A DNA stretch of 40,000 nt from Halosimplex salinum (GTDB lineage: Archaea > Halobacteriota > Halobacteria > Halobacteriales > Haloarculaceae), in the NCBI RefSeq assembly GCF_003730195.1, contig NZ_QWGG01000008.1:84969-124968 (forward strand), given 5' to 3'. The notes beneath the pieces were generated by a model. It worked only from the letters and a program-made list of their open reading frames with translations. It was not told the origin of the DNA and searched no databases. The translations under genes and the position numbers were made by a program. Below, one piece after another: positions 1 through 40,000 of the stretch. Positions within the stretch are counted from its first letter, which is position 1, and every line of letters begins with the position of its first letter.

Positions 1-185
1 GAGGGCGACGCCGAGTGCGAGATAGAGGACGTTCACGGGTCTCACTACGTCGCGTCGACTGTTAATCGAACGGGGTCCGTACCCGTAGACCGGCGTCCGC
101 GCGAACGAAGGTGTCCCCGTTGCGACCGGTCCGCGACGTCGAGCATCTATACCTCGCGGGTGATTTTTCAGAATCTTGGAACGGC

Positions 186-202
186 TATACAATATTAATA
201 CA
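186..202 (+). promoter_or_regulatory. AT-rich TATA-like promoter box upstream of the first TusA gene
   Basis: tatacaatattaataca sits in otherwise GC-rich DNA, 28-44 nt upstream of ATG 230. This fits an archaeal BRE/TATA with a leaderless or short-leader mRNA. Confidence 0.45.
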
Positions 203-229
203 TCTCGGCGCCGAGGTTCACCCACAACG

Positions 230-472
230 ATGACTGACACAGACGTCGAGTACGACGAGAGCGTCGACGCGCGGGGCGCGGCCTGCCCCGGTCCGCTCAT
301 GGACCTCATCGGGAAGATGCGGGACGTCGATTCCGGGACGGTAGTGCGGCTGGTGAGCGACAACGACCGGTCGCTGACCGACGTCCCCGAGTGGGCCGCG
401 GAGGCCGGCAACGACCTGCTCGCGGTCGAAGAGGGCGAGGACCACAACGAGTTCTACGTGGAGAAAGCGTGA
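230..472 (+). CDS. tusA: TusA/SirA-family sulfur carrier protein (80 aa)
   Basis: Internal ATG of the 176..472 ORF (the 176 start is TTG and lies over the promoter box). It has the CPxP active-site motif (AACPGPLMDL) and typical TusA size. Its stop overlaps the GTG of the next gene. Confidence 0.85.
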   Translation: MTDTDVEYDESVDARGAACPGPLMDLIGKMRDVDSGTVVRLVSDNDRSLTDVPEWAAEAGNDLLAVEEGEDHNEFYVEKA

Positions 473-1611
473 CCGAGCACATCGTCGTCGTCGGCGGCGG
501 GACCGGGGGAACCGTGCTCGCGAACGACCTGGCCGACCGGCTGGACGCCGAGATCGACGCCGGTGACGTCCGGGTCAGCCTGATCAACGACGACCCGGAC
601 CACGTGTACAAGCCGGTCTGGCTGTACGTGCCCTTCGGGCAGCGGGAACCGGCGGACGGCCGCCGGCCCCTCGCCGACCTCGTCGACGACCGGGTCGACC
701 TGCGGATCGACCGCGTGACGGAGATCGACACCGACGCGAAGCGGCTCCGCCTCCAGGGGTCGCCCCAGTCGGTGGGGTACGATTACCTCACGCTGGCGAC
801 CGGGTCGACGCTGGCACCGGAGGAGATCCCCGGTCTCGCGGAGGGCGGGCACGACTTCTACAGCGAGTCGGGCGCCACCGCGCTGCGGGAGGAACTGCTC
901 TCGTTCACCGAGGGGACGCTCGTGTTGAGCGTCGTCGGGACGCCGCACATGTGTCCGGCCGCCCCCCTGGAGTTCGTGTTCATGGCCGACAGCTGGTTCC
1001 GCGAGCGCGGGCTCCGAGAGGACGTGGACATCGTGTACACCTACCCCATCCAGCGCGTTCACGGCAACCCCCACATCGCCGAGTGGGCCCGACCGATCAT
1101 GGACGAACGCGGCATCGAGGTCGAGACGTTCTTCAACACCGAAGCGGTCGACCCCGAAGCGCGAACGATCACCTCGATGGAGGGGACCGAACTCGACTAC
1201 GACCTCCTCGTGGACATCCCGCCCCACAGCGGGGTGGACCTGATCGAGGCGGCGGGGCTGGGCGACGGCTGGGTCGACGTCGACAGACATACGCTGGAGG
1301 CCGAGGCCGCCGAGGACGTCTACGCGCTCGGCGACACGGCCGACACGGGCGTCCCCAACGCCGGCAGTGTTGCCCACTACCAGGCGGGCGTCGTCGGGCA
1401 GCGACTCGCCAGCGAGGTTCGCGGGCGGCCGCCCACGGCGACCTACGACGGCAAGACGCTGTGTTTCGTCGAGACGGGGATGGACGCGGCGTCGTTCGTC
1501 GAGTTCGACTACGAAAATCCGCCGTCGCCGGCGCCGCCCTCGGAGAAGCTCCACTGGTCGAAACTGGCGTACAACGAGTCCTACTGGCTGACCGCGCGGG
1601 GGCTGCTCTGA
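469..1611 (+). CDS. FAD-dependent pyridine nucleotide-disulfide oxidoreductase, sulfide:quinone oxidoreductase-like
   Basis: GTG at 469 overlaps the TusA stop (GTGA). N-terminal Rossmann motif HIVVVGGGTGGT is present. Cys residues occur in SQR-like contexts (HMCPAAPLE and TLCFVETG). A DUF1641 gene follows, as is usual for this subfamily. Confidence 0.8.
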   Translation: MTEHIVVVGGGTGGTVLANDLADRLDAEIDAGDVRVSLINDDPDHVYKPVWLYVPFGQREPADGRRPLADLVDDRVDLRIDRVTEIDTDAKRLRLQGSPQSVGYDYLTLATGSTLAPEEIPGLAEGGHDFYSESGATALREELLSFTEGTLVLSVVGTPHMCPAAPLEFVFMADSWFRERGLREDVDIVYTYPIQRVHGNPHIAEWARPIMDERGIEVETFFNTEAVDPEARTITSMEGTELDYDLLVDIPPHSGVDLIEAAGLGDGWVDVDRHTLEAEAAEDVYALGDTADTGVPNAGSVAHYQAGVVGQRLASEVRGRPPTATYDGKTLCFVETGMDAASFVEFDYENPPSPAPPSEKLHWSKLAYNESYWLTARGLL

Positions 1612-1612
1612 G

Positions 1613-2260
1613 ATGTCCGGGGAAGCCACCGTCGCCGACGGCGAGCTCGCGGCGGCCATCGAGGAGAACCCGGAGGCGGTCGCCGCGTTCGTCCGCCGGC
1701 TCGACGGCGTCAACGACCTGCTGGACGTGCTCGCGCTCGGCGAGAGCGCGCTGACCGACGACATGGTCCGGGAGCTCTCGGGCACGACCGCGACGCTCGC
1801 CGAGTCCGCCGACGAGATCGCGACCGACGAGACCGTGGGACTGGCCGGCGCGGTCGGCGACAACGGCGCCGCGCTACAGGACGCCCTCGAATCGCTGGTG
1901 GAACTCCAGCGGACCGGTACCCTCGACGAACTGGTCGAACTCGCCGAGGTGCTGTCGCTGGCCACGGCCGCGCTCGACGACGAGATGGTCCGGTCGCTGG
2001 CCGCCACCGGCGGCTCGCTGGGCGAGCTCGCACAGACCGCGGCCGACGACGACGCGCGAGACGGGATCGAGACGCTGCTGGAGGGCGTCGGTGAGGCCGA
2101 GCGCGAGGACCCCGAACAGGTCGGCCCCGTCGGACTCGTCCGTGCAGTCCGGGACCCGGACGTCCAGTACGGACTCGGCTACCTCCTCGCGCTCGCCGCC
2201 GCCCTCGGCCGGGCTCGATCGGCCGACGCCGCCGAGCACAGCGGCCCTCACCGGCAGTAA
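1613..2260 (+). CDS. DUF1641 domain-containing protein
   Basis: ATG lies 1 nt after the preceding stop. The protein is acidic, Ala/Leu-rich and helical (215 aa), with the pattern I recognise as DUF1641, the usual partner of SQR-like NAD(FAD) dehydrogenases in archaea. Confidence 0.7.
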   Translation: MSGEATVADGELAAAIEENPEAVAAFVRRLDGVNDLLDVLALGESALTDDMVRELSGTTATLAESADEIATDETVGLAGAVGDNGAALQDALESLVELQRTGTLDELVELAEVLSLATAALDDEMVRSLAATGGSLGELAQTAADDDARDGIETLLEGVGEAEREDPEQVGPVGLVRAVRDPDVQYGLGYLLALAAALGRARSADAAEHSGPHRQ

Positions 2261-2447
2261 CCACTCGCGCCAACCCGTATTGTCTAATTCATCCAAGATT
2301 GTTGAAACACGCGGCGCGCCCCCTCGAACCACGAACCACAGCGTGCGCTGACGCGGTCGACGGGGTCGGCGTCGGCGACGTTCGGGGCCGGATCCGAGTC
2401 GCGTCGCTGTCGGTCTCGATTGGTTGGGGACGTACTTGTCCCGAAAA

Positions 2448-2573
2448 TTACTGGCCGTCGACGCCGCCGTCCGCGCGGGTGACGACCGCGGACCCCTGGT
2501 GTTCGAAGCAGACCGCGAGCTCGGTGTCGGGGCCGACGATCCGGCCGGTCGGGCTTCGATCGGTCGGTTCCAT
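2448..2573 (-). CDS. Candidate small protein (41 aa) translationally coupled to DsrE
   Basis: Not in the supplied track (too short). The ATG at 2573-2571 shares its A with the DsrE stop (TGATG). Translation is MEPTDRSPTGRIVGPDTELAVCFEHQGSAVVTRADGGVDGQ, with G/C at about 36 of 41 third positions. TAA at 2450-2448 is followed by a T-run and the GGGAC-N6-GTCCC hairpin. Confidence 0.3.
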   Translation of the reverse strand: MEPTDRSPTGRIVGPDTELAVCFEHQGSAVVTRADGGVDGQ

Positions 2574-3154
2574 CAGACGAGGAGCTGGATGTCGGCGTCG
2601 GCCATGTCCTGGATGGCGGTGGCGGCACCGACGCCGGTGGTGACGCCGTCGTAGAAGTCGGCTTCGTCGTAGTCCATCAACTCGATGGTCATCTGGCAGG
2701 CCTGGAACTCCACGCCCATGTCCAGGCTGGTCTCGATGAGTTCTTCGATGGTGGCCGTCTCGTTGTCGTCGATCCGTTTTTCCATCAGTTTCGTCGTGAC
2801 GCGGTCCATGCCGGGGAGCGCGCCGACGACGTTCGGGACGGGCATGTTGGGGTTGCCGACGGAACTGAGCTGGAGGTCCCTCGACCGTTCCTCGTGGAGG
2901 ATGTCCAGTCCCCAGAACGTGTGGAACACCGTGACCTCGTAGCCGAACGCGGCCGCTGTGCTCGCGAGGATCAGCGGCGGGTAGGCCATGTCGAGGGTGC
3001 CTTTCGTCGCGATGATCGACATCTTCTTGCCGTCGTCGTCGTCGCTGTCGGCGCTCACCGCGGCGAGTTGCTCCTCGAGTTCGTCGACGCGTGCGGCGAG
3101 TTCCGCGCGGGAGGGCGTCTCCTCGGCCGTCGCGTCGGGTGTGTCCGTGCTCAT
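2573..3154 (-). CDS. DsrE/DsrF-like (COG2210-type) sulfur relay protein with acidic N-terminal extension
   Basis: Internal ATG at 3154, 2 nt after the upstream TusA stop; the longer 3352 start would overlap TusA. Conserved blocks are KKMSIIATKGTLDMAYPPLILASTAAA, FHTFWGL and the Cys-containing FQACQMT. Confidence 0.8.
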   Translation of the reverse strand: MSTDTPDATAEETPSRAELAARVDELEEQLAAVSADSDDDDGKKMSIIATKGTLDMAYPPLILASTAAAFGYEVTVFHTFWGLDILHEERSRDLQLSSVGNPNMPVPNVVGALPGMDRVTTKLMEKRIDDNETATIEELIETSLDMGVEFQACQMTIELMDYDEADFYDGVTTGVGAATAIQDMADADIQLLV

Positions 3155-3156
3155 GG

Positions 3157-3402
3157 TCACTCCGTCTTGCGGACGTAGTGTCTGTACACGCCGTCGCCCT
3201 CCTCCTGACTCAGCAGTTCGACACCGGCGGTGCCGTCCGCCCAGCCGGCGATGTCGCTCATGCTGCCGGAGTCGGTCGCCAGCACCTCGAGTACCTCGCC
3301 AGCGGCGAGGTCGTCGATGGCCGACTTGGTTTTCACGACCGGCATGGGGCACGATGCGCCTTTCACGTCCAGCGTCTCCGTAATTTCGTATTCCGAACTC
3401 AT
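3157..3402 (-). CDS. tusA: TusA/SirA-family sulfur carrier protein (81 aa)
   Basis: ATG at 3402 (MSSEYEITETLDVKGASCPMPVV) with the CPxP motif. It sits immediately upstream of DsrE on the same strand. Confidence 0.85.
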   Translation of the reverse strand: MSSEYEITETLDVKGASCPMPVVKTKSAIDDLAAGEVLEVLATDSGSMSDIAGWADGTAGVELLSQEEGDGVYRHYVRKTE

Positions 3403-3424
3403 GGTTGATCCGCTCCGATGTTCT

Positions 3425-3447
3425 GTATTGGAGCTAACGCACAATAC
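3425..3447. promoter_or_regulatory. Inverted repeat GTATTG-N11-CAATAC in the TusA-DsrE promoter
   Basis: 6-bp arms at 3425-3430 and 3442-3447, 23-45 nt upstream of ATG 3402. On the gene strand it reads GTATTGTGC, a 9-mer also present upstream of trxA. Confidence 0.4.
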
Positions 3448-3610
3448 CATGTCGGTCGGTAAAAGATTGTTGATTCTTGTGAGTGGTATAAACAGCCGCT
3501 ATACTGAGGGCGCCGTCGATAGCCTGTGGACCGAGGATCTCGCGAAGCGCGACGAATCGAGCGGAATCTGCTGAAGTAATATTGTATGGTTGGTGGATTT
3601 CTATGCAAAC

Positions 3611-3621
3611 GCTTTTATGCA
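3611..3621 (+). promoter_or_regulatory. TATA-like box for the rhodanese-MBL/YeeE/PiT operon
   Basis: gcttttatgc is centred about 31 nt upstream of ATG 3647. Confidence 0.45.
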
Positions 3622-3646
3622 CCTACCCGGTAGTTGGGAGTACGAA

Positions 3647-4840
3647 ATGAACGCCGAAGACTTCCCGACGCCCGACGTCGACGTCGAGAGCATCGACCCG
3701 GAGACGCTGAAGGGGCGTATCGACGACGGCGAGGACGTCACGCTCCTCGACGCGCGCATGGAATCGGAGTACGACGAGTGGCACATCGACGGCGAGACTG
3801 TCGAATCGATCAACGTCCCGTACTTCCAGTTCCTCGAGGACGAGATCGACGACGCCGTCCTGGAACAGATCCCGGACGACCGCGAGGTCACGGTCCTCTG
3901 TGCGAAGGGCGGCGCCAGCGAGTTCGTCGCCGGTTCCCTGGCCGAGCGCGGCTACGACGTCCACCACCTCGAGGACGGCATGAACGGCTGGGCGAGCATC
4001 TACGAGGCCGTCGAGGTCACCGACTACGACGGCGCCGGCACCCTCCTCCAGTACCAGCGCCCTTCCTCGGGGTGTCTGGGCTACCTGCTGTACGACGACG
4101 GCGAAGCCGCGATCATCGACCCGCTTCGAGCGTTCACCGACCGCTATCTGTCGGACGCTGCCGACCTCGGCGTCGAGCTGAAATACGCGCTCGACACGCA
4201 CGTCCACGCCGACCACATCTCGGGCGTCCGCGACCTCGACGAGGAGGGCGTCGAGGGCGTCATCCCCGCGGCCGCCGTCGACCGCGGCGTCACCTACGCC
4301 GACGAACTGACGACTGCGGAAGACGGCGACACGTTCCAGGTCGGCGACGCGACCATCGAGGTCGTCTACACGCCCGGTCACACGACCGGGATGACCTCCT
4401 ACCTGGTCGACGACAGCCTGCTCGCCACCGGCGACGGCCTCTTCGTCGAGAGCGTTGCTCGCCCCGATCTCGAGGAGGGCGACGAGGGCGCACCCGACGC
4501 CGCGGAGACGCTCTACAAATCGCTCCAGGAGCGCGTGCTCGCGCTCCCCGACGACACGCTCGTCGGCGGCGCCCACTACAGCGACGCCGCGCAACCGGCC
4601 GAGGACGGCACGTACACCGCCTCGATCGGGGGCCTCGTCGACGAGATGGACGCACTCACGATGCAGGCGGGCGACTTCGTGCAGGTCGTCCTGTCCGATA
4701 TGCCGCCCCGTCCGTCCAACTACGAGGAGATCATCGCGACGAATCTCGGGCAGAACGCCGTCGACGACGACGAGGCGTTCACCCTGGAACTCGGCCCGAA
4801 CAACTGCGCGGCGAGCCAGGGCTCGCTCGCGGGTGACTGA
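3647..4840 (+). CDS. Rhodanese domain fused to MBL-fold hydrolase (persulfide dioxygenase-like)
   Basis: ATG 3647 (MNAEDF). The N-terminal rhodanese has catalytic loop LCAKGGAS. The MBL metal motifs are HVHADH, PGHTTG, TGDGLF and GAH. The C-terminal tail carries a lone Cys (GPNNCAAS). Confidence 0.8.
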   Translation: MNAEDFPTPDVDVESIDPETLKGRIDDGEDVTLLDARMESEYDEWHIDGETVESINVPYFQFLEDEIDDAVLEQIPDDREVTVLCAKGGASEFVAGSLAERGYDVHHLEDGMNGWASIYEAVEVTDYDGAGTLLQYQRPSSGCLGYLLYDDGEAAIIDPLRAFTDRYLSDAADLGVELKYALDTHVHADHISGVRDLDEEGVEGVIPAAAVDRGVTYADELTTAEDGDTFQVGDATIEVVYTPGHTTGMTSYLVDDSLLATGDGLFVESVARPDLEEGDEGAPDAAETLYKSLQERVLALPDDTLVGGAHYSDAAQPAEDGTYTASIGGLVDEMDALTMQAGDFVQVVLSDMPPRPSNYEEIIATNLGQNAVDDDEAFTLELGPNNCAASQGSLAGD

Positions 4841-4848
4841 ACGCGACG

Positions 4849-5403
4849 ATGACTGATCCGATCGCACTACAGGCGGCCGCCGAACTGTTCCCGAACGGGG
4901 TCAGTCGCTACGCCGTCGGTGGTCTGCTCGTCGGGCTCGGCGCCGTCGTGATCTACCTCGGGACTGGGATCGCCGCCGGGGCGAGCACCTTCCTCGAGTC
5001 GACGCTGTCGTACGTCTCCGACCAGTCGCGATTCCAGCGATACGTCGCCTCCCGTGACTGGCGAGTCGTCTTCACGCTCGGGATCATCGCGGGTGCCGCG
5101 GTGTTCGCGGCGACGGTCCAGTCCGGCGTGATCACGACCTCGCTCTACGAGGCCGGGTCGACCGGCCAGCTCTACGACGTCGGCGGCGTCACCCTCTGGA
5201 TGACCGACGTCCAGCCCTGGCGGCTGTTCGTCGGGGGCATCCTCGTCGGCATCGGTACCCGGATCGGAAAGGGCTGCACGTCGGGACACGGCGTCTGCGG
5301 GGTCGGATCGGCCTCGAAGACGTCCATCGTCGGTGTGATCACGTTCCTGACGGTGGCCATCGGCACGGCCCAGATAGTGTCCGCGCTGGGGGTGAGTCCG
5401 TAA
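4849..5403 (+). CDS. YeeE/YedE-family sulfur-compound transporter, first half
   Basis: Multi-pass membrane protein with the characteristic GKGCTSGHGVCG block. It starts 8 nt after the preceding stop. Confidence 0.8.
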   Translation: MTDPIALQAAAELFPNGVSRYAVGGLLVGLGAVVIYLGTGIAAGASTFLESTLSYVSDQSRFQRYVASRDWRVVFTLGIIAGAAVFAATVQSGVITTSLYEAGSTGQLYDVGGVTLWMTDVQPWRLFVGGILVGIGTRIGKGCTSGHGVCGVGSASKTSIVGVITFLTVAIGTAQIVSALGVSP

Positions 5404-5404
5404 C

Positions 5405-5863
5405 ATGGCGGACCGTCACCCGCTGTTTATGCCGCTGATACTCGTCGGCGGCCTGATCTTCGGATTCGGGCTCGGCTTCAGCCAGATGGCCCGCCCGGAG
5501 GTCGTGCTGGATTTCCTCCAGTTCGAGGACTTCGGCCTGCTGTTCGTCATGTTCGGTGCCGCAATCGTCTCCGGGGTCGCCTTCGCGGTGATGCCGCGGG
5601 TCCGCGACCGCGCCCCGCTGACCGGCGACGCCTACGAGCGCCGCCTGAAGTCCTTCGACCGGAACGTGCTGGTCGGGGGCGCGATATTCGGCGTCGGCTG
5701 GGGGCTGTCGGGCATCTGTCCCGGCGCCGCCTACGCCAGCCTCGGCACCGGAAACGTCGCGATCCTCTGGGCGCTCGCCGGGATGTTCGTCGGCGCGTAC
5801 CTCCAGGGGTACTGGCGGAGTCACACCGCAGACACGGACGCCGCCACCTCGGCCGCGGACTGA
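5405..5863 (+). CDS. YeeE/YedE-like membrane protein, second half (DUF6691-type)
   Basis: Starts 1 nt after the previous stop. It has four hydrophobic segments and GWGLSGICPG, typical of the partner subunit. Confidence 0.75.
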   Translation: MADRHPLFMPLILVGGLIFGFGLGFSQMARPEVVLDFLQFEDFGLLFVMFGAAIVSGVAFAVMPRVRDRAPLTGDAYERRLKSFDRNVLVGGAIFGVGWGLSGICPGAAYASLGTGNVAILWALAGMFVGAYLQGYWRSHTADTDAATSAAD

Positions 5864-5884
5864 CAGTTCACGACCTGCTCACTG

Positions 5885-7066
5885 ATGGAACTCTCACTCC
5901 TCGCGCTGTTTCTGATCGCCGGACTGGCGAGTCTGTTCATGGCGTGGGTCATCGGTGCGGGATCGAGCGGCGCGACGCCGTTCGCACCCGCCGTCGGTGC
6001 CAACGCCATCTCGACGATGCGGGCCGCGCTCGTCGTCGGCGTCCTCGGGCTCGCCGGCGCCGTCACGCAGGGCGCGAACGTCTCCGAGGCCGTCGGTCGC
6101 GGCCTGATCGGAGGCGTGACGCTGCCGGTGACGGGCGTCATCACCGTCCTGCTGATCGGAGCCGGACTCATGGCGATCGGTATCAGGACCGGGTACCCCA
6201 TCGCGACGGCGTTCACCGTCACCGGCTCGGTGATCGGCGTCGGACTCGCGCTCGGCGGCTCGCCCGTCTGGCCGAAGTACCTGGAGATCGGCACCGTCTG
6301 GGTCCTGACGCCGTTCGTCGGCGGCGGCATCGCCTACGCCATCGCCAGCGTCCTCCCCCGCCCGGACGTCCCGGAACGGTACAGCATCGCGCTGCTGGCG
6401 GGCGTCGTCGCGGCGGTCCTCGCGAACGTCGAGTTCGGCTTCCTCGGTCCGGGCGGGTCTGCGGGCTCGCTCGCGACGGCTCTCCGGCGCTTCCTGGGCC
6501 TGGAGACCACGGTCGCACTGGCGGCGATCACGGTGTTCGTGGCCGTGACCGTCGGCGTCGTCGTCTCGTGGGACATCCGTCGCGACGAGGCGGGCGGGCT
6601 CAGGCGAGTGCTGCTCTCGCTCGGCTCACTCGTCGCGTTCTCCGCGGGCGCCAGCCAGGTCGGGCTCGCTGTCGGGCCGCTCCTCCCGATCCTCGACGAC
6701 ACGCTGGTCACGTCGTTCGCCGTCCTCGTCGGGGGCGGCCTCGGGATCCTCGTCGGCTCGTGGACGGGCGCGCCGCGGATGATCAAGTCGCTGGCGCGGG
6801 ACTACTCCTCGCTCGGACCGCGGCGGTCGATCGCCGCACTGGTCCCGTCGTTCCTGATCGCCCAGCTCGCCGTCCTGCTCGGCGTCCCCGTGTCGTTCAA
6901 CGAGATCGTCGTCAGCGCGATAATCGGGAGCGGCGCAGCCGTCGGTGGCAGTGACGCGATCAGCGCGAGAAAGATACTCGTGACCGTCGGTGCGTGGCTG
7001 GCGTCGTTCGGAGTGGCGTTCGTCCTCGGCTACGGATCGATTGTCGTCCTGACGACCGTGTCGTAG
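5885..7066 (+). CDS. PiT (PHO4) family inorganic anion permease
   Basis: 393-aa polytopic membrane protein. The N-terminus AWVIGAGSSGATPFAPAVGANAIS and the repeated C-terminal half are typical of archaeal PiT transporters. It is the last gene of the 3647-7066 operon. Confidence 0.7.
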   Translation: MELSLLALFLIAGLASLFMAWVIGAGSSGATPFAPAVGANAISTMRAALVVGVLGLAGAVTQGANVSEAVGRGLIGGVTLPVTGVITVLLIGAGLMAIGIRTGYPIATAFTVTGSVIGVGLALGGSPVWPKYLEIGTVWVLTPFVGGGIAYAIASVLPRPDVPERYSIALLAGVVAAVLANVEFGFLGPGGSAGSLATALRRFLGLETTVALAAITVFVAVTVGVVVSWDIRRDEAGGLRRVLLSLGSLVAFSAGASQVGLAVGPLLPILDDTLVTSFAVLVGGGLGILVGSWTGAPRMIKSLARDYSSLGPRRSIAALVPSFLIAQLAVLLGVPVSFNEIVVSAIIGSGAAVGGSDAISARKILVTVGAWLASFGVAFVLGYGSIVVLTTVS

Positions 7067-7155
7067 CCCTCGCGGACTCTCCTCCCCGGAATCCGCTCGT
7101 TCGTCGACCGACAACCGAACTGGACTCCCGCTCCGGCCGGACTCGTGGATACGAT

Positions 7156-7170
7156 TGTACGGATCGTACA
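7156..7170. promoter_or_regulatory. Perfect palindrome TGTACG-GAT-CGTACA upstream of the TrmB-type regulator gene
   Basis: 6-3-6 palindrome lying just upstream of the TATA-like tcttatac (7175-7182), 43-57 nt upstream of ATG 7213. Confidence 0.5.
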
Positions 7171-7212
7171 CAAGTCTTATACCCGCGAATTACGTAGGTC
7201 CCTGCGATACCG

Positions 7213-7617
7213 ATGCCAGATTCGATGTCTGAACAACTCAGGCAGGACATGGTCTGTGAGGGACTCCTCGAGTGTTTCCACGGACTGAAAGAACTCGACA
7301 AGGAGTGTTTCCGGGCGCTCGTAGAGACCGGCGAGCCGCTCACAGTCGACGAACTCGCCGAGGCCGTCGACCGCGAGCGATCGACCGCCTATCGCGCCGT
7401 CCAGCGACTTCTCCAGGCCGGGTTCATCCAGAAAGAGCAGGTCAACTACGACCAGGGCGGGTACTACCACGTGTACAGACCGACTGACCCCGCGCAGATC
7501 GCCGACGACATGCAGCGAATGCTCAACGAGTGGTACGCCAAGATGGGACAGCTCATCCAGGAGTTCGAGGACAAGTACGAACGCGAAGACGCGGCGGCGC
7601 CGTCCGTCGAAGGCTGA
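7213..7617 (+). CDS. Small TrmB-type winged-helix transcriptional regulator
   Basis: 134 aa. The ECFHGLKELDKECFRALVETGEPLTVDELAEAVDRERSTAYRAVQRLLQAGFI pattern is typical of haloarchaeal TrmB-like HTH proteins. The C-terminal region is helical. Confidence 0.75.
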   Translation: MPDSMSEQLRQDMVCEGLLECFHGLKELDKECFRALVETGEPLTVDELAEAVDRERSTAYRAVQRLLQAGFIQKEQVNYDQGGYYHVYRPTDPAQIADDMQRMLNEWYAKMGQLIQEFEDKYEREDAAAPSVEG

Positions 7618-7644
7618 CTGCGCGACTGTTCGAACCGTTCACTC

Positions 7645-7655
7645 CCTCGTTTTGG
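7645..7655 (+). terminator. T-run after the regulator gene
   Basis: ctcgttttgga lies about 30 nt after stop 7617. Archaeal terminators are oligo-T tracts. Confidence 0.3.
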
Positions 7656-7747
7656 ACTCTCCGACAGAGCCACCGGTCAACCGCTGTCAATAGTATTGTG
7701 CAAAACACCCAAAACCCTTAACTACTGGTGGCGCGTACGAACTGACG

Positions 7748-8107
7748 ATGACAGCAGATACCGCAGCCGACGCGAGTGCAGTGACTCCGACCGAGCCCGT
7801 CCACGTCGACGGCGGTGACGAACTCGACGAACTCGTCGCCGAGAGCGGCGTCGTCCTCGCGGACTTCTACGCCGACTGGTGTGGCCCCTGCCGGATGCTC
7901 GAGCCGGTCGTCGAGACCCTCGCCGAGGAGACGGACGCGGCCGTCGCGAAGATAGACGTCGACGCCAACCAGCCCCTCGCCGGGACCTACGGCGTCCGCG
8001 GCGTCCCGACGCTCGTCCTGTTCGCCGACGGTGAGCAGGTCGAGGAGATGGTCGGGGTGCAGGGCGAAGACCAGTTGCGCTCGGTGATCGAGCGGTACAC
8101 CGAATAG
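7748..8107 (+). CDS. trxA: Thioredoxin
   Basis: WCGPC active site, 119 aa. A TATA-like ccttaacta lies about 28 nt upstream. Confidence 0.9.
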   Translation: MTADTAADASAVTPTEPVHVDGGDELDELVAESGVVLADFYADWCGPCRMLEPVVETLAEETDAAVAKIDVDANQPLAGTYGVRGVPTLVLFADGEQVEEMVGVQGEDQLRSVIERYTE

Positions 8108-9145
8108 ATGAGCGACGTGCACGACCTCGTCGTCGCCGGATCGGGCGTCGCAGGCCTCTCGGCGGCCGTCTACGCCGCCCGCGCCGACCTCGACCCCCTC
8201 GTCCTCGAGGGCGACGAGCCGGGCGGCCAGCTGACGCTCACGACCGACGTCGAGAACTACCTCGGCTTCCCCGACGGTGTCGGCGGGATGGAGCTGATCC
8301 AGCGCGGGAGAGACCAGGCCGAGCGGTTCGGCGCCGAGTTCCGCCATGGCAGCATCGAAGCGGCCGACCTCGACGGACGGCCGATGGAACTCTCGCTCTC
8401 GACGGGCGAGACGCTCCGTACTCGCGCGCTCGTCGTCGCGACGGGCGCCAGCGCCCGCTGGGTCGGTGCGGACGGCGAAGACGAACTGATGGGCTACGGC
8501 CTCTCGACGTGTGCGACCTGCGACGGCGCGTTCCACAGGGGCGACGACGTGCTCGTCGTCGGCGGCGGCGACAGCGCGATGGAGGAGGCGCTCTTCCTCG
8601 CGAAGTTCGCCGATTCGGTCACCGTCCTCCACCGCCGTGCGGACCTCCGTGCGTCGGAGATCATGGCCGAGCGCGCACGCGAACACGACGACATCGAGTT
8701 CGCCTGGAACACGGAACTCGTGGCCATCCACGGGTCGACCGAGGAGGGCGTCACCGGCGCGACGGTCGTCTCGCATCCCGACGGACATCCGGCGGAGACG
8801 TACGAGGCCGGCGGCGACGTCACGATGGACGAACTCGACGTCGGCGGCGTGTTCTACGCGATCGGACACGAGCCCAACACCGAGTTCTTCCGGGACACCG
8901 CGGTCGAACTCGACGACAGCGGGTACGTACAGACCGCCGGCGGAGGCGACGCGTGGGCGACGACGGAGACGGCGGTCGACGGCGTCTTCGCCGCCGGTGA
9001 CGTGATGGACCCCGACTACCAGCAGGCGGTCACTGCCGCCGGCACGGGGAGCATGGCCGCACTCGACGCCGAAACGTGGCTCGAGGCGGCCCCGCTCGAC
9101 TCGGCCCAGCCCGCAGTTCCGGTCCCCTCGGAGGCCGACGACTGA
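8108..9145 (+). CDS. trxB: Thioredoxin-disulfide reductase
   Basis: ATG directly follows the trxA TAG. Motifs are GSGVAGLSAA (FAD), the CATCDG redox centre and VVGGGDSAMEEA (NADPH). Confidence 0.9.
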   Translation: MSDVHDLVVAGSGVAGLSAAVYAARADLDPLVLEGDEPGGQLTLTTDVENYLGFPDGVGGMELIQRGRDQAERFGAEFRHGSIEAADLDGRPMELSLSTGETLRTRALVVATGASARWVGADGEDELMGYGLSTCATCDGAFHRGDDVLVVGGGDSAMEEALFLAKFADSVTVLHRRADLRASEIMAERAREHDDIEFAWNTELVAIHGSTEEGVTGATVVSHPDGHPAETYEAGGDVTMDELDVGGVFYAIGHEPNTEFFRDTAVELDDSGYVQTAGGGDAWATTETAVDGVFAAGDVMDPDYQQAVTAAGTGSMAALDAETWLEAAPLDSAQPAVPVPSEADD

Positions 9146-9534
9146 TGGGAACGACGGACAGGCGCGAGCGCAACCTGACCGACCCGTCGACCGTCGAGGA
9201 CCAGGCGGACCGAGTCGTCGTCTCGTTTCGGTCACCGGAGACCGACCCCGACGAGGACGACAACTGGTGGGTCGCCGACAGCGAGTGGCTCCGGGAGAAC
9301 ATGACGGAACACACCTATCGGCGCTACCTCCGGTGGGCCCACGCCGGGCCGGTCTCCGTCGGCGACGAGTGGGAGGAGTTCGTCAACTGCGGCTGTGCGA
9401 GCCCGGAGGACGTGATCCTGCGCGTCGAGCAGGTCGACGGCGGCTCCGGCATCGGGTCGGAGACGACCATCGACGTCGTGCCACGCAGGGACGTCCTCGG
9501 GACCGGAACGCCGGCCCCGGACCCGGTCGAGTGA
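9145..9534 (+). CDS. Hypothetical acidic protein (129 aa) with a CGC motif, coupled to trxB
   Basis: ATG 9145 shares its A with the trxB TGA (TGATG). Third-position G/C bias is strong and I recognise no family. It is Trp-rich (NWWVADSEWL) and has vicinal cysteines in FVNCGCASPED. Confidence 0.6.
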   Translation: MGTTDRRERNLTDPSTVEDQADRVVVSFRSPETDPDEDDNWWVADSEWLRENMTEHTYRRYLRWAHAGPVSVGDEWEEFVNCGCASPEDVILRVEQVDGGSGIGSETTIDVVPRRDVLGTGTPAPDPVE

Positions 9535-9575
9535 CCGGAACTATCGATGCCGGGTTTCTGCCGTTCAGAGGTCGC

Positions 9576-9962
9576 TCAGAGTTCGCTCAGAACCCGCTCG
9601 AACCGCTCGGAGACGTCGCCGGAGATCCCGTCGAGCTCCGGGTTGTCGGCGATTCCGACCAGCTCTGACGGGTCGACCGCGCTCACCGTGACCGCGCCGT
9701 CGTCGGTCTCGTAGACGACGACGTTGCACGGGAGGAGCGCACCCAGTTCGATCTCCGCTTCGAGCCCCTGGAAGGCGAGTTCGGGGTTGCACGCGCCGAG
9801 GATTCGATACCGGCGGAACTCTCTGTCGAGCTTCTCCGCGAACGTCGCCTGCACGTCGATGTCGCAGAGGACGCCGAAGCCCTCGTCTTCCAGCGCGGCG
9901 ACCGTCTGATCGACGACGTCGTCGAACGAGCCGCTGACACGCTTTTGGGTAGTATATGCCAT
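9576..9962 (-). CDS. DUF302 domain-containing protein
   Basis: Blocks GFGVLCDIDVQATFAEKL, YRILGACNP and LLPCNVVVYE match the DUF302 fold family. ATG 9962 is preferred over GTG 9971. Confidence 0.8.
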   Translation of the reverse strand: MAYTTQKRVSGSFDDVVDQTVAALEDEGFGVLCDIDVQATFAEKLDREFRRYRILGACNPELAFQGLEAEIELGALLPCNVVVYETDDGAVTVSAVDPSELVGIADNPELDGISGDVSERFERVLSEL

Positions 9963-10030
9963 ACTATACACGATAACCTGGACAGTGATGACTGTTGGGG
10001 CGCTCGGCGGGGTCGAAATAGGTGAATTTC

Positions 10031-10963
10031 ATGGCACTGCCCCACCGAGGCACTACGCAGATGATCGATGCAGATCGAAACGACCGGATCTCCGAAGCGG
10101 TGGTGGAGGGCATCGAGGCGCTCGGGAGCCCCCAGCGGCTCGAGATCCTGTTCGCGCTGTCCGAGGCGGAGCGGGAGCACCGGCGACAGTGGCACACGCT
10201 CACCTTCACCGAACTGCACGACGCGGTGGCCGTCGAGAGCTCCTCGCAGTTCTCGTATCACCTCGACCGGCTCGTCGACCAGTTCGTCGACGAGACGTCC
10301 GACGGCTACCGGCTCACCTACAGCGGCCGGAAACTGATCCGGAGCGTCCTCTCGGGCGTCTACGAGAGCACCGCGACGTTCGACGAGCGCGCCGTCGACG
10401 GCGTCTGCGTCTTCTGTGAAGCGGACTCGCTGGTCGCGACGCTGGAACAGGAGTCGTTCCTCGTTCGGTGCAGCGCCTGCGATACGACGCTCGTCAACGA
10501 CTGCTTCCCGCGAAGTCAGTCGCGGAACCGCTCGCCGGCGGCGATAGTCGAGAGTTTCGGCTATCGGATCTGGAGTTCGTACGTGCACCTCCGTGGCGCC
10601 ATCTGCCCGGAGTGTTACGGTCGCGTCGAGACGACCGTCGAGGCCCACGAGGTCGAGAGCCAGACCCGGTACACGCACGGCTGTTCGTGCTCGAACTGCG
10701 GCTTCACGATCCACCTGCCGGTCGAAGTCGCGGTCGCGTTCCACCCGGCGGCTCTCGCCCGCTTCTGGGAACACGGCGTCTCTGTACTGGACACCCCGCT
10801 CTGGGAACTGTTCGAATACGTCGCGACGGACGCCTTCGTGACCGACGCCGGTCCCGGCGGATCGGACGAACTCGTCTGCACGCTCTCCCTCGGCGACGAG
10901 TCGCTCGACTTCGAGATCGACGAGACGCTCCGGGTATCACCGCTTCGAGCACCGGACCAGTGA
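10031..10963 (+). CDS. ArsR-like winged-helix regulator with C-terminal double zinc-ribbon domain
   Basis: The N-terminal region reads LGSPQRLEILFALSE...TFTELHDAV...FSYHLDRLVDQFV. The C-terminal part has four CxxC-type pairs (CVFCE, CSACD, CPECYG, CSNCG). The start is ambiguous (GTG 10022, ATG 10031 or ATG 10061). Confidence 0.7.
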   Translation: MALPHRGTTQMIDADRNDRISEAVVEGIEALGSPQRLEILFALSEAEREHRRQWHTLTFTELHDAVAVESSSQFSYHLDRLVDQFVDETSDGYRLTYSGRKLIRSVLSGVYESTATFDERAVDGVCVFCEADSLVATLEQESFLVRCSACDTTLVNDCFPRSQSRNRSPAAIVESFGYRIWSSYVHLRGAICPECYGRVETTVEAHEVESQTRYTHGCSCSNCGFTIHLPVEVAVAFHPAALARFWEHGVSVLDTPLWELFEYVATDAFVTDAGPGGSDELVCTLSLGDESLDFEIDETLRVSPLRAPDQ

Positions 10964-11158
10964 ACGGCCCGTCCGGTCCGCTCCGACCCGACCGCCGGCG
11001 ACGGCCGCAACGACTCGGCATCGATCGCTCAAGGAAATTTGAGTTACGTCGCTGTCAAGTGTAAGAAAAATAACAATACTTATCCCGGCCTGCAGCCTCT
11101 CTGTAGCGTATGCGTGACGACAGACATATCGAGGACGGGACGGTCTGGAGGGTCCTGA

Positions 11159-12079
11159 ATGGCCGCGATTGAGATCGACGGTCTGACGAAACGGTTCGGA
11201 GAGGTCGTCGCCGTCGACGGACTCGACCTGACCGTCGAGGACGGGGAGATATTCGGGTTTCTGGGACCGAACGGCGCCGGGAAGTCGACGACGATCGACA
11301 TCCTGCTCGATTTCATTCGACCGACCGAGGGGTCCGTGACCGTCCTCGGTCACGACGCACAGAGCGAGGGCGAGGCCGTCCGGAGACGGACTGGGGTGTT
11401 GCCCGACGCCTACCACGTCTACGACCGGCTCACCGGCCGGCAGCACGTCGAGTTCGCCATCGAGATGAAAGACGTCGCCGAGGACCCGATGGCGCTGCTC
11501 GACCGGGTGGGGATCGCGGACTCCGCCCACCGGAAGGCCGGCGGGTATTCGAAGGGGATGCGCCAGCGGCTCGTCCTCGCGATGGCGCTCGTCGGCGACC
11601 CCGACTTGCTCGTCCTCGACGAGCCCTCCACCGGGCTGGACCCCAACGGCGCCCGAGAGATGCGTGACATCATCCGTCAGGAGAACGACCGCGGGACGAC
11701 GGTGTTCTTCTCCAGTCACGTGATGGAGCAGGTCGAGGCGGTCTGCGACCGCGTCGCGATCATCGACCGCGGCCAACTCGTCGCCGTCGACACGATCGAC
11801 GGGCTCCGTGACGCGACGGAGACGGGCGAGATCCTGTACGTCTACGTCACCGACCTCGACGACGGGACGGTCGATTCGGTCTCGAGACTCGACGGGGTCG
11901 GTTCCGCCTCGGTCCACGACGGACGGCTCCGCGTCTCCGTCGACGGCGTGTCGAAGTTCGCTGTCCTGCACGCCATCGACGAGTCCGTCGTCCCCGTGCA
12001 GGACTTCTCGGTCGTCGAGTCCTCGCTGGAGGACCTGTTCGTCCGGTACACCGCCGAGGAACGGGAGGGGACGGCATGA
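11159..12079 (+). CDS. ABC transporter ATP-binding protein (ABC-2 subtype)
   Basis: Walker A GPNGAGKST, signature YSKGMRQRL, Walker B LLVLDEP. The AT-rich promoter region at 11030-11090 lies upstream. Confidence 0.9.
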   Translation: MAAIEIDGLTKRFGEVVAVDGLDLTVEDGEIFGFLGPNGAGKSTTIDILLDFIRPTEGSVTVLGHDAQSEGEAVRRRTGVLPDAYHVYDRLTGRQHVEFAIEMKDVAEDPMALLDRVGIADSAHRKAGGYSKGMRQRLVLAMALVGDPDLLVLDEPSTGLDPNGAREMRDIIRQENDRGTTVFFSSHVMEQVEAVCDRVAIIDRGQLVAVDTIDGLRDATETGEILYVYVTDLDDGTVDSVSRLDGVGSASVHDGRLRVSVDGVSKFAVLHAIDESVVPVQDFSVVESSLEDLFVRYTAEEREGTA

Positions 12080-12948
12080 CGTGGCTGATCGTCGCGAAGA
12101 AGGACTTCCGTGACGCCGTCCAGTCGCGGGCGCTCTGGGCGCTCGTCGTCGGCTTCGTCCTGCTGTCGCTGCTCTCGACGTACGCCTACGTCGAAGTCCC
12201 GGAGATGTTCGGCGAGCCGGGCGGCGCCACGTTCACGGGCCTGCTGTTTTTCACCGTCGGACTCACCGGGCTGTTCGTCCCGCTGGCCGCGATCGTGGTC
12301 TGCTACAAGTCGCTCGCGGGGGAGCGGGAACTCGGCAGCATCAAACTGCTGCTCTCGTTGCCGACGAACCGGGGCAGCGTGTTCGCCGGGAAGGTCGCCG
12401 GGCGCGCGGCGGTCCTGGCGTTCGGTCTCGGCGTCGGCATCGCGGTCGGCCTCCTGGTCGGAACCGTCCTGCTCGGCGAGGTCGACGCCGTCGGAGCGCT
12501 GGTATTCCTGCTCGTGACGCTGGTGTTCGGGGCGGTGTACGCCACCATCGTGGTCGGGCTCTCGGCGACGACGGGGTCGACGTCGCGCGCGACGACGCTG
12601 GCGCTCGGGTTCTTCGTCGTCTTCGAACTGTTCTGGGACACGATCCCGATGGGGTTCCTGTACGTCGCCGAGGGGTTCTCGATGCCGTCGACGTTCCCCG
12701 ACTGGTTCTACTTCCTCACACAGCTCTCGCCGTCCTCGGCGTACCTCTCGACGGTCGTCGCACTGGTCCCGGAACTCGGCGACGCGGCCGTCGGCGACGC
12801 GTCCGGGGCGGGTGCCGGCGTCGAGGTGAGCCAGACCGGCGTCGACCCGTTCTACCTGTCGCCCGAGATGGGCATCGTCGTCCTCGCCGCCTGGTTCGTC
12901 GTCCCCTTCGTCGTCGGCTACTACCGATTCGACGCCGCCGACCTCTGA
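12076..12948 (+). CDS. ABC-2 family transporter permease
   Basis: ATGA overlap with the ATPase gene. It is a 6-TM hydrophobic protein of the NosY/ABC-2 type. Confidence 0.8.
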   Translation: MTWLIVAKKDFRDAVQSRALWALVVGFVLLSLLSTYAYVEVPEMFGEPGGATFTGLLFFTVGLTGLFVPLAAIVVCYKSLAGERELGSIKLLLSLPTNRGSVFAGKVAGRAAVLAFGLGVGIAVGLLVGTVLLGEVDAVGALVFLLVTLVFGAVYATIVVGLSATTGSTSRATTLALGFFVVFELFWDTIPMGFLYVAEGFSMPSTFPDWFYFLTQLSPSSAYLSTVVALVPELGDAAVGDASGAGAGVEVSQTGVDPFYLSPEMGIVVLAAWFVVPFVVGYYRFDAADL

Positions 12949-13020
12949 ACCCGGCGGAGACCGGACCCACGGTCACGGGCACCGGCCGTGTCGGTCCCGA
13001 CTGCTCCGCTCGTCCTCGGT

Positions 13021-13323
13021 TCAGGCGCTCAGCGTCCGCGGCGCGTCGTAGAGGGATCCGAGTAACAGGACGAACCCCGGCGCCACGAGCAGCCCCTGGA
13101 CGAGTAACGTCCCTTCGGCGTCCAGTCCGAACACCAGCGCGGCGATCGCGCCCAGGAACAGTCCGAGTGTGATCGTCCCGAAGCCGTAGCTGAACAGTCG
13201 GAGCGAGCGCGAGTCTCTGCGACTTGCGGCCCGGTGAGCGAGATACGAGATGATGCTGCCGAAGACGAGCGTCGCGGTCGTCACGGCGACGATCAGCATC
13301 ACCAGCGGAGCGGTTGGTATCAT
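13021..13323 (-). CDS. Small membrane protein (about 3 TM), unknown function
   Basis: 100 aa with three clear hydrophobic helices and coding-like codon bias. I recognise no motif. Confidence 0.55.
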   Translation of the reverse strand: MIPTAPLVMLIVAVTTATLVFGSIISYLAHRAASRRDSRSLRLFSYGFGTITLGLFLGAIAALVFGLDAEGTLLVQGLLVAPGFVLLLGSLYDAPRTLSA

Positions 13324-13604
13324 GGGTGCAGTGGCTGTGGGCGCAGGCGGTGCTGACCCCGGTCGGAACGGGGCCGGTGCGTTCGGGCGTTCGGGCGTTC
13401 GACGATCTAACTCCGGTCGTTACCTGAACCTACCGTGGCGACCGTCTTCAAACGCCGATACGGTTCCCAGTCGGCGAGAACAGCGATGCTCTCGGCAACT
13501 GACGGGGGTCTCGCTCACCCCGCCTCCTCGAGCGGGCTCGATCCCAGCCGATGGGAATCTCGGGACGGCTTATTGAGCCAGTACAGAGAGGTAGAACCGT
13601 ACGG

Positions 13605-14135
13605 ATGGCTACCAGAGAGCTCGAATCCAAGGTGTTCGGCTGGGACGTGGAGTTCACGTACTCCGAGACGTGGATCGGCTACGCGCTGTTCGGTCTGCGC
13701 GTCATCATGGGCTGGACGTTCTTCTACGCCGGGATCACGAAGGTGATCGACCCGGAGTGGAGCGTCCGCGGGTTCCTGCTGTACGCGATCCCCGAGGGCA
13801 ACCCGCTGACCGGGCTGTGGACGACGATGGGCAACGACTGGGCCTGGCTCCTGACGCCGATGAACCAGATCGGACTGACGCTGATCGGACTCGCGCTGAT
13901 CCTCGGGCTGTTCGTCCGCTTCAGCGCGTTCTGGGGCGCCACGATGATGCTGTTCTACTGGCTCGCCAGCTACCCGTTCGACAACGCGCTGCTCATCGAC
14001 TACCACATGGTGTACATCTTCCTGCTGTTCGGGCTCGGGGCGTTCGGGGCCGGGCGGATCCTCGGACTCGACCAGCGGATCGAGGAACTGGAGATCGTTC
14101 GGGACAACCCGCGCCTGACGCTGTTCCTCGGCTGA
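13605..14135 (+). CDS. DoxX family membrane protein
   Basis: ATG 13605 with a TATA-like cttattga about 32 nt upstream. The pattern GYALFGLRVIMGWTFFYAGITKV ... LIGLALILGLFVRFSAFWGA is typical of DoxX/DoxD. Confidence 0.75.
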   Translation: MATRELESKVFGWDVEFTYSETWIGYALFGLRVIMGWTFFYAGITKVIDPEWSVRGFLLYAIPEGNPLTGLWTTMGNDWAWLLTPMNQIGLTLIGLALILGLFVRFSAFWGATMMLFYWLASYPFDNALLIDYHMVYIFLLFGLGAFGAGRILGLDQRIEELEIVRDNPRLTLFLG

Positions 14136-14156
14136 CGGCTGAGGACCACCACCCCC

Positions 14157-14187
14157 CGTTTTCGGTCGCGACTACCCGGTAGCGACC
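14157..14187 (+). terminator. T-run plus GGTCGC-N12-GCGACC hairpin after DoxX
   Basis: cgtttt is followed by a 6-bp stem (14164-14169 / 14182-14187), about 25 nt past the stop. Confidence 0.3.
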
Positions 14188-14295
14188 GCGTTCTCGTCGA
14201 CGCGACCGGCCGAGACCGCCCATAAACCTTGTCGTATCCGTCGCCAGCGTGTAATCCGGCGTGGACGTATTGGATCGAGGCGCGAACGGTCGCAC

Positions 14296-15744
14296 ATGGA
14301 CGACAAGACAGGAGTGTCCAGCAGCCTGCGGGAGACGTTAGAGCGCCACCGTCGCGGCAGCGAGTCGGACGGGACGCTCGTGCTCAGCGACCAGGAGGGG
14401 TACGTCGGCGACACGATCACCCTCAAGGGCCGCAACTTCCCCGCGGACGAGAGCTACGACCTGCTCTGGAACTCGACCGAGGGGCGCTGGGGCGTGCTGG
14501 AGGCCAACGAGATCGTCGGCCCGCAGTACCAGCCCCGCACCGACACGATCGCGACGGTCCGAACGGACGAGTCCGGGGCGTTCGACGAGGAGTGGACGGT
14601 CCCCGAAGACTACGGCGGCGCACACCGGATCCAGGTCCAGAACGGCGACGGGAACGTCGTGGCGCGCGCGGAGTTCTCGATCACGCCGTGGTTCGAGATC
14701 GACCGCACCGAGGCCCCGCTGGGCGAGGCGTTCACGATCACCGGCTACGGGATCGGTCCGAACGTCGTCACCAACAACTACCAGGTGTCGTGGGACAACG
14801 GCAACGTCGGGTTCGTGACCGGCGTGATGAACCGCGGGACCGCGACCGCCGAGATCCGGGCGGTCGGCCCGCCGGGCGAGCACGTGATCCAGGTGTGGCG
14901 CAACTACAAGGGCGTCCCGTACCTCCAGAACAACACGCAGTCGCCGTACGGCCCCGTCGCGGGCGGTCGACAGTCGGTCTGGACCGTCGAGGTGACCGAA
15001 CCCGACGACGACCCGCGGACCGCCTGGGTCGACCCGCTGCTGGACGAGAAGCCGATGAGCGTCCACTACCCAGAACTCGACGCGGACACCGAGGCCACCC
15101 TCGATATCTCCCCGACCTCGGGGCAGGCGGGCACGACCGCCTTCCTCACCGGCACCGACTTCCCGCCCGAGACCGAGGTCGACCTGATCTGGTACCGCCA
15201 CGAGGGCCACCGGGTCAAGGGGATCCCGATCACGCCGGAGGCGAAACCGGACGTGCTCCCGACCGTGACCACCGACGAGGACGGGAGCTTCCAGGTCGAG
15301 ATCGCCATCCCCCGCGAAGAGGGGTCGACCCGTCCGATCACCGCCGCCGTCGACGGTCGCGAGGTCGCGGTGACCGGCTTCATGATGCAGCCGTCGATCG
15401 AGACGTTCGCGCCCGTCAGGGGCCCGGTCGGCACGGAGATCGAGATCGAACTCTCCGGCATCGGCTGGACGATCTACGAGAACGCCCCGTTCTTCGTCTA
15501 CGACAACACGCCGCTGGGCTACGTCTGCGGGACCGCCGGCGACGACAAGCAGGGGACCGTCCGCGCGAAGCTCCGGGCCGCCGGCGAACCGGGCTACCAC
15601 TTCATCGACATCTACCCCAGCCTCTTCGACATGCAGGAGGAGAAACCCGAGTTCGACGTCAGACCCCACCTGTCGTACCTCGACAACCACCCGGTCCGGC
15701 CGCTCCCGGCCCTGCACATGGCCTTCGAGGTCACCGAGGAGTGA
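14296..15744 (+). CDS. Cytoplasmic protein built from a duplicated two-domain Ig-like (IPT/TIG-like) beta-sandwich module
   Basis: 482 aa with no signal peptide or TM segment. Residues about 27-235 and 268-445 align with each other (see findings). The content is beta-rich and acidic. Confidence 0.7.
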   Translation: MDDKTGVSSSLRETLERHRRGSESDGTLVLSDQEGYVGDTITLKGRNFPADESYDLLWNSTEGRWGVLEANEIVGPQYQPRTDTIATVRTDESGAFDEEWTVPEDYGGAHRIQVQNGDGNVVARAEFSITPWFEIDRTEAPLGEAFTITGYGIGPNVVTNNYQVSWDNGNVGFVTGVMNRGTATAEIRAVGPPGEHVIQVWRNYKGVPYLQNNTQSPYGPVAGGRQSVWTVEVTEPDDDPRTAWVDPLLDEKPMSVHYPELDADTEATLDISPTSGQAGTTAFLTGTDFPPETEVDLIWYRHEGHRVKGIPITPEAKPDVLPTVTTDEDGSFQVEIAIPREEGSTRPITAAVDGREVAVTGFMMQPSIETFAPVRGPVGTEIEIELSGIGWTIYENAPFFVYDNTPLGYVCGTAGDDKQGTVRAKLRAAGEPGYHFIDIYPSLFDMQEEKPEFDVRPHLSYLDNHPVRPLPALHMAFEVTEE

Positions 15745-15748
15745 CTCG

Positions 15749-16720
15749 ATGACGCTCGAACTCAGCCTCGCGTGCCACGACTACGCGTGGACCCAGCCCC
15801 TGTGGGACGGCCGCGTCGAACCCGAGGGCACGGCCCTCTCGACGGTCAACTACCCCAATCCGGTGCGGTTCTCGCGGATGGTCCGCGACCGCGAGTTCGA
15901 CGCCTGCGAGCTGTCGATGGGGACGTATCTCGCCACTCGCCGGAACGTGGACCGGTTCCCGTTCACCGCGATCCCGGTCTTCCCCTTCCGCAAGTTCAGA
16001 CACGCGTACATGTACGTCCGGGAGGGTGCAGGGATCGACAGCGTCGCCGATCTGGCGGGCGAGCGCGTGGGGATCGTCAACTGGCAGACGACGACGGGGA
16101 TCTGGCAACGGGGGATCCTCCGGGACCGGTACGACCTCGACACGGCGTCCGTCGAGTGGGTCGCCGGCGGGTCGGAGATCGTCGAGGTCGACGTGCCCGA
16201 CGCCTACGACGTGCGCTACCTCGACCACCAGGGGTCGACGATCGGCCTCCTCGAGGACCTGATCGAACGCGGCGAGATCGACGCCATCTTCCACCCGGTC
16301 GACTCGGGCGTGGCGAACGCCGAACGCCTGTTCGACGACGCGAAGGCCGTCGAGCAGGCGTACTACCGCGAGACGTCCGTGTTCCCGATCATGCACGCGA
16401 TCGTCCTCAGAGACGAGGTCCTCGACGACCACCCCTGGGTCGTCCAGCCGCTGTACGACGCCTTCGAGCGGGCCAAGGCGATCGGGCTGACGGCGCTGGA
16501 CCGCCCGCGCGAGCTGCCGCTCGTCTGGGCCGACGTCTACGCGGACGAACAGCGGGCGGTACTGGGCGAGGACCCCTGGGAGCACGGGCTCACCGACGAC
16601 AACGTCGGGACGCTCGAGACGCTCGTCGAGTACGCCCACGAGCAGGGCGTCGCCGCGGAGCGGTACGAAATCGAGGAGCTGTTCGCGACCGACCACCTCG
16701 ATACGGATTACTACGCGTAG
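15749..16720 (+). CDS. PBP-fold protein of the family usually annotated as 4,5-dihydroxyphthalate decarboxylase (PhtD-like), paralogue A
   Basis: N-terminal pattern LSLACHDYAWTQPLWDGRVEPEG, then FDACELSMGTY, FTAIPVFPFRKFRHAYMYV, DLAGERVGIVNWQTTTGIWQRGIL. It starts 4 nt after the Ig-repeat gene. Confidence 0.7.
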   Translation: MTLELSLACHDYAWTQPLWDGRVEPEGTALSTVNYPNPVRFSRMVRDREFDACELSMGTYLATRRNVDRFPFTAIPVFPFRKFRHAYMYVREGAGIDSVADLAGERVGIVNWQTTTGIWQRGILRDRYDLDTASVEWVAGGSEIVEVDVPDAYDVRYLDHQGSTIGLLEDLIERGEIDAIFHPVDSGVANAERLFDDAKAVEQAYYRETSVFPIMHAIVLRDEVLDDHPWVVQPLYDAFERAKAIGLTALDRPRELPLVWADVYADEQRAVLGEDPWEHGLTDDNVGTLETLVEYAHEQGVAAERYEIEELFATDHLDTDYYA

Positions 16721-16745
16721 CTCGGTTCCCGGTCCTTCCCACCTG

Positions 16746-16749
16746 TTTT
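16746..16749 (+). terminator. Oligo-T tract after paralogue A
   Basis: cctgttttgg lies about 25 nt past stop 16720. Confidence 0.3.
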
Positions 16750-16787
16750 GGATGCCCTCGGCTGGATCACCCTGATCGGCTGACGCC

Positions 16788-16829
16788 CGACAGCGGACGT
16801 CCGACAGCGGACGTCTGACAGCGGACGAG
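16788..16829. repeat. Three tandem copies of a 14-nt unit (CGACAGCGGACGTC)
   Basis: 16788-16801 and 16802-16815 are identical. 16816-16829 reads tgacagcggacgag. The repeat lies between two convergent genes and their T-runs. Confidence 0.85.
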
Positions 16830-16840
16830 AAGCGACCGTG

Positions 16841-16844
16841 AAAA
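16841..16844 (-). terminator. Oligo-T tract (minus strand) after paralogue B
   Basis: Plus-strand gaaaac equals gtttTC on the minus strand, 7 nt past stop 16851. Confidence 0.3.
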
Positions 16845-16850
16845 CGCGTC

Positions 16851-17852
16851 CTATCCGGTGAGTTCCGCGGTGCTCTCGGTGAACAGTTCCGCGAGGTCGT
16901 ACTCCCGCGGGATCAATCCCTGGTCGTACGCGTACTCGACGAACTTCGCGAGCCCGCGGCGGTTGCGGTCGGTGAGTCCGTACTCCCAGGCGTCCTCGCC
17001 GAGGATCCGCCGCTGTTCGAGGAGGTGCAGGTGCGCCCACGTGAGCGAGGCCTTCGCGCTCGGGCTGGTGTTGCGCTCCAGACAGCGGTCCCGGGCCTCG
17101 CAGAACGCGTCGAAGACGTTCGCTGCGACCCAGGGGTAGTCGTCGAGGACCTCGTCCCTGATAGCGATGGCGTGCATCGGCGGGTGGATGCCCGTCTCCC
17201 GGAAATACTCCCGTTCCGCGGCCAGCGGGTCGTCGAAGACGAACTCCGCCCGCTCGGACTCCGCCACGTCCCAGAACAGCGACCCAGCCGGGTCCATCGC
17301 GGCCGCCAGCTCGCCCTCGAAGAGCATCTCCCGGAGGTCCTTCGGTTGCTCGACCGCGTCGCCCTCCTGTGCACCGGGGACCGGCTGGATGTCGAACCGG
17401 TCCGGGAGTTCGACGGGGACGTCGTCCTCGCGGCGGCGATACCACCGGACTCGCTCCAGGTCGAGGCCGTGGTGCTCCGCGGCGATCCCGCGCACCCACA
17501 CGTTGGCCGTCGTCTGCCAGGACTGGACACCGACCTTCTCCCCTTCGAGGTCGGCGGGTTCGTCCACGTCCGCATCGGCGTGTTTGTAGAAGAACGAGTG
17601 TCGGAAGCGCTTGTTCGGGAAGACGGGGATCGCGGTGAACGGATACTCCTCTGGATGGGCCCGCGAGGAGAGGTACGACGCCAGCGACACCTCGCAGACG
17701 TCGAACGCCAGGTGTTCGAACATGCGTCGGTGGCGCTTCGGTGGGTACTCGGAGAGCACCGTCGCGTCGATCCCCTCCGGTTCCACGTCGCCGGTCAACA
17801 GCGGTTTGTAGATGTCTCTGTCCCCGAGCGCGATCGACAGTTCGACCGTCAT
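16851..17852 (-). CDS. PhtD-like PBP-fold protein, paralogue B
   Basis: ATG 17852 (MTVELSIALGDRD...). It has the same family blocks as A (FTAIPVFPNKRFRHSFFYK, VGVQSWQTTANVWVRGI) and is highly similar to paralogue C. Confidence 0.75.
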   Translation of the reverse strand: MTVELSIALGDRDIYKPLLTGDVEPEGIDATVLSEYPPKRHRRMFEHLAFDVCEVSLASYLSSRAHPEEYPFTAIPVFPNKRFRHSFFYKHADADVDEPADLEGEKVGVQSWQTTANVWVRGIAAEHHGLDLERVRWYRRREDDVPVELPDRFDIQPVPGAQEGDAVEQPKDLREMLFEGELAAAMDPAGSLFWDVAESERAEFVFDDPLAAEREYFRETGIHPPMHAIAIRDEVLDDYPWVAANVFDAFCEARDRCLERNTSPSAKASLTWAHLHLLEQRRILGEDAWEYGLTDRNRRGLAKFVEYAYDQGLIPREYDLAELFTESTAELTG

Positions 17853-18019
17853 GTGTCGGTATTTCGCCCGCACCGGGGGTATGCCTTCCCCGGATTCCAG
17901 CGCAATGGGAGAGACGACCGCGACGGCCGGCGCGTCCGGGCGAGTGAGTCGGACACCGTACGGCGGTCAGTGCGTCGGCCCCGCCGCGAATCAGGCCAGC
18001 GCGTCGACCCCGCCGCGAC

Positions 18020-19009
18020 TCACGCGAATCCGTCGACGAACAGTTCCTCGACGTCGTAGGGTCGGGGGATCAACCCCTGGTCGTGGGCGTACTCGACGAA
18101 CTTCACAAGCCCGCGTCGGTTGCGGTCGGTGAGCCCGTACTCCCAGGCGTCCTCGCCGAGGATCCGCCGCTGTTCGAGGAGGTGCAGGTGCGCCCACGTG
18201 AGCGAGGCGTTCGCGCTTGGACTCCCGTTCCGTTCGAGGCAGGCGTCGCGCGACTCGCAGAAGGCGTCGAAGATCTCGGTCGCGACCCACGGATGGTCGT
18301 CGAGGACCTCGTCCCTGATGGCGACGGCGTGCATCGGCGGATGGACGCCCGTCTCGGCGAAGTACTCGCGCTCGGCGGCCAGCGGGTCGTCGAAGACGAA
18401 CTCCGCCCGCTCCGAGTCGGCGACGTCCCAGAACAGCGACCCCGCGGGGTCCATCGCGGCCGCCAGCTCGCCCTCGAACAACGCCCGCTTGAGGTCCTCG
18501 CGTTCGGCGACGGCGTCCCCGCCGTGTTCCCCGGGCACCGGACGGATGTCGAACCGATCGGGGACGTCGATCGGCACGTCGTCGCCCTTCCGGCGGTACC
18601 ACGTCACCGATTCGAGGTCGAGCCCGTAGAAGTCCCCCGCGATCCCCCGCATCCAGACGTTGGCCGTCGTCTGCCAGGAGGAGACGCCGACCGCTTTCCC
18701 CGCGAGGTCGGCGGGGCCGTCCACGTCGGCGTCGGCGTGCTTGTAGAAGAACGAGTGGCGGAAACGCTTGGCCGGAAAGACCGGGATCGCGGTGAACGGG
18801 TACTCGTCGGGACGGGCGCGCGAGGAGAGGTACGACGCCAGCGACACCTCGCAGGCGTCGAACTCGCGGTCGGCGAAGAAGCGACGGTGGCGGTTCGACG
18901 GATAGACCGGGGTCGTCGTCGCGTCGACCCCGTCCGGTTCCACCTCGCCGGTCAGGAGCGCGCGGTTCAGGTCTCGGTCGCCGCAGGCGATGGTCAGTTC
19001 GATGGTCAT
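18020..19009 (-). CDS. PhtD-like PBP-fold protein, paralogue C
   Basis: MTIELTIACGDRDLNRALLTGEVEPDG..., FTAIPVFPAKRFRHSFFYK. It starts 19 nt downstream of the permease stop, so is likely co-transcribed. Confidence 0.75.
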   Translation of the reverse strand: MTIELTIACGDRDLNRALLTGEVEPDGVDATTTPVYPSNRHRRFFADREFDACEVSLASYLSSRARPDEYPFTAIPVFPAKRFRHSFFYKHADADVDGPADLAGKAVGVSSWQTTANVWMRGIAGDFYGLDLESVTWYRRKGDDVPIDVPDRFDIRPVPGEHGGDAVAEREDLKRALFEGELAAAMDPAGSLFWDVADSERAEFVFDDPLAAEREYFAETGVHPPMHAVAIRDEVLDDHPWVATEIFDAFCESRDACLERNGSPSANASLTWAHLHLLEQRRILGEDAWEYGLTDRNRRGLVKFVEYAHDQGLIPRPYDVEELFVDGFA

Positions 19010-19028
19010 GGGTTGGGTCTGTGGTGGT

Positions 19029-20825
19029 CTATCGGGTGTTCATGTCGTGGAAGGAGACGCCGAACAGTCGCAGCGAGAGCAGGACGAGGAACGTCATGCC
19101 GACGAACAGCGTCGAGATGGCCGAGACGAGTTCGACGTTGGCGGTGTTCATGTAGACGTTGAACACCTTGACGGGGATCACCATCGTGTCCGACGAGTAG
19201 ACCATCAGCGGGATGGTGATCAGCTGGAAGATGTGGATGAGGAGGTAGAACCAGATGATCGCCGACGTGTTCCGGAAGAGGGGGAGGAACACCTCGCGCA
19301 TCTGCTGGACCCAGGTGGCGCCGGCGATCCGGGCCGACTCCTCCAGCTCCGTGTGTATCTGGACGATGTTGCCGATGGCGAGTCGCGAGGACATCGGGAT
19401 GTACGCGATGACGCAGCCGACGACGACGATCCAGAGCGTCCCGTAGAGGTCGACCAGCGGGTGGACCTTGCCGACCCACAGGGCGGTGAACAGGACGCTG
19501 ACGCCAGTGATCACGCCGGGGATCGCGACCGACGACAGCGAGAGGAAGTCGACGACGCCCCGGAACGGGTAGGTCGTCCGCTCGGTGTAGTACGACAGGC
19601 CGACGACGAGCACCGTCCCGATCGTCGCCCCGGCGAGGCTGACGAGGACGCTGTTGACGAACGCGCTCCGCAGGCGCGGGTTCGCCAGCGCCTCGGCGTA
19701 GTGGGCGAGCGTGAGGCTCGATGCGTCGAAGTGGCCGAACCAGACCGAGTGGACCGACACGAGGACCATCACGGCGACCGGCAGCACCCAGACGACGAAC
19801 ATGAACGCCCAGAGCGCGCCCGCGACCGGCCAGCGCCACTTCCCGAGGTCCCAGGTGTGGGGCTGGTAACCCTGCCCGGTCACCGTCATGTAGTCCTCCT
19901 TCCGGCTGGTCACCTTGCGGTGGTACCACACCAGCACGGCCGCGAGCAGCAGCAGGCTGAGCGACAGCGCGGCGGCCTGCCCGTATTCGGGCGGCGCTCG
20001 CAGTCGGACGGCCTTCCAGATAGCGGTCGCGTACACCTCGTACTGCTCGCGGGCGCCGAGGATCGCGACGACGGAGAACTCGCCGAGCCCGAGCAGGAAC
20101 CGGATGATGAGCGCCGTGAGGACGGCCGGGAGGATCACGGGGAACGTGACCGATCGGACGGTCTGGCGGATGTTCGCGCCGTGGATCCGCGCGACCTCTT
20201 CGAGGGAGGCGTCCATGTTCTGGAGCGCCGGCGCGGTCAGCAGGTACACCGACGTCACGGCGTCGACGCCGGCGACGACGACGATCCCGGTCGGACTGAA
20301 GATGTCGAACGGGGGCGCGTCGAGACCGAGCGCGCCGACGAGCGTGGTGGTCACGAGCCCGTGGTCCGGCCCGTACGTGGTGATGTACATGATCGCGTAG
20401 ATGTACCCCGGGACGGCGTACGGCGAGATCAGCACGAGCTCCATCGCGTCCTTCGTCGGGACGTTCGTCCGAACGAGCAGCCACGCGAACCCGAGCCCGA
20501 CCGACATCGAGACGAGCGTCGTCCCGCCCGCGACGAACAGCGAGTTCGTCACGAGCCCGGTGACGTCGAACGCGTCGGCGACGTACACCGCGAGGAAGTT
20601 CCCGACGGTGAACGACCCGGAGAACTGCCCGGGGTAGCCGTCCCAGAGGCTCGTCCAGAGCAGGAAGACCAGCGGGACCAGCGTCAGGAGGACGGTCGCG
20701 ACGGCGAACCCGCCGAGCACGACCCGCCTCGTCAGCCCGTCGGTCCCCGTCGTCGCCGAGACGACGCTGACCGTGGAGTCGCGGGCGGTCCGCGCGGTCT
20801 CGGCGAGCCTCGTTCGGACGCTCAC
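19029..20825 (-). CDS. ABC transporter permease, fused two-domain type (FbpB/ThiP-like)
   Basis: 598 aa, about 12 TM, with two tandem binding-protein-dependent permease halves. Confidence 0.85.
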   Translation of the reverse strand: MSVRTRLAETARTARDSTVSVVSATTGTDGLTRRVVLGGFAVATVLLTLVPLVFLLWTSLWDGYPGQFSGSFTVGNFLAVYVADAFDVTGLVTNSLFVAGGTTLVSMSVGLGFAWLLVRTNVPTKDAMELVLISPYAVPGYIYAIMYITTYGPDHGLVTTTLVGALGLDAPPFDIFSPTGIVVVAGVDAVTSVYLLTAPALQNMDASLEEVARIHGANIRQTVRSVTFPVILPAVLTALIIRFLLGLGEFSVVAILGAREQYEVYATAIWKAVRLRAPPEYGQAAALSLSLLLLAAVLVWYHRKVTSRKEDYMTVTGQGYQPHTWDLGKWRWPVAGALWAFMFVVWVLPVAVMVLVSVHSVWFGHFDASSLTLAHYAEALANPRLRSAFVNSVLVSLAGATIGTVLVVGLSYYTERTTYPFRGVVDFLSLSSVAIPGVITGVSVLFTALWVGKVHPLVDLYGTLWIVVVGCVIAYIPMSSRLAIGNIVQIHTELEESARIAGATWVQQMREVFLPLFRNTSAIIWFYLLIHIFQLITIPLMVYSSDTMVIPVKVFNVYMNTANVELVSAISTLFVGMTFLVLLSLRLFGVSFHDMNTR

Positions 20826-20846
20826 GGCCTCCCCCCGTGCGTGCCG

Positions 20847-21962
20847 TCACGCATCCGTGATCGGGTACACCTGTATCGACTCCGGCCGGACGTGGAGCCG
20901 TATCTCGTCGCCTCTGGCGCGGTCGCGCACGGTCTCGGAGTGGACGACCAGGTCGGTCCCCGCGCCGTCGAACGCGACCGTCATCTCGTAGGCGTCGCCG
21001 AGGATGCCTTCCGCGACGACGGTCCCGGTCAGTTCGAGCCGCCCGTCCGGGCGGCCGGCGAATCCCCCGATCTCGACGTCCGCCGGCCGGAGGAAGCAGG
21101 CGACCGAGCCGGTCGAGACCCCGTCGGAGACGTAGTCGACGTTGTCGAGCGGGAAGTCGACGAGGTCCGTCCGAACGACGCGGTCCCCGGCGGCGTCCAC
21201 GTCGACGGTGCCCTCGAACCGGTTGTGGACGCCGACGAACCGGCGGGTGAACGGCGACGACGGTCGCCGGTGGAGTTCGCCCGGTCGTCCCCGCTCGACC
21301 GTCTCGCCGTCTCGCATCAGCACGACTCTGTCGGCGAGATAGAACGCCTCCTCCTGGTCGTGGGTCACGTAGAGGACGCTGACGCCGAGTTCGTGCTGGA
21401 GCCGCTGGAGTTCGTCGCGCATCTCCTTGCGCAGTTCCCGGTCGAGGTTGCTCAGCGGCTCGTCCATCAGCAGGAGGTCGGGGTCGTGGACGAGCGAGCG
21501 CGCGAGCGAGGTCCGCTGTTGCTGGCCGCCGCTCAGGTCGGTCGCGGGCGCGTCCTTCAGCTCGCGGATCTGCACGAGGTCGAGAATCTCCTCGACCCGA
21601 TCCTCGTAGTCCGCCTTCGGGACGGGGTTGTCGGCGTACTTGAGCGGGAACACGACGTTCTCGTAGACGGTCTTGTGCGGCCAGATCGCGTAGTTCTGGA
21701 ACACCATGCCGAGGTCGCGGTCCTCCGGCGGCCGGGAGACGGTCGCGCTCTGGACCGTCTCGCCGCCGATCCGTATCTCGCCGCTGTCGGGTACCTCGAC
21801 GCCCGCGATACACCGCAGGAGCGTCGTCTTGCCGCACCCGCTGGGGCCGAGCAGCGCGACGATCTCGTCGCGGTCGACCGTCAGGTCGACGTTCCGGTGG
21901 GCGTACTCGGACCCGAACCGCTTGTCGAGCCCCGTCACGGTCAACTGTGGCTGAGTCGTCAT
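20847..21962 (-). CDS. ABC transporter ATP-binding protein (PotA/FbpC/MalK type with C-terminal regulatory domain)
   Basis: Walker A GPSGCGKTT, LSGGQQQR, Walker B LLLMDEPLSNLD, plus an OB-like C-terminal extension. Confidence 0.9.
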   Translation of the reverse strand: MTTQPQLTVTGLDKRFGSEYAHRNVDLTVDRDEIVALLGPSGCGKTTLLRCIAGVEVPDSGEIRIGGETVQSATVSRPPEDRDLGMVFQNYAIWPHKTVYENVVFPLKYADNPVPKADYEDRVEEILDLVQIRELKDAPATDLSGGQQQRTSLARSLVHDPDLLLMDEPLSNLDRELRKEMRDELQRLQHELGVSVLYVTHDQEEAFYLADRVVLMRDGETVERGRPGELHRRPSSPFTRRFVGVHNRFEGTVDVDAAGDRVVRTDLVDFPLDNVDYVSDGVSTGSVACFLRPADVEIGGFAGRPDGRLELTGTVVAEGILGDAYEMTVAFDGAGTDLVVHSETVRDRARGDEIRLHVRPESIQVYPITDA

Positions 21963-22058
21963 TGTCTGGTCCTGTCCGGGTTCGGTGAGTCGGTTCGCGC
22001 GCGGAAGGCGAGGGCGAGGCGAGAGCGCGACCGGCCCCGCCGCTCGGTGTTCCAGCGG

Positions 22059-23291
22059 TCAGAAGTCGATCGCTTCCTCGACCGCTCGCTGACCGATCTC
22101 GGTGTACTCCTGCCCCTCCCAGAAGCCGACCGGCGTGGTCTCGGTCGTGAGCCGCTCGCGCGCGTAGTCGCTCATCTCCACGTCGGAGAGGTCCAGGTCG
22201 GTGCGCGCCGCCGTCACGTTCGGTACCTCGTCGATCATCCGCCGCTGGACCGGCGCCTCGAGCATCGCGCTGAGGACGAGCCGCGCCGCCCACGGGTGGG
22301 GTGCCTCGCTGTTGATCGAGAACAGCCCCTCGAAGGTGTTCCACTTCACCGGCTCGACGAAGTTGCCCACCAGCGGGAACTCCTCGACGAGTTCGGCGAT
22401 CGTCCACGGGAAGTTGTAGAACATGATCGGGACCTTCCCCTGGCCCACGGCACGCCCGCCATCTGAGTGGGAGTTGTAGCCGGTGACGTCGAAGTGGTCG
22501 ACGATCGCCCGCATCCACTCCATGTCGTCCATGTCGGTCTGTTCGGCGTGGTACCCGACGATCCACCCGATCTGGCTGGTGACGGGACCGGTCGGGATGA
22601 TCATCTCCATCCCCTCGTACTGGTCGTCGAAGAGGTCGTTGTAACTCGTCGGGACGTCGAGGCCGCGTTCCTCGAAGATATCCGCGTTGATCGGCATGAC
22701 CGACGACGCGCCGCCGTTGAACGCCGAGGCGCCCCACGGCAGGGTCATGTACTCCTCCAGGTCCTCGCTGAACCAGAAGTTCCCGTCGACGTCCCACTCG
22801 TAGTAGCGCTCGGCGACCGACTCGCCCTCCTCGTAGATCTGGTTCCTGATGTCGGTCGCGCTGGCGACCAGGTCGGCCTGGTCCTCGTCGGCCTGGCGCT
22901 CCTGGATGATCCGCTGGGAGATCTGCGACCCGCCGGCCGACACGACGTCGGCTTCCAGCCCCGCGTCGAACTCGTCGTTGATCACCTCGACGAGGCTGTT
23001 CCAGGTCGGCTGCTCGCCCGACCCGGCGTAGATAGTCACCGTCGTTCCGTCGTCGACGTGGTCGATCAGCTCCTCGGTCGTCCACGGTGGCTCGGGTCCG
23101 CTACTCGTCGCCGTCCCCGCCGATCCGGCGCTGGAGCCGCCGAGACAGCCGACGAGCGATGCCGCCGAGACGGTCGCTCCGGTCGCGAGCAGCGCTCGCC
23201 GCGAGACCCGACTCCCCACGCCGCGCCGGCGCTGGTCGGTCGTTCCCTCGCCCGTGACCGCCTGACCGCCGTCAGGTTCGTCTGCGCTCAT
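22059..23291 (-). CDS. ABC transporter substrate-binding lipoprotein (family-1 SBP) with Tat signal
   Basis: Twin-arginine plus lipobox: SRRALLATGATVSAASLVGCLGG. A Ser/Gly/Thr linker follows, then an SBP-like body. A TATA-like gtttatcc (minus strand) lies about 26 nt upstream of the ATG. Confidence 0.8.
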   Translation of the reverse strand: MSADEPDGGQAVTGEGTTDQRRRGVGSRVSRRALLATGATVSAASLVGCLGGSSAGSAGTATSSGPEPPWTTEELIDHVDDGTTVTIYAGSGEQPTWNSLVEVINDEFDAGLEADVVSAGGSQISQRIIQERQADEDQADLVASATDIRNQIYEEGESVAERYYEWDVDGNFWFSEDLEEYMTLPWGASAFNGGASSVMPINADIFEERGLDVPTSYNDLFDDQYEGMEMIIPTGPVTSQIGWIVGYHAEQTDMDDMEWMRAIVDHFDVTGYNSHSDGGRAVGQGKVPIMFYNFPWTIAELVEEFPLVGNFVEPVKWNTFEGLFSINSEAPHPWAARLVLSAMLEAPVQRRMIDEVPNVTAARTDLDLSDVEMSDYARERLTTETTPVGFWEGQEYTEIGQRAVEEAIDF

Positions 23292-23369
23292 ACACCGATC
23301 GCTACCGGAGAGACGGATAAACTGCTTCTGAACATTTTTATACGATGGGAAGGAGATTCTCGAACGATT

Positions 23370-23434
23370 ACGTGAATTCCCGCACCGTTAGAGTAGAACG
23401 TTAACGTGATCCCGCCGATCGAAAGATCACGTGA
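23370..23434. promoter_or_regulatory. Three ACGTGA boxes, two forming the 8-bp inverted repeat ACGTGATC-N13-GATCACGT
   Basis: ACGTGA occurs at 23370, 23404 and 23429. The IR arms are 23404-23411 and 23425-23432. They lie in the most AT-rich intergenic region of the window, just upstream of the TATA-like atactttt and ATG 23468. Confidence 0.45.
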
Positions 23435-23467
23435 TACTTTTCCCGGGACGGGCCGTCGGGACGACGT

Positions 23468-24043
23468 ATGCGAGGGCCAGGCGAGAAGACGCCGGACCCG
23501 GCCGTCTCGCCGCTGTTCGTCAACGCGATCCACGAGGAGGTGCGGGCCTACGCGGGGGAGCGCGCCGGCGACCCCCGGCCGTGTCCCGGCTGCGGGTCGG
23601 ACGAGCGCCGGAAGAACGGGTACCAGCGCGAACCGAAGACGGTCGCGCGACTCGTCACGGCCGCGGGGATCGAGGACGTCGGCGTCGACGTCCAGCAGTA
23701 CGAGTGTACGGACTGCGGTCGGTCGTACCAGGGCGACCTCTCCGCGCTGTTCTACGAGGGATGTGACTACGCGAGACCGATCGTCGACCTGTGTCGGTTC
23801 CACGCGGCCGACCGGTCGCCCACGGCCTGCGAACGGCTGCTCCGCCGGCAGTACGGCCTGCAGGTGAACCGCGACACGGTCGAGCGGTACGCCGAGCGAT
23901 TCGACGGCGAACCGGAGACCGAACACGCGGTCGACATCGCCGGCCACACGTACTCGCTGGCGTTCCTGTCCGAGCTGTTCGGCGACGGCGACCCCGACGA
24001 GCCGCCGCAGTTCGTCCTCACGAGCCACAGGGGACTGTGGTAG
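23468..24043 (+). CDS. Zinc-ribbon + HTH protein resembling the N-terminal DNA-binding part of IS6/IS1-type transposases; no DDE domain
   Basis: CPGCGSDERRKNGY ... YECTDCGRSY zinc ribbon, followed by an HTH-like segment ACERLLRRQYGLQVNRDTVERYAERF. At 191 aa it ends before any catalytic domain could fit. Confidence 0.5.
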   Translation: MRGPGEKTPDPAVSPLFVNAIHEEVRAYAGERAGDPRPCPGCGSDERRKNGYQREPKTVARLVTAAGIEDVGVDVQQYECTDCGRSYQGDLSALFYEGCDYARPIVDLCRFHAADRSPTACERLLRRQYGLQVNRDTVERYAERFDGEPETEHAVDIAGHTYSLAFLSELFGDGDPDEPPQFVLTSHRGLW

Positions 24044-24093
24044 CTGGGTTCCGTCGGGTCGACGGGGTGCTGGACGGGTAACTGAACGACGGG

Positions 24094-24174
24094 CGACAGC
24101 GGGACAGGCGATAGCAGGTCGGCGAGCGGCAACAGGACGAGCGACAGCAGGATAGACGACAGCAGGACGAGCGG
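24094..24174. repeat. Degenerate short-period repeat rich in CGACAGC / CAGGACGAGCG words
   Basis: CGACAGC occurs 3 times (24094, 24142, 24157) and CAGGACGAGCG twice (24133, 24163). The core CGACAGCGGGAC resembles the 16788 tandem unit. The region is convergent and intergenic. Confidence 0.6.
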
Positions 24175-24208
24175 AACGCGGCTGGGCCCGTCTCTCGCCC
24201 CGGAGTCG

Positions 24209-24763
24209 TCAGCGGCTCCTGTTTTCGACCGCGACCGAGACGTTCTGGAAGTACGTCTCGATGTCGCGGTTGACGATGGGGCGGAGGACCGACGGGTTGA
24301 GCGTGGCGGCGCCGCCGCTGTAGGTCACTTCCGCCCGGTACACGAGTCGCGACTCCGTCCGGTCGCCCGCCTGAATCTCCATCGCGGCGAGCACGTCGAA
24401 GTCGCTCCCGGTCGTCGAGTCGAAGGCCGTCGCGCTCGTGACGACGTGGTCGGGGGGGTTCAGCTCGACGAACTCCGCCTCGCCCGACAGCGAGACGGTG
24501 AGTCGGCTCACGCCGCGCGTGATCTCGAGCGCGTAGGTCCGGTCGGAGACCCGCTCGACCGACTCCGCGCCCGGGATGCACTCCGTCAGTAACTCCGGGT
24601 CCGACAGACACGCCCAGAGCTCCTCGGGATCGGCGTCGATGTAGACCGCGTCGGAGAACTCCAGGCGCTGGGCTCCCTCGTCGTCGGGAGCGACGTCGGC
24701 GGTGTCGGACTGTTCGTCTGGAACAGCCTCGTCCGGCTCTCGGGTGTTGTCAGGATGACTCAT
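24209..24763 (-). CDS. SRPBCC-superfamily protein, CoxG-like
   Basis: An acidic N-terminal tail is followed by VYIDADPEELWACLSDPELLTECIPGAESVERV and a beta-rich body typical of CoxG/polyketide-cyclase-like ligand-binding proteins. Confidence 0.7.
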   Translation of the reverse strand: MSHPDNTREPDEAVPDEQSDTADVAPDDEGAQRLEFSDAVYIDADPEELWACLSDPELLTECIPGAESVERVSDRTYALEITRGVSRLTVSLSGEAEFVELNPPDHVVTSATAFDSTTGSDFDVLAAMEIQAGDRTESRLVYRAEVTYSGGAATLNPSVLRPIVNRDIETYFQNVSVAVENRSR

Positions 24764-24806
24764 TGGTTGGGAGAGTGCGCGGGCGACTCCCGCGGGAGCC
24801 GCGCCG

Positions 24807-25856
24807 CTACACTTCGATGATCGTGAACTGGTTCGAGGCGATGCCGACGTTGTAGAAGTTCGCGTCGCCGTTCGTGACGACGACCTCGTAGCCGTAGCTC
24901 CCGGGGTCGAGAGACTCGGTCTCGAGCGTCCCCGTCCACTGGGCGGTCGAGTCCTCGCCGCCGGCCTGCCACTCGAGCTCGACGGCGTCGAACGCCCCGT
25001 CCGTCGACTCGACGGTCACCGAGTCGAGCGTGTCGGCGCCGACGATCTCGCCGCTCGACCCGTCGTAGACGCCGATGGCGAACGTGACGTCCATCTCCCC
25101 GCTGAACTGCCGCTCGGGGACACAGCCGCCGACGAAGCCGTTCGCGGCCTCCTGGGGCGAGCCGTTCCAGAACGTCTCGGTCGTGACGACGTAGTTCGTC
25201 GGGTTCGAGTACTCGATGACCTCGAAGGAGTCCTCGAGGATGCCGGCGGTGTGGAAGTTCGCGTCGCCGTCGGCGACCCGTACCTCGACCGTGTAGGGGT
25301 ACGTCCCGGTCGAGAAGTCCTCCGGGAGCGTCCAGGACCCGCCCCACTCCTGGGCCGGGTGCTCCTCGTCGTCGCCGGCCCACTGGAGTTCGACCGACTC
25401 GCCACCCTCGACGTCGACCACGACGCCGTCGAGGTCGTCGTTCGTCAGCTGTTCACCGGTCTCCGGGTCGTAGACGCCGACGTAGAAGGCGACCATCATC
25501 CCGGGGACGAACCGGCGGGTCGCGGAACATGCCGAGGCGAACGCGGCGCCTTCCGGGACTTCGCCCGTCCCGGTCTCGACCGTCACGACGTAGTTCTCCG
25601 GTTCCGGCTCCGGCGTCGCGGTCGGCGTGTCCGTGGGCGTGGGCGTGTCGGTCGGCGTCTCCGTGTCGGCCGGCGCGGCCGTGTCGGTCTCGGTGTCGCC
25701 GCCGGGACAGCCGGCGAGCGCGACGGTCGCCCAGCTCGCGGCGCCGCCCGCGAGGACGCGACGGCGTGTCGTTCCGTCGTCGGCCCCTTCGACCGCCTCG
25801 CCGTCCGGCCCGACGGGTGATTCCTCCTCCATCTGACGACTTCCTTCGCGGCTCAT
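24807..25856 (-). CDS. Tat-secreted lipoprotein with Thr/Pro linker and two copies of an uncharacterised beta-rich module of about 110-130 aa
   Basis: TRRRVLAGGAASWATVALAGC (Tat motif + lipobox) and the linker TETPTDTPTPTDTPTATPEPEPE. The two modules begin ACSATRRFVPGMMVAFYVGVYDPETGE and GCVPERQFSGEMDVTFAIGVYDGSSGE. The start is ambiguous (ATG 25856 or 25832; TTG 25886). Confidence 0.7.
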   Translation of the reverse strand: MSREGSRQMEEESPVGPDGEAVEGADDGTTRRRVLAGGAASWATVALAGCPGGDTETDTAAPADTETPTDTPTPTDTPTATPEPEPENYVVTVETGTGEVPEGAAFASACSATRRFVPGMMVAFYVGVYDPETGEQLTNDDLDGVVVDVEGGESVELQWAGDDEEHPAQEWGGSWTLPEDFSTGTYPYTVEVRVADGDANFHTAGILEDSFEVIEYSNPTNYVVTTETFWNGSPQEAANGFVGGCVPERQFSGEMDVTFAIGVYDGSSGEIVGADTLDSVTVESTDGAFDAVELEWQAGGEDSTAQWTGTLETESLDPGSYGYEVVVTNGDANFYNVGIASNQFTIIEV

Positions 25857-25895
25857 TACGTCCACATATCGACGAGGTGTCGGCAAAACACTCCC

Positions 25896-25922
25896 CGTAG
25901 TTCCAATTCTCTGGGAACTACG
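25896..25922. promoter_or_regulatory. Perfect 9-bp inverted repeat CGTAGTTCC-N9-GGAACTACG in a divergent promoter region
   Basis: The arms are 25896-25904 and 25914-25922. They lie between the two paralogous lipoprotein genes, just upstream of the TATA-like ttttatca (25930-25937) for ATG 25963. Confidence 0.55.
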
Positions 25923-25962
25923 TCCGCCGTTTTATCATAGGCTTCCCGAAGATGCTAGCGAG

Positions 25963-26661
<699 letters not shown>

Positions 26662-26750
26662 GAGCGGCGAGCGGTCGACGACGCGTTCCGTTCCGTCCCG
26701 AGAAGAGTTCCGCGCGACGGCGTGCGAATCGAGTCCGATCGACTGGCGAG

Positions 26751-27059
26751 TCACTCCCGGACGTCGATCCGGAGGCCCGGCGGGTCGTCGGACTCCCGGA
26801 TCGGGAGTTCGATGTCGAGCACGTCGTCGCGGTAGGTCGCGGTGATCGCGTCGGCGTCGACCTCCCGGGGAACGGTCACGTGGTGGTGGAAGACGCGGGA
26901 ACTCCCGGCGTCGTCGGTTCGCTCGGCCGATATCGACAGCCGATGGTCGAGCCACGTGACGTCGACGTCCCCGGGATCGAACCCGGGGAGATCGACGAAG
27001 ACCCGGTAGCTCCCGTCGTCGTTGTACAGTTCGACTTCGTGGTCGGGATGGTGCGTCAT
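26751..27059 (-). CDS. hsp20: Hsp20/alpha-crystallin family small heat-shock protein
   Basis: 102 aa. YRVFVDLPGFDPGDVDVTWLDHRLSISAER ... ATYRDDVLDIELPI is a canonical alpha-crystallin domain. Confidence 0.85.
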   Translation of the reverse strand: MTHHPDHEVELYNDDGSYRVFVDLPGFDPGDVDVTWLDHRLSISAERTDDAGSSRVFHHHVTVPREVDADAITATYRDDVLDIELPIRESDDPPGLRIDVRE

Positions 27060-27195
27060 GTGGGTCCCTGGTCGGAGATACTCGGTCCCACCGCACCGGT
27101 CTTTCGGTAATTACGACTCGGTGAGAACGACAGCGGGAGCGAGCGGCGGTCTCGTGGCATACGCTTTTGCGCGTCCGCACCGTATCGGCGAGATC

Positions 27196-30100
27196 GTGAC
27201 AGACGAGCGCCCACAGTCACAGGCCGAACCGGCGGACGGGGACCAGCGAGCGGCCAGCACCGAGCGGGACGGGCGTGCCGGGCTCGACCCCGAGACGCTG
27301 GAAGCCGCCGTCGAATCGACGGCTGCGGGCATCCTCGCCGTCGACGCCGGGACGGTCGCGTTCGCGAACCCGAGCGCCGAGCGATACCTCGGTCGGTCGC
27401 CCGGCGCGATCGAGGGGACCGCTGCCGTCGAGGCGTTCCCGGAGCGCGTGGCCGACCTCGCAGAGACGGTCGCGAGTACGGGTGCGGAGCGAACCGCCGA
27501 GTGGACCGAGACCGGGCCGCACGCGCCCGAGGGCGGCCGCCGAGTCGCGGCCACGCTCAGCCCGGCGTCGGCCGAACGCGTCGTCGTGACGCTCACGTTC
27601 GAGGGCGACAGCGGTCCCGCCGAGACCGACGGCGACGGCGCTCCCGCCGAAACTGACGACGACAGCGATCCCGTCCAGACCGACGACGCCCACGTCGCGG
27701 GCGCTCGCCTGGACGCGGAGGGACGGATCACCGCGTGGAGCGGGGAGGCCGAGTCGCTGACGGACTGGAGCGAGGACGCCGCCGTCGGCGCCCACGTCTC
27801 GCTGCTGGCTCCCGACGACGCCGGGGACGACGCGGCCGCTCGGCCGCTCGAGCGCGCCCGGAGCGAGGGCACGGTCGATGTCGAGGGGTGGTGCCTCCGG
27901 TCGGACGGGTCGAAGTTCTGGGCGGCGACGACCGTCTCCGTCCGGCGGACCGACGACGGTGGGGTCGACGGGTACAGACTGACGATACGGGACCGGACGG
28001 ACCGCAAGCGGCTCGAAGAGGAACGGGAGCTGCTGGCGGCGGTCAACCACGCCGTCGCCGACGCGGAGACGTTCCGCGACGGCGTCGAGACGACGCTGGA
28101 AGCCGTCTGTGAGCGGACCCAGTGGGCCTACGGCGAGGCGTGGGTCCCCGCCGCCGACGGCGACTATCTCGAACACCTCGTCGCTCACGCCGCGGACGAA
28201 CGGCTGACGGAGTTCCTGCGGGCCAGTCGCTCGGTCACGTTCCGGTCGGCGGAGGGGCTCCCCGGTCGCGTCTGGGCGTCGGCGTCGGCGGAGTGGATCC
28301 CCGACGCGTCCGCCGAGCCCACGGACGTGTTCCACCGGACCGCGGCCGCCGAAGCGGTCGGTCTCCAGGCGGCGCTGGGCGTCCCGATCGTGACCGACGG
28401 CCGCGTCGTGGCCGTGCTGGCGTTCTTCCTCACGGAGCGGCGGTCGGCCGACGAGGAACTTGTCGACGCCGTCACCGACGTCGTCGCGGACCTGGGCGTG
28501 CTGATGGCGCGCAAGCGGGCCGAGGACCGACTGGAGCGCGAGCGGTCGCTGCTGAGTCGCGTCTTCGAGACGAGCCCGGTCGGCCTCCTCGTCACCGACA
28601 CCGAGGGGACGGTTGTCCGGGCGAACGCCCGCGCGAGCCGTCTCTTCGGCCGGCAGAACGCGGATCTGACCGGGAGTTCGTTCGCGCAACTCGCGGACAC
28701 CGTCCGGGACGGCAGCGGCGACCCCGTCCCGGCCGACGAGTTGCCGGTCGCGCGTGTGCTCGCGACCGGTGAGGCCGTCAGTGGGGTCGAACTCGAACTG
28801 GCCCTCGGATCGGCGTCGGACGACACCGGGACGGACTGGGTCTCGGTGAGCGCGGCGCCGATCCGGGGCGACGACGGCGCGGTCGAGCGCGTGATCGCCG
28901 TCGTGGAGGACGTGACCGAGCGCAGGGAGCGCGAGCAGTCGCTCCGCACCTTCCGGGAAGCCGTCGAGCAGGCGGGCCACTCGGTCTACGTCACCGACAC
29001 CGACGGCCGGATCGAGTACGTCAATCCCACGTTCGAGCGGGTGACGGGCTACGGTGCCGAGGAGGCGGTCGGGGAGCGGACGTCCATCCTGAACTCGGGG
29101 GAGCACGACGACGCCTTCTTCGAGGATCTCTGGGAGACGATCGTCGACGGCGATATCTGGACCGGCGAGGTCGTCAACCGCCGCAAGTCGGGGGAGACGT
29201 ACGTCGTCAACCAGACGATCGCCCCGATCGCCGACGACTCGGGGGCGATCGAGCGGTTCGTCGCCATCAACGACGAGATCACGGAGCAGAAGCGGCGCGA
29301 ACGCGAACTCCGCCGCCAGCGCAACTCGCTCGAACGGATCAAACAGATCATCGAGAGCCTGCGGCCCATCAATCGAGCGCTCGCGCGGGCCGACACCCGC
29401 GAGGCCGTCGACCGGGAGCTGTGCGAACTGCTGACCGCCTCGGACGCGTACCTGTTCGCCTGGATCGGCGACTACAACTCGGCCGTCGGGGCGGTCACGC
29501 CGCGCGAGTGGGCCGGCGTCGAGGAGGAGTTCGTCCGCACGCTCGACCTGACCGCTCCCGAGGAGGGCGTCGGGGACGAACTCGTCCAGCGCGCCGTCGC
29601 CGACGGCGAGGTGCAGGTCGTGCGCGAGATCCCGACGGCCCCGACGACGGACGTCCGCCGCGACCGCGCGCTCACCTACGGCTACCAGTCACTGGCGGTC
29701 GTTCCGGTCGTGTACGGCGACACCGTTCTCGGCGTTTTCGGCGCCTACTCCGCCCGACCCGACGCCTTCGACGAGTACGAACAGGGGCTGTTACGGGAAC
29801 TCGGAGAGCGGGTCGGGCACGCGATCAACGCCGCCGAGAACAGACAGCTGTTACACACCGACACCGTCGTCGAACTGGAGTTCGAGGTCGGGCGGCGGGA
29901 CTCGGCCGTCGTCGCCGTCGCGAGCGAACTCGGGTGTTGGCTGTCGGTGAACAGCGTCACCCCGGCGGAGGGCGGGACCTACGCCTGGTACCTCGCGGTC
30001 GACGGCGCCGCCCCGGCGGCCGTCACCGACGAGTTCGACCGGCGGTCGGACGTCGAGCGGGCCCGCGTCGTCGAGGCACACGGTCGGACCGGGATCGTCG

Positions 30101-30567
30101 AGGTGACGGGCAGACTCGGGCCGATCGCGACGCTGGTCGAACACGGCGCGACAGTCCGCTCGTTCGAGGCGACCGGCGACCGGGCGAGCCTGCGCTGTGA
30201 GACCGCCCCGCAGTCGGACATCGAATCGCTCATCACGGACCTCGAAGGGGGCGGCGAGGCGACGGTGTTCGTCGCGAAGCGGACCCGCGACCGCGACATG
30301 CGGACGCTCGAACTGACGAAGACCGCCGTCGAGGAGCGACTGACCGACCGGCAACGGGAGGCGCTCGCGCTCGCCTACCACGCCGGCTACTTCGCCTCCC
30401 CCCGCCACTCGACCGGCGAGGACCTCGCCGAAGTCCTCGGCATCGCCTCCCCGACGTTCTACCAGCACGTCCGGGAGGGGACCCGAAAGATCCTCGAACT
30501 ACTGCTCGGCGACGACGAGCCCGCCCCCACGGGGACGGCGACGCTCCGGCAGTTCCCCGACCCGTAG
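27196..30567 (+). CDS. Bat-type (bacterio-opsin activator-like) regulator with multiple PAS and GAF domains and C-terminal HTH_10
   Basis: The C-terminus LTDRQREALALAYHAGYFASPRHSTGEDLAEVLGIASPTFYQHVREGTRKIL is the Bat HTH. There are several PAS-like (e.g. GRIEYVNPTFERVTGY) and GAF-like segments. No in-frame ATG exists near the 5' end. GTG 27196 lies about 30 nt after the TATA-like gcttttgc; GTG 27154 is an alternative. The track start at 27022 overlaps hsp20. Confidence 0.8.
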   Translation: MTDERPQSQAEPADGDQRAASTERDGRAGLDPETLEAAVESTAAGILAVDAGTVAFANPSAERYLGRSPGAIEGTAAVEAFPERVADLAETVASTGAERTAEWTETGPHAPEGGRRVAATLSPASAERVVVTLTFEGDSGPAETDGDGAPAETDDDSDPVQTDDAHVAGARLDAEGRITAWSGEAESLTDWSEDAAVGAHVSLLAPDDAGDDAAARPLERARSEGTVDVEGWCLRSDGSKFWAATTVSVRRTDDGGVDGYRLTIRDRTDRKRLEEERELLAAVNHAVADAETFRDGVETTLEAVCERTQWAYGEAWVPAADGDYLEHLVAHAADERLTEFLRASRSVTFRSAEGLPGRVWASASAEWIPDASAEPTDVFHRTAAAEAVGLQAALGVPIVTDGRVVAVLAFFLTERRSADEELVDAVTDVVADLGVLMARKRAEDRLERERSLLSRVFETSPVGLLVTDTEGTVVRANARASRLFGRQNADLTGSSFAQLADTVRDGSGDPVPADELPVARVLATGEAVSGVELELALGSASDDTGTDWVSVSAAPIRGDDGAVERVIAVVEDVTERREREQSLRTFREAVEQAGHSVYVTDTDGRIEYVNPTFERVTGYGAEEAVGERTSILNSGEHDDAFFEDLWETIVDGDIWTGEVVNRRKSGETYVVNQTIAPIADDSGAIERFVAINDEITEQKRRERELRRQRNSLERIKQIIESLRPINRALARADTREAVDRELCELLTASDAYLFAWIGDYNSAVGAVTPREWAGVEEEFVRTLDLTAPEEGVGDELVQRAVADGEVQVVREIPTAPTTDVRRDRALTYGYQSLAVVPVVYGDTVLGVFGAYSARPDAFDEYEQGLLRELGERVGHAINAAENRQLLHTDTVVELEFEVGRRDSAVVAVASELGCWLSVNSVTPAEGGTYAWYLAVDGAAPAAVTDEFDRRSDVERARVVEAHGRTGIVEVTGRLGPIATLVEHGATVRSFEATGDRASLRCETAPQSDIESLITDLEGGGEATVFVAKRTRDRDMRTLELTKTAVEERLTDRQREALALAYHAGYFASPRHSTGEDLAEVLGIASPTFYQHVREGTRKILELLLGDDEPAPTGTATLRQFPDP

Positions 30568-30582
30568 ACTGTCGCACGTATC

Positions 30583-30640
30583 TCACTAGCAGACTAGGAT
30601 CTACCGATTGGTACTAACGCTCTGTCACTAGTGGACTAGG
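30583..30640. promoter_or_regulatory. Direct repeat of a 16-nt box TCACTAG-NN-GACTAGG (four ACTAG pentamers)
   Basis: tcactagcagactagg at 30583-30598 and tcactagtggactagg at 30625-30640 (14/16 identical, 42-nt periodicity). They lie 42-99 nt upstream of ATG 30682. Confidence 0.5.
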
Positions 30641-30681
30641 CCCCCCGGCTATGGCCCCGAACGCGCTACGTTCAGGTGTCC

Positions 30682-31044
30682 ATGAGCGAGACCAAGGGAC
30701 GAGCGTTCCTGGAGGCGGTGTCCGACGAGGACTGTACCGCGATCCTCGACGCGGTCCGGGAGGAGCGGCTGACGATCCCGGAGCTGTCCGACGACTGTGA
30801 CATCCCGCTGTCGACGGCCTACCGGAAGGTCCACCTGTTACAGGAGGCGGACCTCGTGGTCGAGAAGAACCGCCTGCCGAAGGACTGTCGCCCGAAGAAC
30901 GTCTACGAACTGGACTTCGACGCCGCCGTCGTGACGATGACGGAGGACGGAGGGTTCGACGTCGAGTTCGTGGACTCCCCGGCCGACCGGGCGTCCTACG
31001 GGAGGGTCAGCGACCGGCCGCTCTCGCTGGCCGGGAGCGACTGA
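30682..31044 (+). CDS. ArsR-like winged-helix transcriptional regulator
   Basis: FLEAVSDEDCTAILDAVREERLTIPELSDDCDIPLSTAYRKVHLLQEADLV is typical of small haloarchaeal wHTH proteins. ATG 30682 is preferred over GTG 30676. Confidence 0.7.
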   Translation: MSETKGRAFLEAVSDEDCTAILDAVREERLTIPELSDDCDIPLSTAYRKVHLLQEADLVVEKNRLPKDCRPKNVYELDFDAAVVTMTEDGGFDVEFVDSPADRASYGRVSDRPLSLAGSD

Positions 31045-31061
31045 TCGGGTGGCGAGGAGCG

Positions 31062-31247
31062 ATGGCGCAACTGGCGCGATTCCGGCTCACCTGCGAGACG
31101 TGCCCGTACGAGGCCGACGCGGCGTCGGTCGCGGACGCGCTGACCAAGGAGCGGGCCCACAAGCGGCAGGCGAGAGTCGAACACAGGGTGACGATCGAGC
31201 GGCGGACCGAGTCACCGCGGGAGGACAGAGCCGCGGAGCGGCCGTGA
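31062..31247 (+). CDS. Small basic protein (61 aa) with a single CxxC
   Basis: Starts 18 nt after the regulator stop, with strong G/C third-position bias. The motif is LTCETCPYE. I recognise no family. Confidence 0.4.
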   Translation: MAQLARFRLTCETCPYEADAASVADALTKERAHKRQARVEHRVTIERRTESPREDRAAERP

Positions 31248-31361
31248 CGGTACAAAAACCGCGCCGTCCTTCCCGCGAAATAGGAGACGCCGATACGGCT
31301 TACGGACGGGGCGTCGCGGATCTAGACGGAGCGGCCGAGGACTGACGGAGACAACACAATC

Positions 31362-32153
31362 ATGGGAGACGAACCAGTGATCGTCGTCGGCGTGAAACAG
31401 GTGCCCGACGACGACGAAGTACGGATCGACCCCGACACGGGGCACCTCGACAGGGCGAGTGCGCCGGCGGTGATGAACCCGCCGGACCGGAACGCACTCG
31501 AAGCAGCGCTCGGGCTGCGCGACGACGCGGGCGGGACAGTCGTCGCCGTCACGATGGGGCCGCCGACGGCCACCGACGTGCTCGAGGAAGCGGTCGCGAT
31601 AGGCTGTGACGACGCCGCGCTGATCACCGACCGCGCGTTCGCGGGCAGCGACACGTGGCCGACGAGCCTCACGCTCGCGGCCGCCGCCGAATCGCTCGGC
31701 GCCGACGTGTTCGTCTGCGGCGAAGAGACGACCGACTCCTCGACCGGACAGGTGCCGCCCGGCATCGCCGCCCACCTCGGGTGGGCACAGCTGACCTACG
31801 CGGAAGAACTCGACCCCGAGTTCGACGACGAGACGCTCGTCGCTCGCCGGGACGTCGAAGGCGGGCACGAGGTCGTCGCCGCGGAGTTGCCCGTCGTCGT
31901 CGCCGTGGCCTACGGCGAGTTCGAGCCCCGGCCGGCCGGGCTCCACCGCAAGCTCTACGCCGAGTCCGAGTTCGAACCGATCGAACTGTCCGCCGAGGAC
32001 ATCGGCCTCGACGACGACGAGGTCGGCATCGACGCCTCGCCGACGGAGGTCGGCGGCATGGAGACCGTCGAGCCCGTCGAACGCGAGCGAGTGGTGGTCG
32101 AGGGCGTCGACGAACTGGCCGACGAACTGGCCGAGACGGAGGTGTTCGGATGA
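31362..32153 (+). CDS. etfB: Electron transfer flavoprotein beta subunit (FixA)
   Basis: VIVVGVKQVPD, MNPPDRNALEAAL, DTWPTS and TGQVPPGIAAHLGW blocks. Confidence 0.9.
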   Translation: MGDEPVIVVGVKQVPDDDEVRIDPDTGHLDRASAPAVMNPPDRNALEAALGLRDDAGGTVVAVTMGPPTATDVLEEAVAIGCDDAALITDRAFAGSDTWPTSLTLAAAAESLGADVFVCGEETTDSSTGQVPPGIAAHLGWAQLTYAEELDPEFDDETLVARRDVEGGHEVVAAELPVVVAVAYGEFEPRPAGLHRKLYAESEFEPIELSAEDIGLDDDEVGIDASPTEVGGMETVEPVERERVVVEGVDELADELAETEVFG

Positions 32154-33235
32154 GTCCCGACGACGCGGACGGGGCGAACGACGAACCGGTCGACGACGGC
32201 ACCGTCGACACCGACGCGTACAGCGACGTGTGGGTGTTCGTCGAGGAACACGACGGCGACGTGATGACCGTCTCGTGGGAGCTGCTCGCCGAGGCGCGCG
32301 GACTGGCCGACGACCTCGGCGAGGACCTCGTCGCGCTCGTGATCGGCGAAGACGTCGACGACGTGGCCGGAGAGGCTATCGAACGCGGGGCCGACAGAGC
32401 GCTGGTCGCCGACGACCCGGTGTTCGAGCCGTACCGGGCAGACCCCTACGGCGAGCAGTTCCGCGCGCTCGTCGAGGAACGCCGGCCCGCGATCGTCCTC
32501 ATCGGTGGCACGCACACCGGCCGCGACTTCGCCGGGCGGGTCGCCGTCCCGGCCCACGCCGGGCTGACCGCCGACTGCACCGAACTGGGCGTCGACGACG
32601 ACGGCCTCCTGGAGGCGCGCCGACCGGCCTTCGGCGGCAACGTCCTCGCGACCATCGTCTGTGCGGACCACCGACCGCAGATGGCGACCGTCAGGCCGGG
32701 CGTCTTCGCGGCGGCGGCGCCGGACCCCGACAGAGCGGGGGCGGTCGAACAGGTCGACGTGGTCGTCGACGAGGCCGACACCGTGACCGAGGTCCGCGAG
32801 CGGGTCGTCGGCGACACCGCGGACATCACCGAGGCCGACCGGATCGTGGCCGCCGGCGGCGGTTGTAACGGCGACCTCTCCCCGGTCGAGGCGCTCGCCG
32901 ACGCGCTGGACGCCGACCTCGCCGCGAGCCGGAAGGCCGTCGACGAGGGGTGGGTCGACGGCTCGCGGCAGGTCGGCCAGACGGGCAAGACCGTCCGCCC
33001 GGATCTGTACGTCGCGGTCGGCATCTCCGGCGCCGTCCAGCACGTCGAGGGCATGAACGACAGCGACGTCGTCGTCGCGATCAACGACGACCCGAACGCG
33101 CCGATATTCGACCACGCCGACTACGGCATCGTCGGCGACCTCTTCGAGGTCTGTCCCGCTCTCGCCGAGCGAGTCCGGGACGGTGAGGCGCTAGCCGGGT
33201 CGGAGGCAGACATCGAACCGGAGGCACAGCGATGA
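32150..33235 (+). CDS. etfA: Electron transfer flavoprotein alpha subunit (FixB)
   Basis: ATGA overlap with etfB. The C-terminal FAD-binding blocks are GQTGKTVRPDLYVAVGISGAVQH and VVVAINDDPNAPIF. Confidence 0.9.
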   Translation: MSPDDADGANDEPVDDGTVDTDAYSDVWVFVEEHDGDVMTVSWELLAEARGLADDLGEDLVALVIGEDVDDVAGEAIERGADRALVADDPVFEPYRADPYGEQFRALVEERRPAIVLIGGTHTGRDFAGRVAVPAHAGLTADCTELGVDDDGLLEARRPAFGGNVLATIVCADHRPQMATVRPGVFAAAAPDPDRAGAVEQVDVVVDEADTVTEVRERVVGDTADITEADRIVAAGGGCNGDLSPVEALADALDADLAASRKAVDEGWVDGSRQVGQTGKTVRPDLYVAVGISGAVQHVEGMNDSDVVVAINDDPNAPIFDHADYGIVGDLFEVCPALAERVRDGEALAGSEADIEPEAQR

Positions 33236-34629
33236 CCGAAACCGCACCCGAGACCGACACCGACGGGAGCACCGACCGGATCGACCTGACCGACCGCGAC
33301 ACCGCGACGCCGGACTACGACGACGCCTTCGACGCGGTCGTCGTCGGCGCCGGGCTCGCCGGGAGTACGGCCGCGCTGACGATGGCCGACGAGGGGCTCG
33401 ACGTGTTGCTCGTCGAGCGCGGCCGCTATCCCGGGGCGAAGAACGTCTTCGGCGGCGTGCTCTACACGCCGACGCTCCGGCAGCTCGTCGACGTCGACGC
33501 GGCGCCCCTGGAGCGGTACATCGCCGAACGGCGCTTCGGGATGCTCTCCGACGAGGACGAGACCGCCGTCTCGATCAGTCCGGGCGAGTGGCACGACCCG
33601 CCGCACAACGACTCCTACACCGTCCTCCGCGGCGAGTTCGACGAGTGGCTCGCCGAGCAGGCCGTCGAGGCCGGCGCGACGCTGGTCACCCGGACGACCG
33701 TCACCGGCCTGCTCCGCGAGGGCGACCGGGTCGTCGGCATCGAGACCGACCGGCCCGACGGGACGATCCGCGCCCCGTACGTCGTCCTCGCGGAGGGCGG
33801 CAACTCGCTGGTGAGCGAGGGCGCCGACCTCAAGGAGAAAGACCGCCGCGAGAACGTCGCGGTCGGCGTCAAGGAGGTGCTGGAGTTCCCCGAGCGCGAG
33901 CACGCCATCGAGGACCGATTCCGGCTCACCGGCGACGCCGGCGTCTCGTATCACTACTTCGGCGAAGGCGCCGTCGGCGACGCCTTCGGCGGCGGGTTCA
34001 TCTACACCAACGGCGACACCGTCAGCGTCGGGCTGGCCTACCGGCTCTCGGACGCCGCGACGTCCCAGCCCGACCCCGAGGGAACGCTCAACGCCTTCAA
34101 GACGCATCCGGCGGTCGCGCCGCTGTTGCGCGGCGCTCGCACCGTCGAGTACACGGCCAAGACCATCCCCGAGGGCGGCGCCGACGAGATCCCCGAACTC
34201 GTCCACGACGGCGCGGTGATCGTCGGCGACGCGGCGGGGCTCGTCCTCAACAACGGGCTCCACCTCGAGGGGACCAACATGGCCGTCGAGAGCGGGTATC
34301 ACGCCGCCAACGCCGTGGCGTCGGCCGCCCAGCGGGGTCGGACCGACGCGGACGCGCTCGCCGCCTACCGCGAGGACCTCGAATCGTCGTTCGTCGTCGA
34401 GAACCTGGAGCGCTACGAGTGGCTGATCGAGCGCGTCCAGGCGGACCGGGAACTCCTCTTCGAGGAGCTCCCGCGGGCGGTCGCCGACGCCGGCAGCGAG
34501 TACTTCAGGATGGACAGGGCGCCGAAAGACCAGCACGCGTCGACGGCAAAGCGGGAGCTCCTGCGGGCCGTCGGCGGCTACACCGGGGCCGCGAAGCTCG
34601 CGGTCCGCTACCGCAAACTACTCTCATGA
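33232..34629 (+). CDS. fixC: FAD-dependent oxidoreductase FixC (ETF-quinone oxidoreductase-like)
   Basis: ATGA overlap with etfA. Motifs are DAVVVGAGLAGSTAAL and VIVGDAAGLV. The position between etfA and fixX fits. Confidence 0.85.
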   Translation: MTETAPETDTDGSTDRIDLTDRDTATPDYDDAFDAVVVGAGLAGSTAALTMADEGLDVLLVERGRYPGAKNVFGGVLYTPTLRQLVDVDAAPLERYIAERRFGMLSDEDETAVSISPGEWHDPPHNDSYTVLRGEFDEWLAEQAVEAGATLVTRTTVTGLLREGDRVVGIETDRPDGTIRAPYVVLAEGGNSLVSEGADLKEKDRRENVAVGVKEVLEFPEREHAIEDRFRLTGDAGVSYHYFGEGAVGDAFGGGFIYTNGDTVSVGLAYRLSDAATSQPDPEGTLNAFKTHPAVAPLLRGARTVEYTAKTIPEGGADEIPELVHDGAVIVGDAAGLVLNNGLHLEGTNMAVESGYHAANAVASAAQRGRTDADALAAYREDLESSFVVENLERYEWLIERVQADRELLFEELPRAVADAGSEYFRMDRAPKDQHASTAKRELLRAVGGYTGAAKLAVRYRKLLS

Positions 34630-34940
34630 GCGTCGAACCAGGCATCCCGACCGTCGACAACGAATCGATCGAAGACCGCCTCTACACCGTCAAGTACGAG
34701 GACCCCGGCGACTCCCACCTCGACGTGACGATCCCCGGGATCTGCGCCGAGAAGTGCGTCACGACCGACTGCGTGAAGGTCTGTCCCGCGGACGTGTGGC
34801 GCGAGGGCGAGGACGGCGTGCCGAACATCGCCTACGAGAACTGCCTCGAGTGCGGGAGCTGTCGGTGGGCCTGCCCACACGGCAACGTCGAGTGGGAGTA
34901 CCCCGACACCGGCGCCGGCGTCACGTACAAGAACGGGTGA
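34626..34940 (+). CDS. fixX: Ferredoxin-like protein FixX
   Basis: ATGA overlap with fixC. 104 aa with Cys clusters CAEKCVTTDCVKVCP and CLECGSCRWACP. Confidence 0.85.
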   Translation: MSVEPGIPTVDNESIEDRLYTVKYEDPGDSHLDVTIPGICAEKCVTTDCVKVCPADVWREGEDGVPNIAYENCLECGSCRWACPHGNVEWEYPDTGAGVTYKNG

Positions 34941-34965
34941 GGGAGTTACCCGCTTTCACAAACGC

Positions 34966-35148
34966 ATGACTCCGAACTGGTACTGTCTCGACTGCGGGAC
35001 GGGCATCGAGTTCCGGGAGAGCCGACGTCACGCGACCGCCGGGCATCACATCTACGGGATGCTCGCGTCGGTCTCGTCGCCGTCCACGGCGATTCGACGA
35101 CGCGACCGCGAGACGGCGATCCGACCGGTCCGCGGTGCCGACGAGTGA
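34966..35148 (+). CDS. Small putative zinc-binding protein (60 aa)
   Basis: Starts 25 nt after fixX with coding-like third-position bias. It has CLDCG plus HATAGHH (a possible C2H2-type site). A GAACGG-N12-CCGTTC hairpin follows. Confidence 0.35.
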   Translation: MTPNWYCLDCGTGIEFRESRRHATAGHHIYGMLASVSSPSTAIRRRDRETAIRPVRGADE

Positions 35149-35242
35149 GGCGGTCCCACCGCGAACGGATCGGCGTCGACCCGTTCTCAGACAGCAGGAA
35201 TCACAGCGACTCGTATACGAACCGGCTCGGTAGCGTCGTTCG

Positions 35243-35737
35243 ATGGCATCACAGTTGACTCGGCGACGGGCGCTCCGACTCGGCACCACCGTCGGAGTGC
35301 TCGGCGTCGCGGGCTGTCTCGGGGCGTCGGGGACCGATTCGCGGGAGAGCGACGACCCGCTCCCGGTGGACGACGCACAGCAGTACAGTTCGCCCGGCTG
35401 CGCCTGCTGTGAGCAGTATGCGTCGTACCTAGACGGATACGTCCGCGGGAACCTCTCCGAGACCGTTCCCGACGATGTGGCCGCGACGAAACGCGAACAC
35501 GGGATCCCGGCCGACCTCCGGAGCTGTCACACGGTCGTTCTCGACGAGTACGTCGTCGAAGGACACGTCCCCGTCGCGGCCATCGCGACACTCCTCGACG
35601 ACGAACCGGCGGTCGACGGGATCGCCCTCCCGGGGATGCCCCGGGGGTCGCCCGGGATGCGTGGCGAGACCGACGGCCCGCTCACGATATACGTCGTCGA
35701 CGGCGACCGCTCCGGGCGCGTGTACGCCGAACTCTGA
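35243..35737 (+). CDS. CopG/DUF411-family metal (copper)-binding lipoprotein with Tat signal
   Basis: TRRRALRLGTTVGVLGVAGC (Tat + lipobox), the CxCC motif SPGCACCEQY, and later CHTVV, GHVP and PGMPxGSPGM blocks characteristic of DUF411. Confidence 0.8.
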   Translation: MASQLTRRRALRLGTTVGVLGVAGCLGASGTDSRESDDPLPVDDAQQYSSPGCACCEQYASYLDGYVRGNLSETVPDDVAATKREHGIPADLRSCHTVVLDEYVVEGHVPVAAIATLLDDEPAVDGIALPGMPRGSPGMRGETDGPLTIYVVDGDRSGRVYAEL

Positions 35738-35912
35738 CGTCCTCCGTCGCCAAACTCGGGGGCGCTCGCCGCGAACCGCCACGCGATTCACCCGGACTGG
35801 GCCGACACGAGGCCGGAAGCGGCTTCAGTGTGACTTGCCACCACACCGCTCTCAGTTCTCGAGAACCGCCGCCGGACGTATTGCTCCCGTGTTCGTCGGT
35901 ACATGTAGAGCG

Positions 35913-36380
35913 ATGCCTCCGAACGAACTAGAGCGGATCGGGATCAGCCGGATGGCGGAGCGCGAGATCGACGCGTTCCTCTCGAGCCAGGGCGTCGGCG
36001 TCCTCGGACTGCCCGCCGAAGACGGTCCGTACCTCGTCCCGATATCGTTCGGGTTCGACGGTCGCGACGCCCTCTATTTCACGTTCGTCTCGGGCGCGAA
36101 GAGCCGGAAGCGGGACCTGAGCGAGCGGTCGGACTGCGCCAGGTTCCTCGTGTACAGGGCCCCGACACCGTTCTCCTGGCAGAGCGTGGTCCTCTCGGGG
36201 TCGGTCGACCCGGTCCCGGACCCCGACCTGTCGGACCTCGACGACGTCATGGACAACGCGTGGCATCCCGAGGTGTTCGACGTGGCGGTCTCGGACGACA
36301 GCATCTCGGTCTACCGCTTCGACATCGAGACGAAAGCGGGCCGCAAACAGACCGGGCTCCCGCCCGGTTTCGAGGCGTGA
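35913..36380 (+). CDS. Pyridoxamine 5'-phosphate oxidase-family (split-barrel flavin-binding) protein
   Basis: Internal ATG 35913 of the 35475 ORF. EIDAFLSSQGVGVLGLPAEDGPYLVPISFGFDGRDALYF is typical of this family. Confidence 0.7.
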   Translation: MPPNELERIGISRMAEREIDAFLSSQGVGVLGLPAEDGPYLVPISFGFDGRDALYFTFVSGAKSRKRDLSERSDCARFLVYRAPTPFSWQSVVLSGSVDPVPDPDLSDLDDVMDNAWHPEVFDVAVSDDSISVYRFDIETKAGRKQTGLPPGFEA

Positions 36381-36493
36381 CCGGTTCGGAGTCGGTCGCT
36401 CCTCGAAGCGGTCGGCCGGAGCGAAGCGGTGTAGACGGCCGAGACGTGGGTCGTCCAGCAGTATTAACCACTCCGCTGCCGAACCACGGACAG

Positions 36494-36784
36494 ATGACCA
36501 CCCTTCGCCGCGTGACGCTCGACGTGCTGAAACCCCACGACCCGCCGCTGCTCGAGTTCACCGAGCGGATCGCGGGCGTCGAGTCCGTCGACGGCGTCGC
36601 GTCGTCGCTCATCGAACTCGACCAGGAGGTACAGAACGTCAAACTGACCCTCGAGGGCGACGGACTGGACTACGCGGCCATCGAGGAGTCGATCGCCGAA
36701 CTCGGCGGGACGATCCACTCGGTCGACCAGGCCGCCTACGGCGAGTACGTCGTCGAAGAGCGACGGACGCTGCAGGACGAGTGA
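36494..36784 (+). CDS. DUF211 domain-containing protein
   Basis: ATG 36494 with a TATA-like agtattaac about 30 nt upstream. LRRVTLDVLKPHDPPLLEF ... GGTIHSVDQ is the conserved DUF211 pattern. Confidence 0.8.
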   Translation: MTTLRRVTLDVLKPHDPPLLEFTERIAGVESVDGVASSLIELDQEVQNVKLTLEGDGLDYAAIEESIAELGGTIHSVDQAAYGEYVVEERRTLQDE

Positions 36785-36790
36785 GCAGTC

Positions 36791-37372
36791 GTGTCCTCGA
36801 AAGTCCGACTCCTGCGGTCGCTCCTCGGGCGGGAGGACGTTCGCTCGATCTCCCGGCGATACTTCGTCTCGAACGGGTTCGACGGGACGCTGACGAGCGT
36901 CGGCGTCATCGTCGGGTCGGTCCTGTCGGGCGTCCCCGACGGGGTCACCGTCGTCAAGATCGGTATGGGCGCCGCGATCGGGCTCGGGACGTCGGCGGTC
37001 TGGAGCGTCTGGGAGATCGAACGCGCCGAGACGAAAGCCGAGATCCTCCGGATAGAAGCGGCGATGCTGACCGACCTCGACGACACGCGCGTCGAGCGCG
37101 AGCAGCGGGGAGCGCGCGTGATCCACGCGACGGCCAGCGGGCTCGGCCCGCTCATCGGCGTCCTCGTCCCGCTCGTCCCGTTCCTGTTCGAGGGCACCGT
37201 CTTCACTCTGGCCGAGGCGGGCGTCGCGGGGGTCGGGCTCGGGATCGGCGTGCTCGCCGTCTTCGGCGCCTACATGGGCTCTATCTCGGGCCAGCGGTGG
37301 TACGTGTCCGCGGCCCGGATGGGACTGGCCGGCCTCGTCGTCGCCCTGCTCAACCTCTTTCTGCCCGGCTAG
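36791..37372 (+). CDS. VIT1/CCC1-like membrane protein (usual DUF211 partner)
   Basis: GTG start 6 nt after the DUF211 stop. RRYFVSNGFDGTLTSVGVIVG plus C-terminal TM helices. Confidence 0.7.
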   Translation: MSSKVRLLRSLLGREDVRSISRRYFVSNGFDGTLTSVGVIVGSVLSGVPDGVTVVKIGMGAAIGLGTSAVWSVWEIERAETKAEILRIEAAMLTDLDDTRVEREQRGARVIHATASGLGPLIGVLVPLVPFLFEGTVFTLAEAGVAGVGLGIGVLAVFGAYMGSISGQRWYVSAARMGLAGLVVALLNLFLPG

Positions 37373-37401
37373 CGGTCGCGCGAGTCGCGCGCCCTCGATC
37401 C

Positions 37402-40000
37402 TCAGTCGACCTGGGCCTCCGGCGAGTCGTCCGTCCGGGGCGGACTCACCGTCTCGCGACCGCCGGCTCCGTGGCGCTTCACGAGCCAGCCGACGACCAC
37501 CAGCACCGGCGCGCCCACGACGAGCACGACGCCGAGCAGCGCCCAGTCGGCGACGCCGAGCGGGACGGTGCCGAAGTAGTCGTTCAGCGGCGTGTAGAGG
37601 ACGGCGAGCTGGAGCGCCAGTGACGCCGCCACGGCGGCAGCGAGCCAGGGGTTCGTCAGCGCGGGCGTCCCCCTCGTCCACCGGACGACGTACAGCTTGA
37701 CGAACTCGAAGACGACGAGCCCGGTGAACACCATCGTCATGGCGTACGGCGTGACCGTCGGCGCGCCGTCGAGCGTGTAGAACAGCAGCCCGAGCAACAG
37801 GGCCGTGGCGGTCAGCCCCGCCCCGCCGACGAAGCCGAGCATCTGTGTGTCGATGATCCCGGCGGCCCGGTCTCGGGGGTCCCGGTCCATCACGTCCCCG
37901 CCGGGGTCGGTTCCGAGCGCGAGTGCCGGCAGGCCGTCCGTGAGCAGATTGATCCACAGCAGCTGGACCGCCGGGAGGACGAGATAGCCGTACAGCGACG
38001 CGACGAAGACGATCGCGACCTCCGCGGCGTTGGCGCTGAGCAGGTACGCGACGAACTTCCAGACGTTGTCGAAGATGGTCCGCCCCCGTCCGATCGCCGT
38101 GCGGATCGACGCGTAGTTGTCGTCCAGCAGGACGATGTCGCTGGCCTGTTTGGCGACGTCGGTCCCCCGAATGCCCATGGCGATCCCCACGTCCGCGTTT
38201 TTCAGCGCCGGCGCGTCGTTGACCCCGTCGCCCGTCATCGCCACGGCGTTCCCGTTCGCCTGCAGCGCCTCCAGGATCCGGACCTTGTGGGCCGGTTCGG
38301 CCCGCGCGAACACGTCGATCTCGGCGACGCGCTCGCGGAGCGTCTCGTCGTCCATCCCCTCGACGTCCCGCCCGGTGAGCACGTCCGACTCGATACCGAC
38401 CGCTCCGGCGACGGCCCGCGCCGTCACCGCGTTGTCGCCGGTGATCATCTTCACCTCGATGCCCGCCCGGTGCGTGTCCTCGATCGCGTCGCGGACCTCC
38501 GGGCGCGGCGGATCGAGCAGGCCCTGGAGGCCGACGAACACGAGGTTCTCCTCCGGACCGCCGTCGTCGTCCCGTTGCTTGTACGCGAACCCGAGGACGC
38601 GCAGCGCGTCCGACGCGAACTCGTCGACCTGCGCCTCGATAACGTCGCGGGTCTCCCCGTCCAGTTCGACCGGCCCGTCCGGCCCGAGCACCCGAGTCGA
38701 CCGTTCGAGGACGACGGTGGGGGCGCCCTTCACGTAGACGACGTCGTCGTGGATCGTCGCCATGCGCTTGCGCTCCGACGCGAACGGCACCTCGTCGCGT
38801 CGCGGCCGGGACTCCCGACAGGCCGCGACGTCCAGTCCGTGGTCGGCCGCGGCGGTGACGAGGGCTCGTTCCGTCGGGTCGCCCTCGTCGGCGGTCGCGT
38901 CGTTACACACCGCACCGATCTCGAACAGGCGGTCCAGGCGGTCGTCGTCGACTCCCCCGCCGACCGGCACGACCCGGTCGCGGATCCACGTCCGCTGGAC
39001 GCGCATCTCGCCCTCGGTCAGCGTCCCGGTCTTGTCGGTACAGACGACGTCGACGGCACCGAGCGCCTCGACCGCCGGGAGCGTGCGGACGAGCGCGTTC
39101 TCGTCGGCCATGCGGCGGACGCCCAGCGCGAGCGTCAGCGTGACGACGGCCGGGAGGCCCTCGGGAACCGCCGCGACCGCCAGTGAGACGGCGGTCAACC
39201 CCGCCTGAACGGCCCCCCGACCGCCGACGAGGAGGAGCGTGACCACGACTGTCGAGAGCGCGACGACGCCGATCCCCAGCCGGCGACCAAGCCGATCCAG
39301 GTCGCGCTGGAGCGGAGTGCGGGAGTCCTCGGCCCCGATCAGCGCCGTCGCGATCTCGCCGACCTCCGTGTCCATCCCCGTCTCCACGACCACGGCGACG
39401 CCGCGGCCGCGGGTGACGCTCGTCCCCTTGTAGACCATGTTCTCGCGCTCGGCGAGGGGCGTCTCGGCCTCGACCGCGCCAACGGCCTTCACGACGGGGA
39501 CGCTCTCCCCGGTCAGCGTGGCCTCGTCCACCTCGAGAGAGTCCGCCTCGACGAGTCTCGCGTCGGCGGGGACCACGTCGCCCTGCCCCAGCAGGACGAT
39601 GTCGCCGGGGACCAGCGCGGTCGACTCGATCTCTCCGTCGGTTCCGGCCCGACGGACGGTGACGGCCGGCGTCGCCAGCTCGCGGAGCGCGTCGAGGCTC
39701 TGTTCGGCGCGATACTCCTGGACGAACCCGAACACCCCGTTCAGGAACAGGATGACGCCGATGAGGACCGCGTCGACGACCTGCCCGACCGCGACGGAGA
39801 GGACCGCCGCGACGATCAGGACCCAGATGAGGGCGCTCGAGAACTGGGCGACGAAGATCTCGAGCGGTCCTCGCCCGCGGTCGCCGCTGATCTCGTTCGG
39901 TCCGACCGATTCGCGACGTTTCTCCGCCGTCGTCGGCTCCAGTCCCGCCGCTGACGTGTCGAGTTCGTCGTATATCCGCTCGAGTGAACGCGTGTGCCAG
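37402..40000 (-). CDS. Cation-transporting P-type ATPase, P2 (SERCA/Ca2+-like) type; 5' end outside the window
   Basis: Motifs are CTDKTGTLT phosphorylation site, [15 protein letters not shown] and [12 protein letters not shown]. The reading frame stays open from 39735 to 40000 and encodes the typical N-terminal segment (GPNEISG..., [15 protein letters not shown]). Confidence 0.9.

Follow-up and report, generated by a model that had tools for sequence, protein, structure and literature searches.

The window analyzed here is a 40,000-nucleotide stretch of DNA from Halosimplex salinum, in which 13 genes lie at positions 230 to 9534. The first-pass annotation had assigned these genes to families and named motifs within them. 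All 13 are as described: each family assignment holds, with every Pfam match of the cluster proteins exceeding the gathering score, and the motifs CPGP, HMCPAAP, TLCFVETG, CPMP, ACQM, CAKGGAS, and HVHADH were all found. The cysteines of these motifs are invariant across all relatives recovered, and the catalytic cysteine and metal positions are all invariant in the aligned relatives. The genes are as follows.

230..472 (+): TusA1 sulfur carrier, Cys19 in CPGP (Pfam TusA 1.6e-17)
469..1611 (+): type III-like sulfide:quinone oxidoreductase (SQR), 380 aa (Pfam Pyr_redox_2 3.7e-19)
1613..2260 (+): DUF1641 protein, putative quinone conduit/membrane tether for SQR (Pfam DUF1641 1.2e-13)
2573..3154 (-): DsrE2-type (COG2210/DrsE_2) sulfur carrier, Cys153 in ACQM (Pfam DrsE_2 1.2e-49)
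3157..3402 (-): TusA2 sulfur carrier with Cys18 in CPMP; heads the leftward operon (Pfam TusA 7.6e-22)
3647..4840 (+): rhodanese-MBL (PDO-like) fusion (Pfam Rhodanese 2.1e-12, Lactamase_B 8.5e-13)
4849..5403 (+): half-size YeeE/YedE, C-terminal half of Sulf_transp, PmpA/YedE-type (Sulf_transp profile 176-305)
5405..5863 (+): half-size YeeE/YedE (DUF6691), N-terminal half, PmpB-type (DUF6691 1.3e-20; Sulf_transp profile 7-106)
5885..7066 (+): divergent PiT/PHO4-family anion permease (Pfam PHO4 1.6e-44)
7213..7617 (+): OxsR/Lrs14-family single-wHTH TrmB regulator (Pfam TrmB 1.5e-17)
7748..8107 (+): thioredoxin, WCGPC (Pfam 7.3e-27)
8108..9145 (+): thioredoxin reductase-type flavoprotein, CATC (Pfam Pyr_redox_2 1.4e-42)
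9145..9534 (+): small protein with invariant EF..GC (Cys84), translationally coupled to trxR (1-nt overlap with the TrxR stop)

GC content is unremarkable, and scanning the window proteins revealed no integrase, transposase, or tRNA. A further 41-codon open reading frame, whose ATG shares 1 nt with the dsrE2 stop codon, matches both ends of the HalOD1 gene located after dsrE2 in the Halomicrobium urmianum locus (L082).

2448..2573 (-): HalOD1 remnant, internally deleted

We find that the cluster is conserved as modules. Synteny was counted over 51 orthologous haloarchaeal loci from many genera, and 44 to 47 of them have the core, tusA-dsrE2 / rhd-PDO-yeeE-yeeE (TusA2 47, DsrE2 46, YeeE_A 46, and YeeE_B 44). 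This recurrent order argues that the gene grouping did not arise by chance. The PiT gene follows yeeE in 25 loci, the regulator is present in 19, Trx in 16, and TrxR in 6. The tusA1-sqr-DUF1641 unit occurs in 14 of the 51, each time as the whole triad (14/14); with SQR adjacent in so few loci, the core does not need a linked SQR to work. The cluster is also found on 87 haloarchaeal plasmid records, including pNRC100/200 of Halobacterium NRC-1, and in NRC-1 cytochrome bd genes and TauE adjoin it. Cytochrome bd is reported to be refractory to sulfide, and TauE to be a sulfite/thiosulfate exporter (PMC7315123). Neighborhood conservation, which the first-pass annotation had proposed as a check, is seen for the core and, in fewer loci, for the SQR and Trx modules. 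The “island” it described is real as a group of genes, but it would be a modular regulon, not a single fixed 9.3-kb unit.

The sqr gene is coupled to tusA1 as had been claimed: its GTG start, at 469, forms a 4-nt GTGA overlap with the tusA1 stop. TusA1, which is 32% identical to TusA2, has its cysteine invariant in 15/15 relatives. The best NCBIfam match of the SQR is SQR_III_seleno (2.4e-98, under that model's 525-bit cutoff), and among solved structures it is closest to human SQOR (2e-41), then to SQRs of bacteria and to flavocytochrome c sulfide dehydrogenases. C162 (HMCPAAP) and C332 (TLCFVETG) align with both redox cysteines of human SQOR and are invariant in 15/15 relatives. NDH-2 scores only ~1e-5. 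The SQR C-terminus is ~30-50 residues shorter than the NCBIfam profile or human SQOR, and its final 23 residues form a possibly amphipathic tail, so unaided membrane binding may occur. The DUF1641 protein is all-helical, with the DUF1641 domain C-terminal (163-200) and 625 haloarchaeal relatives. It has no sequence match among solved chains, and its low-confidence AF2 model is too poor for comparison with Ncp or HucM. Proteins of the DUF1641 superfamily are quinone-transport scaffolds, described as widening respiratory capacity (PMC13524794). Our literature search found no description of DUF1641 paired with SQR, and this protein is a putative, undescribed partner for a sulfide-oxidizing enzyme.

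The TusA2 cysteine is invariant in 49/49 sequences and that of DsrE2 in 48/48 (NCBIfam DsrE2 2.3e-46, under cutoff). The rhodanese-MBL protein, 85-87% identical between genera, comprises a rhodanese domain (1-120, with Cys85 in CAKGGAS), an MBL domain (~130-311, with HVHADH at 185-190), and a C-terminal tail with an invariant ELGPNNC387A; C85, C143, and C387 are invariant across 81 sequences. The best solved relatives of the MBL domain are persulfide dioxygenases (PDOs): ETHE1 (4chl, 7e-21), Arabidopsis 2gcu, 4ysb, and BpPRF (5ve3), together with the MBL-rhodanese proteins 3tp9 and 3r2u. It keeps the HxHxDH, PGH, and TGD positions of PDOs; glyoxalase II, also considered, scores ~1e-10 or worse. 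In sqr-pdo operons, fusions of rhodanese domains with PDO are common (PMC9163753). The PDO relationship proposed earlier stands, with a correction to the architecture: here the rhodanese precedes the MBL domain, the reverse of the order in solved 3tp9.

The two YeeE proteins fall into the split PmpAB/YedE1E2 class defined in PMC11582611 and PMC10812762. The first has Cys143 in 47/47 and Cys150 in 46/47 sequences, and the second has Cys105 in 46/46. The PiT protein has weak similarity to the CysP sulfate permease (2.1e-19), and sulfite, thiosulfate, or sulfate are candidate substrates. It had been suggested to take the place of TauE; relatives carry both together, so PiT is no substitute for TauE.

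The regulator matches Sta1 (2.3e-19) and Lrs14 (4.9e-11) in NCBIfam, and 3r0a (6e-11, with C21 aligned to a 3r0a cysteine) and 6cmv in the PDB. Cys15-x5-Cys21 is present in 28/29 aligned relatives, that is, in every full-length one, the exception being incomplete. OxsR, the family's one characterized member, is a thiol-based TrmB regulator that responds to hypochlorite, and its paralog HVO_1360 has C15/C21 (PMC9426492). While OxsR uses C24 and a CG-rich motif (PMC9426492), the regulator here has C15-x5-C21, and its proposed motif is TATTGTR. We hypothesize that Cys15/Cys21 form a thiol or persulfide sensor. Downstream, the cysteines of Trx (20/20) and TrxR (7/7) are conserved. The small protein after trxR has no Pfam match and 59 representatives among 1.84 billion; orthologs follow trxR in L031 and L082. 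Its coupling to trxR is as first described, and its conservation is rare (1/51 loci and one plasmid).

We show that four of the promoters share the element TATTGTR. The control regions are as follows.

188..201 (-): putative tusA1 operator, TACAATA, the reverse complement of TATTGTA, with an adjoining TATA-like box (TTAATAC)
3403..3646 (no strand): divergent control region (footprint from 45 loci)
7153..7182 (+): regulator promoter, GATTGTACGGATCGTACACAAG and TATA CTTATAC (footprint from 21 loci)
7694..7722 (+): trx promoter, TATTGTG 7694-7700 and BRE/TATA CCCAAAACCCTTAAC 7708-7722

The tusA1, tusA2, rhd-PDO, and trx promoters each carry the element at a fixed position. These four copies are the only ones in the window, against 0.25 expected. 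Cluster loci contain 20.8 copies per 100 kb and paralog loci 2.2; the element sits inside conserved footprint blocks and, in three genera, keeps a constant distance from the ATG. At tusA1, the element lies 36-42 nt upstream of the gene, next to the TATA-like box, with the same spacing in Halomicrobium urmianum (3959, ATG at 4001), and the block CACAAtAtTAATAc is conserved in the promoter footprint; exact TATTGTR is present in 5/14 loci. Conserved blocks of the divergent region are CTGTATTGGAGCTAACGCACAATAC (3423-3447), TATA TAAAAG (3460-3465) with TGTTGATTCTTGTG, TATTGTA (3580-3586), TTCTATGCAAAC (3599-3610), and TATA CTTTTAT (3612-3618); TATTGTR precedes tusA2 in 47/48 loci and rhd-MBL in 44/51. 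The trx copy is 54 nt from the ATG, identically in Halobacterium NRC-1 and Halomicrobium urmianum. The regulator promoter has the footprint GATTGTgCga.c..TaCACAAGTCTTTTAA, and exact TATTGTR in only 2/20 loci. In other genomes, TATTGTR precedes genes for TauE, universal stress protein, DUF302, class V aminotransferase, and CoA-disulfide-reductase-like proteins. A DUF302 gene lies near the cluster in 9/51 loci, with TATTGTR upstream in 7/9; the copy in this window has no TATTGTR upstream.

9576..9971 (-): DUF302 protein, possible peripheral member (Pfam 1.4e-24)

The common element adds independent support for co-regulated modules. It is AT-rich and, instead of being an operator, could be a promoter element read by one particular TBP/TFB pair.

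Protein families, catalytic residues, synteny, and the promoter element are directly established, and function is read from homology and context. On these grounds, the cluster is probably a modular regulon of five transcription units for reactive sulfur species (sulfide, persulfide, and polysulfide) in aerobic haloarchaea. These units would be tusA1-sqr-DUF1641, tusA2-dsrE2, rhd-PDO-yeeE-yeeE-PiT, trx-trxR with the small cysteine protein, and the regulator. Subfamily placement and neighborhood conservation support the sulfide/persulfide handling first suggested. SQR would oxidize H2S, passing electrons to the membrane quinone pool and forming cysteine-bound sulfane sulfur, while the DUF1641 protein would tether the short-tailed SQR to the membrane and conduct quinone. 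TusA1, translationally coupled to SQR, would take up the persulfide, and the tusA2-dsrE2 pair would relay persulfide sulfur through the cytoplasm. The fused rhodanese may load or unload persulfide, which the non-heme-iron PDO domain would convert with O2 to sulfite; sulfite and persulfide could then yield thiosulfate. The two half-size YeeE proteins would transfer zero-valent sulfur or thiosulfate across the membrane, and the divergent PiT would transport an oxyanion product. Trx, TrxR, and the small cysteine protein might reduce persulfidated or oxidized protein thiols and reset the sensor. The OxsR-family regulator would sense through a disulfide or polysulfide bridge between Cys15 and Cys21 and act on the TATTGTR-containing element common to the promoters. 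Haloarchaea are not known to have glutathione, which counts against the PDO part of this reading.

Sulfur acquisition would cast several of these proteins differently. The YeeE halves and TusA would import thiosulfate or zero-valent sulfur, as TsuA/TsuB do, PiT would import sulfate or thiosulfate as CysP does, and the rhodanese with Trx/TrxR would release sulfide for cysteine or cofactor synthesis. Thiosulfate import by YeeE/TsuA with a TusA-like partner is described (PMC11073785), and the transport shown for YedE1E2 is import of zero-valent sulfur, not its export (PMC10812762), consistent with uptake and detoxification alike. The PiT match to CysP, the Trx system, and a motif-bearing class V aminotransferase (cysteine-desulfurase-like) in relatives' clusters also favor acquisition. 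However, SQR and the O2-dependent PDO catalyze oxidations that use up reduced sulfur, the two YeeE halves belong to the split PmpAB/YedE1E2 type found alongside pdo and not to full-length TsuA, and TusA2 matches the TsuB/YeeD model at only 2e-4. Related loci also carry TauE and cytochrome bd, and sulfite reductase and cysteine synthase are absent from the window. We consider acquisition unlikely.

More unlikely still is a general thiol-oxidative (hypochlorite/disulfide) stress regulon, in which an OxsR-like sensor controls Trx and thiol repair and sulfide is not the physiological signal. The regulator does belong to the OxsR/arCOG02242 family, whose characterized member controls thiol-relay genes (PMC9426492), and the motif accompanies the genes for Trx/TrxR and universal stress proteins. 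Nine structural genes are nevertheless specific to sulfane-sulfur chemistry or transport, and the cysteine pattern and DNA motif are unlike those of OxsR. Bacterial persulfide sensors cross-react with oxidants too, so an oxidant response would be compatible with sulfur handling and would not exclude it. The least probable account is energy-conserving lithoheterotrophy, with SQR and DUF1641 feeding sulfide electrons to respiration and the other genes disposing of sulfur. It draws on quinone reduction by SQR, the respiratory role described for DUF1641 scaffolds, the cytochrome bd genes in Halobacterium, and energy gain from H2S via type III SQR in Methylacidiphilum (PMC10205796). The PDO step, by contrast, conserves no energy, Sox, sHdr, rDsr, and sulfite dehydrogenase families are unmatched among the window proteins scanned, and most core loci are without SQR; moreover, it overlaps with detoxification rather than excluding it.

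No characterized haloarchaeal equivalent was known to the first-pass annotation, and the literature searched gave none, with no expression, biochemical, or genetic data found for the haloarchaeal copies. Among bacterial systems, the closest precedents for the proposed reactive sulfur regulon are the cst operon, the BigR yeeE-yedE-pdo2 operon, and the sqr-tusA-dsrE2 operon of Methylacidiphilum. The likeness to cst and sqr-pdo noted earlier holds; the BigR and Methylacidiphilum operons are at least as close as cst. BigR governs its yeeE-yedE-pdo2 operon (PMC7315123), YedE1E2 supplies PDO with zero-valent sulfur (PMC10812762), and the type III sqr-tusA-dsrE2 operon of Methylacidiphilum is induced by H2S (PMC10205796). 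The haloarchaeal enzyme kit resembles these bacterial systems, but is set apart by its archaeal cysteine-based regulator, common promoter motif, and putative DUF1641 partner.

By ORF listing and translation, the cluster comprises 13 genes at window positions 230-9534:

230-472: TusA1
469-1611: SQR-like flavoprotein (SQR, sulfide:quinone reductase), GTG start, GTGA overlap with the TusA1 stop
1613-2260: DUF1641 protein, start 2 nt past the sqr stop
2573-3154, minus strand: DsrE2
3157-3402, minus strand: TusA2
3647-4840: Rhd-MBL, a rhodanese fused to an MBL domain
4849-5403 and 5405-5863: two half-size YeeE proteins, the YeeE halves (YeeE_A and YeeE_B)
5885-7066: PiT
7213-7617: TrmB-type regulator
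7748-8107: Trx
8108-9145: TrxR
9145-9534: ORF without a named family, coupled to trxR

All Pfam families that the first-pass annotation had guessed for these proteins were recovered above gathering score, and each cysteine or metal motif it quoted was found in the translations. The window begins 229 nt upstream of tusA1, and the left extent of the cluster is seen to that point. The right end lies near 9.5-10 kb, because the remaining window genes are unrelated: the profile scan found a DUF7347/7351 regulator, an ABC-2 transporter, a Bat-type regulator, an ETF-QO-like protein, and a P-type ATPase.

The flavoprotein is a predicted type III-like SQR, and sulfide-dependent quinone reduction is its putative activity. 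It has a GxGxxG FAD-binding fold (VVVGGGTGG, residues 6-14; Pfam Pyr_redox_2, 3.7e-19). Its top NCBIfam match is SQR_III_seleno (2.4e-98), an “exception” model for a selenoprotein subtype, at 329.7 bits and thus below the 525-bit cutoff. In the PDB search, human SQOR came first (2e-41), followed by Aquifex SQR and the flavocytochrome c sulfide dehydrogenases (FCSD); the rank order was type II, type I, FCSD, type V and, far behind, NDH-2 (~1e-5). By these scores, the protein appears SQR-like rather than an NDH-2. In the alignment with human SQOR, C162 (HMCPAAP) and C332 (TLCFVETG) fall on its two cysteines (VKCAGAP and YTSCPLVTG), and both are invariant in 15 of 15 orthologs. The match to the type III model ends ~50 profile positions early, and the tail is 23 residues long, compared with 54 at the same place in human SQOR.

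The adjoining DUF1641 protein matches PF07849 at its C terminus (1.2e-13, residues 163-200 of 215), and its gene lies beside sqr in all 14 loci with sqr as well as on plasmids. The DUF1641 scaffolds HucM, ForE, and Ncp/YjlC hold quinone-reducing enzymes and serve in membrane attachment and quinone conduction (PMC13524794; PMC8808070). In such scaffolds, a tetrameric helical tube binds the enzyme and carries quinone. As in Ndh-Ncp (YjlD-YjlC), ForCE, and Huc-HucM, the gene for a quinone-reducing enzyme is followed immediately by one for a small protein that bears its DUF1641 domain at the C terminus. Ndh and the window SQR also share the two-dinucleotide-binding-domain superfamily (YjlD 9pxk versus SQR, 1.2e-5). 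The putative partner here, however, is an SQR instead of an NDH-2, a formate dehydrogenase, or a hydrogenase, and the Ndh-Ncp pair has been reported from Bacillota only (PMC13524794). The short SQR tail is consistent with a dependence on a DUF1641 tether. The open-access papers that mention DUF1641 appear to describe no SQR partner, and the pairing is apparently new to the literature. An AF2 model of the monomer (30 orthologs) was all-helical but, with a pLDDT of 51.9 and a pTM of 0.27, too poor for structure comparison; a sequence search against solved PDB chains gave no match beyond chance coiled-coil hits.

Rhd-MBL is a predicted persulfide dioxygenase (PDO), whose putative reaction is the O2-dependent oxidation of a thiol persulfide to sulfite. 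The nearest solved relatives of its MBL domain are PDOs (9rhq, ETHE1 4chl, 2gcu, 4ysb, and BpPRF 5ve3), with the MBL-rhodanese proteins 3tp9 and 3r2u also among the best. Matches to these structures range from 1e-23 to 1e-17, those to PDOs from 8e-23 to 4e-17, versus 4e-10 or weaker for glyoxalase II; NCBIfam alone puts GloB models top, far under their cutoff (65.7 versus 200.8 bits). In the alignment, human ETHE1 (4chl) has THCHADH, SPGHT, and TGD where Rhd-MBL has HVHADH (residues 185-190), PGHT (243-246), and TGD (261-263). The HxHxDH, PGH, and TGD positions, which we take to be the Fe ligands of PDOs, are kept in 81 sequences. Both the scores and the retained residues thus favor the PDO-like assignment of the first-pass annotation over a glyoxalase II lacking PDO residues. 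Among the same 81 sequences, which include stand-alone paralogs, three cysteines are invariant: C85 in the rhodanese loop, C143 in SSGCLG (residues 140-145, window 4064-4081), and C387 in the C-terminal ELGPNNCA tail (383-388, window 4793-4810). The solved PDOs among the matches explain neither C143 nor C387. To our knowledge, haloarchaea are without glutathione, and Rhd-PDO raises the question of which thiol stands in for it as PDO co-substrate. The rhodanese-PDO domain order is the opposite of that in 3tp9 and resembles the Blh sulfurtransferase-dioxygenase. Rhodanese-PDO fusions are common within sqr-pdo operons (PMC9163753). A second copy of Rhd-MBL (P0003), 95% identical, lies elsewhere on the same Halosimplex salinum contig, outside the window.

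The two YeeE halves match Sulf_transp profile positions 176-305 and 7-106, that is, its C- and N-terminal halves, and C143/C150 and C105 are invariant in them. By these profiles, the adjacent halves are assigned to the split YeeE/YedE (PmpAB/YedE1E2) class, in which two proteins, each with a conserved cysteine, correspond to the N-terminal and the C-terminal half of YeeE (PMC11582611). In YedE1E2, the cysteines are essential, and such pairs supply PDO with imported zero-valent sulfur (PMC10812762). TusA and DsrE2 are fused as one 163-aa ORF in three loci (L026, L030, and L039), which supports a direct functional partnership of both carriers.

Two other readings concern the transported or transferred element. 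The PiT protein has a PHO4 fold (PF01384, 1.6e-44 over residues 28-382), and this profile leaves room for phosphate uptake. The canonical PiT phosphate signature is GANDxxN/STTH; the segments at these places read, by eye, GAGSSGATPF and PVSFNE. This comparison by eye suggests a substrate other than phosphate, and we judge phosphate uptake unlikely given the altered segments and the operon position. PiT also matches the CysP sulfate permease weakly. A role in selenium metabolism could be read from the matches of TusA to YedF, of a YeeE half to the YedE selenium transporter, and of the flavoprotein to “Nterm_to_SelD”. We reject it because these weak matches score far below cutoffs and because nothing ties PDO, DsrE2, or rhodanese to selenium. 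Sulfide/persulfide handling, as proposed by the first-pass annotation, is supported as far as computation goes, with the mechanism inferred.

We find that the cluster is widespread, occurring in many genera, including the model haloarchaea Halobacterium salinarum NRC-1 and Haloarcula hispanica. A scan with one genome per species yielded 80 loci, which were split by tblastn with the window proteins into an orthologous group of 51 (Rhd-MBL identity ≥53%) and a paralog group of 29 (43-51%). Several of the 51 loci are short contigs, so their neighbor counts are lower bounds. The expected co-conservation within Halobacteria is seen for the core (44-47 of the 51 orthologous loci): TusA2 is present in 47, DsrE2 in 46, YeeE_A in 46, and YeeE_B in 44. 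The SQR and Trx modules are rarer, with TusA1-SQR-DUF1641 in 14/51 (always as all three), Trx in 16/51, and TrxR in 6/51. PiT occurs in 25 of these loci, the regulator in 19, DUF302 in 9, and the ORF at 9145-9534 in one. In the paralog clade (L046-L080), Rhd-MBL stands alone, without TusA, DsrE2, or YeeE neighbors. Some genomes carry both Rhd-MBL clades, e.g., Natrinema thermotolerans (L007 and L054).

Cluster DNA was also matched on 87 haloarchaeal plasmid records. On pNRC200 of NRC-1 (L081, 342-358 kb), cydAB (cytochrome bd) lies immediately beside dsrE2-tusA, and PiT is followed by a rhodanese, an MFS transporter, TauE, the regulator, and trxA. A gene for TBP is located 5 kb away, and the same region was matched on pNRC100. 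A Halomicrobium urmianum plasmid bears a near-complete copy of the window cluster, including a counterpart of the ORF at 9145-9534 after trxR, and adds a class V aminotransferase, HalOD1, a universal stress protein, and TauE. PiT, which had been proposed to take the place of TauE, is therefore added to it, since related plasmids bear both. The proposed 9.3-kb island stands as a gene set in compact arrangement, but not as a fixed unit, as modules vary among the 51 loci and the plasmids. Because neighbor sets vary in this way, the cluster is best described as one compact form of a modular system. The frequent plasmid location and an identity of 85-87% across orders suggest horizontal spread. A mobile-element “island” is not supported: GC content is 65-72% across the whole window with no anomaly in the cluster, the window holds no tRNA genes, and no integrase or transposase was found among the window proteins scanned.

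The ORF at 9145-9534 belongs to a family with 59 representatives among 1.84 billion proteins, roughly 65-135 aa long (most 80-115 aa). E78, F79, G83, and C84 are invariant in this family (motif GDEWxEFVxxGC), C84 being its single invariant cysteine. The gap between dsrE2 and the DUF1641 gene is 312 nt, with a GTATTGT at 2277. A 41-codon ORF (2448-2573, minus strand) shares 1 nt of its ATG with the dsrE2 stop. It matches HalOD1, the 75-aa protein encoded after dsrE2 in Halomicrobium urmianum, at both the N and the C terminus and so looks like an internally deleted HalOD1 remnant. Just past the cluster lies a DUF302 gene (9576-9971, minus strand). DUF302 genes have TATTGTR, the promoter element treated below, upstream in seven of the nine loci where they are near the cluster, and in several Halorubrum loci the DUF302 gene and a Cys-x5-Cys regulator paralog form a pair.

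The promoters of tusA1, tusA2, rhd-PDO, and trx share the element TATTGTR. Footprinting of the divergent tusA2/rhd-PDO region across 45 loci shows a nearly invariant cTGTATTGGaGcTAnCnCACAATA directly downstream of the tusA2 TATA box and gTATTGt upstream of the rhd-PDO TATA box. The trx promoter footprint has GTATTGTGCA upstream of CCAAAACCCTTAA, that of tusA1 has CACAATATTAATAC, and that of the regulator has GATTGTGC...TACACAAG. TATTGTR occurs four times in the 40-kb window versus 0.25 expected, and all four occurrences are in the tusA1, tusA2, rhd-PDO, and trx promoters. Of the 209 occurrences in the set of loci, 125 fall within the 260 nt preceding a cluster gene; the element precedes tusA2 in 47/48 cases, rhd-PDO in 44/51, and trx in 12/18. 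Its density per 100 kb is 20.8 in cluster loci versus 2.2 in paralog loci, and the paralog clade largely lacks it. Across three genera, the element keeps a constant distance from the start codon, 54 nt at trx and 38 nt at tusA2. TATTGTR is also found elsewhere upstream of genes for TauE, universal stress protein, DUF302, class V aminotransferase, and a CoA-disulfide-reductase-like protein. Sharing of this element among their promoters is evidence for a single regulon that comprises the SQR, core, and Trx modules. Two further GTATTGT/GTATTGG sites, at 11073-11079 (minus strand, upstream of the ABC-2 transporter operon at 11159-12948) and 14267-14273 (plus strand, upstream of the TIG-domain protein gene at 14296-15744), may be chance occurrences or extra regulon members.

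TATTGTR is a candidate for either the operator of the regulator or a specialized promoter element. The inverted repeat at 3425-3447 (GTATTG-N11-CAATAC) could form an RNA hairpin; in the 45 aligned loci, however, a change in one arm is not regularly balanced by a change in the other (e.g., L010 and L024), and the loop is conserved like the arms. The repeat is thus more likely a DNA site. A scan for sigma-70 promoters and intrinsic terminators was set aside as not applicable to archaeal promoters.

The regulator (134 aa) matches Pfam TrmB over residues 19-93, NCBIfam Sta1/Lrs14 models and, in the PDB, 3r0a (6e-11) and the Lrs14-like 6cmv. Regulators of the OxsR type are thiol-based proteins of about 130 aa in which helices flank one wHTH TrmB domain, with a conserved cysteine of the N-terminal helix at the dimer interface. 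The window protein is accordingly classed, by domain content, as a predicted OxsR-type single-wHTH TrmB domain protein (of the arCOG02242 kind) with a conserved cysteine in the N-terminal helix. Cys15-x5-Cys21 is present in 28 of 29 aligned regulator orthologs and paralogs from the loci, the exception being a truncated row, and C21 aligns with a cysteine of 3r0a. OxsR (HVO_2970) of Haloferax volcanii, the sole characterized haloarchaeal arCOG02242 member, is thiol-based: C24 forms an intersubunit disulfide upon hypochlorite stress, and a CG-rich motif is recognized (PMC9426492). Its uncharacterized paralog HVO_1360 is reported with C15 and C21 (PMC9426492), positions equal to those of the window regulator. 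All three share the single-wHTH TrmB domain and N-terminal-helix cysteine, but the window regulator differs from OxsR in having a C-x5-C pair in place of C24 and AT-rich ATTGT-type elements in place of the CG-rich motif. A thiol or persulfide switch is plausible, since the Cys15-x5-Cys21 pair is kept, OxsR is thiol-based, and HVO_1360 shares both cysteines.

In bacteria and mitochondria, the responses to sulfide and persulfide stress are understood in detail. For haloarchaea, we found no characterized sulfide/persulfide system or sensor in the open-access literature, in line with the first-pass annotation, which was not aware of an experimentally characterized equivalent. We give somewhat less than an even chance to the joint proposal that the regulator is the first archaeal persulfide/polysulfide sensor, acting via TATTGTR, and that SQR-DUF1641 is a quinone-channelling complex with TusA1 as persulfide acceptor. 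If true, the Cys15-x5-Cys21 regulator would command a regulon of five or more operons through TATTGTR and would represent a fifth, evolutionarily independent solution next to the bacterial CstR, BigR/SqrR, and FisR. The DUF1641 “quinone conduit” would likewise reach sulfide oxidation in archaea, beyond bacterial NADH, formate, and H2 oxidation. No single component is surprising; the sensor-operator candidate and the SQR-DUF1641 pairing are specific and apparently undescribed. This widespread cluster, present also in model haloarchaea, brings together a defined gene set with candidates for a sensor and for an operator of fixed promoter geometry, which opens archaeal sensing and clearing of reactive sulfur to standard genetics. 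It also lends itself to asking whether SQR-type enzymes are among those that DUF1641 scaffolds serve.

The logic of bacterial sqr-pdo and cst operons, with which the cluster had been compared, is matched: SQR, PDO-rhodanese, TusA, DsrE, a transporter, and a cysteine-based regulator are all present. These parts recur in Staphylococcus aureus cst (CstR, TauE, CstA, CstB, and SQR), where the anion transporter and cysteine-based factor have their counterparts, and the S. aureus MBL-family structure 3r2u matches the window MBL domain at 3.9e-18. In CstA, TusA and DsrE are fused with rhodanese; here, TusA and DsrE2 each have a gene of their own, giving the same domains in another architecture. Rhodanese precedes PDO, while CstB has PDO then rhodanese, and an extra invariant C-terminal cysteine is present. 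The SQR is type III-like instead of type II, and the regulator is of TrmB/Lrs14/OxsR type instead of the CsoR-type CstR; no window protein scanned matched a CsoR-family model. Split YeeE, PiT, DUF1641, and Trx/TrxR are added here. The cst operon is a sulfide oxidation system regulated by RSS (PMC7315123).

In BigR operons, a dithiol persulfide sensor controls PDO and two adjoining half-size YeeE/YedE membrane proteins (PMC7315123; PMC10812762), and the PDO and two YeeE halves of yeeE-yedE-pdo2 in Acinetobacter and Serratia correspond to the window core. In bigR-blh of Xylella and Agrobacterium, the transferase is N-terminal as in Rhd-MBL (NCBIfam NF040641, 2.9e-13, although far under cutoff at 49.5 versus 625 bits); Blh is described as a sulfurtransferase-dioxygenase fusion with this order (PMC5823870). 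BigR, however, is an ArsR-family repressor, and these operons have no TusA/DsrE2 pair, SQR-DUF1641, or Trx module. In Methylacidiphilum fumariolicum, type III sqr-tusA-dsrE2 (MFUM_v2_0219-21) is up-regulated by H2S (PMC10205796). It likewise encodes a type III SQR together with TusA and DsrE2, but is by description a single bacterial operon, with DUF1641, PDO, YeeE, and a dedicated regulator unmentioned. The window cluster is set apart from these systems by its OxsR-family regulator, the AT-rich shared element, DUF1641 beside SQR, the divergent PiT, Trx/TrxR with a small single-Cys protein, and the invariant C-terminal cysteine tail of its PDO.
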